Assembly (NCBI GenBank): GCA_017961705.1
Contig: JAGCWT010000113.1
Coordinates: 8,681 to 72,680, forward strand
Source: Treponema sp.
Lineage (GTDB): Bacteria > Spirochaetota > Spirochaetia > Treponematales > Treponemataceae
Length of the DNA: 64,000 nt
Reading direction: 5' to 3'
Numbering within the stretch: the stretch's first letter is position 1; each line of letters starts with the position of its first letter. A program made the translations under genes and the position numbers. Below the pieces are notes generated by a model. It made no database searches and was not told where the DNA came from. It worked only from the letters and a program-made list of their open reading frames with translations. Shown here in pieces: positions 1 to 64,000 of this stretch.

Positions 1-3000
1 GGTCATTTTTCCAGATCCAGATATGTATACGCCTCCACCTTGTGCACAGCCAGTATCTCCTGAAGGGGACTTAGCAGAGTTTGCTTCTATTGAACCGCCG
101 TCCATATTTACTATGCCGCCTACATATATATAAAGTCCGCCACCGGCAGCAGATATTGTACTTGTTTGAGCAGAGTTACTTTTTATCTTGCCTGTTCCTC
201 CAAAATTAAGAGTTCCTTGTTTAATATAAATACCGCCACCGCCAATATAATCTATGGAAGAGGATTCTACCTTATTAAATTCAACGGAGCCTGCGTTAAA
301 GGTTATTGAACTGTCTTCACTAAAAATGCCGCCTCCGTAGGCAGATGCAGTGTTGCGTTCAATTGTACAGCCGCTTATTGTGCAAGTTGCCTGTTTTAGA
401 TTTGGCAATGCATCTGTTCCAAAATTAAATGCGCCAACATATACACCGCCACCGTAACTTGCGGTGTTTCCGTTGATATCGCCTATTGTTCCGCCGGAAA
501 GTACAAGGTTAAGGCCTCGGTTTGCAATTCCGCCGCCAAAAGTTGCTTCGTTTCCACTGATGCTGCCGCCAGACATTGTAAATGTTCCGGTTGAAGTGGT
601 TGACGTTGGCTCAAGCGCAACACCGCCACCATATCCGTATCCGTCTTCAAAATCAGCAATTACCTCATTCTGCGAGATTGTTCCGCTTTCCATAGTCATA
701 GAACCTCTGCATAAGATACCGCCACCATGTGGTATTTTTCCTGAGGTAGAGGATTTAGCTGTATTTAGTATAATCTTGCTGTCATCACCGGACAGTGTTA
801 GCGAACCTCCGTCATTTACAAAAATGCCGCCGCCACCAAATGTACCTAGGACTGTAGATTCGGCACTATTGCTTTGTATTGTAGAATCCGTTATTTGGGC
901 ATTACAGCTGCCACCTATGAAAATTCCTCCGCCAAGAGTTGCCTTGTTGCCGCTTACGGTTGTATTCTCCAAAGTTAGGCTGGAACTATTTTGGCTGTAA
1001 ATACCACCGCCAAAACCTTGGTTGCCTAAGTCTATATACTTTGCCTCACATCCGCTTACCGTACAATTTTTGAGCGTCAAAGTTCCTGCGTTGTAAATAC
1101 CACCGCCGTCTCCTCCGGTGTTGGTGCAGCTTGTTACCTTAACATGCTCTGCTTCTACTTCTGTTCCGCTTGCAATTGTTATTGGTCCAACGAAAGTTGA
1201 GCTTGCACCTAAGCCGTAAAATTCCAAGTTCCTAACTGTTGCATTACAGCTGAATTTTATGTTATATCCGTCACCATTTATTGTCTCTGTTGAAGTTGAA
1301 GTTGCTGCTACATTTCCTGCAAGTGTAAGATCTGGCAAACCTGTAATTTCAATGTTACGCGTTAATGTGATAGTGTCTTTTACATAGATGCTGTATTCTC
1401 CATTGTCAATTGCATAGCGCTCTGCTGCAACTTCCAAGGACTTTTCTAATGTTGCATAGGGGTTCGAATTTGAGCCATCACCTGTTTCATCACTTGCACC
1501 AGTACCGCCAACATAGATTATAAATCTTGCTGCGCTGTTCATTATTACTTTGCCAGAGGCAGCAACAAATTCAAGTGAATAGTCAGAGCCGTCTGGTGTG
1601 GTAAAGCAGGCTGCTTGTGTGGCCGTAGCGGAGCTTATAACGGTATCGCCAAAGGTAAATCCTAGTGTTAAAGTATACAGTTCTATAGCAATGGTATCTG
1701 CAGAAGAAAAGTCTGAGCCTAATTCCAAAGGATGTGCATTTGACTGCAAATAAATAGAACCGTCTATTGATGTTTCACCGCCAAGGGTTAAACTTCCTGC
1801 TGCAGAATTATAAATACTGCTGCCACTTACAGCTGCGGTGCAACTAGAAATTTCACAAGCGGTAAGAGAAACTGTTCCTGCATTATAAATACCGCCACCA
1901 AATCCATAGGAGCCAGTGGCGCTACAGTTTTTAATAACAAGTCCCTGTTCAGAAACAAGCTCTGCTCCGCTTCCAACATAAAAACCACCGCCAACACTAG
2001 CTGTACCGTTTTCTACCGTAGAATCATTTATTGTAAGTTTGGAACTTGAAAGATTAACATTAATTCCCCCCAGCCCGCTAAAATTCAAATTGGAAACTTC
2101 TGCCTCGCCGCTAATGGTAAGGGAATCGTGGCTAGAGCCGCCGCTAACTGTTACCGCAGAAGAACCCTCACTTGTGATGGAGGCCTTTTTGCCGGAGTTC
2201 AAGGTGGCTGAACCGCCAAGCGAAATGTTGTCTCTTACTAGTATTTCAAATTCGGTGGTTGCCGCTGCTGATGAATTGTTTACAAGGTTAACTGCCTGTT
2301 TTAAAGTTTTTACCGGACTAAAATAAGAGCCAGTACCGGAATCCGAGCCGGAAGAGCTTACGTAGATTGTTACAAGTTCTGCACTTGCTAAAAGAGAGCC
2401 TGTTATTTCTATGTGCCCGCTAGATACATATGATGCGTCTTCAAAAGTGTCTGTAGTTAAATTTGAATATATGTTTACAACTTCGTTTATGCGGTAAAGA
2501 ATTGTTCCAGAACAGTCCGTCCCAGAATAGAAAAGAAATTCAACTTTGTAGGAACCCGGATTTACGTTTGACTGTGACCATAGCCAGTCACTTGTTGTGT
2601 TTGATGTTGCTGTAGAAATTCCGCTGGTTAAAGGATTTACCTTTATGCTCTGAATGTTTGTGCTAGAGGCGCAAGAGAGGGTAAGGCCAATGCTTCCCTT
2701 TCCCGTGGAAGACGAACTAGCATAGTTCAAAACAAGGGGATCGCCTAGAGAGACAGAAGGTGAATCGCCTGTAAGGGGTATGCTAACAGCGTTCTTGGTT
2801 GCAAGCACCTTTTTACCCGATGAATCCTCGGCAGAAGCGGTTAATGCCCATGTACCGCTTGTTAGGCTAATTGTAAAAGTTATTGTGTCGCCTGCAACAG
2901 TAATGCTTCCGCCAGAAGATGCCTCTGAACTGCTAAATTCTATTACAGAAGAACCCGATGTTGCCTTTATTTTGTAAACAAGAGATGTGGGTGCAGTGGG

Positions 3001-3222
3001 AAAAGCCGTGCGCCCAGAAGAATTGCCTTTAAAAGCGGAAGGTGTTGCACCGGAAAATTTGATGGATCCAGACAAAAGAACACTTCTTTCCGAATTTGCA
3101 GAAAAAGCAGCGCCTCTTTCTTCCGGGGCAGAATCTGGCACAGAAAAAGAACACCCTGCAAGTAAAACTGTAGCAGCAAGAGGAAGTAAAAATGTCTTTA
3201 TAAAATTACAGCGCACTTTCAT
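1..3222 (-). CDS. Large surface lipoprotein with polymorphic-membrane-protein-like/beta-helix repeats (3' end runs off the window, >1074 aa)
   Basis: Not in the ORF track because it is open at the left edge. Manual translation from ATG 3222 gives MKVRCNFIKTFLLPLAATVLLAGC (lipobox), then GRTAFPT, IYVSSSGSDSGTGSYFSPVKTLKQAVNLV and many GGGIY/GGAI-type repeats. Paralogous to 8260..11520. Confidence 0.85.
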   Translation of the reverse strand, partial: MKVRCNFIKTFLLPLAATVLLAGCSFSVPDSAPEERGAAFSANSERSVLLSGSIKFSGATPSAFKGNSSGRTAFPTAPTSLVYKIKATSGSSVIEFSSSEASSGGSITVAGDTITFTISLTSGTWALTASAEDSSGKKVLATKNAVSIPLTGDSPSVSLGDPLVLNYASSSSTGKGSIGLTLSCASSTNIQSIKVNPLTSGISTATSNTTSDWLWSQSNVNPGSYKVEFLFYSGTDCSGTILYRINEVVNIYSNLTTDTFEDASYVSSGHIEITGSLLASAELVTIYVSSSGSDSGTGSYFSPVKTLKQAVNLVNNSSAAATTEFEILVRDNISLGGSATLNSGKKASITSEGSSAVTVSGGSSHDSLTISGEAEVSNLNFSGLGGINVNLSSSKLTINDSTVENGTASVGGGFYVGSGAELVSEQGLVIKNCSATGSYGFGGGIYNAGTVSLTACEISSCTAAVSGSSIYNSAAGSLTLGGETSIDGSIYLQSNAHPLELGSDFSSADTIAIELYTLTLGFTFGDTVISSATATQAACFTTPDGSDYSLEFVAASGKVIMNSAARFIIYVGGTGASDETGDGSNSNPYATLEKSLEVAAERYAIDNGEYSIYVKDTITLTRNIEITGLPDLTLAGNVAATSTSTETINGDGYNIKFSCNATVRNLEFYGLGASSTFVGPITIASGTEVEAEHVKVTSCTNTGGDGGGIYNAGTLTLKNCTVSGCEAKYIDLGNQGFGGGIYSQNSSSLTLENTTVSGNKATLGGGIFIGGSCNAQITDSTIQSNSAESTVLGTFGGGGIFVNDGGSLTLSGDDSKIILNTAKSSTSGKIPHGGGILCRGSMTMESGTISQNEVIADFEDGYGYGGGVALEPTSTTSTGTFTMSGGSISGNEATFGGGIANRGLNLVLSGGTIGDINGNTASYGGGVYVGAFNFGTDALPNLKQATCTISGCTIERNTASAYGGGIFSEDSSITFNAGSVEFNKVESSSIDYIGGGGIYIKQGTLNFGGTGKIKSNSAQTSTISAAGGGLYIYVGGIVNMDGGSIEANSAKSPSGDTGCAQGGGVYISGSGKMT

Positions 3223-3294
3223 CCCTTTTCAATACTAATTATAGCATTTTTTAAGGTTTTTGACTACATAAAATGATATAGCTCCCCCACAATT

Positions 3295-3354
3295 TGAGAA
3301 CCGTTTTCATATTGACAAAAAATTGTTTTTGGTGTAATTTGATAATCGTTCTCA
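3295..3354 (+). promoter_or_regulatory. Sigma70-type promoter flanked by two Fur-box-like operators
   Basis: TGAGAACCGTTTTCA (3295-3309) and TGATAATCGTTCTCA (3340-3354) are imperfect 7-1-7 inverted repeats resembling TGATAATnATTATCA; TTGACA at 3312-3317 lies between them. Confidence 0.65.
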
Positions 3355-3366
3355 AATTGACGGCCT

Positions 3367-3801
3367 ATGAAAGCGGAATACAAGACAAGGCAGCAGGAAT
3401 TATTGACCTCTTACCTAAAGCAGATGCAGGGAAAGCATTTTACTGCGGAAGAAATTTGTTCACATTTTGAATCAAAGGATATAAGGGTAAGTCCGGCTAC
3501 TGTTTACCGCTATCTTGAAAAGATGGTTAGGGAAGGGGACGTCCTTAAGATTTTTATTGATGAACATTCGGCATCTTGTTTTGAATATGTTGGGGACAAG
3601 GGCTGTAAGGAAAAGAGCGGGCACTTTCATCTTAAATGCGAGGAATGTGGCACTTTGATTCATTTGGACAGTTCTGAACTTTATGATATGCAGAACTTTC
3701 TTGCTAAGAAGAAAGGCTTTAAGATTGATGCGCCAAGAACGGTTTTTTACGGGATTTGCGAAAAATGCAGCAGCAGGAGGGAAGGCAAAAATGAAGAATA
3801 G
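3367..3801 (+). CDS. Fur-family metalloregulator (Zur-like by context)
   Basis: HFTAEE, SPATVYRYL helix, HFHLKCEECG and C-terminal GICEKC motifs; precedes zinc-uptake genes. Confidence 0.9.
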   Translation: MKAEYKTRQQELLTSYLKQMQGKHFTAEEICSHFESKDIRVSPATVYRYLEKMVREGDVLKIFIDEHSASCFEYVGDKGCKEKSGHFHLKCEECGTLIHLDSSELYDMQNFLAKKKGFKIDAPRTVFYGICEKCSSRREGKNEE

Positions 3802-4099
3802 TCTTTGCAAAAAGATTGCCGTTTTTAAGCTTTGCATTTTTATGCTTGCCCTTTTGTCTTTTGCATTTCTTTTGGGGTCAGAGTTTATTCATGCTGGCCA
3901 CGAATGCTCTGGAGATGGCTGTCCTGTTTGCCTTTTGCTGAATACGGCACAAAGGACTTTGCGTTCAATAGAAAATCATCCAGACACACACTTGCTTTTG
4001 CATTTTCTGTTTGCTTTTTTGGCACTTGCATTTTTCTTTTCTAATTCAAATATACAAAAAGAAACCCCTGTTTCCAAAAAAATCCGCAAGAACAACTGA
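3791..4099 (+). CDS. Small two-hydrophobic-segment protein with HxxHECxGxxCPVC metal-binding motif (102 aa)
   Basis: ATG 3791 overlaps the fur 3' end; MKNSL...HAGHECSGDGCPVC...ETPVSKKIRKNN. Confidence 0.7.
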   Translation: MKNSLCKKIAVFKLCIFMLALLSFAFLLGSEFIHAGHECSGDGCPVCLLLNTAQRTLRSIENHPDTHLLLHFLFAFLALAFFFSNSNIQKETPVSKKIRKNN

Positions 4100-4119
4100 C
4101 AATTTTTTCTTTGCAAAAT

Positions 4120-4326
4120 TTTCATGGCAGCGGAGGGGCTTTGGTTTTTACAAAAAGAGCCTACCCCCGATTGGAAGGGTGGTTGGTTAAAAATTGCATC
4201 CATGCAATTTTTAACCATGAGTTTTCTGCGAAAACTCACCTGGTTTTTATGCTAACAAATGACGCACCATCCATGGTGCTGTTTGTTTAGCATTTGCGGG
4301 CCCCGCGTAGCCCTGGAAAGCGGGTT
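4120..4326 (+). repeat. Modular palindromic (REP-like) element, TCCATG-core family
   Basis: Shares modules GAGCCTAnCCCCGATTGGAAGGG, AAAAATTGCnTCCATGCAATTTTT, CAAATGACGCnCCnTCCATGG and CCCTGGAAAGCGGG with the reverse complement of 62830-63111. Confidence 0.8.
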
Positions 4327-4391
4327 AGCAATTTAATGCTGGTCCGAATAAAGAAATAGAATTTTAATACACAGATTTTATGGAGAAAAAA

Positions 4392-5429
4392 ATGAAAAAG
4401 ATTTTTACAGCAGTATTTGCTTCTATAATTTTACTTGCCGGAATTGGCACGATGGCAATTGCAAAAACAAACTCAAAGGCAAATTCAAAGAATGGTTCAA
4501 AGATAAAGGTTGTGGCAACAATTTTTCCTGCTTATGACTGGGCAAAAGAGGTTATTGGCAAGAACGATGTAGATTTGACCATGCTTCTTTCTAAGGGCGT
4601 GGATTTGCATAGCTACCAGCCAACAGTTCAGGATATTGTAAAGATTTCCGAAAGCGATGTTTTTATTTACGTTGGCGGAGAAAGCGACGGTTGGGTTAAG
4701 GATGCGCTTAAGAATGTACGCAACAAGAACATTCAGGTTGTTAACATGATGGAAGTCATGGGTGACAGGGCAAAGGCAGAAGAAGTAAAAGAAGGCATGG
4801 AAGCTGAACATGAGCACGAGCATGAGCATGAACACGAAGCTGACCATCACGATGCCCACGACCACGATCACGATGATGATGAGGAAGAAGAGGAACTTGA
4901 TGAACACGTTTGGCTTTCTTTGCGCAACGCCCAGCTTTTAACATCTGCAATCAGCGTGGCTTTGCAGAAAGCGGATGCAAAAAATGCCGCAAGCTACAAG
5001 GCAAATTGCTTGGCTTACAACAAACAGCTTGCCGCTTTGGATGCCCAGTACGAGAGCGCAATAAAGGCTGCTTCCAAGAAGACTCTTGTGTTTGCAGACC
5101 GCTTCCCCTTCCGCTACCTTACCGACGACTACGGACTTGATTACTTTGCAGCTTTTGTTGGATGTTCTGCAGAAACAGAGGCAAGCTTTAAAACCGTAAT
5201 GTTCCTTGCAAACAAGAGCGACCAGCTTGGCGTGAACAATCTTCTTGTAATTGAAAACTCTGACCAGAAGATTGCAAAGACGGTAAACAAAAATTCTAAG
5301 AACAAGAACCGCGGTATTCTTGTTATTGATTCAATGCAGGCAACAGATGCAAAGGCTGTTAAGGGTGGTGCAACATACCTTAAGGCTATGCAGTCAAACC
5401 TGGAAGTTTTAAAGAAGGCTCTTAACTAG
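4392..5429 (+). CDS. znuA: Zinc ABC transporter substrate-binding protein (ZnuA/AdcA-like, cluster A-I) with His/acid-rich loop
   Basis: VVATIFP, GVDLHSYQPT, HEHEHEHEHEADHHDAHDHDHDDDEEEEELDEHVWLS; GGAG RBS before ATG 4392. Confidence 0.88.
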   Translation: MKKIFTAVFASIILLAGIGTMAIAKTNSKANSKNGSKIKVVATIFPAYDWAKEVIGKNDVDLTMLLSKGVDLHSYQPTVQDIVKISESDVFIYVGGESDGWVKDALKNVRNKNIQVVNMMEVMGDRAKAEEVKEGMEAEHEHEHEHEHEADHHDAHDHDHDDDEEEEELDEHVWLSLRNAQLLTSAISVALQKADAKNAASYKANCLAYNKQLAALDAQYESAIKAASKKTLVFADRFPFRYLTDDYGLDYFAAFVGCSAETEASFKTVMFLANKSDQLGVNNLLVIENSDQKIAKTVNKNSKNKNRGILVIDSMQATDAKAVKGGATYLKAMQSNLEVLKKALN

Positions 5430-5450
5430 TATATCGAACAACAATTAACG

Positions 5451-5623
5451 GTCACCCTGAACTGCTACGCCATATTCGCACGCACTTGCTACGAATATGG
5501 TTTCAGGGTCTGTATAAGACAAACCTTTACCTTATACAGATTCCGGGTCGGGGCCCGGAATGACCAGTTATTTAAGATTCCCGGGTCTTTCGCAACGAAG
5601 TTTCCAGCGAGCCCGGGAATGAC
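5451..5623. repeat. GTCA...AGAT...TGAC palindromic repeat cluster with hairpins nested in the loops
   Basis: GTCACCCTGAAC..TTCAGGGTCT, AGATTCCGGGTCGGGGCCCGGAATGAC and AGATTCCCGGGTC..GCCCGGGAATGAC. Confidence 0.8.
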
Positions 5624-5644
5624 AATCTTTTAGGAAAAAACAAA

Positions 5645-6766
5645 ATGGCAAACATAACTCAAAAACCGGTAATCCTTTTAACAGGATATTTGGGCTCTGG
5701 CAAGACAACTGTGCTTAATGAATTTCTAAAGCAGGAAAAGCGCAGGATAGCCTTGATTGTAAACGACATGGGAAAAATAAATGTAGATTCCAGGCTTTTA
5801 AAAAACGGTGCAAAGGTTGAGCAGTCAAAGCTTGTGGAAATGCAGGGCGGCTGTATTTGCTGCACCTTGCGCGATGAATTTATTGAACAGGTTCAGCGGG
5901 TTGCAGAAGACAAGGATGTGGAAGCGGTATTTGTTGAAGCATCCGGCATTTCTGATCCATCTTCCATAGCGGGCGGCTTTTTGTATGCGGAACAGGAAAA
6001 GGAAATAACAAGCGCATACCTTAGCTCTGTTGTTACCGTTGTAGACGCAGACCGCATTTACAGGGAATTCCTTTCTGCCTTGGCACGCCGTAGCAGCGGT
6101 AAAGACGAAAACGGCTTGGACGAAACGGACATAACAAACCTTATTGTTGACCAGATTGAATTCTGCGATACAATCCTCCTGAACAAATGCGACCTTTTGG
6201 AAGCAGAAAAAGTTGAAGAAGTAAAAGGTGTAATCCGCCAGTTGCAGCCGGAAGCAGAAATAATTGAATGTGTGAACGGCAAGGTGGACTCTAGCCTTGT
6301 TCTTAAGGGCCAGCACTTTGACTTTGAAAAGGTAAGGGATTCTTCTGCGGTTGAGCGCACGCTTAATCAGGAAGGAAACGAAAGCTGCACCGATGAATAC
6401 GGAATCTCAAGCTTTGTTTACGAAGAGCGCCGCCCCTTTGACCGCGAAAAATTCTTTGCCTTTATGGAAAAGAACTATCCCCAGGAACTTATCCGCGCAA
6501 AGGGCTACATGTGGTTCAGCGACAACGACAAGGAAGTGATATTGTTTGAGCAGGCCGGACACAATGCCACTGTAACAGGATATGCCGTCTGGATTGCCGC
6601 CATGCAGGACGGTGAAGGCAAAAAAGAGCTAATGGAAAACTACGACGACGAATATTTTTCCTGGGACGAAAAATACGGCGACCGCATGAACCAGATTGTC
6701 TTTATTGGCAAGGGTTACAACGAAAGCCAAATCCGTAAGCAGCTGAACGAATGCCTTGCGGCGTAA
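5645..6766 (+). CDS. COG0523/CobW-family G3E GTPase, putative zinc metallochaperone
   Basis: GYLGSGKTT Walker A, GCICC, EASG, NKCD, and CobW_C-like C-terminus (RAKG...IVFIG). Confidence 0.92.
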   Translation: MANITQKPVILLTGYLGSGKTTVLNEFLKQEKRRIALIVNDMGKINVDSRLLKNGAKVEQSKLVEMQGGCICCTLRDEFIEQVQRVAEDKDVEAVFVEASGISDPSSIAGGFLYAEQEKEITSAYLSSVVTVVDADRIYREFLSALARRSSGKDENGLDETDITNLIVDQIEFCDTILLNKCDLLEAEKVEEVKGVIRQLQPEAEIIECVNGKVDSSLVLKGQHFDFEKVRDSSAVERTLNQEGNESCTDEYGISSFVYEERRPFDREKFFAFMEKNYPQELIRAKGYMWFSDNDKEVILFEQAGHNATVTGYAVWIAAMQDGEGKKELMENYDDEYFSWDEKYGDRMNQIVFIGKGYNESQIRKQLNECLAA

Positions 6767-6795
6767 GCAGTAAGTTTTTAGGCCGGGACTTTTTA

Positions 6796-6936
6796 GGACG
6801 AAAATTTTCTTTGCTCTACCATTCTGTTCTTGGCTAACTCGACTGTTAATGCCTATGCGTCACCGCCGTTTCGCCCTTCGCTATCCGCTCATACCGGCCT
6901 GCGGCCGGTACTGCCGGGGCTCCATGGCGGCGTAGG
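6796..6936 (-). repeat. ~140-155-bp structured repeat, type-2 core
   Basis: Reverse complement CTACGCCGCCATGGAGCCCCGGCAGTACCGGCC..GGCCGGTATGAGCGGATAGCGAAGGGCG..GGCGGTGACGCA..GTCGAGTTAGCCAAG..ATGGTAGAGC matches 54618-54760. Confidence 0.85.
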
Positions 6937-7006
6937 CTGGGGCGGGATATTTGAATGCTGGAAAGAGGGGGATGTTATTTAGGTAGGGCTTTAGTATAAA
7001 AAGCAA

Positions 7007-7044
7007 ACTCAAAGATTGCCGGTTTACCTTGGCAATCTTTGAGT
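7007..7044 (-). terminator. Intrinsic terminator of the lipoprotein operon
   Basis: Perfect 14-bp stem ACTCAAAGATTGCC/GGCAATCTTTGAGT, 10-nt loop, T-rich tail on the minus strand. Confidence 0.7.
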
Positions 7045-7089
7045 AATTAATGGGTTTGTGGTTTAATGCTATTATATAACCGAAACTTC

Positions 7090-8232
7090 TTAAAAATCTT
7101 TTTCCCAAGTAGGGTCTACTTTTTCACAAATATTTTTTTCTTCGTAGGGGTTGGAATTTTTTTCAAAAAACTTGCAGCGGGTTATAGCAGGTTTGATGTT
7201 TATCGTCTCGCCTATGTAAAAATTGCTTTTATCATTTTTGGGAATTTTTGCAATAATTTCTGTACTGCCTAACATAAAATGTATGTAATTAAAGAATTCA
7301 AACTCTTCTATGGATTTTACTTTAGCTTCTATGTTGTTTTCGTCCCAAGAGGTTTCTTTGTAGTAAAAATCTTCTAGGCGAATTCCAAGAGTGACTTTTT
7401 TCCCTATAAATTTCTTTAAGCCTTCTTGCTGCTCTTCTGTTGGTAAAATGTTTTTTCCCGCATGTTCTACTATGATAAATGGTTCATAAGTTGAATTGGG
7501 ATTTTCTATTTTCTGAACCTCAACTTCAATAAAATTCATTCCACCTGTTGCCAAAGCGACTGTTTTATTAAAAGGATGGTTATATATGTACTGATACTCC
7601 CCTGTTTGGTAAATAGAATTATCATGTATTACTACTACAAAGCCAAAAGCTTTTCCTCCAGTATTAATAGAACCTAAATAATTATTTATTCTAGAAATTT
7701 GCTCCGAATCCTTCCATGAGTCATCGGGTGTTTCTAGGATATTAATTTCGCTTTCAGGATTACTTTCGTTTTTTGCGAAGAAAATATTTTTGCCCAAAGA
7801 TTCTTCTTGATAAACCCAAACAGACTTTCCTTCATAGTTTTTTAACTTGTCTTTGGTTGAACCGGCAATTGTTAGTGTTTTGGAAGATGTTGTTGCTATT
7901 AGATTTGTACCAGTAGAAGTTAATGTTGATTCCTCATAGGAGATATTAGGCACATCTACCCAGTTTTTTCCGTTATACCAACTTGTTGAATATTTATTTG
8001 TTAAAACAGTAAGAACACTTCTGTTTGCAGGGTGTTCAAGCAGGTATTCATAGGTTCCCATTTGCTGGACTTTTTGGTTGTAGCATACTGCAAGATATGT
8101 ACCTTTTTGCCATTTTGATTCTGGGGAATAATCTGAATCTTCTCCAGAAGAGCCGTTAGCACAGGCAAAAAACAGAAATGTTAGAAGAAGAAATACCCCC
8201 CCCCTCGATGTTTTAAGTTTACTTTTAATCAT
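7090..8232 (-). CDS. Lipoprotein composed of duplicated MalK/MsmX C-terminal (TOBE/OB regulatory)-like segments, no ATPase domain
   Basis: Lipobox FFAC; VQQMGTYEYLLEHPANRSV and IYQTGEYQYIYNHPFNKTV...GMNFI...FIGKKVTLGIRLED...IEAKV...GETINI...FFE. Confidence 0.7.
   Translation of the reverse strand: MIKSKLKTSRGGVFLLLTFLFFACANGSSGEDSDYSPESKWQKGTYLAVCYNQKVQQMGTYEYLLEHPANRSVLTVLTNKYSTSWYNGKNWVDVPNISYEESTLTSTGTNLIATTSSKTLTIAGSTKDKLKNYEGKSVWVYQEESLGKNIFFAKNESNPESEINILETPDDSWKDSEQISRINNYLGSINTGGKAFGFVVVIHDNSIYQTGEYQYIYNHPFNKTVALATGGMNFIEVEVQKIENPNSTYEPFIIVEHAGKNILPTEEQQEGLKKFIGKKVTLGIRLEDFYYKETSWDENNIEAKVKSIEEFEFFNYIHFMLGSTEIIAKIPKNDKSNFYIGETINIKPAITRCKFFEKNSNPYEEKNICEKVDPTWEKDF
8196..8204 (-). repeat. 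G9 homopolymer in the signal-peptide coding region (possible phase-variation tract)
   Basis: C9 on the plus strand within an AT-rich gene; encodes R-G-G-V at codons 10-13. Confidence 0.6.
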
Positions 8233-8259
8233 GTTTTGCTCCTTTTTTGGATTATATGG

Positions 8260-11200
8260 TTAATTTGAGTTAAATGGAACTGATAAAACGTCATCGCCAG
8301 GCCATATGGTATCGTTTATTCTACTATTGGCTAGGATAGTTACACCAGCAGCTATATGACAAAGATTTGAAGTTGCAGTAGATTCACTAGTTGTATTTCC
8401 TGTATCTTTAGTAGTGGAATTTAATGCAAGTTTTACAGTTCCTTCAGAAACGCAAATACCACCGCCACGTCCAGAGTTTGATGCTCTATTATCATATATT
8501 TTTACAGGATTTTCCATTGTTAATATACTGGAGGTCTCGGTACGATCCAAAACATAAATTCCGCCTCCATCTCCTGCCCAGGAACTGTTTTCATATATTT
8601 CTGTATTGCCCCTTAAGTTAATTGTAGCTCCGAAACAATAAATTCCGCCTCCATTTCCATAGCTTTGGGCAGAGTTGTGATGAATTTTACAGTTTGTTAG
8701 TGTTACTTCCCCTCCTCTGCTGTAAATGGCGCCTCCTGATGATTGGGTATTATCACAATAGGATATTTCTGCACCTGTTAATTCAATAGTACCAAGGCTA
8801 TTATAAATTCCTGAGCGTCCGCCAGATGTATTATTGTCGCAGTTTTTAATAAGAAGATTTTCGGTTGACTTTAGGGTTGCACCAGATTGTACAGTAATAC
8901 CAGCTGCATAAGCTTCGTCACTTGATACATATTTTCCACTGCCGTTCATGACTGTACTGTTGTTTAAGGTTAAGTCATGGCCAGCTACGTTTATGCCGCC
9001 TTTTAGGCCGGAGAAGTTTATGCTGTCTACTATTACGCCTTCTGCATTAACTTCAATTTGGTAGGCAGATGAGTCGGAACCACCATTTATTGTGCGGCGA
9101 GTTGAGTCTGTGTCGCTTATTATTTTTATGTGTGAAGTTGTTATGCTTAAATTGTCTGAGAGTGTTATGTCTTCGCAGATTTTTATTTCGTATTCGTTTC
9201 CTGCAGTTGCTGCTGATAGAGTGTCTACATGTGCTAGGGCTTCTTCAAGAGTTGAGAAATTACAGTCAGAGCTGCTGCCAACTGTAAAAGATGTGCCGCC
9301 AGATGAGGCTAGTGCGAGGATGCCAGTGTTAGGCGTGGCGGAAGTATTGTATTGTATGCAAAGAGTGTCGTCTTCGAGTTCAAAGTATGTGCATTGTGCT
9401 GCTGTAACTGAGGTTGAAGTATCAGATCCCTTTAGGAGTGCATCACCAATGGTAAAAGATGAATCACTATATGAAAGAGGAATTTCGCTAGTTCCGGAAA
9501 GGGCAAAATCGTTAGCTAAATAAAGAGGATTTGTATTTAAATAAATTCCGTCTGCAAAATAAGTAGAACCAGAAAGGGTTAATTTTCCTGCTGCATACAC
9601 GCCATTTCCTTTGCCGCTAGCCGTATTGCCGGAAATGTCTGTGCAGGAGTCTACCATAAGAAATCTTCCTGATGTAATAGAAATTCCGCCACCATCTGCA
9701 TTAGAAGAATTGTTTTTGATTTTTGTAGTTGCTACAGAGCTTGCAGCCTCTTGTGTTGAATAAATCTGCAAGCCACCGCCTTGACCAGCAGCTTTATTAA
9801 ATAATATTTCACTATCGCAAATTCCTACAGTGGCACTAGGTTTAGACGCATTGATTGCACCCCCTGCGCTTCCTGCATAGTTGCCATTTATTTTTGAATC
9901 AATGGCTGTAAGTGATGAGTAGGCATCAAGAAGAATACCGCCTCCGGCACCTTCAGAATAATTTCCTCCGGCTTCAATGCAGGTGTCCTTGTCTTCACTG
10001 GCTACACTTGTGGGACTTTCAACTCCAATAGTACAGTTGTCCATGTTTATATTTGCCGCTACTGTTGAAGTACCAACTGCGTGGATGGCACCACCTTCGT
10101 TTGATGCGTAATTTTTGGAAAGCACGCAATTGGTTAGGTTTAGAGTACCTTTTGAATAAATGGCACCTCCGTAACCTGCCATACAATTGGTTATGTTGCA
10201 ATTTGTTAAAGTTACGGTTCCTTCCGAATAAATGGCTCCACCAGGCCCACCAGAGGCAACGCATAGGTTAAAATCAAAATCTGTAGCTTTAAATGTTGCA
10301 CCGCTTGCTGTAAAAACGGCGCCTCCGCAATAGTTAGAGTCAACAACATTACCAATACATATACTAAATTCACCATTTCCCATTATGACTGTGCCGCTTT
10401 CAACTTTAAATCCCGCCATTTGAGAAAAATTTATGTCTGTAAAGTTTATGTCTGCAGTGCTTGTAAGTGAGTGTGAATCTCCGTTTACAGTACGCTTTGT
10501 ACCGTCATCAGCATCAGTTATTATCTCTGTTTTTTTTGTAAGTGCTATGTTTGAAGTTTCTGTTGTATTTGTTTGCAGGATAATTCTGAATCCATCCGCA
10601 GGTGTTGCGGTTGAGTTGGTTACTAGGTTTGCAGCTTGGCCTAGGGTTTTTACGGGGCTAAAGATGCTGCCTGTTCCTGTGGCAGTGCCGTTTGTGCCGT
10701 GAACATAGAAGGTTGTGAGTTGCGTGGAGCTTAAATGGCTTGCTTCTAGCTTTATTTCGCCGGATGATGAGTCAATGTAGAGTTCATCTCCGTAGAATTT
10801 GTTTGTTTCAAAGCCTTTGTAGACATTTACGATTTGTTCCAAGTAGTAGATGGTTTGGCCACTTGAGTCTTTAAAATAAACGGTGAGCTTGTGGGGGCCA
10901 AGGGGTACAGATGATCTTGCGTATGTAAATGTTTTGTAACTACCGGAAGTTATAAAGGATGAGTTATTTACGCTGACTGTAGCGGTGTCAAATCCTACCA
11001 TTTTTGCTGCTATGGAATTAACGGGAATAGAGTCCGCGTAGCTTATTTTTAGATTAACAGTTCCCGTGCCGGAAGCGGGGGTGGTTGGGTATTTTAGAAG
11101 AAAGTTTTTGCCACTGTCGTTTGCTGCGTCTATGGTTGCCGAGGCGCTTAGGAATACGGTGCCGCCAGACAGGGCTTCTGCTGTTACGGTCCAGTTGCCG

Positions 11201-11520
11201 CTTGACGGAAAAGAAAGGCTGTATGTTATGTTGGAGGAATCAGAGTCGTCTACCGTTCCGTTTGTTGTTTCGCTGCCTTTTTGGGCGGTTACTCTATAGG
11301 TAAAAGATTCTGGAACTGTTGGAAAGGCGGTTCTTGCAGACTGTGTGCCTGAACTTGCAGAAGGTAGTGCACCGTTTACGATTAGTCTTCCAGAAAGGGT
11401 TGCACATGTGGTGTGGGTTGTGCTTTCCCTTTGTTCATCTGGTGCAGACGCGATGTTTGAGCAGGCCGCAAGGGTAAGAGAAGCTGTGAAAAAGAAAATC
11501 CTTAAAAACTTTTTTAACAT
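8260..11520 (-). CDS. Large surface lipoprotein with Pmp-like GGAI/GGGI beta-helix repeats
   Basis: Lipobox LAAC; GGAIYS, GGAIHA and GGGIY repeats; FYVHGTNGTATGTGSIFSPVKTL. Confidence 0.88.
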   Translation of the reverse strand: MLKKFLRIFFFTASLTLAACSNIASAPDEQRESTTHTTCATLSGRLIVNGALPSASSGTQSARTAFPTVPESFTYRVTAQKGSETTNGTVDDSDSSNITYSLSFPSSGNWTVTAEALSGGTVFLSASATIDAANDSGKNFLLKYPTTPASGTGTVNLKISYADSIPVNSIAAKMVGFDTATVSVNNSSFITSGSYKTFTYARSSVPLGPHKLTVYFKDSSGQTIYYLEQIVNVYKGFETNKFYGDELYIDSSSGEIKLEASHLSSTQLTTFYVHGTNGTATGTGSIFSPVKTLGQAANLVTNSTATPADGFRIILQTNTTETSNIALTKKTEIITDADDGTKRTVNGDSHSLTSTADINFTDINFSQMAGFKVESGTVIMGNGEFSICIGNVVDSNYCGGAVFTASGATFKATDFDFNLCVASGGPGGAIYSEGTVTLTNCNITNCMAGYGGAIYSKGTLNLTNCVLSKNYASNEGGAIHAVGTSTVAANINMDNCTIGVESPTSVASEDKDTCIEAGGNYSEGAGGGILLDAYSSLTAIDSKINGNYAGSAGGAINASKPSATVGICDSEILFNKAAGQGGGLQIYSTQEAASSVATTKIKNNSSNADGGGISITSGRFLMVDSCTDISGNTASGKGNGVYAAGKLTLSGSTYFADGIYLNTNPLYLANDFALSGTSEIPLSYSDSSFTIGDALLKGSDTSTSVTAAQCTYFELEDDTLCIQYNTSATPNTGILALASSGGTSFTVGSSSDCNFSTLEEALAHVDTLSAATAGNEYEIKICEDITLSDNLSITTSHIKIISDTDSTRRTINGGSDSSAYQIEVNAEGVIVDSINFSGLKGGINVAGHDLTLNNSTVMNGSGKYVSSDEAYAAGITVQSGATLKSTENLLIKNCDNNTSGGRSGIYNSLGTIELTGAEISYCDNTQSSGGAIYSRGGEVTLTNCKIHHNSAQSYGNGGGIYCFGATINLRGNTEIYENSSWAGDGGGIYVLDRTETSSILTMENPVKIYDNRASNSGRGGGICVSEGTVKLALNSTTKDTGNTTSESTATSNLCHIAAGVTILANSRINDTIWPGDDVLSVPFNSN

Positions 11521-11532
11521 CTTTTTTACCCT

Positions 11533-13911
11533 CTAGGTTTTATTAACCACCATCTCGCAGGAATATCTTGTTCCATTGAAGGTTACAAAGATAACAATTA
11601 CGTAACTTCCTGCCGGATAGGCAGCTGGGAATGTTAGTTGTAGCGGAGTTGTAGCTGCTGGTACTGCTGCAGGTGTTGGCGCCGCTGTTGGAGATGCATG
11701 GCGGTAGTCATATTCGTAATAGGCCTTTATGTCCCAGTCGGTGAATTTTGTTGGCTCGTCTGTTGGGGTAACAGTTGTGCCGTTTTCGAGGGTTCCGGTT
11801 GCGGATATTGTTATTGTTGTATCTCCAATTGATGCTATTGAAGTAGGAGTTGGTTGTAGCATAAGCTTTCCGTCTGGGGTGTAGACGGAGATGCTTCCAC
11901 CGGAAACGGCAAGGGCGGCTTCCCCTTCTGCTGTTTTTATGACTCCGAAAGCGTCGGAACTCGTAAAATATGTTGAAGGGGCTGCGGTGTTACCTGATGA
12001 TGTATAGCCATCTGTAAATACGCGAGGGGTTCCGGGGCTTGGGCTGTCTAGTATTAGGTTTGTAAGTTTAATTGTGTTGTTGCTGCTACCTGCCATGTTG
12101 CCGTCAATAGTGAGTATACTGCTAGTACCTAAATTAAAAGTGAGGCCGATAACTTTTCCTTTGATAGTTACGTCACCTGAATTTATAACGTTGTTGTTTG
12201 AGGAAGTAACGTTTTTAAGCGTTACCTTGGCAGTAACTACTTCTTGTCCGTCTGCTTTTGCAAGGACTACGTTCTCCAGCACTTTGTTGGCGCCAACTAT
12301 TTTTTTGTTGGTATCGCTTCCTGCAATGGTTGCATTTTTTACTACACAGCCATTACCGATGCTTAGTTTAACATCTGTGAGCGTATGGTTTTGGCAGTTA
12401 ATACAATCTGTTGAGAATATATTTGTATCGGGTTGTTCGGGACCAAGGTCGTTTAGTACTAAAATGGTTCTGACGGCTCCACCTGCATCTGTGAGCGATG
12501 GTAAATTCTCATCAGCATATTTTATTGTTTTATACGGATTCTCTATAGTTCCATTTCCAGGGGCATCGACTCCTGTTGATTTGACGTATACTTTTGTGGC
12601 TATTACTTGTACCGAGAATGTGGTTATGCTTTGTGTATAGCCGGCCTTTGTGGCGGTACATGCTATTGTGTAGGTTCCAGGTGCAAGGTTAAGGTTACGG
12701 TCGGAAGTTGTAGTGCCTGTGTCTATTTCAGAGCCTGCGTCGTTTGTAACCGTATAAGCTACAGTAACACCGCTTACCGATTTGCTGATTCCGCTTGCCG
12801 TACAGGCAGTTGTTGGGACTTTTATTTTTACCTTTGCATAAGAAGAGTCTTCTTCCTGCCCCAGTTTGATGATTGCTGGTGGTGTTGGTGTATAAATGTC
12901 GGAAGCACCGCTATGGTCTGTTCCGGAAGAATCTGCAAGCTTTACGTCTGCAATTCTGTAGGAGTTTGCGGCAGTGGTAGCAGATGACGTAAGTCCTGCT
13001 TCGTCTATAAGAGAGATTGTGTAGGCTCTGTCTGTGGTAACAGGGTCGCTGGTTTCGTAGTAGAAAGAAGTTCCGCCTGTATTAAAATAGGGCTGTCCGT
13101 TTGGTTGAACATCAGTTCTTGTAGCTACAGCGGCTTGTTGCAAAGGAATAGTAGGAGCATAAGAGAACATTGAAGAACCGCCAGGGAGTAAAGTAATGGG
13201 GATAGAAGTTTCACCTATCTTAAGATATTTCAAATCAAAATTAGTTGGCGGAGCGGACATAGAAATCGTAAAGGCTACGACGTATGTTTTGGCACCTGAT
13301 GTAGCATCTGTTTTTGTGTATGTAACTGCATCTTTAATTACTGGTGGCACAGAGTTGCAGTAGAGCGGGAGCGTAAAGGAAGGAAAATTTGTTCCTGTTT
13401 TTGGGTGGGAAAGGTCTATGCGAACGCTGATGTTTTTGGAAAGCTTTGGAGCGAGTGCACCTACTTTTCCCGGGTCTGCATTTTGCAAAAATGATGCAGG
13501 ATATGTTAACTCCCATTCCGTTGAAGAAGTCATGTTCAGCGAAATTGAATCTGCACCTGGAAGGGAGGCGATTGCGGAATCTACAAGGTGGTAGGACATG
13601 TTTGAGCCGAGCGTAAAGTCAAAATTATTGGGGTTTCTTAGCTGGAGCTTTACAATAATGTCGCTTCCAGAGCCTACGCAGGTGTTGCCGTTTGCATCTT
13701 TTGCGGTTGGGGCAGGGACAAGGGTTCCGCTGTTGTTTACAAAGATTTTAAATCCAACTATTTGTGAACCGTCGGACAGGTTTTCAAAGTATTCGCGGAC
13801 GGGTTCGTTTATGGCATCGGAAATTTGAGAACAGGAATTTATGCAAAGCGGGAAAGCAATGCCCAAAAAAGAGAAAAATGCTACTCGTCTAAAAAAACGA
13901 CTGAATCTCAT
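11533..13911 (-). CDS. Large Thr/Ser/Pro-rich surface lipoprotein
   Basis: Likely start MRFSRFF (ATG 13911, GGGAG RBS); INSC lipobox; YVKSTGVDAPGNGTIENPYKTI beta-helix cap motif. Confidence 0.8.
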   Translation of the reverse strand: MRFSRFFRRVAFFSFLGIAFPLCINSCSQISDAINEPVREYFENLSDGSQIVGFKIFVNNSGTLVPAPTAKDANGNTCVGSGSDIIVKLQLRNPNNFDFTLGSNMSYHLVDSAIASLPGADSISLNMTSSTEWELTYPASFLQNADPGKVGALAPKLSKNISVRIDLSHPKTGTNFPSFTLPLYCNSVPPVIKDAVTYTKTDATSGAKTYVVAFTISMSAPPTNFDLKYLKIGETSIPITLLPGGSSMFSYAPTIPLQQAAVATRTDVQPNGQPYFNTGGTSFYYETSDPVTTDRAYTISLIDEAGLTSSATTAANSYRIADVKLADSSGTDHSGASDIYTPTPPAIIKLGQEEDSSYAKVKIKVPTTACTASGISKSVSGVTVAYTVTNDAGSEIDTGTTTSDRNLNLAPGTYTIACTATKAGYTQSITTFSVQVIATKVYVKSTGVDAPGNGTIENPYKTIKYADENLPSLTDAGGAVRTILVLNDLGPEQPDTNIFSTDCINCQNHTLTDVKLSIGNGCVVKNATIAGSDTNKKIVGANKVLENVVLAKADGQEVVTAKVTLKNVTSSNNNVINSGDVTIKGKVIGLTFNLGTSSILTIDGNMAGSSNNTIKLTNLILDSPSPGTPRVFTDGYTSSGNTAAPSTYFTSSDAFGVIKTAEGEAALAVSGGSISVYTPDGKLMLQPTPTSIASIGDTTITISATGTLENGTTVTPTDEPTKFTDWDIKAYYEYDYRHASPTAAPTPAAVPAATTPLQLTFPAAYPAGSYVIVIFVTFNGTRYSCEMVVNKT

Positions 13912-14067
13912 AAACTCCCACTTTATCCTAGCACCAACCCATTTCCTTGTATTATAAGGCATTTTAAATTTTATTTCAACATTTTTTGTGCTTTTTGTTG
14001 ATTATCGGGTCTAGCCTACACGTTTTGTTTGTATAAATTTATCGGCAGGGGGGTGGGAAATTTTCAG

Positions 14068-14221
14068 AGGAACCTACGCCGCCATGGAGGGGCCCGCGAA
14101 GCGGGTTGCGGAGCAATGGAGCGGGTAGGGCCCCGCGGAACCCCGGAACGGCGGTGGCGCAGAGGCATGTTCGGTCGAGTTAGAGGAAGAATGTATGGTA
14201 GAGCGGAGTAGGGTACCGTCC
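14068..14221 (+). repeat. ~155-bp structured repeat, type-1 core (left inverted copy)
   Basis: AGGAACCTACGCCGCCATGGAGGGGCCCGCGAAGCGGGTTGC..GCAATGGAGCGGGTAGGGCCCCGCGGAACCCCGGAACGGCGGTG, near-identical to the reverse complement of 17240-17393. Confidence 0.9.
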
Positions 14222-14250
14222 TAATGAAGAGGAAGAGTGGATGGGTGGAC

Positions 14251-14371
14251 AGATCCTGAAACAAGTTCAGGATGACGGACTTCGTTTAGGATGACGGACT
14301 TCGTGCCCTTCGACCCCTTCGAGAGCCTCAGGGACCGTACTGGGACCGCCCTTCGAGAACCTCAGGGACCG
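14251..14371. repeat. Cluster of short palindromic repeats
   Basis: AGATCCTGAAACAAGTTCAGGATGAC, tandem AGGATGACGGACTTCGT x2, and CCCTTCGAGA(G/A)CCTCAGGGACCG x2 (14315-14337, 14349-14371). Confidence 0.8.
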
Positions 14372-14377
14372 TCCGGT

Positions 14378-15736
14378 TTAGAATTCGCGCTGGAAGACTA
14401 GTTTTCCGGCAAGGAAGGTGGCTTCTACGCGGCCGGTGAGTTTTTTTTCTTCTAGCGGGGTGAATTTTCCTTTGCTGGCAAAGTCTTTTCCGCGGACAGT
14501 CCAGGTTTTGTCCGGGTCTACAAGGGTCATGTCTGCTTCGTATCCGGGTGCAATGAGTCCGCGTTTTTTTAGCCCAAGTAGTTCGGCTGGTTTTGCAGAC
14601 ATTAGGGCAGACAGCTGTTTTAGGGTGAAGGCGTTTTCTTTTACAAGGGTTGTGTTGCATACTGCAAAGGCTGTTTCCAGTCCGCTGAATCCCGGGGATC
14701 CTTCTGCTTTGTCTTGCATTGTGTGCGGTGCGTGGTCAGTTGCAATTACGTCTGCGTCTCCTTTTTTTAGTGCCTGTATAAGAAACTGCCTGTCGGCTTC
14801 GCTTCTTAGCGGCGGGTTTACTATGTTAAAGAGGTTTTCGCCTTTGGAGGAAAGTCCTATGTGGTGGGGGGTTACTTCGCACGTTACGTTTACCCCGCGT
14901 TTTTTTGCGCTGATTACGGCTTTAAGGCTTTCTTCTGTGCTTACGTGGCAGAGGTGTATGTGGCAACCTGCAAGTTCTGCCAGGCGGATGTTGCGGTAGG
15001 TGGCTGCGTCTTCTGCGGCGGCAAGCAAAGAGTCTGCTTCTTTTAGGTAGGCGGCGGCTTCTTTTTTTTCTTCTGCAGACGGCTCTTGTGCTAAAGGATT
15101 GCCTTTGTTTTTCTTTAGCAGTTCAAGGGCGGCTTTGCGCAAGGGGCGGGCGGCTTGGGCAAGGAAGGGGTCTTCGCTGTGGCAGCTTACGATAAGGCCT
15201 TTTTTGGCGGCGGTTTTCATTGCGCTTAGCATTACGCTGCTGTCCGTTACTTCGTGGCCGTCTTCTGTTATTAGGGGAACTTGGGTCTTTTTTAGCTGGT
15301 CAAGGTGGCTTATGGTTTTTCCGTCAAAGCGGGATGTTATGCTTACGCTTTGGATTACGTGGGCAAGGCCTGTTTCTTCTGCTTTTTGGTTGTTGGCAAG
15401 GGCTTCTTTTTGCGAAGAGACAACCGGGGACGTGTTTGGCATAAGGACAAGGGTTCCAAATCCTCCTGCGGCGGCGGCACGGCATCCGGAAACAATGTCT
15501 TCTTTTTGCGTTAGGCCAGGGTCGCGGAAGTGGGCGTGCATGTCTATGAAGCTTGGCATTAGGGTTAGGTCTTTTGCGTCAAAAGCGGGGATGGAAGGGT
15601 CGGCAAGCAGCTTTTTTAGCTCTGTTGATGAGGGCATGGAGTGGATTTTGCCGTTTTTTACCAGGATTGCTCCCTTTTTGTCTGTACGGGCATCAACAAT
15701 GTGTGCGTTGTAAATTAAAAGCTGCTTGGCTGCCAT
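14378..15736 (-). CDS. pyrC: Dihydroorotase (class I)
   Basis: DMHAHFRDPG, MPNT, HSED, HLCHVST, NPPLR, TDHAPH; start MAAKQ overlaps the pyrI stop (TAATG). Confidence 0.95.
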   Translation of the reverse strand: MAAKQLLIYNAHIVDARTDKKGAILVKNGKIHSMPSSTELKKLLADPSIPAFDAKDLTLMPSFIDMHAHFRDPGLTQKEDIVSGCRAAAAGGFGTLVLMPNTSPVVSSQKEALANNQKAEETGLAHVIQSVSITSRFDGKTISHLDQLKKTQVPLITEDGHEVTDSSVMLSAMKTAAKKGLIVSCHSEDPFLAQAARPLRKAALELLKKNKGNPLAQEPSAEEKKEAAAYLKEADSLLAAAEDAATYRNIRLAELAGCHIHLCHVSTEESLKAVISAKKRGVNVTCEVTPHHIGLSSKGENLFNIVNPPLRSEADRQFLIQALKKGDADVIATDHAPHTMQDKAEGSPGFSGLETAFAVCNTTLVKENAFTLKQLSALMSAKPAELLGLKKRGLIAPGYEADMTLVDPDKTWTVRGKDFASKGKFTPLEEKKLTGRVEATFLAGKLVFQREF

Positions 15737-16176
15737 TAGTCTTCTCCTACGGTTCCTGCGGTGTAGAGGGCATCGCAATAGATGCAGCGGTACTGCTTAA
15801 GGTTCTTGTCCACCAGGCGGAATTCCTGGGGAACGTAATGTTCTGTTATTGTGATGCAGCGGGGGTTCTTGCAGTGGATTACGTTTTCCACTTTTTCCGG
15901 CAGCTCCATCTTTATTTTGCGGACAATCTGGCCGTCTTGGATTACGTTTACGGTTATGTTGGGGTCTATGAAACCAAGCACGCTGTAGTCAATGTTCAGG
16001 ATGTTGTCTATTTTGATTATGTCTTTGGTTCCGGTTTTCTTGGAAATGGCGTTTACGATTAGCGCACAGGTGAATTTGGCTTCGTCCAGGCCAAGCCACT
16101 TGAATACTTTCCAGCCAAGTCCTGCCTGAATGTGGTCAATTACCAGTCCGTTTTTTATTTCGGCTATATTAATCAT
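15736..16176 (-). CDS. pyrI: Aspartate carbamoyltransferase regulatory chain
   Basis: [24 protein letters not shown]...YRCIYCD zinc site. Confidence 0.95.
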
Positions 16177-16229
16177 TCTGTTTTCTCCTATTATCCGGCA
16201 TTTGCTTTATAAGGCATCTGCTTTCTTGC

Positions 16230-17153
16230 TTACAGGCAGCCGGTCAGCTTAGACATTAGGGCCATGCGGGCGTACATTCCAAATTTTACCTGTTTAAAGT
16301 AGGCGGCTCTTGGGTCTTCGTCCACTTCCGGGGCAATTTCGTTTACGCGGGGAAGGGGGTGCAGGACAATCATGTCTTTGCGGGCAAGGCTCATCTTTGC
16401 TTTGTCCAGAATGTAGCTGTCCTTTAGGCGGATGTAGTCCTGTTCGTTAAAGAAGCGTTCCTTTTGTACGCGGGTCATGTAGAGGATGTCCAGGTCACCG
16501 ATAACGTTTTCCAGGCGCTCTGCCGTTGTAAATTCAACACCAGCGGGCTGCAATACAGACTTTACGTAGTATTCGGGAAGCTCCAGTTCCTTGGGGCTTA
16601 TAAAGACGAACTTGTTCTTGGGGTAGAGGCACATTGCCTTTGCAAGAGAGTGGACCGTGCGGCCAAACTTTAGGTCTCCGCAGAAGCCTATTGTGTGGCC
16701 TTCCAGCGTACCCTGCAACATGCGGATTGTGGTAAGGTCTGTAAGGGTCTGCGTTGGGTGGTAGTGTCCGCCGTCTCCAGCGTTGATTACCGGACATGCG
16801 CTGAACTGGGATGCCAAAAGTGCGGCTCCTTCTTTTGGTGAGCGCATGGCTATTACGTCTACATAGGAACTTACTACGCGGATTGTGTCTGCAAGGGTTT
16901 CTCCCTTTGTGGAAGATGTGTAGCTTGCGTCTGCAAAGCCTTCTACTGTTCCGCCCAAATGCAGCATTGCCGCTTCAAAAGAAAGGCGGGTTCTGGTACT
17001 TGGCTCAAAAAAAAGTGTCGCAAGAATTTTCCCGCGGCACACATCTTGAAAAGAAACAGGATCTACTAAAATCTGTTCTGCCAAAGAACAAATCTCATCA
17101 ATTTCTGAAACACTTAAATCTCCGGGTTCTATAATATGCCTGCCTTTTAACAT
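16230..17153 (-). CDS. pyrB: Aspartate carbamoyltransferase catalytic chain
   Basis: [47 protein letters not shown]. Confidence 0.97.
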
Positions 17154-17194
17154 ACCGGGGCTACCTCCTATTTCCTGTCAAACCGATTTTGCAG

Positions 17195-17223
17195 ATTATA
17201 GCGCAAATTGCGGACAGGTTCAA
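17195..17223 (-). promoter_or_regulatory. pyrBIC sigma70 promoter
   Basis: TTGAAC-17 nt-TATAAT on the minus strand; AGGAGG RBS downstream. Confidence 0.7.
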
Positions 17224-17239
17224 GGATTTGGAATTTTCT

Positions 17240-17393
17240 GGACGGTGCTTTTTTATGTTCTACCATTCATTTTTTGGCTAATTCGACAGAAGGTGCCTCT
17301 GCGTCACCGCCGTTCCGGGGTTCCGCGGGGCCCTACCCGCTCCATTGCTGTGCAACCCGCTTCGCGGGCCCCTCCATGGCGGCGTAGGTTCCT
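17240..17393 (-). repeat. ~155-bp structured repeat, type-1 core (right inverted copy)
   Basis: Reverse complement of 14068-14221; begins at the TAG stop of the upstream gene. Confidence 0.9.
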
Positions 17394-18099
17394 AATCAGC
17401 AATAAACGTTAATCCCAAAGAAATGCGCCTCATGTTTTTGCCAAAGAAATTTGCATCCGTATAAGAAGCATAAAAATTAGCTGCGTTTTTAAGGTTAAAG
17501 TTAAGGCTGCAGGAAGGTGCCGCATACCATTCATTGTCAAAATATCCAGCCTTAATTCCCGCGTTTAAGGATATTGGTTCATAGCCAAGCACCAGGTAGG
17601 AACTTGCATTTGGGCCAACTTTGAATGCCCACCTTCCAACGCAAAAGTCACAGGCTACCCCAAGCTTAATGGCCGTATAAAAGTTGTCGCCAAAGTAGAG
17701 TGCCATTGTCATGTTTGCCGGATGGCTTATTCCAAAATAGTTTCCGTAAGAGCCGTCGTCATCCTGCTTACGGTAGTAAACCAGTTCTCCTGCGCCAACC
17801 ACAAATCCTGCTGCGGAAAAAAGTGTATAATATGGAACCGTAAGAATACATTCAAGAATATCCGAACGTACTTCTTTCATATAAAGAAGCATGCTTTTTG
17901 TATTTACGGGTAACCAATATAGCCCATATGAGTAATCAAAAAAGATGTTCCCTTTTATACTGGCATTTTTTTCCCTGCCGCCATCTTTTTCCTCTGCATC
18001 AGGCACTTCCTCACTAACTGGCACGCTTTCCTGACTGGTCTGGCAATAGAGCGGCAAAGCTAGGGCAAAGAAAATGGCAAAAACAAACACTTTTTTCAT
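17392..18099 (-). CDS. Exported hypothetical protein, possibly outer-membrane beta-stranded
   Basis: Signal peptide MKKVFVFAIFFALALPLYC; alternating aromatic/Gly strands and terminal ISLGLTF. Confidence 0.6.
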   Translation of the reverse strand: MKKVFVFAIFFALALPLYCQTSQESVPVSEEVPDAEEKDGGREKNASIKGNIFFDYSYGLYWLPVNTKSMLLYMKEVRSDILECILTVPYYTLFSAAGFVVGAGELVYYRKQDDDGSYGNYFGISHPANMTMALYFGDNFYTAIKLGVACDFCVGRWAFKVGPNASSYLVLGYEPISLNAGIKAGYFDNEWYAAPSCSLNFNLKNAANFYASYTDANFFGKNMRRISLGLTFIAD

Positions 18100-18171
18100 A
18101 ATCCGGCATATTATATAGAAAACTCATACGCACAGCAATTATTCCAACCTTGCATTATTGCGCAAAAGGAA

Positions 18172-18645
18172 CTATGATTTTGTAAAGTCCAATAAATCCG
18201 AATAATCACCGGCATCAGCTTTTCTTAGCGCTGCGATGTATCGTGTTTTTATTTCTGAAACATTCACGAGATTCTCGTTTCCCCAATAAAGAGCTTTGCC
18301 TTCGAGCTGAAAAGAAGTCAAGTCTGCCATAATGCGCGAAACTCTTCCGTTACCATTGGGAAAAGGATGGATTTGTACAAGTCTGTGGTGAAGCCTTACT
18401 GTTTCACGGTATTTTCCTGCCCATTTCCACACATTTCCGAACATCTTTTTGTGAAGGTTCCTTAAAAACGAATCAGATAAAACGTCTTTATTTTTGTTCG
18501 TTGCAAGCCAAATCTGCGCCTCGGCAATATTTCGTGCTTCTGCCTCGTTAAGTTCGGAGCGTAGAGTTATCCATTTTAGTTTTAGCCCGTCTTTTTCTTC
18601 TGTGGTAAGCGGTGTTGAATTGTCGTCTGCTTCAAATATGTCCAT
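18172..18645 (-). CDS. Fic-domain mobile mystery protein B, apparently with an internal in-frame deletion
   Basis: TPLTTEEKDGL, ELNEAEARNI, LHKKMFGNVWKWAGKYR, HPFPNGNGRVSR, YIAALRKAD. Confidence 0.85.
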   Translation of the reverse strand: MDIFEADDNSTPLTTEEKDGLKLKWITLRSELNEAEARNIAEAQIWLATNKNKDVLSDSFLRNLHKKMFGNVWKWAGKYRETVRLHHRLVQIHPFPNGNGRVSRIMADLTSFQLEGKALYWGNENLVNVSEIKTRYIAALRKADAGDYSDLLDFTKS

Positions 18646-18648
18646 GCG

Positions 18649-19089
18649 TTAATCCCATATTAGTTTTGTTTTGTTGTTTATAAAGTCGTTAACTATATCT
18701 TCCGTTGTTTCTTCAAGAGAAATATCCTGATTCTCAAGTGCCATGTTCAAATTCACATTTTTTAGGATTTCCTTCGCTTTCATTTGAGCCTGATCTTTTA
18801 CAAAATCCTGGAAAGAAGTTTTGGGCTTAAAGTAATACACAAATTCGCAGTTCAAAGCCGCTGCCACTTTTTTCATTGTCGAAAGTTTGAGGTTTTCTTC
18901 ATTTGATTCCATTTTTGCAATTCTTGGTTGGGTAACTCCCAACCTTTTTGCAAGCTGAATTGCAGTCATACCGATAGCTTCCCTAACAGTTTTTATCCAA
19001 CTTTGCCCTCGAGGAATCACATTCTGGCAGGACTTTAAGTCAGCTGTTTTTTTGTCCAAAGCCCTTATTTGTATTATCCGTGTATCCAT
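18649..19089 (-). CDS. XRE-HTH mobile mystery protein A
   Basis: PRGQSWIKTVREAIGMTAIQLAKRLGVTQPRIAKME...AAALNCEFVY...NMALENQ...LIWD. Confidence 0.88.
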   Translation of the reverse strand: MDTRIIQIRALDKKTADLKSCQNVIPRGQSWIKTVREAIGMTAIQLAKRLGVTQPRIAKMESNEENLKLSTMKKVAAALNCEFVYYFKPKTSFQDFVKDQAQMKAKEILKNVNLNMALENQDISLEETTEDIVNDFINNKTKLIWD

Positions 19090-19222
19090 GCTTTATAACC
19101 TAAATATTATATTTTAACTATATTATAATATATAAAGGTTATAAATACAAGAAAAAATATAATTTATAAGTTATTTTTTTATAACCTTGCATTATTGCGC
19201 AAAAGGAACTATGATTTTAACT

Positions 19223-20134
19223 ATGGACGTACACATTTTAGAAATGCCGCTTGATTACGGTGGAAGAAGACACGGCTCTGATATGGGGCCGTCTGCCGTT
19301 CGCCTTGCTGGAATACGGGAAAAAATAGAAAGCTTGGGGCACAAGGTCATAAGCGACCAGAATCCAATAAAAGTTACCGCGCAGGAATTTGCAGACATTG
19401 GCACGAACCCCAAGGCAAAATACCTTGAACCTATTGTTGATGCGTGTACGCTTCTTGCTAAGGAAGTTGAAGATGCCGCTTGCGACGGAGAGTTTCCCCT
19501 TGTTTTTGGCGGCGACCATTCAATAGTTTTGGGAACGCTTGCGGGGCTAAGTTCATTCTATAAGAAAAAGAACCTTAGGCTTGGAGTTTTGTATGTGGAT
19601 GCCCACGGAGACTTTAACACTACAGAAACAAGCCCTACCGGAAACATTCACGGCGAATGTCTTGCGGCCAGTGCGGGCTACGGACTTCCGGAACTTGTGA
19701 ACCTTTACCACGAGGGGCGCAAGGTTGACCCTGCAAACATCTGCTTTGTGGGCTTGCGTGACTTGGACAAGGGCGAAAAACTGCTCATGAAAGAAGCCGG
19801 AGTTACGGCCTTTACAATTAGCGACATAGACCGTATTGGCTTTGACCAGGTTCTAACAAAAGTAAAGCTCTTCTTTAAGACCCGCTGCGACGTAGTCCAC
19901 ATTAGCTTTGACATGGACTCCCTTGACCCTTCAATTGCTCCCGGTACCGGTGTGCCAGTCCCCGGCGGCCTAAATTACCGCGAAGGCCTCCTTTTAATGG
20001 AAGAAATGTGCCAGCTGAACATGGTAAAATCCATGGAAATTGTAGAAGTAAACCCCATCCTTGACGTTCGGAACCAGACAGCAATCATGGCGGTAAACCT
20101 GGCAGCTCGGCTTTTGGGGGAGACTTTGTATTAG
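19223..20134 (+). CDS. rocF: Arginase
   Basis: GGDHS, DAHGDFN, SPTGNIHG, SFDMDSLDP, PGTG, VEVNP. ATG 19223 lies 7 nt after TATGAT, so it is probably leaderless. Confidence 0.95.
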   Translation: MDVHILEMPLDYGGRRHGSDMGPSAVRLAGIREKIESLGHKVISDQNPIKVTAQEFADIGTNPKAKYLEPIVDACTLLAKEVEDAACDGEFPLVFGGDHSIVLGTLAGLSSFYKKKNLRLGVLYVDAHGDFNTTETSPTGNIHGECLAASAGYGLPELVNLYHEGRKVDPANICFVGLRDLDKGEKLLMKEAGVTAFTISDIDRIGFDQVLTKVKLFFKTRCDVVHISFDMDSLDPSIAPGTGVPVPGGLNYREGLLLMEEMCQLNMVKSMEIVEVNPILDVRNQTAIMAVNLAARLLGETLY

Positions 20135-20174
20135 AAAGATGGCAGACTGTAGCAGAAAAAAGCACGGCAGGCAC

Positions 20175-20235
20175 TGGAGGGGCCCGCCACAGGCGGGTTG
20201 CCGTTAGGCAATGGAGGCGAATGCCGGAACCCCGC
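20175..20235 (+). repeat. Variant of the structured repeat core
   Basis: TGGAGGGGCCCGCCACAGGCGGGTTGCCGTTAGGCAATGGAGGCGAATGCCGGAACCCCG shares stems with 14068-14221 and the reverse complement of 63040-63095. Confidence 0.75.
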
Positions 20236-20349
20236 AAGCGCCACACACAAGGCCTTTAAGGCAGCAGAAAAAGCTTTCGGATTGGAAAGCAAGTGCCGCA
20301 AATAATGTATTCACAAAGAGTGGCTTATTGTATATAATGTTTTAACTCT

Positions 20350-21864
20350 ATGAAATACACTGTTTTAGATTATCTTGAAGCAACCTCAGAAAAATATGCG
20401 GATAAAACGGCTTTTGCGGATGTGCAAGAGAGCGTTAATTGGAAAGATTTTGTAAAAGATGCAAAGGCACTGTCTTCTTTTTTGGAAAAACATTTTGACC
20501 CAAGGACGGCAGTTCCTCTTGTAACGGAAAAATCCGTTCTAACACTAAAGCTGTTTTTTGCGGCACTGTACGCGGGATGCTTTTATTCATTTGTGGATGC
20601 GACTTTCCCGGATGAGCGCCTTCTTTCCATGATTTCAACTCTAAAAGCAAAGACTCTCGTTGTGGACCGTAAATTCCAGAAAAAGATAGAAGGTCTTGGA
20701 TGCGACTGTAAGATTATTTATACGGATGATTTATTAAAGGAAGTAAAAGAGGCGAATGTTCCTTATAATCCTGCCCGACGCAATCAGATTGTAGACGTTG
20801 ACCCTGTTTATGCAAACTTTACCTCCGGTACAACCGGTATGCCAAAAGCGGTTCTTGTAAACCACCGCAACGTTGTTGATTTTATTTCCTGCTTTGCAGA
20901 GGTTTTTGACATTCAAAGCTCAGAAAACCTTGCAAACCAGGCTCCTTTTGATTTTGATGTTTCGGTTAAGGATATTTTTACCGCAGTCTTTACTGGTGCC
21001 GCAGTTCATCTTGTTCCAAAGGCATTTTTCTCTTTTCCAACAAAGCTCCTTGACTATCTTGAAGAGCGCGAGATTACCACAATCATTTGGGCTGTTTCCG
21101 CAATGTGCATAATTTCTACTCTGGGTGGCTTTAAGTACAAAAAACCGCTTACCCTAAAAAAGATTATGTTCTCCGGAGAAGTCATGCCGGTTAAGCAGCT
21201 TCGCATTTGGAAAGAAAATGTGCCCGATGCAAAATACATAAATCTTTACGGTCCAACCGAAATCACATGCAACTGTACCTATGCGGAAGTTCCACAGTCA
21301 ATTGGAGAAGATTATGTTTTGCCGATTGGCATTCCTTTTCCAAATGAGCGCGTCTTCCTGCTGGACGAAAACGATGCGGTCATTACCCAAGCAGAAAAAA
21401 CTGGAGAACTTTGCGTAAGCGGTTCTTGTGTTGCACCAGGCTATTACAACAACAGCGAGCGTACGGCACAGGCCTTTGTCCAGAATCCGCTGAATGCCTC
21501 TTACTTTGAGCGCATTTATCGTACCGGTGACTTGGCAAGCTACGGCAAGGACGGTTTGCTTTATTATGTTTCCCGCAAAGACACCCAGATTAAGCACATG
21601 GGCCACAGAATAGAGCTTTCCGAAATTGAGGGAGCTGTAGAAAAGATTTGTTCAATAACAAGAGCCTGTTGTATTTTTGCACAGAACAAGATAAGCGCTT
21701 TTTATACAGGACAGGAAACGGATAAAAAAGAAATCGTTACGGCTTTAAAAACTTCGCTTCCGGTTTATATGATTCCAAGTAATTTTATTTTTATAGAAGA
21801 ATTCCCACTTACAAAAAACGGCAAGGTGGACAAGAGGGCATTGGAGGCAAAACTAAATGGTTAA
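20350..21864 (+). CDS. Stand-alone amino-acid adenylation enzyme (DltA-like)
   Basis: FTSGTTGMPKAV, FDFDVSVKD, NLYGPTE, GELCVSG, YRTGDL, QIKHMGHRIELSEIE, PLTKNGKVDK. Confidence 0.92.
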   Translation: MKYTVLDYLEATSEKYADKTAFADVQESVNWKDFVKDAKALSSFLEKHFDPRTAVPLVTEKSVLTLKLFFAALYAGCFYSFVDATFPDERLLSMISTLKAKTLVVDRKFQKKIEGLGCDCKIIYTDDLLKEVKEANVPYNPARRNQIVDVDPVYANFTSGTTGMPKAVLVNHRNVVDFISCFAEVFDIQSSENLANQAPFDFDVSVKDIFTAVFTGAAVHLVPKAFFSFPTKLLDYLEEREITTIIWAVSAMCIISTLGGFKYKKPLTLKKIMFSGEVMPVKQLRIWKENVPDAKYINLYGPTEITCNCTYAEVPQSIGEDYVLPIGIPFPNERVFLLDENDAVITQAEKTGELCVSGSCVAPGYYNNSERTAQAFVQNPLNASYFERIYRTGDLASYGKDGLLYYVSRKDTQIKHMGHRIELSEIEGAVEKICSITRACCIFAQNKISAFYTGQETDKKEIVTALKTSLPVYMIPSNFIFIEEFPLTKNGKVDKRALEAKLNG

Positions 21865-23059
21865 CGATGAATTCATAAAATCATGTGCGCAGAAATACGG
21901 CACACCGTTTTATCTTTTTGACTACGATGCCTTGCTTTCCCGCGTTCAGAAAATAAAGGAAATGCTGCCTTCAAATTCACGGCTCTGCTATGCAATGAAG
22001 GCAAACCCATTTTTGCTTGATGCACTAAAAGAAGACACAGATCTTTTGTTTGAGGTTTGCTCTCCGGGTGAACTTTCTGTTTGCGAAGCCGTAAAAGTAA
22101 ATCCAGAACAGATTGTATTCTCCGGTGTTGTAAAAACCAAGCAGGACATTGAAAGGGCCTACAATCTTGGTGTTGGAACAATCACGCTGGAATCTTTTTT
22201 GCATGCAACTTTTCTTGAGCAAGTTGTAAAAGCTTCTGCCAATCCTCATCCTCAGGGAATAATCGTGCGCCTTACAAACGGCTGTCAGTTTGGTATGAAC
22301 GAGGAATGCGTAAGAAAATCAATTGCCTTGCTTAAGGACTTGCCCGGAATAAAAATTCAGGGAATACATTTTTTTACCGGTACGCAAAAGAAGATGAAGA
22401 AGGTTGCAGAGGAAGTTGCTTTTATCCAAGACTTCTGCACGGAACTGCAAAAAGAATTCAACATCAACTTTGAGCGCATTGAATATGGCCCGGGTCTTGC
22501 CTTTGACTATTTTTCTCCAGAAGATTATGCGCAGAACTTTAGCGACCTTGAAGAATTTTCTGCAATGATAAAGGACAGCCCATTTTTCTGGGTTGTTGAA
22601 AGCGGACGCTATGTTGCCTCTTCCTGTGGAACTTACGTAAGCTCTGTAATGGACTTAAAACAGAATGCAGAAGTTCCCGCCCTTTTTATTGATGGCGGAA
22701 TAAACCACGTAAACTATTACGGCCAGATTATGGGAATGAAAAAGCCTCCCATTCATCTTGTAAAAACAAATTCATCACAAAGCATCCAGGGCATTTCAAC
22801 AAGCAACGGCTACACAATTTACGGCTCTCTCTGCACAACCGCTGACATCATCACCAAAGAATATCCCTTTGAATCCCAACCCGGTGTAGGAGACCTGCTT
22901 TCGTTTGCAAACATAGGCGCATATTCCGTTACAGAAGGAATCTATCTTTTCCTAAGCCACCCCCTGCCCAAAATCTTAAGCTGCCAAAACGGCACAGAAA
23001 AACTCCTGCGTGATTCTGTAGAAAGCTGGCCGCTAAATACGAATGGTGATGCAGAATGA
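21857..23059 (+). CDS. PLP-dependent group IV (LysA/BtrK/VinO-like) decarboxylase
   Basis: YGTPFYLFD, YAMKAN (PLP lysine), HFFTGTQ, ESGRY, GSLCTTAD, GAY; overlaps the A-domain stop. Confidence 0.88.
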   Translation: MVNDEFIKSCAQKYGTPFYLFDYDALLSRVQKIKEMLPSNSRLCYAMKANPFLLDALKEDTDLLFEVCSPGELSVCEAVKVNPEQIVFSGVVKTKQDIERAYNLGVGTITLESFLHATFLEQVVKASANPHPQGIIVRLTNGCQFGMNEECVRKSIALLKDLPGIKIQGIHFFTGTQKKMKKVAEEVAFIQDFCTELQKEFNINFERIEYGPGLAFDYFSPEDYAQNFSDLEEFSAMIKDSPFFWVVESGRYVASSCGTYVSSVMDLKQNAEVPALFIDGGINHVNYYGQIMGMKKPPIHLVKTNSSQSIQGISTSNGYTIYGSLCTTADIITKEYPFESQPGVGDLLSFANIGAYSVTEGIYLFLSHPLPKILSCQNGTEKLLRDSVESWPLNTNGDAE

Positions 23060-24405
23060 AAGGAAAAAAAAGAATTTTTTTGTTTATGATTAAACTTTTA
23101 GTTTTTTGTATTGTTTTTTATATTCTAAATTTAATTTTGGCATTTGCGCTCAAGATTGACTCAAATTCGTATACACGCTTGATTTTTCATGAGTTGCATC
23201 AGCAAAAAAATATAGATGTCTTGATTTGCGGGGCAAGTCACGTGAGCCATGGTTTTTACTGTGCTCAAGCGGATGAAATTTTGGGCAGAAATACTTTTTG
23301 TGCCGGAACACCCAACCAGCCAATAGATGCTACTTATGCAGTAATTCAAGAAGCAGCCTCGCAATGTCCAGTTCGTCATGTTTTTCTTGAAATGGATTTT
23401 GCTGCTGCCAAGGGCGATGTTTTTAAAGAGCGCGATGGTTTAAGGGCAAATTATCTTGTGTCAGATTATCTAAAAAATAAGAAAGTAAAATTCAATTACC
23501 TTAAGGATGCGTCTGGGGCAAACCTATATTTGAATTCCTTGCTGCCACTGGGGAAAGAAAAATCCATAGACCTAAATCCGATTGCCGTAATAAAGAATTT
23601 AAAGTCCAAACTGACAGGGCAGTACTACAAGTATGATTTTTCCTCTGCAGATGATTATGTAGGGAAGGGCTGTGTCATGAAGACGGACTTTATAGAAAAT
23701 GGCTCCTATTGCTCAGATGGAGAAAAGCCAATTGCTGTAAAAAGCATTGGTGCTGATTATAAAAATACGGTAAGAAAAATAGTCAAATTTTGTGAACAAA
23801 ACAAAATATCTCTTACTTTTTTTTCGATGCCATGCAGTGATTTTTATCTTGCAGAGAAAGGAAACTATGATGAGTATTATGATTTTGTAAAAGACTTTAC
23901 ATCTTCCATGGGTTATGAATATTATGATTTCAATCTTTGCAAAGATGAACATCTTCATCTGGAGGATGTAGATTTTAGTGATGACAACCATTTTTCAAAA
24001 ACAGGAATTATTAAATTTACAAATGCCTTCTGCGAATTTTTCTACGGCAATTATGCATACGATGATTTAGCGTTGAAAAAATCAGATTGGTTTTATGATT
24101 CATATTCGCAAAAAACAAATGCTCAGCCAGAAAGACTCTATGGTCTTGAACTAAAAAAATCTCGGGCCTCAGACGGTTCTGCACAGATAAAAATTATTCC
24201 GCTAATAAATCATGGTGACAGTTCGACTGTGGCCTATGAAGTGTCTGCTGAGCTTAAAGACAGCAAAACTATTGTGATTCAACAAAAAAGTGCAAACGAT
24301 ACAATTTCTTTGCCGACAAATGCTGAAGGTAAAATAAAAATAAGTGCATGGTTTAATGGCAAGTGCCTTAATCATGTGGAAGAATATTTCAATACATCAT
24401 TGTAA
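23056..24405 (+). CDS. Membrane-anchored SGNH-type (DltD/AlgJ-like) acyltransferase
   Basis: N-terminal TM; ICGASH block I and DDNH catalytic motif. Confidence 0.7.
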   Translation: MKGKKRIFLFMIKLLVFCIVFYILNLILAFALKIDSNSYTRLIFHELHQQKNIDVLICGASHVSHGFYCAQADEILGRNTFCAGTPNQPIDATYAVIQEAASQCPVRHVFLEMDFAAAKGDVFKERDGLRANYLVSDYLKNKKVKFNYLKDASGANLYLNSLLPLGKEKSIDLNPIAVIKNLKSKLTGQYYKYDFSSADDYVGKGCVMKTDFIENGSYCSDGEKPIAVKSIGADYKNTVRKIVKFCEQNKISLTFFSMPCSDFYLAEKGNYDEYYDFVKDFTSSMGYEYYDFNLCKDEHLHLEDVDFSDDNHFSKTGIIKFTNAFCEFFYGNYAYDDLALKKSDWFYDSYSQKTNAQPERLYGLELKKSRASDGSAQIKIIPLINHGDSSTVAYEVSAELKDSKTIVIQQKSANDTISLPTNAEGKIKISAWFNGKCLNHVEEYFNTSL

Positions 24406-24416
24406 AGGATACAAAA

Positions 24417-26042
24417 ATGAACTTGTTAAATTTTAAATCCTATTCTTTTGTATTCTTTTTAGTGGCATCATTGCTTTGTTATTATATAGCTCCTAAAAAG
24501 GTACAAAAATACATTTTGCTTGTAACGAATGCGATCTTTTACTTTTTCTCTGGACCGCTGAATTTTATATTCATTTTATTAACTGCAGCTTCTACTTTTT
24601 TAGGTGCCAAAAAGGTTTTTGGCCTGAATTTTTCGGTTAAAGAAAAAAAAGCCGGAGGCATGCAAAAGGAAGAGCTAAAAGATTACAAGCTTTTTGTCCA
24701 GAAAAAAAAGCGGCATGTGCTTGTCCTTATGATTCTGATAAATTTTGGAATCTTGTTTTTCCTAAAATATTGGAATGCAATAGCTACTTTTTTGGATGCA
24801 TATATTAATGCAGATTTATCCTTTTTAAAATTTGGAACTGCTAAAACACTTTTACTGCCTCTGGGTATTTCTTTTTATACATTCCAGACCATTGCTTATT
24901 TTATGGATGTGTATAATGCAAAGTACGAAGCAGAACATAGTTTTTTACAGTATGTCTTGTTTGTGTCTTTTTTCCCTCAGCTTGTTATGGGGCCGATAAA
25001 CCGTTATGATGCACTTGGCAAGCAGCTAAAAGAAGAACATAAATTCAATTTTGGGAATATTAAGCATGGAACACTTTTAATACTTTTTGGTGCGGTAAAA
25101 AAATATTGTATTGCAGATCTTCTTGCAGGGCGTATTTCCTCTGTTCTTGATCACGATTACCCGAATCTTCCTGGACTTTTTATTGTAATTGGCATATTAA
25201 GCTATGCAATTTATCAGTATGCTGATTTTTCCGGGGGAATAGACATGGTGCTGGGATTTGCAAAAATGTATGGGCTTGAAATGTCTCCTAATTTTCGCCA
25301 ACCATATTTTGCGGTTTCTCTTGCAGACTTTTGGAGACGGTGGCATATTACACTTGGTACGTGGATGAGGGATTATGTGTTCTATCCCTTTGTTCTTACA
25401 AAATCAATGCAGAATTTTTCCAAGCGCTTTATGAGCAAAAAGACAGAATGGGGAAAACATCTTGCCCGAACCGTGCCTGCAGGAATAGCAAATATCTTGG
25501 TTTTCCTTTTTGTAGGAATATGGCATGGGCCTGAATTCCACTTTGTTCTTTGGGGCTTGTACAATGGCCTTGTAATTGCATTAGGTGACTTCTGCAAGCC
25601 TGCCCTTGAAAACATTGACCAAAAACTTCACATTCCCATAAATTCTTTTGGATGGAAGGTGTTCAGAATTATTCGTACATTCATCATTGTAAATGTTGGC
25701 GGATATTTTGACAGGATTGTTGACGTACCAAAAAGTTTTTTGTATTTAAAGCGAACTTTTGCGAATTTTGGAAGCCTTGCCTTACTTAAGGATGCAGATT
25801 ACATGAAATCAATTTTTGGAAGCCTTCGCTATGTGGAAAGCGAGATTACACTCATTTTTGTTTCGCTTATAATAGTGTTCGTGGTAAGTATCCTGAAGGA
25901 ACGAAAAATAGATGTTTGTGAAACAATTCAAAAGAAAAACATTGTCCTCCGCTGGAGCGCATATTATATTTTGATGTTGCTTCTTTTACTTTCATTATCT
26001 TTCGCTCCAGGAAATCCGGTGTTTATGTATGCACAGTATTAG
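24417..26042 (+). CDS. MBOAT family O-acyltransferase (DltB/AlgI-like)
   Basis: LPLGISFYTFQ, FFPQLVMGPI, YADFSG, NFRQPY, FWRRWHITL, GIWHG; C-terminal FMYAQY. Confidence 0.95.
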   Translation: MNLLNFKSYSFVFFLVASLLCYYIAPKKVQKYILLVTNAIFYFFSGPLNFIFILLTAASTFLGAKKVFGLNFSVKEKKAGGMQKEELKDYKLFVQKKKRHVLVLMILINFGILFFLKYWNAIATFLDAYINADLSFLKFGTAKTLLLPLGISFYTFQTIAYFMDVYNAKYEAEHSFLQYVLFVSFFPQLVMGPINRYDALGKQLKEEHKFNFGNIKHGTLLILFGAVKKYCIADLLAGRISSVLDHDYPNLPGLFIVIGILSYAIYQYADFSGGIDMVLGFAKMYGLEMSPNFRQPYFAVSLADFWRRWHITLGTWMRDYVFYPFVLTKSMQNFSKRFMSKKTEWGKHLARTVPAGIANILVFLFVGIWHGPEFHFVLWGLYNGLVIALGDFCKPALENIDQKLHIPINSFGWKVFRIIRTFIIVNVGGYFDRIVDVPKSFLYLKRTFANFGSLALLKDADYMKSIFGSLRYVESEITLIFVSLIIVFVVSILKERKIDVCETIQKKNIVLRWSAYYILMLLLLLSLSFAPGNPVFMYAQY

Positions 26043-26051
26043 AGGAAAAAT

Positions 26052-27614
26052 ATGTCTATAACATCAGCAATTTTTATTTTATTCGTGTTGGTAACAGGTA
26101 TTGTCTACTATACTGTTCCAAGCAAAAAACGATGGGTTGTCATTTTATGTGCGGGTATTTTGTTTTATGCATATTCAAGCATAAAAACTTTATGCTATTT
26201 TGCTATAACAATTTGCATAACTTGGTTTTTAGCAATTCTTATGCAAAAAAGACAGGAAAAATATGACGTTCTTCTTTTGGTTGCAAAAGATAAAACTGAG
26301 AAAAAACAGCTTAAAGCAAAATGTAAGAAGCAGAAAAAACTTATTTTGATTTCTGCTCTTTTATTTGCATTTGGTATCCTGGCTGTTTTTAAATATTTTA
26401 ATTTTGCTGTGTTACAAATTTCTGCATTGTTTGGTGTACCAAAGGAAAGCTATAGGCCTGTTCGTTTTTTGATTCCTCTTGGAATTTCTTTTTATACGTT
26501 TACAATTACAAGTTATCTTTTTGATGTTTATTATAATAAAATTAAAGCTGAGAAAAACTTTGCTCATTATGCGCTTTTTGCAAGTTATTTTCCCTCATTG
26601 ATTCAAGGTCCCATAAACAGATTCGGTAAAATGAAAGCAGAGTTTTTTGAGAAAGAGCATCCTTTTGTTTTGGAGAACGCTCAGTTTGCATTGCAGAGAA
26701 TTCTTTGGGGATTCTTTAAAAAGATGGTAATTGCAGATAGAGCAGCTCAGATTACGGATTATGTTTTTGGAAATTATGCACAACTTCCATGGTATATTGT
26801 TTATTTTGGACTTTTTATGTATGCAATACAGCAATATGCTGATTTTGCAGGTGGAATTGACGTAGTGATGGGAGTTTCGGAACTGTTTGGGATAAGGATG
26901 CAGGAAAATTTCAATCAGCCGTATTTCTCAAAGTCCTTAGGTGAATTTTGGAGACGATGGCATATAAGCCTGGGACTTTGGATGAAAGATTATATTTTTT
27001 ACCCTCTTTCACTTTCAAAGACTATGCTAAATCTTGGCAAGAAATTGAATGAAAAGTCAAAATATTTTGCAAGAGTCATCCCTTCTTGCATAGGTAATTT
27101 AATAGTTTTCTTTATAGTCGGTATATGGCATGGGGCAGAATGGCATTTTGTGGTTTATGGACTTTTCCATGGTGGTATTATTGCATTTTCTGTATTAATG
27201 GGCGGTGTGTATAAAAAAGGAATTTCATTTTGCAAAATTAATGAACAGGCGCATTGGTGGTGCTGTTGGCAAATAGGAAGAACATTCTTCCTTGTTATGT
27301 TTAGCGGAGTATTTGATTATGTTGTAGATATGAATCAGTCTTTTGGAATGATAAGACAAATGTTTGATTTTAAGAACACGTGGCTAATTAGTAATTGGAA
27401 TTTGACTTTGCAATCTTATTCGCAATACATTATTCCGTTTGGGCTAGTTTTTTTGTTATTAGTTAGTTTTATAAAGGAAAAGGGGATTGATATAAGAAGA
27501 AGAATTTCTGCTTTGCCATTATTAGCAAGGTGGACAATATATATTTCCTTGATATTTTCAATTCCCCTACTTCAATCTACAGAAACGGCAGGTTTTTTAT
27601 ATGCACAATTCTAA
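26052..27614 (+). CDS. Second MBOAT family O-acyltransferase
   Basis: IPLGISFYTF, YFPSLIQGPI, NFNQPY, FWRRWHISL, GIWHG; C-terminal FLYAQF. Confidence 0.95.
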   Translation: MSITSAIFILFVLVTGIVYYTVPSKKRWVVILCAGILFYAYSSIKTLCYFAITICITWFLAILMQKRQEKYDVLLLVAKDKTEKKQLKAKCKKQKKLILISALLFAFGILAVFKYFNFAVLQISALFGVPKESYRPVRFLIPLGISFYTFTITSYLFDVYYNKIKAEKNFAHYALFASYFPSLIQGPINRFGKMKAEFFEKEHPFVLENAQFALQRILWGFFKKMVIADRAAQITDYVFGNYAQLPWYIVYFGLFMYAIQQYADFAGGIDVVMGVSELFGIRMQENFNQPYFSKSLGEFWRRWHISLGLWMKDYIFYPLSLSKTMLNLGKKLNEKSKYFARVIPSCIGNLIVFFIVGIWHGAEWHFVVYGLFHGGIIAFSVLMGGVYKKGISFCKINEQAHWWCCWQIGRTFFLVMFSGVFDYVVDMNQSFGMIRQMFDFKNTWLISNWNLTLQSYSQYIIPFGLVFLLLVSFIKEKGIDIRRRISALPLLARWTIYISLIFSIPLLQSTETAGFLYAQF

Positions 27615-28602
27615 AAAAATTATTATGGCAGTTGTTTTTTGTGTTCTAGTTATTTTATTAAATTCTCTTTTTAATTATATTTTTATACCTCCGTATTATG
27701 CACAAAATGTTATAAGAGATTTAAATAAGCAAAAAGATATTGAATTGTTAATAATAGGGGATTCTTTAAGCCGCTCTGCCTATGATACAAAAACGATAAG
27801 TAGCAGTTTGAATATAAATGCATTTAATTTGAATCAGACCGGCTGTAATTTGGAAACAGAACTTTTACTATTGGAATACACTTTGGAAAAGCATAAGGTA
27901 CAGACTGTAATTCTAAATTGGGATACAGATACTGTTTTGCAAGAGAACAATTTAGTGCAAAGTTATTATACAGAATTGTTAAGAGTTCTGGATGGGCTAA
28001 AATATAAGATAAGAATTTTTCCAAAAACTTTTGAATTGCCTTGGACAAATGCTTTTATATATTGGTCAAATATGTTTTCGCATGAATTCTTAGAGATTAT
28101 TAAAGTAAAACAATCAGATTTATATAAGAAGGGAGACGTTGTGATTTTCCACCCAGAAACAGCCCCTAGGGTTTATTTGGGCCAAGGGGCCTTTGCATAC
28201 AGAATTTTGAAGCAGAGAACTGCAGATTTTAAATTTTCAGATGAGAATAGAGATGACATTTTTTTGTATTTTATGGATGAGAAAAATAAAGAAATTGTAA
28301 ATGAAATTAAAGATTTGTGTAATAAAACCAATACTAATTTGATATTTATGATGCAATCACTTCCTTTAAGTATAAGGGATAATTCCTTAACCTTAAAAAA
28401 ATATTCAGAGGACATGAAAAATTTTTTTTCTTCAATGGGAATAAAATTCGTTGATGCAAATTTTATTGAGGAGTTTAACAATAGCAGGGATGATTATTTA
28501 TTTAGGGATGCAGGAGGTCATTATTATATTAATGGCACAAAATCTTATACAGAAGACTTTTGTAATTGGTATAAAAAACAGCCAGACTTTAACAAAAAAT
28601 AA
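27601..28602 (+). CDS. Second membrane-anchored SGNH-type acyltransferase
   Basis: N-terminal TM; IIGDS and FRDAGGHY. Confidence 0.65.
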   Translation: MHNSKKIIMAVVFCVLVILLNSLFNYIFIPPYYAQNVIRDLNKQKDIELLIIGDSLSRSAYDTKTISSSLNINAFNLNQTGCNLETELLLLEYTLEKHKVQTVILNWDTDTVLQENNLVQSYYTELLRVLDGLKYKIRIFPKTFELPWTNAFIYWSNMFSHEFLEIIKVKQSDLYKKGDVVIFHPETAPRVYLGQGAFAYRILKQRTADFKFSDENRDDIFLYFMDEKNKEIVNEIKDLCNKTNTNLIFMMQSLPLSIRDNSLTLKKYSEDMKNFFSSMGIKFVDANFIEEFNNSRDDYLFRDAGGHYYINGTKSYTEDFCNWYKKQPDFNKK

Positions 28603-28656
28603 GTAAATTAATTCTGTGAAAGTTGATTTATACCAGATTATTTGTTAAAATAACTT

Positions 28657-29847
28657 ATGCTGAATTTTCTTTATGACCTTACAGCTACACAGCCAACCCC
28701 CGATAGTAAATTCCATGGAGCAGGAACATATGGGGAAATTGTATTTTTGAAGTTGCTTCAGGTTTTTGATGCACAAAAAGTTATTTTTTTTATAGCATAT
28801 GATTCAAAGCGATATATAAATGAAGAACTTTTAAATGCTGCAGATAAATTAAATTTAACATTTCTTGATATACAAAAAGAATCTCCAAAAGAAATCTGCT
28901 CCAAATATAAAATTGACCGTTTTTATTCTGCCTTGCTAGATGAATCAATTCCATGGAAGTTTGCAAATGCTCAAGTCATAACCACGGTTCATGGTTTAAG
29001 AGGTTTGGAAATGCCATTGGATAAAATTGTGTTAACTTATGATAGATCTGTAAAGGCGAGAGTTAAAGATTTCTTGAAATTGTACATTTTTAATAAGCGG
29101 CAAATTGCAAAAATTTATAAAGGCTACGAAAGATTTTTTGTAAATGATTATAAAATTATCACTGTCTCAAATCATAGCAAAGCTTCTATAATGTCTTTTT
29201 TTTCAAAAATAAAAGATGAAGATATAAAAGTATTTTCCAGCCCTACTTTTGATCAATTAAAAGATGATTCTATTCTAGAAATGCCATTACTAAAAACAAG
29301 TAACCTTGCGGTAAAAAAATATTTTATCCTTACAAGTGGAGCTAGATGGATAAAAAACAATATGAGGGCAATTCTTGCGTTTGATGATTTGTTTATAGAA
29401 AATGCCCAATTGTTAAAAGATTTTAAGGTTGTTATTACAGGAGTTCCAGACAAGACAGTATTTACGCGGTATATAAAAAACAAAGATAAATTTGTATTTT
29501 TTGATTATATAGAACGAGATTTGCTTGCTGGTTTAGAAGCAAATGCATATGCCTTTATTTATCCGTCATTGAATGAAGGTTTTGGATATCCTCCAGTTGA
29601 ATCAATGAAATATGGAGTACCTGTTGCTGCTAGTGGAACATCTTCAATACCTGAAATTTGTGGAGATGCAGCTTTATACTTTGACCCATATTCAATTAGT
29701 GAAATAAAAAATAGAATTATTCAGTTATGTAATAAAGAAATATATAATAGCTTTGTGGAAAAAGCAAAATCACAATATAATAAAGTATCTATGATGCAAA
29801 AAAAAGACTTGGATAGTATGGCTGAATATTTATTGGAGATAAAATAA
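28657..29847 (+). CDS. Glycosyltransferase family 4
   Basis: TTVHGLR, FIYPSLNEGFGYPPVESM, SIPEICGDAALYFDP. Confidence 0.92.
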   Translation: MLNFLYDLTATQPTPDSKFHGAGTYGEIVFLKLLQVFDAQKVIFFIAYDSKRYINEELLNAADKLNLTFLDIQKESPKEICSKYKIDRFYSALLDESIPWKFANAQVITTVHGLRGLEMPLDKIVLTYDRSVKARVKDFLKLYIFNKRQIAKIYKGYERFFVNDYKIITVSNHSKASIMSFFSKIKDEDIKVFSSPTFDQLKDDSILEMPLLKTSNLAVKKYFILTSGARWIKNNMRAILAFDDLFIENAQLLKDFKVVITGVPDKTVFTRYIKNKDKFVFFDYIERDLLAGLEANAYAFIYPSLNEGFGYPPVESMKYGVPVAASGTSSIPEICGDAALYFDPYSISEIKNRIIQLCNKEIYNSFVEKAKSQYNKVSMMQKKDLDSMAEYLLEIK

Positions 29848-30708
29848 ATGATATTGTTCTCAGTTTTGATTGCAAATTACAATAATGCAAAATTTCTTTC
29901 TGAATGTCTCACTTCAATCAAAAAACAGACTTATTCAAACTGGGAAATTATTTTTGTGGATGACTGTTCAAAAGATAATTCAATTGAGATAGTTGAAAAT
30001 TTTTCAAAAAACTCTGCTAACTTGGTAAAAATATACAAAAATGATACAAATCACGGTTGTGGCTATACAAAAAAACGTTGTATGGAATATGCTAACGGTC
30101 AAATTTGTGGTTATCTTGATCCAGATGACGCATTGGCTGATGATGCAATTGAGTTAATGGTTAAGGCACATGAAAAAAATCCGTTGGCAAGCGTAATAGG
30201 TTCACGACGTTTTTTTTGTAATGACAAATTAAAAGTCGTAGATGTTGCTCCGAGTTTGGCACCAAGAATTAAAAATTTTAAGAGTCAGCTAGAAACACCT
30301 TTCTATATTACACATTTTGCATCCTTTAAAAAAGAGGCTTATGATAAAACGGGGGGTCTTGATCCATACATGAAAAGAGCTGTAGATCAGGATTTGTATT
30401 TAAAACTTGAAGAACAAGGTTGCGTAGATTTTGTTGATAAGCCTCTTTACTATTATAGAAATTCATCAAATTCAATCTCCTTAAATAAGAACTATTATAA
30501 AGCGACTGCTTGGCATGTTTATGCAGTTGTAGAAACTTGTAAAAGGCGGAGAGTGTCGTTTGACGATTACTGTTATCTCTTAAAGCAAAAGAAAAATAAA
30601 CAAGAGAGGTTTGTTGATTTTATTACACATCCATTAACACTTCTAAAGAGTTTTATTATACGAAAAAGGCATATTAATGCATATAAAAAAGAGAGTAGAA
30701 GGAAGTAA
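29848..30708 (+). CDS. Glycosyltransferase family 2
   Basis: SVLIANYN, VDDCSKD, YLDPDD, VDQDL. Confidence 0.92.
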   Translation: MILFSVLIANYNNAKFLSECLTSIKKQTYSNWEIIFVDDCSKDNSIEIVENFSKNSANLVKIYKNDTNHGCGYTKKRCMEYANGQICGYLDPDDALADDAIELMVKAHEKNPLASVIGSRRFFCNDKLKVVDVAPSLAPRIKNFKSQLETPFYITHFASFKKEAYDKTGGLDPYMKRAVDQDLYLKLEEQGCVDFVDKPLYYYRNSSNSISLNKNYYKATAWHVYAVVETCKRRRVSFDDYCYLLKQKKNKQERFVDFITHPLTLLKSFIIRKRHINAYKKESRRK

Positions 30709-30764
30709 GTTTATTTTAAATGATATTTTGTAAAACAAGTCTTGAAAAAATTGAGTTCCAGAAA

Positions 30765-31757
30765 TCAAATTTCAAACATTGATTTCTGAGGGAGTGTTTG
30801 TTCAAAGGTTTGAATAATTCTCTTCATTTTTTCATTAATATCAATGTCAGAATCATTGATAACTATTTGTTTATAGGTTCTATCTCGAATTGACTTGCAC
30901 AAATCATCAATGTTGGCTGAGTCTAGTCTATAAAAATGTCGTCTTCTTCGTAAATTTATGGGAGTAAAATTTCCTTTGCATAATTGCCAGTAGCGGAAAA
31001 TATATTGGTTGATGTCATTTATACTGCGGAATCTATTTTGCATAGCAATATCTAATTCGTCTTTGCAATTTGCCCATACGTCCTCGAAAATTTTTTTTGT
31101 AAAACAATTTGCCATATGGAAATCTATGAAGCCAGGAAACTTTTGTAGATAGTTTAATACAAAATTGAAATAATTCAGTTTTCCGTAGATGGGGTTAAAC
31201 CATTTGAAAAAATTTTTTGAAATGACTTGTTTTTTTTTAAAATTTTTGTTTATAGCATTTATCGTATTAAATATTGTGTTAAGTTGAGGTGCTTTTCCTG
31301 AATCTTTTACTTCCAAAATTGCACAGTCACAAGGTAGACCACATTTAAAAAAATCTTGTGGTGACATAAAATCTGTAATGTATATATCATCATTAAAATA
31401 AACGAAATGATCTTGTAAACTTGGTATTTTATGTAGACAAAGTTCTATAGGTATTGAAGAAAAAACAGGTAAATATTCTTTTGGAATATAATCAGTATGT
31501 TTTACTAAATGTAATTTTGAACAATCCAAATTAAGCCATTCTGGTTTCTGTCCACAGGTAACAAAATGGACTTTATTAACCCAAGGAGCAAATTTTTCAA
31601 CTCCGCGAAACCAATAACGTAAAAGGCCGTAATCTCTAAATTCAAAAGATTTTTTCTTTTTCCCTTCTGGTGCGAATTTATTATATTCTTCAATCCAATC
31701 TGGATCAGATCCATCAACCCATGGAATTATAAAGTCAATTGGAAATTCTTTTTTCAT
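30765..31757 (-). CDS. Stealth-family hexose-1-phosphate transferase
   Basis: IDFIIPWVDGSD (CR1), LRYWFRGVEKFAPWVNKVHFVT (CR2), FVYFNDD, INDSD. Confidence 0.92.
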   Translation of the reverse strand: MKKEFPIDFIIPWVDGSDPDWIEEYNKFAPEGKKKKSFEFRDYGLLRYWFRGVEKFAPWVNKVHFVTCGQKPEWLNLDCSKLHLVKHTDYIPKEYLPVFSSIPIELCLHKIPSLQDHFVYFNDDIYITDFMSPQDFFKCGLPCDCAILEVKDSGKAPQLNTIFNTINAINKNFKKKQVISKNFFKWFNPIYGKLNYFNFVLNYLQKFPGFIDFHMANCFTKKIFEDVWANCKDELDIAMQNRFRSINDINQYIFRYWQLCKGNFTPINLRRRRHFYRLDSANIDDLCKSIRDRTYKQIVINDSDIDINEKMKRIIQTFEQTLPQKSMFEI

Positions 31758-31779
31758 TTTTTATAATCCAAATTTTTTG

Positions 31780-32625
31780 CTAATCTAATGAGTAATAAAA
31801 ATCTGTAGTTATTGTATCAACACCCATTTTAAAAAGCCTTTCCCATACTTCTTTCCCACCATATGTAAAGGCATTTACTTCAAGTCCGTTTTCATGGCAG
31901 AGATCAATGGTTTTTTGTGAGACATTTTCACCTGTATGGTATGCGTTAACACCTAGTTGGGCGCACATTGGAATAGCACCAACTATGTTACCTTTATCTA
32001 TATATCCAATTTTTACTTTTTTGGAATAATTACGTATTAACCAGAGTGAAAAAGGATTTCCAGAGGAGATAACAACTCTGTCTTCAAGACCATATTTTTT
32101 TATGAGTTTAACAGCTTTTTTTTCTATATCGGTATAGTATAATTCATAGCTTTTAATTTCTATATTTGTGATGATATTAGTATCTTTTACCCACTGGCAA
32201 TACTCCTCTAAAGATGGAATATGTTCAGGTTTTGTCAGGTTTTGAGTGTTTTTTTTGATTTTCATTTTTTGAATTTCTGCAAACGTACAGTCTTTGAAAT
32301 CTCCAAAGCCATAAGCTTTTTTGTCGGTGGATTCATCATGAGAAATTACAAGAACACCATCATAAGTTTCATGAATATCCAATTCAATGCCTTTACATCC
32401 AAGACGGGCTGCTTCCTTAAAAGCAGACATTGTATTTTCTGGATATAAAGAACTAATCCCTTTGTGTGCAAAAAAGAAGTTCTTTTTATTCAGCTGCATG
32501 AGGTCCTGCTTTGATTCAAGGGGATTATCAGAATTTACATTTGCTTTTGTTGAGGCACATGAGAAAGTAAGAAGTAGAATGACTGCGCTAGAAATAAGAG
32601 AAAAAGAATTTGTAATTTTTTTCAT
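31780..32625 (-). CDS. Glycerophosphodiester phosphodiesterase lipoprotein
   Basis: Lipobox TFSC; AHKG, PENTMSAF, IELDIH, HD, NIEIK, GVDTITTD. Confidence 0.88.
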   Translation of the reverse strand: MKKITNSFSLISSAVILLLTFSCASTKANVNSDNPLESKQDLMQLNKKNFFFAHKGISSLYPENTMSAFKEAARLGCKGIELDIHETYDGVLVISHDESTDKKAYGFGDFKDCTFAEIQKMKIKKNTQNLTKPEHIPSLEEYCQWVKDTNIITNIEIKSYELYYTDIEKKAVKLIKKYGLEDRVVISSGNPFSLWLIRNYSKKVKIGYIDKGNIVGAIPMCAQLGVNAYHTGENVSQKTIDLCHENGLEVNAFTYGGKEVWERLFKMGVDTITTDFYYSLD

Positions 32626-34076
32626 AAAACCTTTCCTTTTAATATTTGTAAAATTTGAAAAGCCGTTTTATTTCGAAATAAAAGCGAAAAAAACGTATAA
32701 GCTATTACACCTACTATTATACTCAATAATGTAGTTATAACAAGGGAAATTTCTCTCATTTCAAGAAAATTATAAACAAAATAAACACATAAAGACATTA
32801 GTAAAGTTATGAAAGCAACTTGAATTATAGGAAGAATGATTTCTTTTTTGAAAAACCATTTGCTTACATAGGCAAGTCTTATGGAAAACATTACGCATTG
32901 TGCTATAAAAGTTGCAAGTGAGGCTCCCCAAACGCCTTTTGTCGGAATAAGTATTGCATTGAAGATAATATCTGTTATGCAGGCGGCAATTTGGGAAGTC
33001 AAAAGAATTTTCTCTTTATGCAGAGGAACAATTATAAGATTGTTAACCATAGAGTTTATTGCATAAAGAATAATCAGTAAAGACATGATTTGCATGGATC
33101 CCTGTGCTGGCAAGTAATTTTCACCGCAGAAAATTATAATTACAGGTTTACTTAATATTGTAAGACCGAGAGCGGCAGGAAAAGCAAAGAAAGATGTCGC
33201 TCCAGCAGATTTTTTTATCAAGTTTTTGAATTCTTCTTGTTTGTTACTGTCAAAATATGAGGTTCCTCGTGGCATTAACGTTGCTAATGAACTTTTTATT
33301 AAACTGGATACCATAGAGGAAACTTTATTTGCTGCTGTATAATAACCAACTGCAGCATTTCCTATAATAAGGCCAACCATTGTAGTATCAATCATGGAAT
33401 AAAGTTTTATAGCGAAATTATTTCCAAAGAAAACTAAAATACCTTTTAAGTGATGAATAGGGTGAATTTCAGTTTTTTCAAATATATTTACATATTTTCG
33501 TGTGTATATAAGATTATAGATATTTGAACCTACAGAAGAAAAAACACCAATGATTGCATATATTATATAATCTTTTGGACTGTGAACAAATGTAAACAAT
33601 GCAATAAGAGAAATAATTTGAAATAATATGGAGCGTAATGTTATATATTTTTGGTCTTCTTCTGCTACAAAAAGCCAGCCAAAATCCATGGTATTAAAAA
33701 GCAATTTTGTGCCTATTAGAATAATTAAAAGTCTATACTCAGATAACCGTGATATGAAAAAGATTCCGGTGAACAGTAAGGTGGCAGATATAAGTGTTGA
33801 GAATAATGTTAAAGCTATGATTTCTCGTACAAATTGATTTAATTTTGGTTTATCATTTTTTAATTTTGTTGCCTCACGAGTGGCATATGTTGATATACCT
33901 AGTGCTGCAAGCATCAAAAAATAATCAACAATTGAATTTGCAAAATTTACTTTCCCTATGTTTTCTGGCATGAGAACTCGAGAAGCATAGGGGAATGTTA
34001 TTATAGGAAATGCAATATTCATGAAAGATCGGATAAATCCGTATAATGCATTTTTCTTTAAGGATTTTGTTTTCAT
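32622..34076 (-). CDS. wzx: Wzx-like polysaccharide flippase
   Basis: SLKKNALY, FPIITFPYASRVL, VGYYTAA; many TM segments. Confidence 0.9.
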   Translation of the reverse strand: MKTKSLKKNALYGFIRSFMNIAFPIITFPYASRVLMPENIGKVNFANSIVDYFLMLAALGISTYATREATKLKNDKPKLNQFVREIIALTLFSTLISATLLFTGIFFISRLSEYRLLIILIGTKLLFNTMDFGWLFVAEEDQKYITLRSILFQIISLIALFTFVHSPKDYIIYAIIGVFSSVGSNIYNLIYTRKYVNIFEKTEIHPIHHLKGILVFFGNNFAIKLYSMIDTTMVGLIIGNAAVGYYTAANKVSSMVSSLIKSSLATLMPRGTSYFDSNKQEEFKNLIKKSAGATSFFAFPAALGLTILSKPVIIIFCGENYLPAQGSMQIMSLLIILYAINSMVNNLIIVPLHKEKILLTSQIAACITDIIFNAILIPTKGVWGASLATFIAQCVMFSIRLAYVSKWFFKKEIILPIIQVAFITLLMSLCVYFVYNFLEMREISLVITTLLSIIVGVIAYTFFSLLFRNKTAFQILQILKGKVL

Positions 34077-34106
34077 TCGGAACTTCCTTAATTGTAAAAG
34101 GTGAGG

Positions 34107-35123
34107 TTATTTTTCCCACTCGGATTTTATAGGAAATACTTGTTCAAAAAATGAAGTAGCGTACTCTACTTCGTCATCAGGAATAGCATTTAGGCATATT
34201 GATAAAGGTTTTATGGTTTTTAATTTGTCTTGTAAATCCTTTATTTTTTCAGAATAAATCATATTTCTATTTTCCTTTATTGAAAATGATATTTTAAAAA
34301 CCTTAAAAAATTTCCTAATTATTCTAATTAATATAGGAGAAATATTTGCATAATGAAATTTATATTTTAATATATATATCATCTCATATTGAAAAATAAT
34401 TCTGTTAATATCTTTTCCATCGCGAAATGGATGGATATTGGTTTCTAAAACCTCGGGATATTTCAAAAGTATTTTTTCAAAATCGGATTTTAATAAAGAT
34501 GTGAAACAGTGATTTAAAGTATATCCTGGTATTATAAGATGATTTTTTTTGCAAAATAGATCCCAAGAATTGTAAATTGTTAACCTATATTTTTTATCAG
34601 GACCAGAAATGCTAGGGACACGATCGAGTGAGAAATTAAAAATTTGTCCTTTGTTCCCATTCACCCAAACAATAGGATTTCCTTTTTTGTCAAAGTAATC
34701 TTTTCTTTGAACTGTATTGAAAAAAATAAAATCATCATTCGCATAAAGAAAATGCTCTGAAAGGTTTTTAATTTTGTGTATATAGAATTCAATTACGCAA
34801 GAGTTAAAAGTGGGAAGTATGTTTTTAGGAATAATATCTTTGTGATCTATGATTGTTAATCTACTATTTTCCTTAAGCCACTTGGGCTTTTGATTATCTG
34901 TAACAATATATATATGATTTATCCATGGAGCAAATTTTTGGACAGAACGTAGCGAAAATTTTAGTTCATTATGTTCAATGTAACGAACATTTCCATTTGA
35001 TTGCTTATCAAAAGAGATATTTAATTTTTTTTTCAGTTCATTTTTTTTATTTGCAAAATTTTTATCACTGCCATCACACCATAAATAAACTAAGTCTACT
35101 GGAAAATCGTATTGTTTTTTCAT
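34107..35123 (-). CDS. Second Stealth-family phosphotransferase
   Basis: VDLVYLWCDGSD, ELKFSLRSVQKFAPWINHIYIVTD, PTFNS, FLYANDD. Confidence 0.9.
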   Translation of the reverse strand: MKKQYDFPVDLVYLWCDGSDKNFANKKNELKKKLNISFDKQSNGNVRYIEHNELKFSLRSVQKFAPWINHIYIVTDNQKPKWLKENSRLTIIDHKDIIPKNILPTFNSCVIEFYIHKIKNLSEHFLYANDDFIFFNTVQRKDYFDKKGNPIVWVNGNKGQIFNFSLDRVPSISGPDKKYRLTIYNSWDLFCKKNHLIIPGYTLNHCFTSLLKSDFEKILLKYPEVLETNIHPFRDGKDINRIIFQYEMIYILKYKFHYANISPILIRIIRKFFKVFKISFSIKENRNMIYSEKIKDLQDKLKTIKPLSICLNAIPDDEVEYATSFFEQVFPIKSEWEK

Positions 35124-35290
35124 AATATCTTTCTACGACAAAAAATCTTTAACAATATTTTAACATAAATTTCAAAAAAAGCAAAGTATATGAGGTTTGA
35201 CAGATTTAAAATTTTAAGTTACTTTATTCATTGTATTAACACAATATGGCAATGTAATGACTGTCAATTCTAATCAAATAGAGGTGTTTT

Positions 35291-36295
35291 ATGGTACATG
35301 CAGCTTTAATATTTGCTCCACATCAAGATGATGAACTAAATATTGCAGGTGGTTTGATGGAACAAATGATATTGGCTGGTATAAAAATATCTGTTTGCTT
35401 TTTAACAAATGGGGACTGGAAAGGTGAGCAAGAGAAGCGGTTAAAAGAAGCAAAAAAAGTGGCTAATATTTTTGGTTATAATGATATTATTTATCTTGGA
35501 TATGGAGATGGTGGCTTTTCTAAAAGTTTATACTATGCAACAAATGATGACGTTGTTGTCTTTTCCCCTGCGGGGTTTAAAGAAACATATGGTGTTGAAG
35601 ACAAACAGGATTTTCATTATGCAAAGCATGGAGTGCATGCTGCCTATACGAAACGAAATGTTAGGAATGATATAAAGGATGTAATACAAAGTATAAAGGC
35701 TGATATTATTTTTTGTGTTGATGCTGATGAACATCCTGATCATAAATTGCTTTCTGAACAGTTTGATAAAGCTATTTCAGAAATAATTTCAAACTCAGAT
35801 TATCATCCTATTATTTTAAAAACTTTTGCATATTTAGGTGTGTTTTATGGAGCAAATGATTATTTTGTTAGACCTATGCAACAAACGAAATGTATGTCTT
35901 ATGGGCGATGGGCTCGAAGCGATTGTGCTCCATATAATTGGGATGATCGTGTTTCTTTTGCAGTAAATAGTTCTGTTTATCCATTGTGTTGGAGGAAAAG
36001 TAAACTGTTTAAAGCTTTAAAAGCTTACAAAACTCAACGAGGAGTAAAATTTTTTCCAAGAATTTGTAATGCAGATGCTGTTTATTGGTTTTATGATACA
36101 AGATTAGGTGATTATACTCTTAGTTCGGATTTTCCACTTGAACAAACTCCATTTAAATACTATAAAAATATAGGGAATATAAAAAAAATAAAAAATCATG
36201 ATATCCTAAAATTGATATATGAGTTTTATTATGATAAAATACCTGGAAAGGTAAATAGTATTATTAAAAAAATTTTATCCGTCATCAAATCATGA
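35291..36295 (+). CDS. PIG-L/LmbE family N-deacetylase
   Basis: FAPHQDDE, LTNGD, DEHPDH. Confidence 0.85.
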   Translation: MVHAALIFAPHQDDELNIAGGLMEQMILAGIKISVCFLTNGDWKGEQEKRLKEAKKVANIFGYNDIIYLGYGDGGFSKSLYYATNDDVVVFSPAGFKETYGVEDKQDFHYAKHGVHAAYTKRNVRNDIKDVIQSIKADIIFCVDADEHPDHKLLSEQFDKAISEIISNSDYHPIILKTFAYLGVFYGANDYFVRPMQQTKCMSYGRWARSDCAPYNWDDRVSFAVNSSVYPLCWRKSKLFKALKAYKTQRGVKFFPRICNADAVYWFYDTRLGDYTLSSDFPLEQTPFKYYKNIGNIKKIKNHDILKLIYEFYYDKIPGKVNSIIKKILSVIKS

Positions 36296-36335
36296 CAGAA
36301 AATATCAGAACCTGAAAACCAAAAGATAAATTTTA

Positions 36336-38051
36336 TTAGAATTTATATTCTACTCCTACTTGAAGTATGTTGTTGTATCGGTGATTTGAGTTCCTGTCTA
36401 CTCTGTCATTCTTGTATATTGGATTATGTTCATCTTCAAATACATATTTTCCTGTTAAAATGATATTCTTAGAAATAAATTGTGTTATATCTATTCCAAA
36501 ATCTAGTGTTGCACGTATATTTCTTTCTGCGGTATTAGGTTCGGCTTGATTTTTTGAAGCAATATACATTGTATAATCTAAATCAGGATTTCGTCGTTGT
36601 CCGAATAGAGTTACAGAACCTTTTGGATGGAAGAACTCAAATCCCAAATATTGACTGTTTCCTCCTGTTCCTATACCTGCTCCAAGCCATTGCCCCCTAT
36701 TTGTGTGTCCTTGTGTAATTTCACTATGACTATAGAATGTTGTATACCAATTTATAAGTCTGTCATAATCAGCAGAGTTTTCAAGATAGGTTAATTCCAA
36801 TAAGACTTTTAATCCGTATTTGGGAGAAAAGTTAAATGCTTTTTCTGCTCCGAATGTCCAAGCTTGTGTGTGGAATGGGTAGCGAATTATGTAATCCATG
36901 TCTGGGGAGAAATCATTTCGAGCCCATTCCAGATATACTTCAAAACCAGCTTTTTGAAGGGTATAGTCAAATATAAATGAAAATCTCTGATCCGCAGCGT
37001 CATGGCCGCCATCCATTTTTGGAAGAAAAACTCTAGTTAATGAATACGATGAAATTTCATTCCATTTAGAGAGCATTATTCGGTTGAATCCTATAGAAAG
37101 GCCGTCAAAGATTCCGGGAAACGCGTAGTTTGCTGTCATTCCAGCAATCAAATTGCTGTCGTTGTTGGTGTCGTTATCAAAATAATCAGACTCGGTAAGT
37201 TTTCCCCACCATGCACGACCTTCAACGTCACCAAGATACCAGCCAAAATATGGCATGTAAATTGCTGTTTTCCTCAAGCCAACGTCTGCTTTGGGATAGC
37301 TTGGAGCATTGTTTGAGTGAATAATGGGGTTGAGTTTTGCAGGACCTAGCCAGATTGCCTGTGTTCCAACTCCTGCTGTTAAATTGTGCCATGTGTAGCG
37401 AATTTCTGTGTCGCCCCAATCATAGGTAAAGAAAGCTTTGTCACCAAATCTTTGAGGGGCATCAATAAATTCTACTCCATAGTATCCATAAGTATCAGCT
37501 TTTCCGTTATATATTGTAAAGTTGTTGTTTTCATCAACAGTTGGATAATTTGGTTTGATATAATCAAATTCCCTGTTCTGCGAAAAGCTTAGTTGGGGTT
37601 TGAAGGTTGCTTCCAGCCCGTAGGCTTCGAGGCGGGCACCGGCGGTAAGGCTTGTGTTGTAGCCTTTGCCTTGCCAGAGGGCACCGTCGTTTTGGCCGTA
37701 GGGGGCTGCGGTGTTGTAGCTGTTGTACCATTCAGGGCCGTAGACTTTTACTTTTACGCTCTGGTCTATTCCGCGGGTAAAGAAGTTGTCAGTTTTTTGA
37801 GCTGGCTCATAGACTGTCCATTTGGAGCCAAGGCTGTTGTTTTTCCAGACGTTTTCATCGGCTGTTTTTGCTTCTTCGGTCAACGTCCATTCGTTGTCGC
37901 TTAGCGTTCGGTAGCCCAGGGTGGGGCGTCCGACAAGACCCTGCAGGCTTAGAAAGTCGTAGTATTCTTCTTCCGTGCTTTTTAGGGCTTCCTGAGAAAG
38001 AATTGATGCACATGAAAGCATGGCTGCAAAAAAAGTATAAAGTCTTTTCAT
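36336..38051 (-). CDS. Capsule-assembly Wzi-like outer-membrane protein
   Basis: Signal peptide; PYGQNDGALWQGKG, WLGPAKLNPIIHSNNAP, GQWLGAGIGTGGNSQ; terminal VGVEYKF. Confidence 0.8.
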   Translation of the reverse strand: MKRLYTFFAAMLSCASILSQEALKSTEEEYYDFLSLQGLVGRPTLGYRTLSDNEWTLTEEAKTADENVWKNNSLGSKWTVYEPAQKTDNFFTRGIDQSVKVKVYGPEWYNSYNTAAPYGQNDGALWQGKGYNTSLTAGARLEAYGLEATFKPQLSFSQNREFDYIKPNYPTVDENNNFTIYNGKADTYGYYGVEFIDAPQRFGDKAFFTYDWGDTEIRYTWHNLTAGVGTQAIWLGPAKLNPIIHSNNAPSYPKADVGLRKTAIYMPYFGWYLGDVEGRAWWGKLTESDYFDNDTNNDSNLIAGMTANYAFPGIFDGLSIGFNRIMLSKWNEISSYSLTRVFLPKMDGGHDAADQRFSFIFDYTLQKAGFEVYLEWARNDFSPDMDYIIRYPFHTQAWTFGAEKAFNFSPKYGLKVLLELTYLENSADYDRLINWYTTFYSHSEITQGHTNRGQWLGAGIGTGGNSQYLGFEFFHPKGSVTLFGQRRNPDLDYTMYIASKNQAEPNTAERNIRATLDFGIDITQFISKNIILTGKYVFEDEHNPIYKNDRVDRNSNHRYNNILQVGVEYKF

Positions 38052-38163
38052 TTATATTTCCCGGTAGCCTTTTGATTTGACTCGAAAAACTACGCTTTTT
38101 GATAGTCTTTTAATAATATTATCTTATTTAAATACAAAAATCAATGTTTGAAAATAATGAGAC
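38051..38163 (-). repeat. wzi promoter/leader region, duplicated at 42901-43014
   Basis: Manual alignment gives about 19 differences over 114 positions with 42901-43014. Confidence 0.85.
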
Positions 38164-38265
38164 TCAGCTTATGTAATTCTGTCGTAGAATATCCGTCGTA
38201 TGATTGCGATATTAACTACAATAAGAAAACCTCTTAGCAGGCTTCTGCAGTTTTCCTTTCCGATT

Positions 38266-39207
38266 TTATTTTGTCATTTCCTTTACAATAAATTTAGGCT
38301 GCTTGTTTACCGTAAGATATACCTGCCCAAGGTACTTCCCTATAATTCCCAGTGAAACGAGTATTAAGCCGCCTAAAACCAGAATCAATATGACAATTGT
38401 AGTCCAGCCGGTAACATCTGCCTTTCCTGTAAAATACTGAACTGCATATATGATGGCAAGGACAAGTCCTACTACTGCACTGAAAAATCCTGTATAAGAA
38501 GCAAGGTTCAAAGGCATGGTAGAAAATCCAAAAAGCATGCGCATAAAAACTTTTATTGATTTTATAAGATTGTAGTTTGACTTTCCAAGTTCCCGCTTGT
38601 GGTGTTCGATGTCAATCTGAGTAATGTTTCTCGTTACCTGAAAAATCAATCCGTCAATATAGGGAAAAAGGTTGTTGAACTTGCACATCTCTCTTACAAC
38701 TTCACCATTTACAATTTTAAACGGCGAAAGGTATATCCCTTTTGGCTTGTCCAATGCAATCTCACTTATTTTTCCGTTGAACCATGAGCCTAGGTTTTTC
38801 CAGAGCTTTTGTTTTTTTGCCTCAAAGTTGGCATAAACAACATCAAAACCTTTCTTTGCTTCTTCGTAAAGCTTTGGGATATCGTATGGAGAATGCTGAA
38901 GGTCGTCATCCATTATGACAACCCATTTTCCGCTCACATAGTTCAATCCAGTAAGGATTGCGCTGTCCTGGCCACCATTTTTGCGCAGGTTTATTCCCAG
39001 AAGATTTGGATTTTTTGAAGCTTCTTTTTTTATTTCGTCCCAGCTTGAATCCTTTGAACAGTCATTTACCATTATCTGTTCATAGCTGATTCCTGCTTTT
39101 GACATGGAATCTGCAATCTGACGGCTTAGTTCCGCAACACACTCATGACTGTTGTAAACAGGGATGACAATGCTTATTTCTTTTTGGGAATCTGTATTTA
39201 TGCTCAT
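38266..39207 (-). CDS. Polyprenyl-phosphate glycosyltransferase (ArnC/GtrB-like GT2)
   Basis: ISIVIPVYN, VNDCSKD, RKNGGQDSA, MDDDLQH; two C-terminal TM helices. Confidence 0.9.
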   Translation of the reverse strand: MSINTDSQKEISIVIPVYNSHECVAELSRQIADSMSKAGISYEQIMVNDCSKDSSWDEIKKEASKNPNLLGINLRKNGGQDSAILTGLNYVSGKWVVIMDDDLQHSPYDIPKLYEEAKKGFDVVYANFEAKKQKLWKNLGSWFNGKISEIALDKPKGIYLSPFKIVNGEVVREMCKFNNLFPYIDGLIFQVTRNITQIDIEHHKRELGKSNYNLIKSIKVFMRMLFGFSTMPLNLASYTGFFSAVVGLVLAIIYAVQYFTGKADVTGWTTIVILILVLGGLILVSLGIIGKYLGQVYLTVNKQPKFIVKEMTK

Positions 39208-40352
39208 TTGTAGAACTCCAGAACAGCATCAATTACTTTCTGCTGGTCACTCTCTGTAAGACCATAATAGAGTGGCAGACGGACAAGACGTTCTGAATAG
39301 GGAGTCGTAACCTCGTCTATTGCATCAAAGCGTCCAAATTTAATTCCTGCTGGACTTGAGTGAAGCGGAATATAGTGGAATACAGCAAGAATGTCATTTT
39401 TCCGCATGAATGAAATAAATGACGTGCGCTCTTTGATATCCTTTGTAATCAGATAGAACATGTGGGCATTGTGCTGGCAATCCCTTGGGATGACGGGCAG
39501 ACGAATTTTTCCCTGCTTTTCCAAATCAGCAAAGGCTGACTTGTATTTATTCCAGATTTTCATTCGTGAATTCTGAATCTCATCTGCCATTTCAAGCTGC
39601 GCCCAAAGATAGGCTGCATTCAAATCACTTGGAAGGTAAGATGAGCCGTAATCACGCCAGGTATATTTATCAACCTGTCCCCGCAAGAAACGGCTCCGGT
39701 CAGTTCCTTTTTCGCGGATAATCTCTGCCTTTTCAAAGTCATCGTTGTTTGTATTGATTATAATTGCACCGCCTTCTCCCATTGAAAAATTCTTTGTCTC
39801 ATGGAATGAAAAACAGCCGTAGTCACCGATTGTTCCCAGTGGCTTTCCCTTGTAAAAGGAACATACAGCCTGAGCCGCATCCTCAACGACTTTTAGATTA
39901 TGCCGCAGGGCAATGTCCATTATTGTGTCCATTTCGCAGGCAACCCCCGCATAGTGAACCACACAGATTGCTTTTGTCTTGCCAGTAATTGCCCTCTCGA
40001 TTTTTGTCTCATCAATATTCATCGTGTCCGTCCGTACATCGACAAAGACAATTTTAGCTCCGCGTTGAACGAATGCATCAGCCGTAGAACAGAAAGTAAA
40101 AGACGGCATAATTACCTCATCTCCAGCTTTTATATCGCAGAGAAGGGCCGCCATTTCAAGGGCTGTGGTTCCGCTTGTGGTAAGGAGGACTTTCGACGAT
40201 TTCCCTCCAGTAGTAGAATTTAGCTTTTCTTCAAACCACGCATGACATTTTTTCGTAAATTCACCGTCACCACAAATCTTGTGATTCTCGATTGCTTTCT
40301 GAATGTATTTTACTTCGTTGCCAGTTACAGGCGGAACATTAAAATGTATCAT
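39204..40352 (-). CDS. wecE: dTDP-4-amino-4,6-dideoxygalactose transaminase
   Basis: FNVPP, CGDGEFT, VVEDAAQ, FSFHETKN, EKGTDRSRFLRGQVDKYTW, AVFHYIPLH. Confidence 0.92.
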   Translation of the reverse strand: MIHFNVPPVTGNEVKYIQKAIENHKICGDGEFTKKCHAWFEEKLNSTTGGKSSKVLLTTSGTTALEMAALLCDIKAGDEVIMPSFTFCSTADAFVQRGAKIVFVDVRTDTMNIDETKIERAITGKTKAICVVHYAGVACEMDTIMDIALRHNLKVVEDAAQAVCSFYKGKPLGTIGDYGCFSFHETKNFSMGEGGAIIINTNNDDFEKAEIIREKGTDRSRFLRGQVDKYTWRDYGSSYLPSDLNAAYLWAQLEMADEIQNSRMKIWNKYKSAFADLEKQGKIRLPVIPRDCQHNAHMFYLITKDIKERTSFISFMRKNDILAVFHYIPLHSSPAGIKFGRFDAIDEVTTPYSERLVRLPLYYGLTESDQQKVIDAVLEFYK

Positions 40353-40360
40353 GATTATTT

Positions 40361-40393
40361 ATTCTAGCAAATAAAGTTTTTTTTTGCTATACT
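40361..40393. promoter_or_regulatory. Overlapping symmetric divergent promoters with T9 in the shared spacer
   Basis: Plus: TAGCAA(40365)-17 nt-TATACT; minus: TAGCAA(40389)-17 nt-TAGAAT; both -10 boxes have an upstream TGn. Confidence 0.6.
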
Positions 40394-40406
40394 ATTTAAA
40401 AGCTAT

Positions 40407-40778
40407 ATGAAAAAGCATAACAAACTCTTTCCTTTTCTCTTCATGCATTTAGCCTTTCTCGTTTACACGCTATACCCGCTTTTGGGTAAGTTTGCCACAC
40501 GGTATGACTTTTTTTCCTTACAGTTCATCGTACTTTACTGTGTGGTTTTTGCAATTCTCTTTTTGTATGCCATCCTCTGGCAACAGGTTTTAAAATACAT
40601 ACCTCTTACAACAACAATCGCAAACAAGTCTATTACTATTATCTGGGGTATGATTTTTGGGCTACTGTTCTTTAATGAAAAAATCACGCCAAAAATGCTT
40701 GTTGGAGCGGTCCTAATTCTTTCGGGAATCCTTATTCTATGCACTGAAAAAGAAAAATTGCAGGAGAATGCAGCATGA
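40407..40778 (+). CDS. EamA/SMR-like small transporter (ArnE/F-like flippase subunit)
   Basis: Four TMs; WQQVLKYIPL, FFNEKITPKMLVGAVLILSGI. Confidence 0.85.
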   Translation: MKKHNKLFPFLFMHLAFLVYTLYPLLGKFATRYDFFSLQFIVLYCVVFAILFLYAILWQQVLKYIPLTTTIANKSITIIWGMIFGLLFFNEKITPKMLVGAVLILSGILILCTEKEKLQENAA

Positions 40779-41110
40779 TTTTATACAGTGCAATCCTGAT
40801 TTTTTCGGTATTTATCTCGGCATTTTCACAGGTTCTCTTAAAAAAATCTGCCCTAAAAAGCTATGACTCTTTCATTCGGGAATACGTTAATATTTATGTC
40901 GTTCCGGCCTATGCAATCTATTTTTTGGCGGTTTTTTTGGATTTAATTGCACTTCGGAAAGTTCCTGTATCTTTCGTTCCGGTAGCCGAAGCTTCCAGCT
41001 ATGTTTTTGTGCTTCTGTTCGGGCGCATTTTCTTTAGGGAATCTTTCTCTAAGCGGAAGGTTCTTGCGATGGCTTTAATTCTTGCGGGGATTATTGTGTT
41101 TGTGATATAA
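40775..41110 (+). CDS. EamA/SMR-like small transporter (partner subunit)
   Basis: SQVLLKKSA, FFRESFSKRKVLAMALILAGI; ATGA overlap with the previous gene. Confidence 0.85.
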   Translation: MILYSAILIFSVFISAFSQVLLKKSALKSYDSFIREYVNIYVVPAYAIYFLAVFLDLIALRKVPVSFVPVAEASSYVFVLLFGRIFFRESFSKRKVLAMALILAGIIVFVI

Positions 41111-41157
41111 TTCAATTTCTAATTGAAACAAAGTTTTATTTATGATATTCTAATACT

Positions 41158-42882
41158 ATGTCTCGGTTTGTACTATTTCCTACCATTAAAAAAAACACTG
41201 GCATTTTATTGTCAGTGTTTTTTATTCTCTTATTGTTTGTAATACTTTTCATAAATAATTTTTATACATTTTGCTGGTCAGACGAGTCCTTTTACATTTC
41301 GTCTATTCATCGTCTTATAAATGGAGACTGCTTATTTACAGACGAATGGCACCCAACCCTGTTTTATGAACCGCTGCTTTTGCCTTTTTACTATTTATAT
41401 ATTTTTATTACAGGTGGAACGGAAGGAGTTTACCTTGCAGCCCGCACTGTTCAACTTTTCCTAAGGCTTTTTACTTGCTTTTTTTTGTATTTCACACTTC
41501 GGGAAAAAAATGGAAATTTTCCGGCTGTGGTTACTGCAATTCTGCTTATGCCTTTTTTGCGAGCAAACATAAAAGGATTAAGTTATTATGCCCTATCTTT
41601 AGATTTCTTTATAATTGGAATTTTATGTCTTTATAATTTTTATATTGCACGGGAAAAGCTTATTCTAACTTTTATTGCAGGATTGTTTTTTTCATTTACA
41701 GTTTTATGCAATCCATTTACTGCCTTTGTTTATATTGGTTATTCAGTATGGTATCTCATAAGGTCAATACGAAGAAATGAAAGTATAAAACCAATCCTCC
41801 TTGTCTGGGGTGGAACAGTTTTTGCAGCTGCCTCTTATATCTTATATTTGGCTACAACAAGTACAATTACCGGATTTTTATCTAGTTTTCACAATATTTT
41901 TGAGACACCAAATTATCAAAAATCATCGCTTTATGATGTTTTGATTTTTCCACTAAATAAATATATAACAAACTTGTTAAAGCCATATAAATATACGCTC
42001 CCATTTTTTATTGTTGCTGTAATTACGCTGCTTGTATTAAAAATTAAAAAAATAAGACCAAGTAAAAAAATTAAGTTTACAATATTTGTACTAAACTTAA
42101 TTTTTTTTATCTACAACTTGAAGGTAAAGAAAAGTAATCCTGGTTCCACTTTTGTTGCGCTTGCATTTTTTACATGCATATTTATTCTTCTTTATCAAGA
42201 CAAAATTTTTGATAAAACTAAACATATCCTTTTTTTTGTGATTCCAGGAATTCTTTTTTCTATTGCATGGTCATATTGTTCGGATACGAGTTACACTGTT
42301 TTTACAATTGGGTATGCCGTGGCAATGCCTGGTATGATTTGTTTGATTTTTGAACTTAGCCAAATTGTTTTTTCAAAAAATAAACAAAGATGTATTTTTC
42401 TTGCATTGTTTTTTTGTTTGATGATAACAATGTCCTTGTTTCAAAGATTTCATTATATTTATCGTGATGGGAAAAATTCTGAACTTGTATGTAAAATTGA
42501 AAATGGGCCAGCGAAAGGACTTTTTACTACAAAAATTCGAAAGCAAAAATATGATGAAGTCTATAAAACAATTTCAAAAATTTCAGATAAATATCCGAAT
42601 AAAAGTATTTATATAACACCTATGATTCCTTGGTCATATTTACTTTTGAATACTAAATATTCTGGTCCTTCTACGTGGCGTGGATATCTTGATGATTATC
42701 AAATATATAATTACTTTGAAAAAGACAATCATCCATACCCTGATTTGATTTTAATGACGAATGAAGAATACACCATTGATTCGCCTTATAAAATTCCTCA
42801 AACAGAATATGCTAACACGCTTTTAAAAAAATATGAAAAAATATCTCTGTCCATAGGGGAGCTTTTGGTACGAAAGGAATGA
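41158..42882 (+). CDS. Polytopic GT-C-fold glycosyltransferase (ArnT/GtrC-like)
   Basis: WSDESFY acidic motif after TM1, many further TMs, soluble C-terminal domain. Confidence 0.65.
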   Translation: MSRFVLFPTIKKNTGILLSVFFILLLFVILFINNFYTFCWSDESFYISSIHRLINGDCLFTDEWHPTLFYEPLLLPFYYLYIFITGGTEGVYLAARTVQLFLRLFTCFFLYFTLREKNGNFPAVVTAILLMPFLRANIKGLSYYALSLDFFIIGILCLYNFYIAREKLILTFIAGLFFSFTVLCNPFTAFVYIGYSVWYLIRSIRRNESIKPILLVWGGTVFAAASYILYLATTSTITGFLSSFHNIFETPNYQKSSLYDVLIFPLNKYITNLLKPYKYTLPFFIVAVITLLVLKIKKIRPSKKIKFTIFVLNLIFFIYNLKVKKSNPGSTFVALAFFTCIFILLYQDKIFDKTKHILFFVIPGILFSIAWSYCSDTSYTVFTIGYAVAMPGMICLIFELSQIVFSKNKQRCIFLALFFCLMITMSLFQRFHYIYRDGKNSELVCKIENGPAKGLFTTKIRKQKYDEVYKTISKISDKYPNKSIYITPMIPWSYLLLNTKYSGPSTWRGYLDDYQIYNYFEKDNHPYPDLILMTNEEYTIDSPYKIPQTEYANTLLKKYEKISLSIGELLVRKE

Positions 42883-42900
42883 TTTAAAAATACTTAGCTT

Positions 42901-43014
42901 TTTATATTTATCGGTAATCTTTAGATTTGAATCAAAAAAGTACACTTTTTTTATGGTCTCCTTATAATATTATCTTATTTAAATGCAAAAATCAGTGTTT
43001 GAAAACAATGGGAC
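42901..43014 (-). repeat. Orphan degenerate copy of the wzi promoter/leader
   Basis: Matches 38051-38163 up to the start-codon position, where the ATG is lost. Confidence 0.8.
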
Positions 43015-43099
43015 GGAGGAATGCTGGTTGAGATTTGTAGAAAGTTTTAGGAAGAGCGAATGGCTGCTGGAAGAATAGTAAAAATTACGGTGAAAGGCG

Positions 43100-43527
43100 T
43101 TATTCAAACCAGTTTTCCATCATTAGCGGGGAAACTTCTTGGATGGGTTCAAAGTGCTTGGTGTTGCGGGTTACCAGGACCATGTTGTTTGAGACTGCAA
43201 TGGCGGCAATTTGCGTGTCCTGGAAGTCAATAGGGGTGCCTTTCTCTTCTAGGCGTTGGCGGATGTCTGCCTGAATCCAGGCCGCGTGGTTGTCGTACTA
43301 TATGATTGGGTAGTTGGCTTGAATGTCGTCGATTAAGTCGGAGAATAGCAAATCCTTCTTTTTTCCACTGGGCATACGCTGTACACCGAAAAGAAGTTCA
43401 TTCCATGTTGTAGAAGAAATTCCGCAAAGTTTTTCACGTGCTTCTGATTGAAAGACACATTCTGGTTGGGATTTGCCCTCATTAGTTCTGATACGATATT
43501 AGTGTCTAGTAAATAGATAGGATTCAT
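43100..43527 (-). pseudogene. vapC: VapC/PIN-domain toxin pseudogene
   Basis: YLLDTNIVSE start; frameshift near codon 24; the alternative frame gives ISSTTWNELLFG...YPII-TAG(43298-43300)-YDNHAA...FQDTQIAAIAVSNNMVLVTRNTKHF...ENWFE. Confidence 0.88.
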
Positions 43528-43856
43528 TCTTCTGGAACCTCCACATCATCAAAAATATGCTCAGCCCCGGGACGACCAAAGTAATTTCTGTCGCGCAGGC
43601 TGTCAAAATATTCGGTGTAGTCAAAATTGTCGTCTTCAAGACCATATTTTTTTCGATTGTCCTGTAGCTTTTGCGCCAGGCTTTTTTGGGGCATGCTTGT
43701 TGCCTTCATTTCGTCATAGTCAGATTTTGAAATAATGTAGGCCACTTCCTGATTGTAGCGGGTGATTGGAACCGGACCTTCGGTTTCTGCCATGTGGATG
43801 AAAAATGGAAGCTTGTTCTTTGCTTCAAAAACGGGAACTGCATTGCACATAGACAC
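43524..43856 (-). CDS. Phd/YefM-type antitoxin
   Basis: VFEAKNKLPFFIHMAETEGPVPITRYNQEVAYIIS; ATGA overlap with vapC. Confidence 0.85.
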   Translation of the reverse strand: MSMCNAVPVFEAKNKLPFFIHMAETEGPVPITRYNQEVAYIISKSDYDEMKATSMPQKSLAQKLQDNRKKYGLEDDNFDYTEYFDSLRDRNYFGRPGAEHIFDDVEVPEE

Positions 43857-44044
43857 CTCCTGTATATGCAGATATTATATGAGTGTTATAGCTATCTGTC
43901 AAATTTGTAGCTATAAAATACTTTTGGCCATGGAATAATATAAATATATAAGTAGGCTTTGGACTGTTCCATAAAATTTGTAAGTGAAAATTTTTTTGCA
44001 AACTGTGATGATGCAAAGAATTCCTGTGATTTTTTATTTGGAAC

Positions 44045-44115
44045 CTTTGCCGGAGAGGTGCCCCTTTAGTACCGCCCGTATGGACGGTATGGCCGTTAGG
44101 GAAAGGGAGCTCGCA
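44045..44115. repeat. GC-rich hairpin related to the type-2 repeat core
   Basis: AGTACCGCCCGTATGGACGGTATG resembles AGTACCGGCCTGAAAGGACGGTATG at ~54641. Confidence 0.5.
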
Positions 44116-44134
44116 AAGAAGACTGCATCCAAAA

Positions 44135-45379
44135 TCAGCTGAGCTTTTGCACTGTTTCTATCATGAAGTCGGCGGTGCGTTTTCCGGCTTCGCCTATGTG
44201 CTGCCAGGCCTGGGCTTTTGCGCTTGCACGGCGCTGCTTTAGTTCCGGGCTGTCGGAGGCGTTTTGGATTACGTCCTTTATGCGGCCAAAGTCTTTTTCT
44301 TCCAAAAGGATACCGCAGTTTTTAAGTGTCTGCATTTCCCAGAGGCCTTCGTAGTTTTCACCGTGGATGTCGTAGGCATCGTAGGGCAGGAGGTCCATTT
44401 TGCTTGCGGCATAGATAACAGGCTTGTCGCAGAGGAAGGTGTAGTCGAAGATGATGCCGGAGAAGTCGGAGATCATGATGTCGGCTTTTTTTAGCGAATA
44501 GATGTTGTCGCGCTCGTAGTCCCAGGTGACGTTTGCCTTGTCCTTGTAGCGTTCCGTAAGTTTGTTAAGCATTTCCGCTTCTGAGATTTTTGACTGCGGG
44601 TGCGGGCGGATTATGATGTTGAACCCTGTTTGGATAAGTGGGTCTAAGAGGCGTTCACCATAGAGCGAAAGGAGGGCGCTTTTTCCCCATGACGGAGAGA
44701 CGAGAACCGTGTACTGGTGGTTTTCTTCGGCTGGTATTTCTGCAATCTTTTTTTGGAGCACGTCCAGGTAGGTGCAGCCTACTGTTACAAGCTCTTTTGC
44801 AGGAAGGTTACGCTGCTTTTCCAGGATGCGTATGTCTTCTCCTGAATAGTCGCCGGTTAGCAAGACGGAATCAAAGAAGTCTAGGCCAAAGAGCCTGTAC
44901 ATTGAAGAGTCGGTGGTTGAATGGAAGATGTGGCAGTAGTGCTTTACGTTTTTGCTGCGCTTCCACTGGTAGACGTTTACGCCGGGCGTTGTGCAGACAA
45001 GGATTCCTGCGCTCATCATGTTGAGTTTTGCATAGGCGGAGTTTCCAGTTCCTATGACTTCCGGTTTTACGTACTTGAAATTCTGGCTAAAAACCGGGTC
45101 TTCGGCGGACGAGACGTAATAGGTGATTTCCGTTTCGCGCTTTTCGAATTCCTGTAGTACAGGGAGGAAGACGTTCCAGTAGCGGCGGTCTTCACAATAA
45201 ATTACGTACTTCTTATATGAAGAATCCTGAATTACACCGTTCTTTTTGCCGGAGATTAGCACTTTTAGTTTAATCCAGACTGCCTTTGAAAGAAAGAACA
45301 GTGTGGTTGCGGCTCCAATCAAGATTGAAAAGAGCATGCTTCCCGTTCCAGGGTCAATATAAAGGAGCATAAGGTTCAT
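44135..45379 (-). CDS. CDP-glycerol:glycerophosphate transferase family (TagB/TagF-like) protein with an N-terminal YIDPGTGS anchor
   Basis: HIFHS, VLVSPSWG, IIRPHPQ, ADIMISDFSGIIFDYTFLCDKPVI. Confidence 0.85.
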   Translation of the reverse strand: MNLMLLYIDPGTGSMLFSILIGAATTLFFLSKAVWIKLKVLISGKKNGVIQDSSYKKYVIYCEDRRYWNVFLPVLQEFEKRETEITYYVSSAEDPVFSQNFKYVKPEVIGTGNSAYAKLNMMSAGILVCTTPGVNVYQWKRSKNVKHYCHIFHSTTDSSMYRLFGLDFFDSVLLTGDYSGEDIRILEKQRNLPAKELVTVGCTYLDVLQKKIAEIPAEENHQYTVLVSPSWGKSALLSLYGERLLDPLIQTGFNIIIRPHPQSKISEAEMLNKLTERYKDKANVTWDYERDNIYSLKKADIMISDFSGIIFDYTFLCDKPVIYAASKMDLLPYDAYDIHGENYEGLWEMQTLKNCGILLEEKDFGRIKDVIQNASDSPELKQRRASAKAQAWQHIGEAGKRTADFMIETVQKLS

Positions 45380-45395
45380 TTTTTATCTTCCTGCT

Positions 45396-47366
45396 TTATT
45401 TTCCTAAAAATTCTTTTATAAGGTTGAATGCCTTGTCCATCCACTCTTTTGGTGCAACAGTTACGCGCATTGCAAGCTGTCCGTTTTCCGTCCACAGGCG
45501 TACGAGGATGCCATTCTGCGCAAGGTAGTCCTTGAGCTTTTGCGTGTCTATTGAATTGTCAAAATGAATGAAGACAAAGTTTGCGGCAGATTTGAATGCC
45601 TTTACGTTTGCAAGCGTATTCATCTGGGCAATAAAGTTGTCCCTTATTTGGGCGGTTGTCTTTGTAAGGTTATCGTAATAAGCCTTGTCCTGCAAAGCGG
45701 CGACTGCTGCCTTTCTGCCGAGGTTGCTTACGCGGAAGGGGTTAAGATCCAGTTTGAAGACCTGCTTTGCCATTGGTGCGCACAGTCCGTAGCCAATGCG
45801 GACTCCTGCAAGGCCATAGAGTTTGGAGAAGGTTCGGCAGAAGACAACGTTGTTGTAGGAGTTCAAGAGGTGCTTTGCGTCGATTTTTTCGGAAGAGAAT
45901 CCCAAGTAGGCTTCGTCTATGATTACCAGAGAAGACGGGTTCTGCTTTACGATTTTTTCTACATCGGTCTGGCTCATGACTGCGCCGGTCGGGTTGTGGG
46001 GTGTCGTAATTACGATGATTCTTGGGTTCGTTTCGCGGGCCTTTGATAGGAGGCCTTTTACGTCAAATTCGTATGAATCTTTGCCGGGCTTGATTTCGTA
46101 GTATGCGGCCTTTGCAAAGTGGAGTTCCACTACGGACTTGTAGTAGTTCCATGCGGGGGCGGAAATGAGTACCGTGTCGTCCTTGTTGAGTACAAGGGTC
46201 ATTATTGTCTTTATGACATCGGATGAACCTGAGTGGACAAAAATGTTGTCTGTAGGAAGGTCCAGCATCTTTGAGACTTCAAGGGCAAGTTCATCTTCGC
46301 GGGTAAGGTCGTAAAGGCACAAGTCTTCCATCTTGGCATTGTGGAAAACTTCAAGGCATTTTGGGGATGCACCAAAGAGGTTTTCGTTTACGTGCATGCG
46401 GCCTGTAAGCTGTTCTGTTGCGACTACTGAGTACTGCTTAACGTCTGTGTAGTTTGAAAGGTAGGAGATGCGCTGGGTGCTGTTTACGAATTCTTCTTCC
46501 TGGAAGAACTGGTTTACAAATTCCTTGAAGCTTGGGTTGAATTCGATGATTTCTTCCGTTGTGTCGAATTCCTTGCATTCAGCATCTGTTGTCTTGCGGA
46601 TTTTCATGTTGAGTACATCGATGTGCTTTGCATAGAAGTGGTCCCAAAGCATGTACTTCATTTCTGGATCGTAATATTCCTTAACCATAAGGTCTTTGAA
46701 GGTGTCGGAAAAGTCTTTGCGCCAGAATGATTCGCCTATGATGTACCAGCTTTTTTCACCGCCGCGCTTTACTTCGCGCATGTAGCCGTTTTTGTCAAAA
46801 GCCTTTACGCAGTCTTCATTGATGAATTCATCAGAATATTTGGCGGCATAGTATGAGTCGTAAACGTAGTCGCGGTAGACGTTGTGGGCAAACCAGTTGT
46901 CCGAGCAGCAGATGTAGGAATTTTTTATATAGTCCTTTGCGGCATACAAAGAAGATATGTTGTTTTTTTCCTGCCATTCTTCGTTGTCGATTACAATCAG
47001 TTCAGGATATTTTTTTGCCATTTCGTAGTATTTTTCTTTTAGATAGCCTACGACGATTACGATTTCTTTGATTCCCGCATCGTGCATCTGCTTAATCTGG
47101 CGCTCAACCATTGTGTCGCCCCTTATTTCGAACAGGCCTTTTGGAAGGTAGTTGGAAAGGGGCATGCATCTTCTGGAGCGTCCTGCCGCCATAATGATTG
47201 CATTGTCTACTTTATATGGAGCAAGTGCTTCGTAGCCTGAATCTGTGATTTTATTGCCGTCAGTCCAGCCGTTCTTTTGGCAAGCCTGCTTGAGTTCATC
47301 AGAAAAAGATGAGGTGTCATTCCTTTTGTGGACTGCATACAAATATTCAAATTCCTGTTCGGTCAT
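45396..47366 (-). CDS. Fusion of LicC-like sugar/alcohol-phosphate cytidylyltransferase and class I/II PLP enzyme (HisC/CobD-like)
   Basis: NAIIMAAGRSRR..PKGL, VVGY, NNISSL, CSDN; then NEN, PHNPTG, IIDEAY, RTFSKLYGLAGVRIGY. Confidence 0.88.
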   Translation of the reverse strand: MTEQEFEYLYAVHKRNDTSSFSDELKQACQKNGWTDGNKITDSGYEALAPYKVDNAIIMAAGRSRRCMPLSNYLPKGLFEIRGDTMVERQIKQMHDAGIKEIVIVVGYLKEKYYEMAKKYPELIVIDNEEWQEKNNISSLYAAKDYIKNSYICCSDNWFAHNVYRDYVYDSYYAAKYSDEFINEDCVKAFDKNGYMREVKRGGEKSWYIIGESFWRKDFSDTFKDLMVKEYYDPEMKYMLWDHFYAKHIDVLNMKIRKTTDAECKEFDTTEEIIEFNPSFKEFVNQFFQEEEFVNSTQRISYLSNYTDVKQYSVVATEQLTGRMHVNENLFGASPKCLEVFHNAKMEDLCLYDLTREDELALEVSKMLDLPTDNIFVHSGSSDVIKTIMTLVLNKDDTVLISAPAWNYYKSVVELHFAKAAYYEIKPGKDSYEFDVKGLLSKARETNPRIIVITTPHNPTGAVMSQTDVEKIVKQNPSSLVIIDEAYLGFSSEKIDAKHLLNSYNNVVFCRTFSKLYGLAGVRIGYGLCAPMAKQVFKLDLNPFRVSNLGRKAAVAALQDKAYYDNLTKTTAQIRDNFIAQMNTLANVKAFKSAANFVFIHFDNSIDTQKLKDYLAQNGILVRLWTENGQLAMRVTVAPKEWMDKAFNLIKEFLGK

Positions 47367-47427
47367 AGTTTTTTTCTCCTGTATATTTAAGGCATAAAGA
47401 TGCCCTTATATTCTACTCCTATTTTAA

Positions 47428-50151
47428 TTAGTTTTCAATATTAGCTTCTGTCCAGCTGGATGCCTTAAGAACGTCGTCTTTTACACGCCACCACTGGTTT
47501 TTGCGGACCGGGAAGGTGTAGTCGCCCTGCATTAGCCAAGCCTGATGCACGTCACTGCAGCTTATTATGACGCCGTCTTTTTTTATGGAAGAAGTGTCCA
47601 GCGGTATTTTTTTGTTTGTAAATGGGTTTACCGGGTCTTCCACGATTCCGTTCAGGGCAATAGATGGAACGTCTCCATTTGTCATGAAAGTTCCGTCGGT
47701 TTTTAGGGAGCCTGTCTGGTTAAAGTCTTTTACCATAAGCAGGGGGTGGAAATGTCCGCGGCCAGTGTACCTGTCGCCGGCAATTTTTTCGTCCAGGGCA
47801 TCGTCTTTTTCCATGCAGTCTTCATAAGTTGTACGGCTGTGGTCAGCTGCTATTATGATGCGGGTGTTGTCGTAAACGCCCTGCTGCTTTAGGTAGTCAA
47901 GCCACTTTGCAATCTGTTTGAATGCCGCCATGTTTGTATGGTAGGCCTCTTCATTCTTAAAGCGGCTCTGGCCCTTGTTTGTAATTTTTTCTGAAGGAAC
48001 ATAGTCTGGTGCCTGCATGAAAGTGGATGAATGGGTAAGTTCATTTACAATGCAGATGTAGGAGCCCGAATTGGATTCTTCCGTAACTGTTAGTTCTGGG
48101 AGGAAAGAGAGGGGGGCATAGTTGTCTATTATGTTTGTGTAAGATGTAACGTTGTCGTCCGTGTTCCAGTACTTTCCCTGCTGATAGATTATTTCCCTTA
48201 CGATTGCGGGGCTTGTTCGGAAAAAGCTAAAGAAGAGCATGTTGCGCTTTAAGAGTTTTTCCGTGTTGTCAAGTCCGGAGGATTCGCGGTGGGCTTTGTA
48301 CCAGGCGCTTGAATATTTGCCAATTGTCTGGTAACCGGAAATTTTTTCGTAGGGGTCTGTTATTGTAAGGTCTGCATAGGCATTGTAGTTTGCCCAAGAA
48401 GGGTCTGTTATGGTTGCGGAAAAGTCTGCCTGTTCTGTAAAAATGCGGGGCAAAAGCAGCAGGGCTTCGTTGTTCTTTTTGTAGAGAAGTTCGTCTTTTC
48501 TTTTGTTCATCTCCAAGGGGGCATATTCGTATCCGCCGTAAACAAGGGGGGCTCCCATTAGCGTGTGGCCGTTAAAAGAGAGTGTGTTCTTGTAAAGGGT
48601 AAAGCCGGAGAATGATTCGTTAAAAGAAGGGTCTTCCTTGAACATTTCTTCCGCATACTGGTTTTCCGACCGGTCAAGCATAAAGACTATGACGTTCTGC
48701 TTGTTTTTTGAAAGCTTAAAAATCGGTTCTATTTTTGCAGAGTCGGTTCCGCTTATCTGGAGGAATTCCTTGTACTGCTTTTGAATCGTTGCTGTGTTTA
48801 TAAGGGCCAAAGCTGTAACGGCAAAGATTAGAAGCGAAGTTAGGCTGCAGTGGATTTTTGCCTTCTTGAAAGGAATTGTGAATACTATTGCAAGGAGCAG
48901 AGCAGCCAATACAAAGAGGTTCAGCAGGCTTGGCATTGAAATAGTTCTGAAGTTTACCGCATTCAGGAAGGTGAGCGTTGCGGAGACATCCCCATAGTTC
49001 AGCATAAAGAAGAATGAATTTACAATGGCACTTGCGGCTATCCAGCACATAAACGCAGAAAGCAAAGTCTGAATCTTTTTGTTGAAGAGGAAGTAGACGC
49101 ACAAAGGCCAGAAGAGGAAAAATCCTGCCGACTGGGTTAAAACCGTCTTTATGTAAAAGAGGGGATTTGGATGTTCGCCGAGCCCTGAAAATTCAATTGG
49201 TGAAGAGGAAACCAAGGCCGCCGGAATGGAAAGGCCTGCAAGTACAAAAAGCAGGACGCAGGAAAGGATGTAGAGGGAATTCCTTGTTTTTCTTGATTCA
49301 GCAAGAACTTTGAGCGGGCCTCCGATAAGCTTGTTTGCAAAACGGATAAAGACTGGGGCTAGGAATATGCAGGCAAATACCAGCATTGCCACCAGGGTGT
49401 AGGAGAATTTTATCTTTAGCCTAAACAATATGTAGGCAAGGAGTATTACGCAGATTGCACAGCATAGAATCCAGAATTTCTTGAGGGGGTTCTTGAGTTT
49501 GTAGAAGATGTTTTTTACCAGGCTGAATATGTTGTTGAATGTCCAGTAAAGAACAAGGCCTGCCGGTGAGTCATAAAGAATGATAAGGAAGATGGCCGCC
49601 ATTATATAAATCTGAAGCTTTTCCCTAAGCCCGTGACCCTTTGAATAAATTGCGCCGGATATGCAGTTTATTAGCGTCATTGCGATTGGCAAGATGTTTA
49701 CGGAAAATGCCCCTATTGAAAACAAGGCGTCCGGTGCACCCATGTCGCGGATGAAGAGGAAGCTTTCTCCGTTCAAGTCGCTAAGATGAGAAAGATAGCT
49801 GTAAGCGGCAAGGAAAAAGGGAACCTGAATTAAAAGGCCGAATGATGAGCGTAGTGCCATAATTGGGCTGTAATGCTGCTGGCGGTAGAAAGTGGACGTC
49901 ATCATGTAGCGTTCATCGCCAGAAAATGCCTTTTTTATGCGTTCAAGCCCGGCTTTCATTTTGCCCTGTTTTTCGCGCTCAACTTCCTGCCAGTGTTCGG
50001 CAACGGCATAAAGCGGAAGGCAAAGGATTGTAATTCCAACGGAAACACAAATAACTGCCAGTCCTTCGTTATGGAAAAATTTCTTGGAAATGGCATAGAT
50101 AATTTCTATTATTGTATAGAGAGGATAGATTATCAGGTTGTATAGCAGCAT
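47428..50151 (-). CDS. YidC/Oxa1-like domain fused via TM region to an LtaS/EptA-like (alkaline phosphatase superfamily) domain
   Basis: LCLPLY, LLIQVPFF, FLFIRDMGAPD, NILPI, PAGLVLYWTFNNIFS; then NVIVFMLD, GHT, ELTH, YDNTRIIIAADH. Confidence 0.85.
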   Translation of the reverse strand: MLLYNLIIYPLYTIIEIIYAISKKFFHNEGLAVICVSVGITILCLPLYAVAEHWQEVEREKQGKMKAGLERIKKAFSGDERYMMTSTFYRQQHYSPIMALRSSFGLLIQVPFFLAAYSYLSHLSDLNGESFLFIRDMGAPDALFSIGAFSVNILPIAMTLINCISGAIYSKGHGLREKLQIYIMAAIFLIILYDSPAGLVLYWTFNNIFSLVKNIFYKLKNPLKKFWILCCAICVILLAYILFRLKIKFSYTLVAMLVFACIFLAPVFIRFANKLIGGPLKVLAESRKTRNSLYILSCVLLFVLAGLSIPAALVSSSPIEFSGLGEHPNPLFYIKTVLTQSAGFFLFWPLCVYFLFNKKIQTLLSAFMCWIAASAIVNSFFFMLNYGDVSATLTFLNAVNFRTISMPSLLNLFVLAALLLAIVFTIPFKKAKIHCSLTSLLIFAVTALALINTATIQKQYKEFLQISGTDSAKIEPIFKLSKNKQNVIVFMLDRSENQYAEEMFKEDPSFNESFSGFTLYKNTLSFNGHTLMGAPLVYGGYEYAPLEMNKRKDELLYKKNNEALLLLPRIFTEQADFSATITDPSWANYNAYADLTITDPYEKISGYQTIGKYSSAWYKAHRESSGLDNTEKLLKRNMLFFSFFRTSPAIVREIIYQQGKYWNTDDNVTSYTNIIDNYAPLSFLPELTVTEESNSGSYICIVNELTHSSTFMQAPDYVPSEKITNKGQSRFKNEEAYHTNMAAFKQIAKWLDYLKQQGVYDNTRIIIAADHSRTTYEDCMEKDDALDEKIAGDRYTGRGHFHPLLMVKDFNQTGSLKTDGTFMTNGDVPSIALNGIVEDPVNPFTNKKIPLDTSSIKKDGVIISCSDVHQAWLMQGDYTFPVRKNQWWRVKDDVLKASSWTEANIEN

Positions 50152-50153
50152 AT

Positions 50154-52847
50154 TTATTCTCCAAACGGGAAAATTTGTTTCCAGTTTTCGTTTTTTGTTA
50201 TGTCTCCGCTTACCGTATACCAGTCGTCATTAGAGATAATCAACTTTGTATGCTCACGGTTACGCGTACTTTCTGCATTTGGGTGACAAATTTTTACGAA
50301 TTCATCTTTGTTGGGAAGGTCGTATTCAAGCCCAGTGAAGGGATTTTTTGCGTTCGGGAAAATATCCCTTGTTGCAATTGCCGGGGTGTCTGCATTTGTC
50401 ATAAAAGAGAAGTCCTTTGTAAGGTGGATTCCGTCCGGGCTGGGGCGGCGGTCGTTAAAGTCTTTTACGATAAGGCTTGCAGTTACGCTTTCTTTTGGAT
50501 AGGGCGGCTTGTCGGACTTTTCAAATTTGCCTGTGTCAATGTATGTTCCGTGGTCAGAGACTATGATGATGCGGGTATTGTCGTACAGGTCGTTTTCTTT
50601 TAGCCAGTCAAAGAATTTTGCATAGCAGCGCAAGGTTCCTGCCTGTGTGTTGTACTGGGCGTTTTTTGCCCATTTTGAAGGACCTGTCTGCGTAACATCT
50701 TTTACCGGTATGTAGTCCGGGTACTGAAGCCTGCTGGGTTCGTGAGTGGAAAGGTTGTCTATCATGGTGAAGGTGCTTTTTTCTGCTGAACCGTCAAACA
50801 TTTCCGGGAAATAGATAAGGCATGAATAGTTGTCTATAAACTGGGAGAAGTGGTCTTTGCGGCCGTTTGCATTCCACCAGCGCTTGTGATGGACCAAGCG
50901 TCTTAAAACTGGAGGGAAGGTCTTAAAAATACTGAACATGATGAAATTGTGCTTTATGCTTTCGCTTATGTAATTGGTCTTTTCTATGCCGTTTTGTTCA
51001 TACCAATAGTCTGAATATAGGCCTGTCGTTAAAACACGGTTTATGTCCGGGTAGTCTTTGTACATGTCGGTAACAGGTTCTTTGCCAAAGTTTTCGTAGG
51101 GCATGTCGGAAACAGTTGCTTCCCAGCCGTTTTCCATAAAAGTGACTGGCATGGAAAGGATAGATTCGTTGTGCTTTTTCTGCAAAGTTTCCGTATCCCT
51201 TTTGTTCATCTCTGCCGGAGTAAAGCTGTAGCCGCCAAATATTCCCGGTACGCCAACCATTGTAAGCGAACCAAAAGAAACAGTGTTAGGATAGAATACA
51301 AAGCCGTCAAAATGTTCCACCAGTTCCGGCTTTTCTTCAAACACTTCGTCTATGAGCGGAGAAAAGAGCCTGTCCTGCATAAAGACAATTACGTTTTTGC
51401 CTGTTTTGGAAAGATGGTACACAGGTTCAATCTTGGAAATTGTCTGCTTTTTTTCCATATTCAGGTAGGCCTTGCTGACAATTGAAATATTGCGCAAAGA
51501 AACGGTTGTTAGGCAGATTGCTGCAATGATAAAGATGGGCGAAAGTACTTTAGACTTTTTCGTAAGCACAAAAACTATGGCTGCAAAAGCTATAAGGGCT
51601 ATAAGGGCATTTAATGCGATTTGCCACAATGGTGCCGAGAAAAACTGTGCTTCCATAAAGTCAAGGTTTTCGGTAAGCGGTCCGTATGAACCGGTAAAGG
51701 CAAAGTTGTTAACGAGTGCATATACGGCAAGGAATGCTGCCATAAGAGTTAGGATTTTCTTTATCTTTTTTCCGAACAGGGCATAAAAACAGACTGGCCA
51801 AAATACGTAGAAGCCAAGTCCCTGGTAGAAGGCTGTCCTTAGGAATATGAAAGGAGACGTGTATTTGTCTACGTAGCAGAATTCCTGGGGCTCACTTTCT
51901 ATAAGCATGGAAGGAATCGTAAGGCCTGTTAAAAGGGCGATTGTTAGCGAAGAGAAAATGAATATGCAAAGCCTTGTCTTTGGGGACCGGTCTATGTCTG
52001 TAAGCATGTTGTCCAAAAGCCAGTTTACAGCCTTGATGATTAAAGGGGCAGCCGCAATGATGATGCAGATTAGGGCAAGCATTGCACGGAGTTCGATTTT
52101 TCTCTTCTGCATTGCAAATATGGCTACGAGTATACCGCAGATGCATGCCGCAAGTGCTATTCTGTAAAGCACTTTGACCGGATTCTTGAACTTGTAGAAG
52201 ACGTTTTTTACCAGGGAAAGCAGGTTGTTCATTGTCCAGTACATTACAAGTCCAGCCGGAGAATTGTAGAGTATTACAAGAAAGACCAGTGCGGAAACGT
52301 AAATCTGAATTTTCTCGCGTTTGTCTTTGTGGCCGTAGGAATAAATGGCACCGGAAACGCAGTTGATTATAGTCATTGCGATGGGAAGAACATTCACTGT
52401 GAATGAACCTATGGAAAACATTGCGTCTGGGCTGCCCATATCCCTTATGAACAGAAATTTTACTCCGTTAAGGTTGGGCAGGTGGGACAAGAATGAATAT
52501 GCCGCCATAAAAAAGGGAATCTGAATCAAAAGGCCGAATGAAGAGCGAAGGGCCATAATAGGGTGGTAATGGTGCTGGGTATAAAAAGCGTTCAGCATCA
52601 TGAATTGCTCGTCACCCTTGAATGCTTTTTTTATGCGCTTAACGCCGGGTCGCATGCTGTCTTCCAGAATTCTTTCTTTTTCCTGCCAAGATTCGGCTAT
52701 TATGTACAGCGGAAGGCAACAAAGCGTTACGACAAAGCTTAGTCCTATTACAGAAATTCCTGAACTTCTAGTTAGTTCTTCAAAAAAAAGGTAAAAAATT
52801 TCAAGAATTTGTTTTATAGGATAAATTACTAAATAATAGAAAAGCAT
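50154..52847 (-). CDS. Second YidC/Oxa1-LtaS/EptA-like fusion (tandem paralog)
   Basis: CCLPLY, LLIQIPFF, FLFIRDMGSPD, PAGLVMYWTMNNLLS; NVIVFMQD, SLT, STHEP, YDNTRIIIVSDHG. Confidence 0.85.
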   Translation of the reverse strand: MLFYYLVIYPIKQILEIFYLFFEELTRSSGISVIGLSFVVTLCCLPLYIIAESWQEKERILEDSMRPGVKRIKKAFKGDEQFMMLNAFYTQHHYHPIMALRSSFGLLIQIPFFMAAYSFLSHLPNLNGVKFLFIRDMGSPDAMFSIGSFTVNVLPIAMTIINCVSGAIYSYGHKDKREKIQIYVSALVFLVILYNSPAGLVMYWTMNNLLSLVKNVFYKFKNPVKVLYRIALAACICGILVAIFAMQKRKIELRAMLALICIIIAAAPLIIKAVNWLLDNMLTDIDRSPKTRLCIFIFSSLTIALLTGLTIPSMLIESEPQEFCYVDKYTSPFIFLRTAFYQGLGFYVFWPVCFYALFGKKIKKILTLMAAFLAVYALVNNFAFTGSYGPLTENLDFMEAQFFSAPLWQIALNALIALIAFAAIVFVLTKKSKVLSPIFIIAAICLTTVSLRNISIVSKAYLNMEKKQTISKIEPVYHLSKTGKNVIVFMQDRLFSPLIDEVFEEKPELVEHFDGFVFYPNTVSFGSLTMVGVPGIFGGYSFTPAEMNKRDTETLQKKHNESILSMPVTFMENGWEATVSDMPYENFGKEPVTDMYKDYPDINRVLTTGLYSDYWYEQNGIEKTNYISESIKHNFIMFSIFKTFPPVLRRLVHHKRWWNANGRKDHFSQFIDNYSCLIYFPEMFDGSAEKSTFTMIDNLSTHEPSRLQYPDYIPVKDVTQTGPSKWAKNAQYNTQAGTLRCYAKFFDWLKENDLYDNTRIIIVSDHGTYIDTGKFEKSDKPPYPKESVTASLIVKDFNDRRPSPDGIHLTKDFSFMTNADTPAIATRDIFPNAKNPFTGLEYDLPNKDEFVKICHPNAESTRNREHTKLIISNDDWYTVSGDITKNENWKQIFPFGE

Positions 52848-52853
52848 AGGAAT

Positions 52854-52882
52854 ATTATAGTAGTTTTTATTTTCACGTGCAA
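52854..52882 (-). promoter_or_regulatory. Promoter of the YidC-fusion operon (leaderless)
   Basis: TTGCAC-17 nt-TATAAT, 6 nt before ATG 52847; no Shine-Dalgarno sequence. Confidence 0.65.
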
Positions 52883-52967
52883 GCGAGGCTTTGGTTAGGT
52901 TTTTTTGTGCAAAAAATTTGCGTGTTTGTGTCAGTTTTTGAATTTTTAGGGGCTATATATAGTATGG

Positions 52968-54023
52968 ATGGAAAATATGAAAAAAATACTTTTGGTTTTG
53001 ATGCATGTTGTTTTGCTTGCCCTTTGTTTTGGCGGCTGTTCGCTCGGTGATGCGGATGGTGAAGCAAGCAGGTCGGAAAGAAGAAGGGCTTCGGCCAGGG
53101 AGCTTGGCAGCAGGCAGAAGCTTAGGGTTGCAAACTGGAATGTCCAGACATTTTTTGACAGCACAACAAGCGGTCTTGAATATGATGAATTCAAGAAAGA
53201 CGGAAGCTGGGGACAGGAAGCATACACTGTGCGCCTTGAGCGTCTTTGCCAAGTGATAAAGGCTTTGGATGCGGACGTTTTTGTAATGGAAGAAATTGAA
53301 AACGAAGGCGTTATGATGGACATAAGCAATTTTTTGGCAGGGGAATGGGACAAGAAGAAGGTCTATGCCTACGGTTGCTTTGCAAAGGATTTTGGTGGTG
53401 CAATTGGGTGCGGAGTGCTTTCACGCTGGCCTGTAAGCGGGCTAACCGTTCACGGGGTGGATTTTCGTAAGCAAAAGTCTGATATGCCAAGGATGAGGCC
53501 TTTGATGCAGCTTTCGGTTTGCAAAGGTAGCCGTATGCTTACTCTTATGGTCAACCACTGGAAGAGCATGAGCGGGGGTGAAAATGCAACGGAGAAGTGG
53601 CGCAATCTTCAGGAGTCGGTTCTTTCGCGGAAGGTTGGGGAAGAGCTGGCTCTTGGCAAGGCTGTCTTGTGCTGCGGAGACTTTAACCGCGATATTGGAA
53701 AATTCAAAAAGGGAGGGGATAGCGGGACAATCCTTTTGAGGGAACTTGCTTTTGGAAAACAAAATGACTTTGGGGTAGAGGTGCTAAGCCCTTGGTATGA
53801 TTTTTCTCAAAGCCTTGTTGAACCGGGGAGCTATTACTTTAACGGCGAATGGTCGCGCATAGACCAGTTTTTTTATGCGGGTGATGCTGAAGTTGAATAT
53901 TTTGAAGCTGCCGCCTCCGAACCATGGAGTGAAGGGGAAAGTAAAATTCCCAAGAAGTACAAGATTTGGAACGGAAGCGGCTTTAGTGACCATCTGCCGA
54001 TAGTCTGCGAAGTGTCTTTTTAG
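52968..54023 (+). CDS. Endonuclease/exonuclease/phosphatase-family lipoprotein (probable extracellular nuclease)
   Basis: Lipobox FGGC; NWNV, EEIE, NHWKS, GDFN, IDQ, SDHLP. Confidence 0.88.
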   Translation: MENMKKILLVLMHVVLLALCFGGCSLGDADGEASRSERRRASARELGSRQKLRVANWNVQTFFDSTTSGLEYDEFKKDGSWGQEAYTVRLERLCQVIKALDADVFVMEEIENEGVMMDISNFLAGEWDKKKVYAYGCFAKDFGGAIGCGVLSRWPVSGLTVHGVDFRKQKSDMPRMRPLMQLSVCKGSRMLTLMVNHWKSMSGGENATEKWRNLQESVLSRKVGEELALGKAVLCCGDFNRDIGKFKKGGDSGTILLRELAFGKQNDFGVEVLSPWYDFSQSLVEPGSYYFNGEWSRIDQFFYAGDAEVEYFEAAASEPWSEGESKIPKKYKIWNGSGFSDHLPIVCEVSF

Positions 54024-54505
54024 TACTTGTAGATGCCGTAAATTGTTGTTGCGTTCTTGGAAATCATCATTGCCAAGGTGTTCAGGATTGCGGTGGAGGA
54101 AGACAAGTCCAGCGTAATGCCAGAGCCGTCTTTTGCCGTGTTGTAGGTAAGGGTGCATTTTTTGCCGGATGCTTTTTGCATTGCTGCCTGAATTGCCCTA
54201 CAGCTTGAAGTGAATTTGAGGATAGGCTGAATGCTTGAGGAATCTGGTGTGCCTACAAAAGTGAATGAAGTTTCTCCGGTGTAGGAAGCGTCCAAAGCCT
54301 TGAAGCCTGCCTGTGCAAGGATTCCGCCAGCATCGTCTGTGGGGCAGTTGTCGTACATTTTGATTGTGACTTTTTCGCCCTGCTTGTTGCTTCCTCCCTG
54401 GGAACTTCCGCTGCTACCGGAAGAATTTGTGGTTGCGCAGCTTGAAAGAGCGAAAATGAAAGAAATAGCTGCTACTGCAGCCAAAACGAGTGTTGCTTTC
54501 TTCAT
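54020..54505 (-). CDS. Small lipoprotein of unknown function
   Basis: Lipobox LSSC; Ser/Gly linker; GGAG RBS. Confidence 0.8.
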   Translation of the reverse strand: MKKATLVLAAVAAISFIFALSSCATTNSSGSSGSSQGGSNKQGEKVTIKMYDNCPTDDAGGILAQAGFKALDASYTGETSFTFVGTPDSSSIQPILKFTSSCRAIQAAMQKASGKKCTLTYNTAKDGSGITLDLSSSTAILNTLAMMISKNATTIYGIYKY

Positions 54506-54617
54506 GAAAAAACTCCTTAAAGGGCATTGGGCATGGGAATGCTTAGACCTTTCTTAAATAATAAGACCTTTATTGTAATTTCGCAAGCATTAATTGCAAA
54601 AAGGCATAAGGAGAATG

Positions 54618-54760
54618 CTACGCCGCCGTGGAGCCCCGTCAGTACCGGCCTGAAAGGACGGTATGAGCGGATAGCGAAGGGCGGAAGGGCGGTGACGCAA
54701 AGGCCTATTCGGTCGAATTAGCCAAGGGATAAAATGGAAGAGCGGTCAAAAGTACCGTCC
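54618..54760 (+). repeat. ~145-bp structured repeat, type-2 core
   Basis: Matches the reverse complement of 6796-6936. Confidence 0.85.
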
Positions 54761-54785
54761 AAAAAAACTGGCAAAAATGAAAAAT

Positions 54786-56723
54786 TTACAGCGTAAAGCT
54801 TCCGATTATGTCGCCAAGTGAATTCAAGTCCTGCTGGTTCTTTGTGGATGCAGAATTTACGTTTTCTACGGCCGCAGTAATAACGTCTATGCTGTCCGTC
54901 ATAAGGTTCATCTGGAGGTTTATCTTGGTTGTAACGTTGTTCAGGATTTCCATTTCTTTTACGACCTGTTCGCCACCGGAAAGCATTTCTTTTGAGCCGT
55001 CCTTTACGTAGCTTGTAGCCTCGTTGATTTCTTCCATGGTGTCAAGAACCTTTTGGTTGCCTTTTGCCTGTTCTGCAACAGCGTCCATAATTTCGGTTTC
55101 CTGTCTGCGCACGGTCTGGGTTAGGTCGTAGATTATGTCAAACTTTTTCTGAACCTCTTGTGTGCTGTCTGCAACATTTACGATTGCCTTGGACAAGCCT
55201 TTAAGGTTGTCGCGTATGGATTTGCTCTGTTTTGCTGACTGTTCGGCTAGCTTTCTGATTTCATCTGCAACAACAGCGAATCCCTGGCCTATTGCACCGG
55301 CATGGGCTGACTCAATTGCGGCGTTCATGGCAAGAAGGTTTGTCTGGCTTGCTATGTTCTGGATGATTGCACTTGCTTCCATGAGAGAAGTTGACCTGCT
55401 GATGATGTCCTGGGCCAAATTAACCGCACCCTGGATACTTTTGCGGCCTTCATCAGATGCCTGCCCAAGGGAATTTACGGCATTGGAGTTGTTCTGTAGA
55501 ACTTCCGTTATGTCGCGGATCTTTTCTACCATCTTGTTTACCGCATAGGATGACTGCTTTACGGAAGAAGCCTGCATTTCTATGTTTGCGTTAAGACCCT
55601 TGATGCTGCCAAGAATCTGGTTTGCGCTTGCATTTGCTTCCTGTACGCCCTGGGCCTGCTTGTTCATCTCGTCGCGGACAGCCTGGATGTGGTCCATAAT
55701 GCCGGTAACCTGCTCCATGGCTTTTTCCATGTTTATAGAAAGGTTGGAAGCGTTCTCGTTTGAAAGAATGATTGAATTCTTAAAGCTGGCCAAAAGATTG
55801 TGCATTGTATCCGAGAAGGAATTCATGTCGTTTACAAGGTCGCCAAGTTCGCAGCGGAGTATTATGGGAACAGGTTTTGCGGTGTAGTTCCTCATGCTAA
55901 GCTCTTTTGCCTGGTTTGCAATGTCCGTTATGTTCAGCTTTACGTCGCGTATACAGGTGTAGAAGTCTATGACATCCATGATGATGCAAAGGGCCGCAAC
56001 CGGAAGAATTCGCAGGGCAAGCAGACTGTTGCTTACAAGCCTGTTTTTTGGAATAAGGAATGTTGAAAAAAGGAGGAGGCCAAGTCCTATAAGTGCAAAG
56101 CCGGAGATTGCCAGTATGCGCACTACAAGAGACATGGTTTGGTGCTTTGTCCTGTATGGCAGCCAGTAAATGGTGTGCTCTACGCTCTGCAAAAAAAGAA
56201 TGTAGACGAATGTTCCAAAGATGAAGGTTACGCCTATGATAAGAAAGACAAGGTACATTAGCGGAGATTTTCCGCTAAAGGCTTCCCAAGACAATCCCCT
56301 GGCAAGATAGCGCGCGTGGTAGATGTTTGGCAAAGTGGCGGCACAAGCGATAGGGAGTATTATGGAAATGTTTTCAAAGGTGCGTACGGTTTTGTTTAGT
56401 TTTTCAATGGAATCTTCTGAATGGTTGTAGGATTCTATGTTTTTTTTGTACCAGCGGAATGTAACAATCGGCAAAATCAGCTGGATTGCAAGGAAAATGT
56501 AAAGCACCGGGTCTGCCAGCGTATGGAAAAACTCTTTAAGGGACATTGCTCCCATAAAGCAGGCAATGTAGCCCCAGAGGAGGGGTGTTATCAAGTAAGC
56601 GCCTAATAATAATGGAAGCGTGCGTTTTTTTATTAACTCTGGTTTTGTTGAGTCGTTGTTATTTTCAGTTTGAACAACTTCTTCGGTTGAAATACCGAAT
56701 TCGTCCAAAGAAATTTCTTCCAT
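54786..56723 (-). CDS. Methyl-accepting chemotaxis protein with multi-TM sensor
   Basis: [38 protein letters not shown]; about six N-terminal TMs. Confidence 0.95.
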
Positions 56724-56762
56724 GTATAGGCTCCATACTTTTTATTGTTCTTATTATAACTG

Positions 56763-56796
56763 AAAAAAGGGCAGTCTACAATAAGTAAACTGCCCT
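56763..56796 (-). terminator. Intrinsic terminator after pfkA
   Basis: AGGGCAGT..ACTGCCCT stem followed by a T run on the minus strand. Confidence 0.75.
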
Positions 56797-56819
56797 AAAA
56801 TGCAAAATTAAACGAATAA

Positions 56820-58244
56820 TTATTTCTTACCCATGCTGTTGACTTTTTCAAGTCTTGCAATGGCCTTCTGGTTGGCTTCTTCTGCTGTCTTGCGCTGGTA
56901 TTCTGTAACTGTGTTGATGTTGTTTACCATATAAACTGGCTGGAGTGTAGCATCCAAACAGTCACGCCAGAGTGAGCTTTCCGGGTCTACGGTGTTGCGC
57001 TTGAGTGTTGCCATTGTGATTGGGATGTGAACGTACTTGTCGTGGACAAGGCCAATAACAATCTTTGTCTTACCAGCCATTGCTGCGTGGACGGCATTGT
57101 TTCCAAGGCGCTCGCAGTAGATGGAGTCGTTTGCGGTTGTAACTGATGCGCGTACTTCGTAGCTTGGGTCAATGTACTTAAGGTTGATGTGGAAGCTCTT
57201 GTTTGCAAAGTATTCAGTTATCTTGTCGCGGAGGAAGATGCCAATGTCTGCAAGCTTCTTGTTGCCGGATGCGTCTGTCTGGTTGGTTGTTGTAAGAAGT
57301 TCCTGTCCTGCACCTTCTGCTACTACGATAACTGCGTGGTGGCGCTTTTCGAGGCGTTCCTGGAGGTGGGCAAGGAATCCGTTTGGACCGTCCATGTCAA
57401 ATGGAACTTCCGGGATAAGGCAGAAGTTTGCCTCATGGCTTGCAATGGCGGCTGCTGTAGCAATAAAGCCAGATTCGCGTCCCATGAGCTTTACGAGACC
57501 AATACCGTTAATCTGTGAGTGGGCTTCCATGTGGCATGAATTGATAGCCTGGGTTGCCTTCTGAACTGCTGTTTCAAAACCGAATGAGCGGTCTATGAAC
57601 TGAAGGTCGTTGTCTACGGTCTTGGGAATGCCAACAACGGCGATTTTTAAGCCGCGGCGGTCAATTTCGTTTGCAATGTCCAAGGCACCGCGCTGGGTTC
57701 CGTCACCGCCAATTATGAACATAACGTTGATGTTGAGGCGCTCTATGGAATCTACGATGTCTGTTACACGGTCTCCGCCACCGCGTGAAGTTCCAAGGAA
57801 GGAACCGCCAATCTTGTGGATTGTGTCTACGTTGTCCGGGTTAAGATCTACTGTGTTGAAGCCCTGTTCTGTAAAGAAACCCTTGTAGCCAAAGCGGATG
57901 CCACGGATTCTGCGGACACCGTAGCGGTTCCAAAGGCAGCGTACTACAGCACGGATTACGTCGTTCAAACCTGGGCAAAGACCGCCACAAGTACAAATGC
58001 CGGCTGTAACGTGAGCAGGGTTAAAATAAATGGTTTCTCTTGGACCTGCTTTTTCCATAAGGTTGGACATGTCGTTGGCATCGCCCTTGTCGTCCTCAAA
58101 AACATTCACCAGATTGCGGACAAAAGATGTGTCCTTAACATAAGTTGCACGGAAGTCACCGTGTTCATGTGAAAGTTCAATTGGAGAGCGGACTTTGCAT
58201 TCTCCTAAAGTTTCAACGGAAAAATCGTATTTTATTTTGTCCAT
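56820..58244 (-). CDS. pfkA: ATP-dependent 6-phosphofructokinase (clade X type)
   Basis: [50 protein letters not shown]. Confidence 0.93.
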
Positions 58245-58464
58245 AAGACCTTACCTCAAAAAAGACTGTCTGGCGCAAAAATGCACCTTATTTTTCAATC
58301 TATTAACATAAACTGTTAAGCGCATATTGTCAATTACTTGGGCAAAAAGAAGCAAGATAGGAATTGGTGGGGCCTGCGAAATCGGAAGGACCTTAGCATA
58401 TAAAACTGCCGCAAGACTACTTTTTTTTTTCTATTAAATATGGCAAATTATAGTTGAGGGAAAG

Positions 58465-59235
58465 ATGAGGGACGAATCCTGGAACAGGTTTGAAGAACAA
58501 GAGCGCATGGAAAACAGAAAGCACAGTGAGCCTTCTGATGAATACAGTTTTTATGAAGCGGTTGCAAGCGGAGACATAGAAACTGTTGAGCAGAATTTTG
58601 CCCGCGGTGATTTTGTAAACCAAGAAGGTAAGGGCAAGCTTTCCCTGAATTTTTTGCGCAACACAAAGTATCATTTTGTGGTTACGGCAGCCCTGGTTAC
58701 CCGCTTTTGCATAGACGCTGGCATGGAAAACGAAGAAGCCTACACCCTTAGTGATTTTTACATCCTAAAGATGGACGAATGTGCAGACATACAGAGTGTT
58801 GTTGCCGTGTACACGGACATGGTCATGGACTTTACCAGAAGAATGCGGGTTCTAAAAAGACCGGCATCCCTTTCAAAGCCAGTGCTAAAGTGCATAAACT
58901 ATATTTACGAAAATCTTACCAGGCAGATAAAAATAGACGAATTGGCCAAGGTTTCTGACCTTTCGGAAAACTATCTGTCGCATTTGTTCAAGAACGAGAT
59001 GGGGGTTAGCCCGGCAGACTATATCCGCGAGCAGAAGATTGTCTACGCAAAGCAGATGCTGCTCAATTCGGATTATTCGGTCATGCAGATAGCGGACATG
59101 CTATCCTTTAGTTCGCAGAGCCATTTTGTTCAGGTGTTCAAGAACATGGTGGGGCTTACCCCAAAGAAATTCAGGGAGCAGAAGCCGGAATTCCTTAAGA
59201 ACAAGAAGGGAACAGGGTATGAAAAAAAAGACTAA
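58465..59235 (+). CDS. AraC-family transcriptional regulator
   Basis: LSENYLSHLFKNEMG, AKQML, IADMLSFSSQSHFVQVFKNMVGLTPKKFR. Confidence 0.93.
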   Translation: MRDESWNRFEEQERMENRKHSEPSDEYSFYEAVASGDIETVEQNFARGDFVNQEGKGKLSLNFLRNTKYHFVVTAALVTRFCIDAGMENEEAYTLSDFYILKMDECADIQSVVAVYTDMVMDFTRRMRVLKRPASLSKPVLKCINYIYENLTRQIKIDELAKVSDLSENYLSHLFKNEMGVSPADYIREQKIVYAKQMLLNSDYSVMQIADMLSFSSQSHFVQVFKNMVGLTPKKFREQKPEFLKNKKGTGYEKKD

Positions 59236-59755
59236 CCGTTTTGCCAGATTGATTCTTGTTGCAGCATTTATTTTTACCGTTCAGTTTTTTTCTGCACAAG
59301 CAAGGGCACTGGAAATTTACCGTCCGGAAAATTTTGGCAATATGAATATAGTTCCCTGCATGATTAGGGTTACGGATATGGACGGAAACGATGCGTCTTC
59401 TTCCATAATAAGCATTTCTTATTCATGGTATTACGAGATAAACAAAAAGAAGGGAAAGTGGCTGCACCGCTATTGGAACGGCTGCTTTACCGGCGGAACC
59501 GTAGTTCACCTGGACATGAAGAGCGGCAGCTACAAAATATCGGTTTATACACCTGTAAAAGACCAGTCTGAATATGTTTCGCTTACAAGGCAGGAGTGGA
59601 CTTCAAACGAATTTATCTATAAAACGGGAAGCCCCGCGCTAAATGTTATTTTTGTAAGCCCGGTTGCAAATGACAACGGATTTTATTCTGGTGCATGGCA
59701 CATTGACTACCGCGCCCCAAAATTCTATATCTACACCAAGCCAAAGATGGAATGA
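59219..59755 (+). CDS. Exported hypothetical protein
   Basis: MKKKTNRFARLILVAAFIFTVQFFSAQARA signal peptide; overlaps the AraC stop. Confidence 0.7.
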   Translation: MKKKTNRFARLILVAAFIFTVQFFSAQARALEIYRPENFGNMNIVPCMIRVTDMDGNDASSSIISISYSWYYEINKKKGKWLHRYWNGCFTGGTVVHLDMKSGSYKISVYTPVKDQSEYVSLTRQEWTSNEFIYKTGSPALNVIFVSPVANDNGFYSGAWHIDYRAPKFYIYTKPKME

Positions 59756-59944
59756 TTTGGTTTGTAAGGATAAAAACTGGAATTTTTGCATAAAAAAGCC
59801 TAAAAAATTTGGAATTCAAGGAGAACTTGAAAGACAAAAGTTTTTTTTAGTGATATAGTAAGCCTATCACTTCTAAATTTGTCTTTCAAAACTTGGGAGT
59901 AGTGCTCGTTGAGTACCTTGTATCTTAAAACAGGAGGAACTGAT

Positions 59945-60118
59945 ATGTCGGCAGTTTCTGATAAATCTAACTTGCAAACACAAAAACTGCTACAGTTACC
60001 GCTTGTAAACCTTATGCAGGAATATGTTCAGCAGAGAAAGACACAGGGAATAATTAACGGGTGTGGCCTATACGACCAGGCTACTTTTGAAGATTTTGAA
60101 GGGCAGACCAGCGCCTAA
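59945..60118 (+). CDS. 57-aa small protein upstream of XRE-1
   Basis: AGGAGG RBS; MSAVSDKSN...FEGQTSA. Confidence 0.55.
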   Translation: MSAVSDKSNLQTQKLLQLPLVNLMQEYVQQRKTQGIINGCGLYDQATFEDFEGQTSA

Positions 60119-60164
60119 GACTTTTTTTCACATGCGTTGGCTCCCGGTATTTTAGGAGAAACGG

Positions 60165-60440
60165 ATGTGCAAGATAAATAAACCAATAATAAATATAGAA
60201 GCAACCGCCGCAAAGATAAAGGAATGTAGGATACGTGCGGGCTATTCGGTTCGCGAAGTCCAAGCAATTTTTAATTTCTCTAGCCCAGAGGCAATCTATG
60301 CCTGGGAAAAGGGAAAGTATCTTCCAACAATAGACAACATGATTGTTATTGCCAACATCTACGGTGTTTCTGTCGACGAATTCATTGTCCGCGACTTTGT
60401 GGAAGTGGTGTGCGAGCTTTCTGAAGCCAAGTCTGCTTAA
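60165..60440 (+). CDS. XRE-family HTH regulator 1
   Basis: IKECRIRAGYSVREVQAIF..PEAIYAWEKGKYLPTIDN. Confidence 0.9.
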   Translation: MCKINKPIINIEATAAKIKECRIRAGYSVREVQAIFNFSSPEAIYAWEKGKYLPTIDNMIVIANIYGVSVDEFIVRDFVEVVCELSEAKSA

Positions 60441-60571
60441 AAACAGTTCCTGCGTTTTTAAAGAAGCTCGCTAATGACACAAATTTGTTTTGGTGATATA
60501 TTAATGACATAAAGCGTTGAAGCAACGCAAAAGTTGGCTCCGGCTGGCTTACACTTAAATGGAGGTTCAGA

Positions 60572-60745
60572 ATGAACGCTATGAACATCAACAAGTTTCA
60601 TTTTCATTCCCATGAAGAAAGTCATTCTTCTGAACATTCATGCGTGCATCATAGCCACGAAAGTGAATGCCAGTTGGAAAGCAGTTTGGAACATTCAGCT
60701 TCCTTTAGCTGCAAGTCAATTTTTGTAAGAGGAGCTTTGGCGTAA
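60572..60745 (+). CDS. 57-aa His/Cys-rich small protein upstream of XRE-2
   Basis: Below the ORF-track cutoff; GGAGG RBS; MNAMNINKFHFHSHEESHSSEHSCVHHSHESECQLESSLEHSASFSCKSIFVRGALA. Confidence 0.6.
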   Translation: MNAMNINKFHFHSHEESHSSEHSCVHHSHESECQLESSLEHSASFSCKSIFVRGALA

Positions 60746-60790
60746 ACCTTCCTAAGAAGCGTTGGGGCTCCAAAAATAGGAGTTATCAAC

Positions 60791-61078
60791 GTGAAAACAA
60801 CATTTCTAAGACCTGTACTTGATGTGGACGCTACAGGCGCAAAAATCAAATCACTTATGAAGCAGCGGGGAATCACTCCCAGGCAGCTGCAGGTTATCCT
60901 CAACTTTCCCTATGTGCAGACTGTCTACAACTGGTTTGCCGGTAAGAACATGCCAACAATAGACAACCTTATTGTTCTTGCGCAGGTTCTTGGCGTAACC
61001 GTGGACGAGATTATCGTTACAAAGATGGTTGATATAGAGATTGAGGATATGCAGGGAGTGGAAGCTCTTATTGCATAA
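60791..61078 (+). CDS. XRE-family HTH regulator 2 (paralog of XRE-1)
   Basis: ATGAKIKSLMKQRGITPRQLQ..VQTVYNWFAGKNMPTIDN; GTG start. Confidence 0.9.
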   Translation: MKTTFLRPVLDVDATGAKIKSLMKQRGITPRQLQVILNFPYVQTVYNWFAGKNMPTIDNLIVLAQVLGVTVDEIIVTKMVDIEIEDMQGVEALIA

Positions 61079-61084
61079 GCACCC

Positions 61085-61171
61085 GGAGAGATGGCAGAGT
61101 GGTCGATTGCGGCAGCATGCTAAGCTGTTATGGTGGTAACGCCATCGGGGGTTCAAATCCCTCTCTCTCCG
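61085..61171 (+). tRNA. tRNA-Ser(GCT)
   Basis: GGAGAGA/TCTCTCC acceptor stem, GCT anticodon, long variable arm, GGTTCAAATCC; CCA not encoded. Confidence 0.93.
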
Positions 61172-61176
61172 CTACC

Positions 61177-61248
61177 GGTCGGTTCGTCTAACGGTCAGGA
61201 CAGCTGGTTTTCATCCAGCAAACGAGAGTTCGACTCTCTCACCGACCT
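61177..61248 (+). tRNA. tRNA-Glu(TTC)
   Basis: GGTCGGT/ACCGACC acceptor stem, GCTGG-TTTTCAT-CCAGC anticodon arm, GTTCGAC; CCA not encoded. Confidence 0.93.
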
Positions 61249-62751
61249 TTAAAACTTTCTTTCCAGGCGGTCAAATCCGTCGGTAAGTTTCTTTGCAATT
61301 TCCACAAGCTTTGCAAGGTCCCCTTTACGCGCGCCCTCTATGTTAAGCGGCATAACCGGGTCGTGCAAAGAAAGCCTAAGAAGCATCCAGCCCTTTATGT
61401 CTTCGCTGTTAAAAGAAATTCTTACGCCTTCATAGGAATGTGGCAGAGTATAGCCTGCAGCAGAAGCCCTCTTTTTGAATTCATCAAGAACCTTTAGGCC
61501 GTATTCCTTAAAGTCCTCCCCCTTGATTTTAAAGCGGAATTCTCCGTCTTCTACGAGTGGCGGAAGTTTTTCTATAAGGGAACTCAAGTTTTTTCCCTTT
61601 ACGGAAGCCTGGGCAAGGGCAATGATAAGCTTTACCGCAAGGAAGGCTCCGTCGTCCAGGAAGTAGTTGTCCTTTAGCGCACCGTGGCCGGAAGTTTCCA
61701 TTGCAAGCGGGGCAACCGTTCCAGAAGCGTTAAGTTCCTTCTGCTTGTCAATAACATTCTTGTATCCGCGCTTAAAGCAAAGGTGCTTTAGACCAAGAAC
61801 GTCTTCAAGGAAGTAGGTAAGCCTGTCGGAAGTAATGGAATCCGTAATGATTGTAGAACCCGGGTATTCAGGTGCAAGAATTGCCGCAATCATTGCTATG
61901 ATAGAGTCGCGGTTGATTTCCCTGCCGTCGTTCAAGACTGCACTCATGCGGTCAACGTCTGTGTCAAAGATAAGGCCAAGATCCGCCTTGTTGTTTAGCA
62001 CGGCATTCTTTATGGCTTCCATGGCCTGCTTGTTTTCCGGATTTGGAATATGGTTGGGGAACATTCCGTCCGGCTCCAGAAACTGGCTGCCAGTCGTGTC
62101 TGCTCCAAGCGGCTTAAGTATTTTGTCTACAAAGAATCCGCTGGCACCGTTACCGCTGTCCACAACGATGTGCAAACCTTTAAGCGGCTGTTTTTCGTCT
62201 ATGTCCTTTAGCGCAGATGCAATTTTATTCTTTAGGTATTCGGCGTAAATGCTTATTAAATCCACCGACCCAACAGATGCTGGTGCAGAAGCCTTTTCTA
62301 CATTGGCCTTTTCTGCTTGCGAAAGGATTTCTGTTATGTCGTCGTGCTCAAGACCGCCGTCTTTGTCAAAGAATTTGATTCCGTTGCGGTTAAAGGGAAG
62401 GTGGCTTGCCGTAATCATTGCAGCACCGGTAAAAGCTGTTTCCTTAAAAACAATGGACATGAACATGGAAGGTGTGGTTGCCATTTTGCAGTCAACAACG
62501 CTTGCACCTGCAAAAACAATTCCTTCCATAAGGGCAGCAGCAAGGTCTGGACCTGTAATGCGGGAGTCGCGTCCAACACCAATCTTTAGGTCTTTTGCCT
62601 GGCATCCTGATTTTTTTGCAAGCCAATTGGCAAAAGCATATCCTATCTGCCTTGCAATCTGGGGCGTAAGGTTTACGTTTTCTCCTTCAACACCTTCAGA
62701 AGCAATTCCGCGGATGTCGCTGCCGTTCTGAAGTTTCATAAAAGCTGTCAT
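61249..62751 (-). CDS. Phosphomannomutase/phosphoglucomutase
   Basis: NGSDIRG, ITASHLP..NGIK, FDTDVDR, METSGH. Confidence 0.93.
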   Translation of the reverse strand: MTAFMKLQNGSDIRGIASEGVEGENVNLTPQIARQIGYAFANWLAKKSGCQAKDLKIGVGRDSRITGPDLAAALMEGIVFAGASVVDCKMATTPSMFMSIVFKETAFTGAAMITASHLPFNRNGIKFFDKDGGLEHDDITEILSQAEKANVEKASAPASVGSVDLISIYAEYLKNKIASALKDIDEKQPLKGLHIVVDSGNGASGFFVDKILKPLGADTTGSQFLEPDGMFPNHIPNPENKQAMEAIKNAVLNNKADLGLIFDTDVDRMSAVLNDGREINRDSIIAMIAAILAPEYPGSTIITDSITSDRLTYFLEDVLGLKHLCFKRGYKNVIDKQKELNASGTVAPLAMETSGHGALKDNYFLDDGAFLAVKLIIALAQASVKGKNLSSLIEKLPPLVEDGEFRFKIKGEDFKEYGLKVLDEFKKRASAAGYTLPHSYEGVRISFNSEDIKGWMLLRLSLHDPVMPLNIEGARKGDLAKLVEIAKKLTDGFDRLERKF

Positions 62752-62829
62752 ATATTTTCTCCTTATTTTTTATTGCAAATTTTGAACAATCCTATTTTAA
62801 AGCTTTGCATAAGAATTGCCAATAGGGTT

Positions 62830-63111
62830 TGGAGCCACCTTTTTGGTTATACTGTGCCCGGCACTTCGTGTCCGGTCAGCTCCATGCAATTTTTACTAAA
62901 TCGCAAACAAGGAGCGCCATGGAGGGCGCGTCATTTGTTTGCGGAAACATACGGCAAGTTTTCCGTTGGAAAACTTGTGGGGAAAAATTGCATGGAGGCA
63001 ATTTTTCCCCGCTTTCCAGGGTCGCTAGAAACTTCGTTGCGAAATCCGGCTTTCGCCTCCATTGCCTAAAGGCAACCGCTTCGCGGCCCTTCCAATCGGG
63101 GCTAGGCTCTG
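62830..63111 (-). repeat. Long mosaic of palindromic repeat modules
   Basis: Combines modules found at 4120-4326, 5588-5610 and 20175-20235. Confidence 0.8.
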
Positions 63112-63144
63112 TTTAAATTCGTGCATAAGAAATAAAATATCTTG

Positions 63145-63447
63145 CTACTGAATCCTTGTGTCCATAAAGATTACGTATTCTTCATCGCCCACAAATTTGC
63201 TAAGCTTCCACAGCTTTTGTGTATAGGTAAAATAGAGCTTGTAGTATTCACTGCCAGAAATTTTATATATAACCTTTACTTTGTTTGTATCAAATTCATA
63301 GGAATCAGGCTCACCAAATTCCTTGGAAACATCAGCCCTTGAAGTTCCTAGGGCTAGTTTTTCTATCATAATTATTTTTTCCCTGCCAAAGGTAAAGCAA
63401 TTTACAAAAAGTATTATTGCAATAAGAAAAAGTCTTCTGCTAAGCAT
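63145..63447 (-). CDS. Small exported protein with SmpA/BamE-like motif
   Basis: GAGGT RBS before MLSRRLF; LALGTSRADVSKEFGEPD. Confidence 0.55.
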   Translation of the reverse strand: MLSRRLFLIAIILFVNCFTFGREKIIMIEKLALGTSRADVSKEFGEPDSYEFDTNKVKVIYKISGSEYYKLYFTYTQKLWKLSKFVGDEEYVIFMDTRIQ

Positions 63448-63546
63448 TTTTAACCTCTTGCCCCCAATTCCTTCTTTGAGTTTAACATTTAAGTTGATTT
63501 TGTTACAAGGCTTTGACTTTTTATACAAAGATTATATAATAGAAGA

Positions 63547-64000
63547 ATGAATAAGTTTGCAAGATTGTTATTTGCCGGTGTTTTTTTTCTGTTTACAATT
63601 ACAATGACTGAAGGTTGCGCTACTACGCCAGAAGATCAGCAGCTATTTACAGAGGATTCAACCTTGTCTGCCGGAAGCGAAGAAAAGTCTAAAGAAGCTA
63701 AGTCTGTGGATTCAAAAGCAAAGGATTCCAAAGCAGCGGATTCCAAAGATTCAGAGAGTTCTGAAGGTTCCAAAGATTCAGAAGGTTCAGAAGAAATTTC
63801 CCAGGAAGATGAAGTGCCTGCCACTGTTGTGAACATAAAGGGCCGCTCTTCCACCGACTTGAAGGTTCCGCAGGTTGTTGAACAGTACAAGCTTTCTAAG
63901 GTTGTGCGCGTTTCTCCGGATGTGGTTCAGGCTGTCTATAACAATACGGAAACAAAGGGCAAGGTTCTTACCGTAACAAAGGCTTACGGAAACGTTGTTC
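63547..64000 (+). CDS. Lipoprotein with Ser/Glu/Lys low-complexity linker (runs off the right edge)
   Basis: TTGACT-16 nt-TATAAT 6 nt before ATG; MNKFARLLFAGVFFLFTITMTEGCATT..DSKAKDSKAADSKDSESSEGSKDSEGSEE. Confidence 0.8.
   Translation, partial: MNKFARLLFAGVFFLFTITMTEGCATTPEDQQLFTEDSTLSAGSEEKSKEAKSVDSKAKDSKAADSKDSESSEGSKDSEGSEEISQEDEVPATVVNIKGRSSTDLKVPQVVEQYKLSKVVRVSPDVVQAVYNNTETKGKVLTVTKAYGNVV

Follow-up and report, generated by a model that had tools for sequence, protein, structure and literature searches.

A predicted lipoprotein of Treponema sp. probably built from a duplicated MsmX regulatory tail

Introduction

MalK-type regulatory domains, the tails of sugar ABC ATPases, are textbook cytoplasmic modules. 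The surface lipoproteins of host-associated spirochaetes are variable, phase-switched and largely unannotated. In a 64,000-nucleotide stretch of a Treponema sp. genome (hereafter the window), a first-pass annotation made from the sequence proposed that one gene combines the two, encoding a lipoprotein made of a duplicated ATPase tail that had been recruited as an exported ligand-binding or adhesion domain at the end of an operon of surface beta-helix lipoproteins. We asked from where the domain came, whether the gene is real and maintained, and what such a protein could do outside the cytoplasm.

Results

A lipoprotein-type gene without a nucleotide-binding domain

The gene is an intact open reading frame (ORF) of 380 aa at window positions 7090-8232 on the minus strand, running from an ATG at 8232 to a stop at 7090-7092, and every peptide cited in the first-pass annotation was found in its translation. 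Its start lies 27 nt beyond the stop codon of the preceding 1086-aa ORF. The AAGGAG sequence in front of it (Table 1) likewise precedes its homologues on two metagenome contigs, L024 and L025, and promoter and terminator scans around the gene returned background level only.

The N terminus was judged by inspection against the sequence criteria for a lipoprotein processed by signal peptidase II, namely a charged n-region, a hydrophobic h-region and a lipobox Cys about 15-35 residues from the start, and all three were present. The n-region has a net charge of +4, the hydrophobic core VFLLLTFLFF is 10 residues long, and the mean Kyte-Doolittle value across the 12 residues preceding Cys24 is 2.6. 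The signal peptide is conserved in the L025 homologue (P0008), and the tether that follows it varies in length, with a 9-residue insert in L025. Read from its sequence, the protein would be exported and carry a lipid on Cys24. The lipobox has Phe at -3 and -2, which is atypical compared with the E. coli consensus and resembles the LFFSC of another Treponemataceae protein, P0176.

Table 1. Features of the gene and of its two upstream neighbours, in window coordinates.
Feature	Position	Strand	Evidence and remarks
809-aa putative lipoprotein, first gene of the cluster	11533..13962	-	L025 has a 788-aa ORF at this place
1086-aa putative lipoprotein (LTLAAC) with GGAIY-type repeats, probably beta-helix	8260..11520	-	ORF; homologues directly upstream in L024 and L025
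Ribosome-binding site AAGGAG	8239..8244	-	Read from the sequence; spacing to ATG 6 nt
Lipoprotein-type signal peptide, codons 1-24	8161..8232	-	n-region, hydrophobic core, lipobox-like FFAC with Cys24
G9 homopolymer tract, codons 10-13 in the signal peptide	8196..8204	-	In frame in the window
Ser/Gly/Asp-rich tether, residues 25-43	8104..8160	-	pLDDT < 45 (AF2)
Copy 1, truncated MsmX tail, residues 44-173	7714..8103	-	BLASTP to own MsmX and multiple alignment
Inter-copy linker, residues 174-195	7648..7713	-	AF2 secondary structure; predicted helix 176-189
Copy 2, complete MsmX/MalK-type regulatory domain, residues 196-380	7093..7647	-	Pfam, NCBIfam, PDB, BLASTP, AF2/Foldseek

Regular expressions for Walker A, Walker B, the signature and the H-loop found none of these motifs in the protein (P0001), in line with the earlier reading that Walker A/B and LSGGQ are missing, and detected all four in the genome's own MsmX, which served as a control. 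No ABC_tran match was found with Pfam, and the protein scored 36 bits against the full-length NCBIfam MalK model, for which the cut-off is 568. Lacking these motifs of the nucleotide-binding domain (NBD), the protein does not qualify as an ATP-binding protein of the MalK/MsmX/UgpC type.

The C-terminal half is an apparently complete MalK-type regulatory domain

The first-pass annotation had recognized a MalK/MsmX pattern in the mature protein, and for residues 199-360 this assignment held by profile, by PDB sequence, by comparison with the genome's own MsmX and by fold. Copy 2 consists of the hairpin and helix of the NBD tail, OB_MalK, a putative TOBE_2 barrel and a genus-specific tail containing Cys353 and Cys369. 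Pfam OB_MalK (PF17912) matched residues 232-289 at an E-value of 1.1e-6, with 29.9 bits against a gathering cut-off of 27. Pfam matches were confined to copy 2, with none for copy 1. Residues 199-360 aligned with positions 204-357 of the 369-position NCBIfam MalK model at an E-value of 3e-9; the GlcV and UgpC models behaved similarly (E up to 2e-8), aligning through approximately their last 150 positions, and the PDB sequences 7x0q and 2d62 aligned over the same range. TOBE_2 (PF08402) gave no match at E-values up to 1 anywhere in the protein; residues 290-360 are nonetheless spanned by the NCBIfam and PDB alignments, and superposition of the AF2 model extends across the entire domain.

The AF2 model has a pLDDT of 85-97 for residues 199-375. 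A Foldseek search with copy 2, the check proposed along with the original assignment, returned 6yir, 2d62, 1g29 and 7x0q at E-values of 8e-11 to 1e-9. The model could be superimposed on 6yir (B. subtilis MsmX), 2d62, 1g29 (MalK) and 7x0q with r.m.s.d. values of 2.1-2.9 Å over about 175 columns, and copy 2 appears homologous to the MalK/MsmX/UgpC regulatory domain (PF17912 plus PF08402) over its full length.

The genus's own MsmX is the likely donor

Only one other match was found in the genome, a 394-aa MsmX-like ATPase (L002, P0006) on contig C237 with all ABC motifs. Residues 199-380 aligned by BLASTP with residues 205-381 of this protein at 39% identity and an E-value of 6e-42, far better than any match to a MalK sequence in the PDB. 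It is the nearest relative of copy 2 (39-42% identity), the genus-specific tail included, and copy 1 is a truncated relative. The names attached to the best ATPase homologues are in keeping with a gut or rumen Treponema. The MsmX proteins of this genus (g1) extend beyond the TOBE barrel by FF.KN plus five residues, NICEK and D..W, an extension that is absent from more distant Treponemataceae ATPases. Both copies in the lipoprotein retain the KN-x5 insert and the NI.E...D..W tail, seen only in g1 MsmX, which points to the genus's own MsmX as the donor. In the trees, the lipoprotein clade likewise branches among the g1 MsmX rows, on a branch of 2.1-2.6 changes per column, and the PLGAETH strand of MsmX has been rewritten in the lipoprotein. 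The sugar ABC ATPase whose cytoplasmic tail had been proposed as the origin could accordingly be narrowed to the genus's own MsmX, its regulatory tail now lying behind a conserved lipoprotein signal.

A 3' fragment of an msmX/malK-type gene has come to lie behind a lipoprotein signal; it starts with the last hairpin and helix of the NBD, covers the regulatory domain and ends in the genus-specific tail. The whole mature part of the protein would then stem from the 3' part of the ABC-ATPase gene native to the genus.

Copy 1 is a shortened duplicate

Copy 1 begins with the same NBD-tail hairpin and helix, continues with an OB_MalK-like barrel carrying a 15-residue insert located after the helix, and keeps the genus-specific tail. 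Residues 44-139 aligned with residues 202-282 of own MsmX (E 4e-9), residues 151-173 with the MsmX tail at 356-378 (E 5e-4), and copy 1 with copy 2 (E 2e-6). Because copy 1 aligns both to MsmX and to copy 2, we regard the duplication as real. The claim of a duplicated domain stands insofar as two related copies are present, but copy 1 is not a full one: in the multiple alignment, where it is collinear with MsmX, it is short of about 66 residues, comprising the GVRPEDLS segment and the TOBE_2 barrel of about 58 residues. No homology was detected for the inter-copy linker.

The ESM Atlas model of residues 40-171 matched MalK OB/TOBE clusters with TM values of 0.55-0.59, and an ESM Atlas feature search with the N-terminal half gave scores no higher than 0.80. 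The AF2 model of copy 1 had a pLDDT below 50 with a mixed first alignment and of 82 with an alignment containing MsmX sequences, which lean the model toward the MsmX fold and with which alone it is confident. The best Foldseek matches of this latter model were MsmX and MalK (E about 0.04).

In the tree, a branch with support of 87/87 separates copy 1 and copy 2 together from every ATPase, a grouping that may be affected by long-branch attraction and is consistent with a single capture followed by internal duplication. Probably, then, one MsmX fragment was captured and subsequently duplicated in tandem. When the two halves were predicted as separate chains using custom (analyst-built) alignments, the complex score was 0.51, against 0.00 for the best of three controls, with a contact agreement of at least 81% between runs and a partner pLDDT of at least 83. 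The mark for this score is passed by 58 out of a set of 80 solved complexes and, among 110 mismatched pairs, by 2; of these passes, those at scores of 0.60 or below come from only 7 solved complexes and from both mismatches. Since pairs of MalK regulatory domains are solved structures, the pass may reflect the memory of the model. The prediction hints that the two beta-barrel units might pack together as MalK regulatory domains pair.

A 3464-aa SprB-repeat protein, P0009, matched residues 78-126 of copy 1 35 times, each match covering 47 Thr/Ser-rich residues at 40% identity and an E-value of about 1e-4. Pfam detected no SprB repeat in the 380-aa protein, and the region is collinear with the OB barrel of MsmX; we set this kinship aside as compositional or, at best, a weak lead.

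A narrowly distributed gene under purifying selection

The gene closes a cluster of three lipoprotein genes whose synteny is shared by relatives, and both upstream ORFs have lipoprotein-like N termini. To this extent its proposed place at the end of a lipoprotein operon is supported. The beta-helix character ascribed to these neighbours was recovered in part: the 1086-aa ORF gave sub-threshold Chlam_PMP repeat matches (E 0.07) and, in the Atlas, leads towards adhesin clusters of beta-helix and pectate-lyase-like type, and the 809-aa ORF had no Pfam match.

The search for homologues yielded about four clusters among 5.8 billion, namely P0002 at 99% identity and others at 89%, 70% and 73%, and an exhaustive search of representatives added only one 89-aa N-terminal piece. 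P0002 is present on three contigs with its frame intact, and P0003 is intact over 323 aa, its gene call starting at the equivalent of Met58. Searches of the 337 other species genomes of the genus did not find the gene (1 of 338 positive), nor was it found in 24 sister-family genomes, and a scan of the genome_contigs collection with P0001 gave no match. In the metagenome sequences L024 and L025, of which the second belongs to a 563-kb contig, a homologue occupies the syntenic slot, in the order pyrB, pyrC, a 788-aa ORF, a lipoprotein of about 1100 aa and the homologue, then cobW and znuA (opposite strand). We rejected an assembly artefact as the source of the gene, which occurs in the window, in P0002 on its three contigs, in P0003, and with synteny in L024 and L025.

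Compared with the syntenic homologues of 70-73% identity, dN/dS is about 0.2 in all three segments (0.17 for residues 1-80 with the signal, and 0.20 each for residues 85-198 and 199-380) at a dS of about 0.75 (binomial p 3e-15), and it is higher, 0.39-0.43, in the adjacent upstream lipoprotein gene. These values indicate that purifying selection acted on the signal peptide and on both units during most of this divergence. In both L024 and L025 the frame is broken at a shared site, a run of A9 or A8G near codon 80, and between the two dN/dS is 0.69, which is not distinct from 1 (p 0.15) at a dS of 0.07. Frameshifted and drifting there, the gene is dispensable, and it is probably decaying in this lineage. 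The suspicion that it might be a strain-specific unexpressed chimera was therefore only partly borne out: the gene has been under selection and is not restricted to one strain, but it occurs in 1 of 338 species genomes and is frameshifted in two relatives.

A poly-G tract within the signal-peptide codons

The tract equivalent to the G9 run of the signal peptide is an in-frame G8 in L025 and an out-of-frame G9 in L024. Its length thus varies between relatives and shifts the frame, as is characteristic of a phase-variable contingency locus. The genome contains 27 G/C runs of at least eight, a total not clearly above the iid expectation; 4 of the 27, including this one, fall inside codons 1-12 of ORFs with a signal peptide, and 2 more lie just upstream of such ORFs. 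Slippage in the G9 run would, to judge from the nucleotide sequence, switch expression ON and OFF. Poly-G control of surface-protein genes is documented for T. pallidum in one published study (PMC7864442). As with the tpr tracts of T. pallidum, the G9 run is located at the 5' end of a putative surface-protein gene and differs in length among close relatives. The tracts described in T. pallidum act mainly on transcription via promoter regions, whereas the present one lies within signal-peptide codons, and its variation was seen between relatives.

Independent captures of the domain in two other lipoprotein families

Two further lipoprotein families, represented by sequences from Treponemataceae metagenomes, captured the MsmX regulatory domain independently. 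P0013 and P0058 have a signal ending in TGC, a His/Cys-rich module of about 95 aa and then the MsmX domain from the MNI/MNF motif, which is closest to that of the ATPase P0070 (72% identity) and its sister in the tree. P0010 and P0176 have a signal ending in LFFSC, a Flg_new repeat and an MsmX fragment about 70% identical to ATPases; they nest within the P0099/P0087/P0089 ATPase clade, and their breakpoint at the IVVMKDG strand is the same 5' breakpoint as in the window gene. The two chimera families nest in different ATPase clades with starred support, and an AU test rejected the union of all lipoprotein-borne domains in a single clade, a group defined after the first tree had been inspected, with a p-value of 0.001. 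Like the window protein, all four have a lipoprotein signal and an MsmX regulatory domain that runs to the ATPase C terminus. Unlike it, they carry the domain in single copy, were captured much more recently (about 70% identity to ATPases of the respective clades), and have different N-terminal modules, either the TvpA-like His/Cys-rich module or the Flg_new repeat.

Elsewhere the N-terminal module of P0013 is joined to a TvpA-like C-type-lectin domain (P0077 against PDB 2y3c, E 1e-52), LRRs, a fragment of ribosomal L1 (P0153) or MCP signalling fragments (P0102, P0116). The window protein has no PF03781 match and in this respect differs from the variable, TvpA-like lipoproteins targeted by diversity-generating retroelements (DGRs), which are marked by a C-type-lectin/FGE-sulfatase fold with a variable repeat, along with a template repeat and a reverse transcriptase. 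The N-terminal module of such TvpA-like proteins is shared only by the unrelated chimera P0013/P0058.

Discussion

We consider it likely that the locus is a real gene in which a duplicated MsmX tail follows a lipoprotein signal. The domain and the signal are each ordinary; their combination, the internal duplication and the recurrence of the fusion are new, and in our literature searches we met with no description of a MalK/TOBE domain that is exported or linked to a lipoprotein. Unlike the MalK/MsmX/UgpC ATPases, the protein has no nucleotide-binding domain, stands behind a lipoprotein signal and contains the regulatory domain twice per chain. Compared with other MalK-type domains it is also strongly diverged, as its branch length indicates, and its first copy has lost the TOBE_2 barrel. 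Other proteins with OB/TOBE barrels in tandem and no ATPase are ModE, with its di-Mop domain (1h9s), and the ModG-type molbindins, which are weaker fold matches; these are cytoplasmic oxyanion binders of their own lineage, whereas the window protein is a recent derivative of MsmX.

The explanation that we find reasonably probable as a whole is that of a lineage-restricted gene, switched by its G9 tract, for a lipid-anchored extracytoplasmic protein that is derived from MsmX and acts as a scaffold or binding module. Its partners would be the two large upstream lipoproteins, presumed to be co-transcribed with it, which it would scaffold or bind through protein-protein contacts, rather than a sugar. 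MalK-type regulatory domains are protein-protein, dimerisation and regulator-binding surfaces and not sugar binders, and for this reason we lean toward the scaffold over sugar binding, as an assignment that is tentative and short of an even chance. The independent captures support a selectable role for the domain outside the cell.

The ligand-binding or adhesion role of the first-pass annotation, in which the OB/TOBE barrels bind a sugar, glycan or oxyanion at the surface or in the periplasm, agrees with the oligosaccharides and oxyanions bound by such folds elsewhere and with ModE and ModC as weaker fold matches (Foldseek ranks 44-49). The gene also lies downstream of probable adhesin-like beta-helix lipoproteins, and in P0013 and P0058 the MsmX domain takes the place of the ligand-binding C-type-lectin domain of TvpA-like lipoproteins. 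No binding of the transported sugar is known, however, for the regulatory domains of MalK, MsmX and UgpC, whose roles lie in dimer contacts and in the binding of regulators such as MalT and EIIA-Glc. With no paper on an exported MalK-type domain found either, we hold this role to be unlikely, and sugar binding by the protein finds no support. Those same dimerisation and regulator-binding surfaces would suit a cytoplasmic decoy, unexported or started at Met58, whose free regulatory domain pairs with MsmX or titrates its regulator and so modulates sugar import. Copy 2 indeed keeps the whole MsmX regulatory domain with its NBD-proximal hairpin, and the gene caller began P0003 at the equivalent of Met58. 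Against such a decoy stand a canonical lipoprotein signal with its own ribosome-binding site, conserved and under purifying selection, an identity to MsmX of only 39% with the PLGAETH strand rewritten, two independent captures that are also placed behind lipoprotein signals, and a setting among lipoprotein genes with no transporter. It is very improbable.

The distribution of the gene raises a different question, namely whether it has any function at all. Its very narrow occurrence, the frameshifts and drift in L024 and L025, the large internal deletion in copy 1 and the fusion of Treponemataceae lipoprotein modules to L1 and MCP fragments would all fit a selectively near-neutral by-product, formed as fragments were shuffled into lipoprotein genes, and thus a chimera without specific function that is heading to loss. 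Such a by-product is hard to reconcile with the low dN/dS of all three segments, below that of the neighbouring gene, with the frame kept intact in the window, in P0002 and over the 323 aa of P0003, with a deletion that removes one sub-barrel cleanly and retains the closing tail, and with the confidently predicted fold of copy 2; we regard it as quite unlikely. Since one N-terminal module also carries L1 and MCP fragments, capture itself may be a promiscuous mutational process and not the outcome of domain-specific selection. A bolder reading is that treponemes repeatedly build surface lipoproteins from 3'-anchored fragments (the msmX domain three times, L1 and MCP) by a dedicated capture mechanism, the window gene being an old capture selectively kept for an extracellular function. 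Off-target cDNA from a DGR-type reverse transcriptase might, for example, replace the 3' ends of lipoprotein genes, the N-terminal module of TvpA-like DGR targets being one carrier. RVT_1 reverse transcriptase was not found in the window's own genome (88% complete), so retro-capture is unsupported at this locus, and we rate the reading as a whole as distinctly doubtful.

A regulatory domain that follows a lipoprotein signal, is kept by purifying selection and was captured at least three times independently within one family would offer a clean natural example of a change of compartment. It also provides a tractable case for the origin of new surface proteins in host-associated spirochaetes. 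A practical warning follows for annotation: 'TOBE/MalK' matches in spirochaetes need not be fragments of transporters or pseudogenes. The wider pattern of cytoplasmic fragments carried on TvpA-like modules would be of broader interest if the capture mechanism proved true.

The TvpA-like N-module and the MsmX tail extension

We found that the genus's MsmX/UgpC-type ATPase, in the genome's own locus (L002) and in L003-L033, carries a conserved extension of 25-70 residues past the TOBE barrel, reading KNPEDLDEE.NICEKIDAPWL.NP.TG.VGYDK. In some species of the genus, the extension is followed by a Lys/Ala-rich tail, and it is absent from the ATPases of more distant Treponemataceae.

The TvpA-like lipoprotein N-module consists of a signal ending in TGC and about 95 His/Cys-rich residues. 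Among seven metagenome proteins known without their loci (P0013, P0058, P0077, P0102, P0114, P0116 and P0153), this module is joined to widely differing C-terminal parts. Its partners are a lectin domain of the TvpA type, LRRs, the regulatory domain of MsmX, a piece of ribosomal protein L1 that sits within a Flg_new repeat, and MCP signalling fragments. Judged from these sequences, the predicted exported module is a carrier of pieces of cytoplasmic proteins.

The target gene and its neighbours

Within copy 1 of the regulatory domain in the target lipoprotein, a Thr/Ser-rich stretch shows a weak likeness to the SprB repeats found in an adhesin of Bacteroidota type with 3464 aa. Each repeat matches at E about 1e-4, with 40% identity across 47 aa, and the likeness is probably compositional. 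The first gene of the cluster encodes an 809-aa protein for which no Pfam family was found; its syntenic counterpart in metagenome contig L025 has 788 aa, and we regard the 809-aa protein as a candidate large surface protein. Between the target gene and cobW, L025 contains about 1.4 kb more than the window.

An A9 or A8G run is the site of a common frame break in the target homologues of the metagenome contigs L024 and L025. Because one added A regains the frame, transcriptional slippage could yield some full-length product from these two homologues; alternatively, the common break represents a shared inactivation.

Coordinates of the features
Feature	Position	Strand or note
MsmX-like ATPase with extension	L002:1492-2070	
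809-aa ORF	window 11533-13962	minus; lipoprotein-like N-terminus
Copy 1, residues 78-126	window 7855-8001	
Additional region	L025:11543-12446	
Two ORFs (151 and 154 aa)	within the extra ~1.4 kb of L025	minus; mutually overlapping
A-run frame break	L025:10255-10270	
A-run frame break	L024:10256-10271	
G/C run of 8-9	C28:14508-14516	
G/C run of 8-9	C149:7330-7338	
G/C run of 8-9	C218:1513-1520	
G/C run of 8-9	C20:11499-11506	
G/C run of 8-9	C82:31415-31423	

Other homopolymeric tracts in the genome

More G/C runs of 8-9 occur in the window's own genome. They fall either in the first 12 codons of other ORFs that begin with a signal or lipoprotein N-terminus, or a short way before such ORFs. This placement suggests that the organism possesses a small group of tract-controlled surface-protein genes.

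Follow-up and report, generated by a model that had tools for sequence, protein, structure and literature searches.

What acyl group would a spirochaete place on its surface with an operon resembling the machinery that D-alanylates Gram-positive cell walls? The host is a gut or rumen Treponema, and the operon lies in the window, a 64,000-nucleotide stretch of DNA. Between positions 20350 and 28602, six tightly packed genes are encoded on the + strand, in the order adenylation enzyme, PLP decarboxylase, SGNH protein, MBOAT, MBOAT and SGNH protein. This order is the one given in an earlier note on the same DNA, which was also right in placing the operon directly before glycan genes, a GT4 glycosyltransferase (28657–29847) followed by a GT2 glycosyltransferase (29848–30708). 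The six genes overlap by 8, 4 and 14 nt or are separated by gaps of 11 and 9 nt (start codons as in the ORF calls), which fits the translational coupling claimed earlier. A promoter-like site (TTCACA, 17 nt, TATAAT; 20310–20338, + strand) lies 12 nt 5' of the first start codon and matches 11 of the 12 consensus positions, the best match in the scanned region. This consensus match suggests that the operon and the arginase gene preceding it are separate transcription units. We give slightly better than an even chance to the following answer: aspartate or glutamate is loaded through its side chain and decarboxylated on a carrier protein, and the resulting beta-alanyl or GABA group ends up in ester linkage on phosphate-rich surface polymers that neighboring genes produce.

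To assess whether such a gene set could have come together by chance, we compared 80 loci of the decarboxylase family from other genomes (denominators vary by gene). The same set recurs around the decarboxylase. The adenylation enzyme, decarboxylase and carrier protein form a triad in nearly fixed order: the adenylation gene is directly upstream of the decarboxylase in 71 out of 75 loci, and the carrier gene adjoins the decarboxylase in 61 out of 74. DltB-like MBOATs and DltD-like proteins are linked to this triad, with an MBOAT at most 10 kb away in 33 out of 42 loci. The family is common among gut Bacillota and Actinomycetota. Within Spirochaetota we found it in one genus only, which suggests that it was imported.

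The 504-aa adenylation enzyme (20350–21864, + strand; PF00501, 199.7 bits) falls just short of the amino-acid adenylation domain model TIGR01733 (311.3 bits, cut-off 317.4) and scores 276–289 bits against the DltA models, well under their cut-offs. Its PDB relatives are LgrA, GrsA, DltA and beta-aminoacyl-ACP ligases. It is a stand-alone NRPS-type enzyme, which we predict to load an acidic amino acid on a carrier protein. The motif FDFDVSVKD occupies residues 200–208 (nt 20947–20973), and Asp203 and Lys207 align with GrsA positions 235 and 239, which bears out the lysine reported earlier at the position equivalent to GrsA 239. The specificity code, read from the core motifs, is DVKSMSLCNK. The form DVKS[MLI]S[LV]CNK is present in 67 of the 72 family members, whose overall identity is merely 45–65%, and this pocket code with its Lys239 is nearly invariant across phyla. 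In the Stachelhaus code, Asp235 binds the amine, and Lys239 binds the substrate carboxylate in Glu-activating domains. Two further residues, Val236 and Ser301, agree with traits of VinN and other enzymes that adenylate beta-amino acids (PMC11253843). Unlike VinN, the Treponema enzyme shows neither the one-residue shortening of the beta13-beta14 loop in the alignment nor the Lys330/Arg331 pair (PMC11253843), its own residues there being Cys and Asn, and for this reason side-chain activation stays a prediction. Lys239 is equally compatible with ordinary activation of glutamate at its alpha-carboxyl, in which case the carrier would offer the decarboxylase no substrate.

The next gene encodes a 400-aa protein (21857–23059, + strand) with the alanine-racemase fold. 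It was described earlier as a group IV PLP decarboxylase, and the assignment stands: PF02784 and PF00278 are both above cut-off, and the closest solved relative is BtrK (2j66/7ru7, E 1e-30), with SbnH and all DAP decarboxylases ranking lower. Lys48 (in AMKANP), Glu248/Arg251, Cys326/Asp330 and Tyr356 are invariant in an alignment of 41 sequences. The protein fails the lysA model (144 bits, cut-off 297.9), and the same genome encodes elsewhere a far better lysA candidate, at 283 bits. BtrK decarboxylates glutamyl-S-BtrI and belongs to a clade of enzymes acting on conjugated amino acids (PMC7857480). By this likeness, the Treponema decarboxylase is predicted to remove a carboxyl group from a carrier-bound amino acid.

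The order of these two reactions could be reversed, with the decarboxylase using a free amino acid (aspartate to beta-alanine, or glutamate to GABA), the adenylation enzyme loading the product and the rest unchanged. Free substrates are the norm for most group IV decarboxylases, the contact between decarboxylase and carrier is only predicted, and the end product would be identical. However, an amino acid with its second carboxylate still in place would be well matched by a pocket that pairs Asp235 with the basic Lys239, and NRPS beta-alanine codes have their Asp at position 236, not at 235 as here. The adjacency of carrier and decarboxylase genes in most loci also argues against this order. 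The closest solved relative works on a carrier-bound substrate (PMC7857480), VinN refuses the decarboxylated acid, and in the known cases the thioester is formed first (PMC11284099). We consider this reversed order unlikely.

More doubtful is the loading of a DAP-type diamino-dicarboxylic acid through one alpha-carboxyl, followed by trimming of its far end by the DAP-decarboxylase-like enzyme, so that the carrier would bear a lysyl group and the polymer would receive it as an ester. Lys239 could hold the distal carboxylate, and in Lys-activating domains position 239 contacts the chain end. The pocket, with Met/Leu299, Ser301 and Leu322, is nevertheless more crowded than in the Lys and Orn codes, and since lysine is freely available, a ligase acting on it directly would be the simpler route. 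The decarboxylase clade does contain DAP decarboxylases (PMC7857480), but the residue after the catalytic Cys is Thr in our protein, as in BtrK, and Glu, an acidic residue, in the genome's own lysA-like protein. On the preferred reading, it is an omega-aminoacyl group that is passed to the exporter.

This exporter would consist of two MBOAT/SGNH pairs. Both MBOATs claimed in the earlier note are recognized by PF03062, MBOAT 1 (541 aa, 24417–26042, + strand) with 65.5 bits and MBOAT 2 (520 aa, 26052–27614, + strand) with 44 bits, and DltB is the sole PDB and NCBIfam relative of both. They score 149.5 and 170 bits, respectively, on the DltB model TIGR04091, under its cut-off of 375. The catalytic His is kept in both, and MBOAT 1 retains the WRRWH and WHG histidines. 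The two proteins are 34% identical to each other, and the MBOAT of other Treponema loci shares 55–62% identity with MBOAT 1. At two loci (L019 and L022), the adenylation enzyme, decarboxylase and carrier have no exporter type next to them other than that of MBOAT 2. The C-termini read FMYAQY in MBOAT 1 and FLYAQF in MBOAT 2, corresponding to the FxYxxF acyl-shuttle motif, the function of which has been described (PMC12148441). Such a tail is present in 61 of the 65 MBOATs of related loci. The fusion of this motif to the MBOATs, in place of DltX, had gone unmentioned in the earlier reading.

The 449-aa SGNH protein (23056–24405, + strand) is the predicted partner of MBOAT 1. Its AlphaFold model (pLDDT 90.9) comprises an N-terminal membrane helix, an SGNH domain and a C-terminal beta-sandwich, and Foldseek ranks DltD structures first (6pfx, 3bma and 6o93, probability 1.00), ahead of SGNH esterases. 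In its family, Ser61 and His312 never vary and Asp309 hardly does, the DltD and GDSL Pfam matches of members are sub-threshold, and homologues adjoin MBOAT1-type genes in other Treponema. The 333-aa protein (27601–28602, + strand), predicted to be the partner of MBOAT 2, gave no match in Pfam and NCBIfam searches and retrieved only itself, and no close relative, from 5.8 billion proteins. Its comparison with the profile of the 449-aa family using hhalign gave a probability of 99.2% (E 8e-20, 308 columns); the GDSLS block is present and the beta-sandwich is absent. Its weak homologues come after MBOAT2-type genes in three loci (L022, L098 and L073). Both earlier SGNH calls, unsupported by Pfam alone, hold on the DltD fold of one protein and on the profile match and GDSLS block of the other.

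One may ask whether these pairs simply O-acetylate the neighboring glycan from acetyl-CoA, with the adenylation enzyme and decarboxylase making some unrelated product. The operon is without a carrier gene, and the characterized MBOATs with a fused FxYxxF tail take their acyl group from acyl-CoA, not from a carrier protein (PMC12148441). We regard this as improbable, because both MBOAT types adjoin the triad not only in other Treponema but also among Bacillota and Actinomycetota, their only relative in PDB and NCBIfam is DltB, and related loci contain no other conserved acyltransferase able to use the acyl-carrier.

The carrier itself has to be sought elsewhere, as no carrier-protein gene is present within the window. 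The genome's only homologue of the operon-encoded carriers is a 74-aa DltC-like protein (P0123, encoded on another contig, C35) that is 72–74% identical to the product of the gene after the decarboxylase in other Treponema. The serine of its LDSFD block (Ser31) is invariant, and the PxNFNS motif is kept. Because the gene lies outside the operon, its linkage to the operon in this genome is by orthology alone. The earlier reading of the locus had omitted that the carrier gene is unlinked.

In its overall logic the operon is close to the Dlt pathway for teichoic acid D-alanylation in Firmicutes (DltA, DltC, DltB, DltX and DltD). Both combine a stand-alone adenylation enzyme that loads a small carrier, a DltB-like MBOAT with an invariant His, a DltD-fold SGNH protein with a Ser/Asp/His triad, an acyl-tyrosine shuttle (FxYxxF) and phosphate-polymer genes alongside. 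In contrast to Dlt, the Treponema system has a PLP decarboxylase between ligase and carrier, Lys239 in the pocket instead of a D-Ala pocket, the shuttle motif on extra C-terminal sequence of the MBOAT rather than on the DltX microprotein, two exporter pairs, an unlinked carrier gene and a diderm spirochaete host. The DltA, DltB, DltC and DltD equivalog models, like that of lysA, are all below cut-off on the Treponema proteins, so function is transferred by analogy. Canonical D-alanylation, by a divergent DltA with the PLP protein as D-alanine supplier, might be suggested by the Dlt-like logic, by the PF01168 match of the decarboxylase (31 bits) and by the name alanine racemase that NCBI gives to several of its homologues. 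We think it very improbable. Both decarboxylase domains are above cut-off and the Cys/Asp decarboxylase motif is present; among the matches listed, all 26 PDB relatives with E up to 1e-5 are decarboxylases and none is a racemase. A DltA identity of the adenylation enzyme was rejected on the equivalog model (275.6 bits, cut-off 559.85), and the enzyme has Val236 and Lys239, whereas in DltA a Leu follows the Asp that binds the amine (D197/L198) and Cys269 provides the selectivity for D-Ala (PMC11253843). Equally remote is an inactive system that lost its carrier gene from the operon by rearrangement, as might be read from the position of that gene between unrelated genes for a GntR-family regulator and a CHASE2 protein, since the six genes are intact with their catalytic residues, the orphan carrier retains its Ser and PxNFNS motif, and the close relative L020 keeps an adenylation enzyme 94% and a decarboxylase 84% identical.

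The chemistry of the preferred reading has precedents in BtrJ/BtrI/BtrK (butirosin) and in VinN/VinL/VinO and FlvN/FlvL/FlvO (macrolactam starters), in which an acidic amino acid on a stand-alone carrier undergoes PLP-dependent alpha-decarboxylation to an omega-aminoacyl thioester (PMC7857480, PMC11284099); with VinN/VinO and FlvN/FlvO the amino acid is 3-methylaspartate or aspartate, which loses its carboxyl group once it has been loaded on the ACP (PMC11284099). Those systems feed antibiotic assembly lines, whereas the Treponema acyl group is proposed to go to a membrane exporter. To our knowledge, BtrJ is not an adenylation-domain enzyme. PatA/PatB and other MBOAT-SGNH polymer acyltransferases, such as the AlgI type, to which PMC12148441 extends these features by generalization, likewise have an FxYxxF at the C-terminus of their own MBOAT and a separate SGNH partner (PMC12148441). 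They use acyl-CoA (acetyl) donors and have neither carrier nor ligase, while the Treponema exporter is genetically linked to the triad. The exosortase A-associated pair of Proteobacteria (TIGR03098, AMP ligase; TIGR03099, PLP decarboxylase), annotated but uncharacterized, likewise places a ligase beside a group IV decarboxylase, in connection with exopolysaccharides; the two Treponema proteins hit these models with 186.5 and 148.8 bits, far under the cut-offs of 592 and 478.

Candidate acceptors are encoded nearby. The GT4 and GT2 genes (28657–30708, + strand; PF00534 and PF00535) follow the operon after 54 nt, with no gap between them, and apparently form its end. Solely by adjacency, two Stealth hexose-1-phosphate transferases, a GDPD phosphodiesterase and a Wzx-type flippase (30765–35123, - strand; Pfam) are candidate acceptor suppliers. 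A second candidate system comprises a TagF-like transferase, a cytidylyltransferase-aminotransferase fusion and two YidC-sulfatase (LtaS-like) fusions (44135–52847, - strand; Pfam and NCBIfam); TagF-like and YidC-LtaS homologues adjoin the MBOAT1/DltD-like pair in six other Treponema loci (L004, L006, L017, L018, L024 and L027).

The analysis shows which genes are present, how their families are related, which catalytic motifs they keep and that their order is conserved; the substrate, decarboxylation on the carrier, the donor used by the MBOATs and the acceptors are inferred. On this reading, the pathway would run as follows. The adenylation enzyme would activate aspartate or glutamate at the side-chain carboxyl and thioesterify it to the 74-aa DltC-like carrier, and the BtrK-like decarboxylase would strip the free alpha-carboxyl, giving beta-alanyl- or gamma-aminobutyryl-S-carrier, two products between which sequence by itself does not discriminate. 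Each MBOAT would then pass the acyl group over the cytoplasmic membrane to the Tyr of its own FxYxxF tail, standing in for a separate DltX, and each DltD-like partner would accept it on its Ser and esterify a surface polymer. Two exporter pairs probably mean two acceptors, the TagF-like/YidC-LtaS product and the neighboring Stealth/GT sugar-phosphate glycan. The earlier proposal of a Dlt-type exporter joined to on-carrier decarboxylation is thus supported at the level of prediction; all computational tests run agree with it and none contradicts it. In the literature we found no published description of beta-alanine or GABA esters on surface polymers. An anionic envelope polymer would in this way come to bear cationic omega-aminoacyl esters and, if this is true, the system is a carrier-protein-fed envelope acylation built like Dlt, with one extra chemical step.

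The window comes from a Treponema metagenome-assembled genome (G000, contig C7, 88% complete), and the nearest relatives of its proteins carry the name Treponema sp. ORF calls placed eight close-packed genes on the plus strand at 20350-30708. The first six occupy 20350-28602 and begin with genes for a 504-aa AMP-binding adenylation enzyme and a 400-aa group IV PLP decarboxylase. Next come a membrane-anchored protein of 449 aa, two MBOATs of 541 and 520 aa that are 34% identical to each other, and a second membrane-anchored protein of 333 aa. Where neighboring genes overlap, they do so by 8, 4 and 14 nt; the remaining gaps measure 11 and 9 nt. A GT4 and then a GT2 gene follow, so the order claimed in an earlier note (A-domain, PLP decarboxylase, SGNH, MBOAT, MBOAT and SGNH, before glycan genes) was found as described. 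A promoter-like site (score 11 of 12) ends 12 nt 5' of the first ATG and thus sets the operon apart from an arginase gene 216 nt upstream (19187-20134, same strand; 263 bits on the rocF model, above its cut-off). We rejected the arginase as a pathway member. It adjoins the adenylation gene only here and in a near-identical metagenome-assembled genome (locus L020), and in no other locus, so it probably lies outside the pathway. The GC content is 0.29-0.35 over 24000-36000 compared with 0.40-0.52 in the flanks, which fits a foreign or mosaic origin of the glycan genes and of the operon's second half.

We propose that an amino acid would be loaded onto a carrier protein via its side-chain carboxyl and decarboxylated while on the carrier. 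An MBOAT would then auto-acylate on a tyrosine in its tail, hand the acyl group to the serine of an SGNH protein, and the group would finally be esterified onto a polymer. Side-chain loading is favored because a PLP alpha-decarboxylase requires a free alpha-amino acid moiety, and it has precedents in VinN/VinO, FlvN/FlvO and BtrJ/BtrK (PMC11284099, PMC7857480).

The second enzyme matched both PF02784 (63.6 bits) and PF00278 (50.2 bits) above the cut-offs. Together with its ExGR, GAY and CxxxD motifs, this indicates a group IV (alanine-racemase-fold) PLP decarboxylase. Across 41 diverse sequences, Lys48 (PLP), Glu248/Arg251, Tyr356 and Cys326/Asp330 are invariant. Among solved structures, BtrK (2j66 and 7ru7; E 1e-30) matched best, ahead of SbnH and then DAP decarboxylases. 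BtrK decarboxylates glutamyl-S-BtrI and belongs, with SbnH, MccE and others, to a clade whose substrates are conjugated amino acids (PMC7857480). On the exosortase A-associated models, the adenylation enzyme and the decarboxylase scored far below the cut-offs (186.5 versus 592.35 bits for the ligase model TIGR03098 and 148.8 versus 478.45 bits for the decarboxylase model TIGR03099, respectively), and a search for the decarboxylase in viral contigs returned nothing relevant. The GenBank name 'alanine racemase' borne by several homologues is unsupported.

The rival that survives best is that the decarboxylase works on a free substrate. A predicted complex of the decarboxylase dimer with the carrier gave a median score of 0.31 against a mark of 0.32, and so weighs neither way on binding. 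Kinship with BtrK and a carrier gene adjacent in 61 of 74 loci serve as supporting context for a carrier-bound substrate, as in BtrK, VinO and FlvO. A second rival is a DAP-to-lysine route. DAP decarboxylases are among the enzyme's solved relatives, and its score on the LysA model TIGR01048 is 144.2 bits against a cut-off of 297.9. The genome also encodes a separate lysA-like protein on contig C5 (283 bits on the lysA model) that is only 22% identical to the window decarboxylase. The residue after the catalytic Cys is Thr in the window decarboxylase and in BtrK, and Glu in the C5 protein.

Two unusual architectures occur in the decarboxylase family. A metagenome protein of 1046 aa (P0150) joins a decarboxylase of this family to Ig-like/Rib repeats and a transglutaminase-like core domain, which is odd for a cytoplasmic enzyme. 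At a contig start in another Treponema genome (L102 1-1366, MAG GCA_017389745.1), the beginning of an NRPS condensation domain, including HHxxxDG, takes the place of the first ~95 decarboxylase residues in frame, and the PLP lysine is thus lost. That operon is 78-91% identical to the one in the window, and the fusion may reflect either genuine recombination or a chimeric assembly.

The pathway that we propose calls for a carrier protein, and no PP-binding domain is encoded in the window. Other Treponema loci have a 73-aa ORF directly 3' of the decarboxylase gene, and the window's genome has a single homologue of it, a 74-aa gene on the minus strand of contig C35 (8384-8605; L101 5382-5606) that is 72-74% identical to the Treponema locus ORFs. 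This gene stands alone, far from its partner genes, with a GntR-family regulator gene on one side and the gene for a CHASE2-domain membrane protein 15 nt downstream on the other. Within the carrier family, Ser31 in LDSFD and the motif PxNFNS are invariant. The scores were just below the cut-off for PF00550 (19.4 versus 20.8 bits) and lower for the DltC models (31.7 versus 68 and 21 versus 52.35 bits).

Both MBOATs matched PF03062 above the cut-off and retain the conserved histidines (WRRWH, WHG). DltB is their sole solved relative and their sole NCBIfam family match. On the DltB model TIGR04091 they scored 149.5 and 170 bits against a cut-off of 375, and they thus appear to fall outside the DltB equivalog family. 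DltB has no shuttle motif of its own, which is supplied by DltX. Compared with DltB, the two window proteins have ~100 additional residues; their C-termini read FMYAQY and FLYAQF, and an end of the FxYxxF type occurs in 61 of the 65 complete MBOATs of related loci. This acyl-shuttle motif lies on the DltX microprotein in Dlt systems, and is fused C-terminally and auto-acylated on Tyr in PatA-type MBOATs (PMC12148441).

The membrane-anchored proteins were difficult to assign from sequence searches. The only Pfam match of the 449-aa protein was below threshold (PF04914, DltD; 16.9 versus 22.7 bits), the 333-aa protein had none, and the profile of the 449-aa family matched no PDB sequence even at E 10, so that the likeness to DltD emerged only by fold comparison. 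After an N-terminal helix, the AlphaFold model of the 449-aa protein (pLDDT 90.9) shows an alpha/beta domain and, at the C-terminus, a beta-sandwich. Foldseek ranked the DltD structures 6pfx, 3bma, 6o93 and 7dxm at the top, followed by SGNH esterases. The probability was 1.00 for 6pfx, 3bma and 6o93, with TM-scores of 0.30-0.38 that are low because of the extra helix and beta-sandwich in the 449-aa protein. Among 26 homologues from related loci, Gly59, Ser61 and His312 are invariant and Asp309 is nearly so; these residues correspond to SGNH blocks I and V. The 333-aa protein returned only itself in a homologue search. Its relation to the 449-aa protein was established by phmmer on the locus ORFs and by hhalign, which matched it to the 449-aa family profile with 99.2% probability, and it contains GDSLS. 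Fold, residues and profile match thus lead us to regard both proteins as DltD-like SGNH proteins, which bears out the two SGNH calls of the earlier note.

A third rival is that the exporters carry out an unrelated O-acetylation. Both pairs (MBOAT 1 with the 449-aa protein, MBOAT 2 with the 333-aa protein) have the hallmarks of bacterial MBOAT-SGNH polymer acyltransferases, an FxYxxF end and a separate anchored SGNH protein with a Ser/Asp/His triad (PMC12148441). Non-Dlt MBOAT/SGNH pathways do without a carrier protein since their donor is an acyl-CoA (PMC12148441). The window system, in contrast to both PatA-type and Dlt systems, joins a PatA-like fused shuttle to a Dlt-like carrier-protein module.

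Canonical D-alanylation is a fourth rival. The adenylation enzyme matched PF00501 (199.7 bits, cut-off 29.9), was just below the cut-off of TIGR01733 (311.3 versus 317.4 bits), and contains TSGTTGMPK, FDxS, YGPTE and NGKVDK, the core motifs A3, A4, A5 and A10. It fell well below the DltA equivalog cut-offs (TIGR01734, 275.6 versus 559.85 bits; NF003417, 288.7 versus 476 bits), and a PDB search placed it roughly equidistant from NRPS A-domains (LgrA, GrsA), DltA and beta-aminoacyl-ACP ligases. We read its ten specificity positions by offsets from the conserved core motifs and obtained the code DVKSMSLCNK. The code DVKS[MLI]S[LV]CNK occurs in 67 of 72 adenylation enzymes with an overall identity of 45-65%, and such a near-constant pocket despite this divergence implies one shared substrate. 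Asp235 is the amine-binding residue, and Lys239 is, by the Stachelhaus code, the position at which Glu-activating domains hold the carboxylate of the side chain.

The D-Ala pocket of DltA is formed by Asp197, Leu198 and the D-selective Cys269 (B. cereus numbering; PMC11253843). By the core-motif reading, the window enzyme keeps the Asp, follows it with Val, and has Lys at position 239. VinN-type enzymes are characterized by Asp235, a bulky residue at 236, Ser301 and a beta13-beta14 loop that is one residue shorter, and those with acidic substrates have basic residues at 330/331 (PMC11253843). Asp235, Val236 and Ser301 are present in the window enzyme; positions 330/331 are Cys/Asn, so that the VinN-type Lys330/Arg331 are absent, and the beta13-beta14 loop shows no gap against LgrA, the reference aligned. 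The sequence argues for an acidic amino acid and fits activation of either carboxyl. Retention of Asp235 leans toward aspartate bound as a beta-amino acid, and by sequence the product may be either beta-alanine or GABA. A fifth rival is an inactive remnant; the unlinked carrier gene speaks for it, and the intact state of all six genes, with their catalytic residues, speaks against it.

An all-against-library search at E up to 1e-30 returned 265 representative clusters, and a scan restricted to one genome per species yielded 80 loci. In 71 of 75 loci the adenylation gene immediately precedes the decarboxylase gene, and an MBOAT gene lies within 10 kb in 33 of 42. The hosts are Lachnospiraceae (Butyrivibrio, Lachnospira, Roseburia), Oscillospiraceae (Gemmiger, Faecalibacterium, Ruminococcus), Clostridium cadaveris, Atopobiaceae (Olsenella, Tractidigestivibacter) and some bins labelled Desulfovibrio or Paludibacteraceae. 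Cultured bacteria with the module include Treponema zioleckii, Treponema sp. JC4, Butyrivibrio and Lachnospira multipara. Among 401 sampled Spirochaetota genomes, 7 encode the decarboxylase, all from one genus. In a quick tree of the decarboxylase family, the Treponema sequences form one well-supported clade inside a Bacillota-dominated family; the root is unreliable because of a long outgroup branch. The simplest reading of the distribution, rather than of the tree, is import into Treponema from gut Gram-positive bacteria.

In a sister clade (L091-L095 and L097, from Ruminococcus, Oscillospiraceae, Eubacterium and Lachnospiraceae bins), the genes run from adenylation enzyme through carrier and decarboxylase to MBOAT. 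The code of its adenylation enzymes is IARSCSQASK or IARACSQASK (L091, L092, L094, L095 and L097), without Asp235 and with Arg at 239. We take this to recall enzymes that activate a distal carboxyl, for instance the aminoadipate domain of ACV synthetase, and the sister clade may use a different acidic amino acid.

Within Treponema, the triad of adenylation enzyme, decarboxylase and carrier is accompanied by the MBOAT 1/449-aa type of exporter in loci L004, L006, L015-L018, L021 and L023-L026, and by the MBOAT 2/333-aa type in L019 and L022. Both types occur together in the window. Four loci from Tractidigestivibacter, Roseburia and one Treponema (L026, L055, L081 and L087) have two to three tandem DltD-like genes and two MBOATs around one triad, so multiplied exporters are not unique to the window. 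The MBOAT 1 pair directly adjoins a TagF-like gene and a YidC-sulfatase fusion in six Treponema loci, and the window contains TagF-like and YidC-sulfatase (YidC-LtaS) genes at 44135-52847. Immediately 3' of the operon are genes for two Stealth hexose-1-phosphate transferases, a GDPD phosphodiesterase, a Wzx flippase, a PIG-L deacetylase and a Wzi-like protein, a capsule-like set (30765-38051, minus strand, and beyond) that is unusual for a treponeme. It is a reasonable guess that the two exporters serve two phosphate-containing polymers.

We looked for Dlt-like systems that include a decarboxylase, for reports of beta-alanine within teichoic acids, and for teichoic acid or DltA in Treponema, and found nothing relevant among the papers searched. 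What sets the window apart is its host, a diderm spirochaete, together with a carrier gene unlinked from the operon, the presence of both exporter pairs within that operon, and TagF-like, YidC-LtaS and Stealth genes nearby. The full reading, which we offer tentatively and at somewhat less than even confidence, is that a diderm spirochaete imported an undescribed envelope chemistry from gut Gram-positive bacteria, with carrier-bound decarboxylation of an acidic amino acid to a beta-alanyl or GABA thioester, two self-shuttling MBOAT/DltD pairs without DltX, and two different phosphate-containing surface polymers as the esterified acceptors. On chemical grounds, we would expect the cationic omega-aminoacyl esters so formed to resist hydrolysis better than D-alanyl esters do.

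Teichoic acid D-alanylation serves as the standard example of bacterial surface-charge tuning, cationic-peptide resistance and host interaction. If the module works as proposed, many gut, rumen and oral anaerobes, including Lachnospiraceae, Oscillospiraceae, Atopobiaceae and one Treponema genus, would decorate their envelope with a different amino acid, made by a step that is, to our knowledge, so far known only from antibiotic biosynthesis. Abundant gut and rumen bacteria would then have a new surface chemistry, and the MBOATs would be the first to combine supply by a carrier protein with a built-in tyrosine shuttle, a bridge between the Dlt and PatA/AlgI paradigms. It would also mean that envelope-modification genes crossed from monoderm to diderm bacteria, and would give experiments a defined way into the teichoic-acid-like glycolipids of treponemes, which have long been unclear.

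Follow-up and report, generated by a model that had tools for sequence, protein, structure and literature searches.

What do two large membrane proteins, each predicted to combine the fold of the protein insertase YidC with an outward-facing phosphotransferase, do in one operon with a TagF-like enzyme and a putative donor-making enzyme? We examined this question in a ruminant-gut Treponema MAG, within a 64,000-nucleotide stretch of DNA (the window; all positions are counted from its first letter). The sequence-only reading of this window had described four co-oriented genes: two paralogs of about 900 aa joining a complete YidC/Oxa1 core to an alkaline-phosphatase-superfamily domain without a CxPxR sulfatase motif, a cytidylyltransferase-PLP fusion, and a TagF-like transferase. 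From these it had inferred a relay in which a CDP-amino-alcohol is made, loaded onto a membrane carrier by the TagF-like enzyme, moved across the membrane by a repurposed YidC groove, and transferred to a surface glycan or protein by the fused domain.

A compact four-gene operon encoding two YidC fusions

The observation was confirmed. The four ORFs are co-oriented on the minus strand at exactly the stated coordinates (52847->44135), encode proteins of 897, 907, 656 and 414 aa (P0001 to P0004), and are separated by gaps of 2, 61 and 16 nt. A divergent Exo_endo_phos gene lies upstream, and a Phd antitoxin lies downstream. The genes and their parts are as follows.

50154..52847 (-): fusion gene 1 (P0001, 897 aa), with a YidC core, a 2-TM hairpin, a 5-TM module and a predicted AlkP-fold ectodomain
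52182..52847 (-): YidC/Oxa1 core of P0001 (residues 1-222), with an amphipathic N-helix and TM1-TM5
52563..52694 (-): cytoplasmic coiled-coil hairpin of the YidC core (residues 52-95), whose tip is the predicted docking site for the TagF-like enzyme
51984..52181 (-): variable 2-TM hairpin linking the YidC core to the transferase module (residues 223-288)
51462..51983 (-): 5-TM module of the LtaS/EptA/PbgA type (residues 289-462)
50154..51461 (-): predicted alkaline-phosphatase-fold ectodomain (residues 463-897), with Asp492, Thr529, His702, Asp765-His766 and Lys795
47428..50151 (-): fusion gene 2 (P0002, 907 aa), a paralog with the same architecture
45396..47366 (-): donor gene (P0003, 656 aa)
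46551..47204 (-): LicC-type cytidylyltransferase domain of P0003 (residues 55-272)
45396..46469 (-): HisC-like PLP domain of P0003 (residues 300-656), which probably makes a 2-amino-alcohol phosphate
44135..45379 (-): TagF-like gene (P0004, 414 aa)
45242..45379 (-): N-terminal anchor of P0004, consisting of the motif LYIDPGTGSMLFS, one TM helix and then a basic stretch
44135..45214 (-): TagF-like GT-B catalytic domain of P0004 (residues 56-414), cytoplasmic

Both long proteins matched Pfam 60KD_IMP over residues 30-218 (76.8 and 75.5 bits, cut-off 35) and TIGR03592 (89.2 and 83.5 bits, cut-off 84.3), and they are 40% identical over their full length. The motifs LPL, LIQxPFF, FLFIxDxxxPD, PAGLVxYW, NVIVFMxD, SLT/GHT and DH, all named in the sequence-only reading, were all present, and a search of the two proteins for CxPxR or [CS]x[PA]xR found none. 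P0001 matched Pfam Sulfatase at 31.3 bits (cut-off 25), whereas P0002 had no Pfam hit in this region but keeps all the catalytic positions (Asp493, Thr530, His707 and Asp770-His771, together with Thr41 in the YidC core).

Predicted structure and conservation of the fusion family

The AF2 model of P0001 had a pLDDT of 94.5 and a pTM of 0.90. Its YidC core matched B. halodurans YidC2 (3wo6) with a TM-score of 0.72 and an rmsd of 3.3 A over 219 columns, and helices at 223-245 and 251-280 form the linking hairpin. The top Foldseek hits were the full-length 5-TM plus AlkP proteins PbgA, EptA and MCR-1, VIA-align matched PbgA (6xlp) to model residues 285-897, and the ectodomain scored Z about 20 against LtaP, phosphonate monoester hydrolases, sulfatases and YejM. 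The charges of the loops fit an outward-facing C-terminal domain.

The fusion family is large (1,373 clusters at E<=1e-30). In 134 members, Asp492, Thr529, Asp765-His766 and Lys795 are invariant, and His702 is conserved in at least 90%. The YidC part is not a relic, as TM1-TM5 are the most conserved regions of the family (0.87-1.60 bits entropy, against 2.33 for the ectodomain), while the 2-TM hairpin is the least conserved (3.07 bits). In the coiled coil, 11 of 44 columns are at least 90% conserved, and the tip motif is conserved in all loci. Arg72 of B. halodurans YidC2, the groove Arg, aligns with Thr41 of P0001, and this column is N/T/S/Q in 132 of 134 members (plus 1 C and 1 G) and never R or K, whereas the housekeeping YidC of the same genome has Lys there. 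This housekeeping copy belongs to a separate yidD-yidC-jag locus on another contig (C167), and its 617-aa YidC has a periplasmic domain and scores 197.6 bits.

The donor gene and the anchored TagF-like gene

P0003 matched NTP_transferase and NTP_transf_3 in its N-terminal domain and Aminotran_1_2 (E 3.5e-45) in its C-terminal domain. The former matched S. pneumoniae LicC (1jyk, E 1.4e-24) and the PntC domain of Tde1415 (6pd1, E 2.7e-12). The latter scored 225 bits against hisC TIGR01141, below its cut-off of 276, and 147 bits against CobD, and HisC structures matched at E 7e-36. The PLP and phosphate-binding positions are kept, but the positions equivalent to E. coli D85 and Y110, which bind imidazole, are Ser and Trp. 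The genome has a histidine pathway, so histidinol phosphate is not excluded as the substrate on pathway grounds.

P0004 matched Glyphos_transf at 35.4 bits (cut-off 22.1). Its AF2 model (pLDDT 89.2) had TagF (3l7i) as the top Foldseek hit (E 1.9e-12), followed by the TagF-like capsule polymerase entries 8qoy and 8a0c. The N-terminal anchor was seen in the hydropathy profile and as a helix at 10-46 in the model. Within its motif, YIDPGTGS was present in all 45 homologues aligned (one starts C-YIDPGTGS and three vary at Met15) and invariant in the 39-sequence alignment, and all 12 motif-bearing ORFs checked in related genomes were TagF-like.

Genomic pairing and a predicted complex

To better understand the relationship between the fusion and the TagF-like gene, we compared their distributions. 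In the same 201 Spirochaetota genomes, the fusion and the anchored TagF-like gene were found in exactly the same 33, spanning 6 families. The two were adjacent in 29 of 42 loci having at least 1.5 kb of flank on both sides, and all 5 genomes with an 'orphan' fusion had a fusion-TagF pair elsewhere. The same holds in a MAG labelled Lachnospiraceae. Tandem arrays of 2-3 fusions beside a single TagF-like gene were common (26 of 76 loci), as expected for one donor serving several acceptors. Donor genes varied beside this constant pair and included NT-HisC-like fusions, Ppm plus Ppd plus NT-class-V aminotransferase (the Tde1415 type that makes CMP-aminoethylphosphonate, CMP-AEP; PMC6697681), and plain LicC-like genes.

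A complex prediction of fusion residues 1-470 with the TagF-like protein docked the latter on the tip of the YidC coiled coil, with ipSAE of 0.67, 0.68 and 0.67 and a best control of 0.01. This mark was reached by 58 of 80 solved complexes and 2 of 110 mismatched pairs, counts that hold only roughly because our own alignments were used. The prediction is a model's confidence rather than a measurement, and it left out the ectodomain and did not confidently place the invariant N-terminal anchor motif, for whose role we have no explanation. The runs agreed in at least 74% of contacts, and the partner's pLDDT was at least 82. No solved complex of this kind exists, so the result is unlikely to come from the model's memory. 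The predicted interface joins coiled-coil tip residues 71-91 to TagF-like residues 135-138, 163-168, 190-192 and 331-336, and several of its positions are invariant or >=90% conserved in their families (fusion I72, F76, E80 and M83; TagF-like V136, Q138, F164, D167 and R190).

A possible load-flip-transfer machine

The relay proposed by the sequence-only reading was partly supported by these results. It had named three outcomes in advance that would count against it, and each came out otherwise: a YidC fold is predicted for the N-terminus with high confidence, homologues do co-occur with CDP/CMP-alcohol enzymes and above all with the TagF-like gene, and the fusions are not the only yidC genes of the genome. 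The predicted docking and the systematic loss of the groove's positive charge gave new support.

Our best reading, which we consider about as likely as not, is that the operon encodes a membrane machine that puts a CDP-activated amino-alcohol phosphate onto the spirochaete envelope in three coupled steps, with CMP-activated phosphonates as the equivalent in some other loci. In this view, the HisC-like domain of P0003 would transaminate a keto-phosphate to a 2-amino-alcohol phosphate, with serinol phosphate from DHAP as the simplest candidate, and the LicC-type domain would convert this product to the CDP derivative. P0004, anchored by its TM helix and docked on the coiled coil, would then transfer the phospho-alcohol from CDP-X to the hydroxyl of a membrane lipid carrier, such as a diacylglycerol- or glycolipid-type lipid. 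Finally, the arginine-less but still polar YidC groove would move this head group across the membrane, and the fused Thr-nucleophile domain would pass the phospho-alcohol from the lipid to an envelope acceptor, in the way LtaS and EptA use PG and PE. The two paralogs would serve two different acceptors. We found no paper describing such a route.

Our analyses show the domain architecture, the folds, the catalytic residues, the obligate genomic pairing with the TagF-like gene, the variability of the donor genes and the existence of a predicted docking interface, whereas the identity of the head group, the lipid carrier, flipping by the YidC groove and the acceptor are inferences, and no carrier, flipped intermediate or acceptor has been observed. 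Lipid scrambling by YidC and other insertases has been reported (bioRxiv 10.1101/2023.09.01.555937), but it is a general, unspecific property that has not been tested for this arginine-less domain, and the geometry of the groove relative to the 5-TM module was not examined here. In addition, characterised TagF/TagB enzymes act on lipid-linked glycans or growing polymers rather than on bare lipids, and characterised LtaS, EptA, OpgB and BcsG enzymes use bulk phospholipids and need no dedicated flippase. As the sequence-only reading had noted, the four-gene operon contains no other flippase gene.

Alternative explanations

A possible but less favoured alternative is that the TagF-like enzyme adds or polymerises the phospho-alcohol on an undecaprenyl-linked glycan or glycolipid in the cytoplasm, as TagB, TagF and LicD do, and that the fusion exports this lipid-linked product through its YidC and TM part, its ectodomain then trimming, ligating or further decorating the product outside the membrane rather than receiving the same phospho-alcohol from a simple lipid donor. 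The closest fold and family of P0004 is the polymerase TagF, together with the TagF-like capsule polymerases, many loci are embedded in glycan gene clusters with GT4 and GT2 glycosyltransferases and sugar-nucleotide enzymes, and the operon has no ABC exporter and no Wzx gene. The predicted docking and the co-occurrence fit this model equally well. However, the YidC groove spans only part of the bilayer and is not known to pass glycan chains, a point not tested here, and the Thr/Asp/His/Asp-His set is the signature of enzymes that take a small phospho-group from a phosphodiester donor. The arrays of 2-3 fusions beside one TagF-like gene also fit several acceptors for one donor better than several exporters.

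Slightly less likely, and also doubtful, is that the YidC-fold domain keeps a protein-handling role, inserting and holding the N-out anchor of the TagF-like enzyme and perhaps helping its own downstream TM segments, so that it merely tethers a cytoplasmic and an extracytoplasmic enzyme acting on the same envelope polymer from the two sides. The ectodomain would then use ordinary PE or PG as its donor, and no special lipid would be flipped. The YidC signature motifs and fold are fully retained and strongly conserved, the TagF-like anchor, with its short acidic N-tail, one TM helix and basic stretch, has the classic profile of a YidC-only substrate, all characterised relatives of the ectodomain use bulk phospholipids, and docking on the coiled coil is what a scaffold would show. 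Against this, the groove charge kept as Lys in the housekeeping copy is absent from all 134 fusions, a housekeeping YidC is available to insert the anchor, and other LtaS/EptA-type enzymes need no fused insertase. The tight linkage to changing CDP/CMP-donor genes, including CMP-AEP genes, is hard to explain if the ectodomain ignores those head groups.

That these are just extra housekeeping YidC paralogs with a long C-terminal extension and unrelated neighbours, as their database names ('membrane protein insertase YidC', YidC/Oxa1 family insertases) and their Pfam and NCBIfam matches imply, is very unlikely and is contradicted by equivalog YidC models scoring 18-63 bits against cut-offs of 276-1094, the missing groove charge, the confidently predicted AlkP-fold enzyme with an intact catalytic set in the C-terminal 430 residues, and the perfect match of the TagF-like gene to the fusion in the 201-genome profile.

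Comparison with known systems

The five-TM core with its coiled-coil hairpin and the signature motifs (LPL, Q-x-PFF, D-x-x-x-PD, GL-x-x-YW) are shared with YidC/Oxa1/Alb3 insertases (B. halodurans YidC2, PDB 3WO6/3WO7; E. coli YidC, 3WVF/6AL2). In addition to the lost groove charge, the fusions differ in the family-specific conserved motif of the coiled-coil tip, in the 7 further TM helices and the enzyme domain fused to the core, and in lying apart from yidD and jag.

With the membrane-anchored AlkP-fold phospho-alcohol transferases and relatives, namely LtaS/LtaP, EptA/MCR-1 and PbgA(YejM), the fusions share a 5-TM module followed by an extracytoplasmic AlkP-fold domain, with Thr at the nucleophile position and Asp and Asp-His metal ligands (LtaP, Z 20.0). 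GacH, OpgB and BcsG are further such enzymes, of which GacH and OpgB were not included in the comparisons and BcsG appeared only as a low-ranked ESM Atlas lead. By sequence, the domain is equally remote from LtaS, sulfatases and phosphonate monoester hydrolases, as the family profile scored only E 9e-4 against LtaS and 3e-7 against a sulfatase, and no EptA or LtaS NCBIfam model matched. The first metal ligand is Asp rather than Glu, and the fusion to a YidC core and pairing with a cytoplasmic CDP-X enzyme suggest a dedicated donor rather than bulk PE or PG.

P0004 resembles the TagF/TagB/TarL CDP-alditol phosphotransferases and TagF-like capsule polymerases (PDB 3L7I; 8QOY, 8A0C) in its GT-B fold and motifs (SPSWG, RPHPQ, SDFSG-x-x-FDY). 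However, its identity to TagF is only 12-16%, TagF is a peripheral membrane protein without this TM anchor, P0004-type genes always co-occurred with the YidC fusion in the genomes profiled, and the donor in this operon is probably not CDP-glycerol.

P0003 has the same layout as the PntC-AEPT fusion Tde1415 of Treponema denticola (PDB 6PD1; Rice et al. 2019, PMC6697681), with an N-terminal LicC-type cytidylyltransferase fused to a C-terminal aminotransferase that makes the amino-bearing substrate, and true Ppm-Ppd-PntC/AEPT sets sit beside fusion-TagF pairs in other Treponema loci. That paper does not mention YidC, sulfatase-like or TagF-like partners. The PLP domain of P0003 is a HisC-type class I/II enzyme rather than the class V AEP transaminase, and no PEP mutase is encoded here, so the head group would be a phosphate ester rather than a phosphonate.

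The proposed logic, in which a cytoplasmic enzyme loads a group onto a lipid, the lipid is flipped and an outward-facing enzyme transfers the group to the envelope, is that of ArnC-ArnE/F-ArnT and GtrB-GtrA-GtrX. The proteins belong to entirely different families, the group would be a phospho-alcohol rather than a sugar, the proposed flipping and transferring parts are fused in one polypeptide, and the loader is predicted to dock on it. An Arn-like cassette lies 1.3 kb away from the operon, at 38266-42882.

Operon organization and origin

The window belongs to a Treponema MAG from animal gut, and its nearest public contigs are those of Treponema sp. UBA3662 and a buffalo-rumen MAG. The DNA runs that hold the stretch are gut and bovine-gut metagenomes. 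Four ORFs follow one another on the minus strand, with gaps of 2, 61 and 16 nt:

50154-52847, minus strand: P0001, 897 aa, first YidC fusion protein
47428-50151, minus strand: P0002, 907 aa, second YidC fusion protein
45396-47366, minus strand: P0003, 656 aa, cytidylyltransferase fused to a HisC-like PLP domain
44135-45379, minus strand: P0004, 414 aa, TagF-like protein

A divergent Exo_endo_phos gene lies upstream and a Phd-type antitoxin gene lies downstream, so that the unit is a compact four-gene operon. The observation made in the sequence-only reading held: every motif that it had described in the two long proteins is present, and, as it had stated, no sulfatase CxPxR motif occurs. Contigs from four ruminant-gut metatranscriptome libraries, 95-99% alike, cover parts of all four genes and bridge the gene junctions. 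This is only weak support for expression, because DNA can be present in such libraries and a contig is not a transcript; the contigs also leave parts of the two fusion genes uncovered, which is no evidence of silence. A promoter and terminator scan of 43900-53100 found no more sites than in shuffled sequence and gave no information on transcription units.

Architecture of the two fusion proteins

P0001 and P0002 are 40% identical over their full length. Both match the Pfam model 60KD_IMP (PF02096) over residues 30-218, with 76.8 and 75.5 bits, respectively (cut-off 35), and TIGR03592 scores 89.2 bits for P0001 (cut-off 84.3) and 83.5 bits, just below the cut-off, for P0002. An AlphaFold2 model of P0001 built on 134 family members is very confident (pLDDT 94.5, pTM 0.90), and its helices, together with the hydropathy profile and the charged loops, give the following layout:

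residues 1-222: an amphipathic N-helix, then the five TM helices and cytoplasmic coiled coil of a YidC core
residues 223-288: a poorly conserved 2-TM hairpin
residues 289-462: five further TM helices
the C-terminal 430 residues: a globular domain, predicted to lie outside the cytoplasmic membrane

A YidC fold at the N-terminus, which had been set in advance as a condition that the fusion reading had to satisfy, is thus predicted with high confidence. Foldseek found two classes of match. One is YidC itself, namely B. halodurans YidC2 (3wo6; TM-score 0.72, rmsd 3.3 A, 219 columns) and E. coli 6al2, and the other, forming the best hits overall, is the full-length 5-TM plus alkaline-phosphatase-fold proteins PbgA/YejM, EptA and MCR-1. 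VIA-align aligned PbgA (6xlp) to model residues 285-897. The outward position of the catalytic domain follows from the helix count and the K/R-rich loops; this topology is predicted and was not measured. Each protein is thus a YidC core joined, through a hairpin, to a complete LtaS/EptA/PbgA-type membrane enzyme.

The ectodomain looks like an active phosphotransferase

Sequence searches of the PDB with the TM plus ectodomain part returned only marginal sulfatase hits, and fold comparisons were therefore used. VIA-align scored residues 482-897 at Z 20.5-18.3 against phosphonate monoester hydrolases (PMH), sulfatases, LtaP/LtaS and YejM alike (for example, 4uop_B at Z 20.0, rmsd 4.0, 296 aligned), and PF00884 scores 31.3 bits for P0001. 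Across the 134 members, Asn485, Asp492, Thr529, Asp765-His766 and Lys795 are invariant, and His702, Asp820 and Asn835 are at least 90% conserved; P0002 keeps them all. A Thr at the nucleophile position with Asp and Asp-His metal ligands is the pattern of LtaS, EptA and related transferases, although the roles of these residues were assigned from motif position and were not examined in 3D. The formylglycine motif C/S-x-P/A-x-R of type I sulfatases is absent from both paralogs.

By sequence, the domain is a deep separate branch. The family profile searched against the PDB reached only E 9e-4 for LtaS and 3e-7 for a sulfatase, and no LtaS or EptA NCBIfam model, nor Pfam EptA_B_N, matched. Since neither the structural alignment, in which all relatives tie at Z 18-20, nor the profile separates LtaS-type enzymes from sulfatases or PMH relatives, we did not assign the domain to LtaS or EptA.

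The YidC part is conserved but altered

TM1-TM5 of the YidC core are the best-conserved regions of the whole family, with a mean column entropy of 0.87-1.60 bits, compared with 2.33 for the ectodomain and 3.07 for the hairpin, which indicated that the YidC part is under strong selection and is not a decaying remnant. The positively charged residue of the YidC hydrophilic groove (Arg72 in B. halodurans YidC2, Arg366 in E. coli) aligns with Thr41. In the family this column contains Asn (57), Thr (38), Ser (33), Gln (4), Cys (1) or Gly (1), and never Arg or Lys (0 of 134). Equivalog NCBIfam models for YidC score 18-63 bits against cut-offs of 276-1094, and whether the fusions have membrane protein insertase activity was not assayed. 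We also looked for a separate housekeeping yidC, which the sequence-only reading had proposed to confirm, and found it in a yidD-yidC-jag locus on another contig (C167); its product is 617 aa, has a periplasmic domain, scores 197.6 bits and carries Lys at the groove position. The tip of the cytoplasmic coiled coil carries a family-specific conserved motif (I-K-x-x-F-x-G-D-E ... Y-H-P), which is present in every fusion examined.

The TagF-like partner

P0004 matches Glyphos_transf (PF04464) with 35.4 bits against a cut-off of 22.1, covering residues 182-328 only. A sequence search of the PDB returned nothing meaningful, but the AlphaFold2 model (pLDDT 89.2) has TagF (3l7i; E 1.9e-12, TM 0.55-0.58) as its top Foldseek hit, and TagF-like capsule polymerases are also among its best structural matches. 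His150, His153 and His260 are invariant in 39 homologues; they were not matched residue by residue to the catalytic His444 and His584 of S. epidermidis TagF, which leaves it undecided whether they are the equivalent residues. The neighbouring donor genes argue for CDP/CMP-linked head groups other than CDP-glycerol, the use of which was not assayed here. Unlike TagF, P0004 begins with the motif LYIDPGTGSMLFS, followed by one TM helix and a lysine-rich stretch, which predicts a short N-tail outside the membrane and a cytoplasmic catalytic domain. In related genomes the motif occurs 0-4 times per genome and never in the reversed-pattern control, and all 12 motif-bearing ORFs inspected are TagF-like.

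Genomic coupling of the fusion and the TagF-like gene

The fusion family is large. We found 3,721 relatives in the 90% clusters, of which the best 120 are nearly all about 900 aa, 1,373 clusters at 50% identity with E<=1e-30, and 593 relatives in species-representative genomes, of which the best 76 loci are almost all from Treponema, Spirochaetaceae, Sphaerochaeta or Termitinemataceae. At least one member comes from a MAG labelled Lachnospiraceae, and ESM Atlas neighbours point to Bacillota as well, although these are a lead only. In several related contigs (loci L005, L026, L027 and L062), the fusion is split into a YidC-part ORF and an AlkP-part ORF; these could be frameshifts, assembly errors or pseudogenes, and they were not examined for a genuine two-gene form. 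Two or three fusions are in tandem in 26 of the 76 loci.

Among the 42 loci with at least 1.5 kb on both sides, 32 contain a TagF-like gene and 29 have it directly adjacent to a fusion. We then searched the same 201 Spirochaetota genomes twice. The fusion was found in 33, and the anchored TagF-like gene (E<=1e-143) was found in exactly those 33; three further genomes have only weak, anchor-less TagF hits. The 33 genomes span six families and ten genera, but relatives are not independent and no P-value is attached. Five genomes whose fusion appeared to be an orphan all have a TagF-like gene elsewhere, each next to another fusion, and the Lachnospiraceae-labelled genome behaves the same way. In one locus of that MAG (L101, 7015-12347), a fusion gene sits between a GT2 and a Glucos_trans_II (Gtr-type) gene, after dTDP-sugar modification genes; no small GtrA-like flippase gene is called in the 18.7-kb locus, and the fusion occupies the slot where Gtr systems have their flippase. 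The genome of the window, a MAG of 88% completeness, has exactly one TagF-like gene and two fusions, all in this operon.

Donor genes vary beside the constant pair

Co-occurrence with CDP-alcohol enzymes had been proposed in advance as a test, and nucleotide-activation genes were indeed found beside the constant pair, changing from locus to locus. About 16 loci carry an NT-HisC-like fusion like P0003. Others carry PEP mutase, phosphonopyruvate decarboxylase and an NT-class-V aminotransferase fusion, which is the gene set shown biochemically to make CMP-2-aminoethylphosphonate in T. denticola (Tde1415; PMC6697681). That paper calls the later tailoring steps enigmatic and mentions no YidC-, sulfatase- or TagF-like partner. 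Still other loci have plain LicC-like genes or NT-HAD fusions.

The NT domain of P0003 resembles LicC (1jyk, E 1.4e-24 over residues 55-272) and, more weakly, 6pd1 (E 2.7e-12), and PF00483 and PF12804 match; its substrate specificity was not tested. The PLP domain is a HisC paralog, with 225-228 bits against the TIGR01141 cut-off of 276.55, whereas CobD scores only 147 bits. A genuine hisC (295.6 bits) lies elsewhere in the genome, on contig C54. Aligned with E. coli HisC, the fusion keeps K214, D184, N157, R222, R322 and R335; the Schiff-base Lys, the PLP-binding residues and both Arg that bind the substrate phosphate are retained, but the two residues that contact the imidazole are replaced, D85 by Ser and Y110 by Trp. 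The true HisC keeps both. The NT-HisC-like fusions fall into two subclasses, one of about 656-680 aa with Ser/Trp at these positions (loci L006, L014, L034, L036, L044, L054, L055 and L063) and the other of about 603-618 aa with Ala/Phe, with Arg322 replaced by Lys and Tyr187 by Phe (loci L004, L017-L019, L039 and L045), which may mean two different head groups. A third HisC-like gene in the genome (contig C20, 865-1857; L081) scores 238 bits, below the hisC cut-off, and also lacks the Asp85/Tyr110 pair, having Ser and Phe; its context was not examined.

The product of P0003 is therefore probably a 2-amino-alcohol phosphate other than histidinol phosphate. An attempt to exclude histidinol phosphate by absence of the pathway failed, because the genome has IGPD, HisD and a true HisC. 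By analogy with C. jejuni Cj1437, which transaminates DHAP to serinol phosphate (PMC12096443), CDP-serinol is the simplest guess, inferred only, and would be the amino analogue of the natural CDP-glycerol of TagF.

Predicted docking of the TagF-like enzyme on the YidC coiled coil

Fusion residues 1-470 and the TagF-like protein, each as an alignment, were submitted to complex prediction, in which the ectodomain was not included. The ipSAE values were 0.67, 0.68 and 0.67, against a best control of 0.01. This mark was reached by 58 of 80 solved complexes and 2 of 110 mismatched pairs, counts that hold only roughly because our own alignments were used. The runs agree in at least 74% of contacts, and the pLDDT of the partner is at least 82. 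The confident interface joins the coiled-coil tip (residues 71-91) to TagF-like residues 135-138, 163-168, 190-192 and 331-336, which come from both Rossmann-like halves, near the cleft. Several interface positions are invariant or at least 90% conserved in their families (fusion I72, F76, E80 and M83; TagF-like V136, Q138, F164, D167 and R190). No solved complex of this type exists, so recall by the predictor is unlikely, but the result is a model's confidence and not a measurement. No confident contacts were predicted for the invariant LYIDPGTGSMLFS anchor, to which no role was assigned. We also considered a covalent carrier arm on the coiled-coil tip. Within the predicted interface, P0001 has no invariant Ser or Thr and only Tyr89 is nearly invariant, and a cytoplasmic residue also could not carry a group across the membrane; this possibility is unlikely but not excluded.

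A possible load-flip-transfer mechanism

The best-supported reading, which we consider about as likely as not, is a load-flip-transfer machine. In this view, P0003 makes CDP-X, the docked TagF-like enzyme transfers phospho-X to a membrane lipid hydroxyl, the polar, charge-neutral YidC groove moves that head group across the membrane, and the fused Thr-nucleophile ectodomain passes phospho-X to an envelope acceptor, with paralogs serving different acceptors. The chemistry would be the same as that of EptA with PE or LtaS with PG, and would also work for a phosphonate such as AEP, because the P-C bond is not touched. Reports that YidC and other insertases scramble lipids (bioRxiv 10.1101/2023.09.01.555937) make the flipping step plausible. 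A relay of this kind had been inferred in the sequence-only reading, and that interpretation is partly supported. The architecture, the predicted folds, the conserved residues, the pairing with the TagF-like gene, the exchange of donor genes and the predicted interface come from the analysis, all of it computational, whereas the lipid carrier, the flipping, the acceptor and the identity of the head group are inferred, and distances between groove and active site were not measured. An unlikely alternative is the export of a lipid-linked glycan or polymer, and slightly less likely still is a scaffold or insertase model in which the ectodomain uses bulk phospholipid. The database's reading of an ordinary YidC paralog is contradicted by the equivalog scores, the missing groove charge, the catalytic set and fold of the ectodomain, and the 201-genome profile.

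Each part belongs to a known superfamily, namely the YidC fold, the LtaS/EptA-type AlkP transferases, the TagF-like GT-B enzymes and LicC/PntC. The proteins nevertheless differ from housekeeping YidC in groove charge, equivalog scores and gene context, and lack defining features of the LtaS, EptA, sulfatase and HisC subfamilies. Literature searches on YidC fused to or associated with sulfatase-, LtaS- or other phosphotransferase-type proteins, on YidC and aminoethylphosphonate, and on CMP-AEP transferases returned no paper describing this architecture, although the collection searched is incomplete and this is not proof of absence. The combination consists of a YidC-fold domain fused to an outward phosphotransferase, obligately paired with and predicted to dock an anchored TagF-like enzyme, and fed by interchangeable CDP/CMP donors.

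A more far-reaching reading is tentative, less likely than not but with a substantial chance of being correct, and would be categorically new. In this reading, an Oxa1/YidC-fold domain has been converted from a protein insertase into the dedicated lipid-head-group translocating core of a biosynthetic machine, which docks a cytoplasmic TagF-like synthase on its former ribosome-facing coiled coil, flips the newly made phospho- or phosphono-lipid through its charge-neutralised groove and hands the lipid to its own fused LtaS/EptA-like ectodomain. This machine would be the missing transferase stage of the CMP-aminoethylphosphonate (Pnt) pathway, and a general route for cationic phospho-alcohol decoration in Treponema, other spirochaetes and gut Clostridia.

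If the reading is right, it would be the first example of a YidC/Oxa1-fold domain recruited for small-molecule (lipid head group) transport inside an enzyme, which would give the recent in vitro finding that insertases scramble lipids a dedicated, selectable biological role. It would also supply concrete candidate genes for a step that the phosphonate field calls enigmatic, that is, how CMP-aminoethylphosphonate and related CDP-amino-alcohols reach cell-surface glycoconjugates. The predicted interface and the invariant residues make these claims directly accessible to mutagenesis, in a large family currently mis-annotated simply as membrane protein insertase YidC. Finally, it would point to an unrecognised way of adding amine-bearing, charge-modifying groups to the envelope of Treponema and other gut, rumen and oral anaerobes, and such groups bear on resistance to cationic peptides, on immune recognition and on phage adsorption.

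Flanking regions of the window

Three features flank the operon, and the first and third of them were compared with the 76 related loci to ask whether they are part of the system:

52968-54023, plus strand: Exo_endo_phos family gene (351 aa), divergently transcribed, directly upstream of the operon
43524-43856, minus strand: Phd/YefM-type antitoxin ORF, intact (Pfam E 2.4e-8)
38266-42882: Arn-like cassette, 1.3 kb from the operon

The Exo_endo_phos gene recurs in only 1 of the 76 loci, the near-identical UBA3662 contig. The Arn-like cassette holds a DegT-type aminotransferase, a GT2, two small EamA-like membrane proteins (123 and 111 aa) and a 574-aa polytopic protein with no Pfam match, and similar pieces lie near fusions in only 1-12 of the 76 loci, which indicated that it is an occasional neighbour. 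Neither is a core component. Within 43100-43856 (minus strand), the PIN/VapC-like reading frame that follows the antitoxin ORF appears interrupted, with an in-frame TAG near 43300 and an apparent frame change near 43440, and the toxin partner may therefore be a pseudogene. The stretch at 26000-36000 has markedly lower G+C (29-32%) than the rest of the window (40-48%); it overlaps glycan genes and may be a horizontally acquired island.
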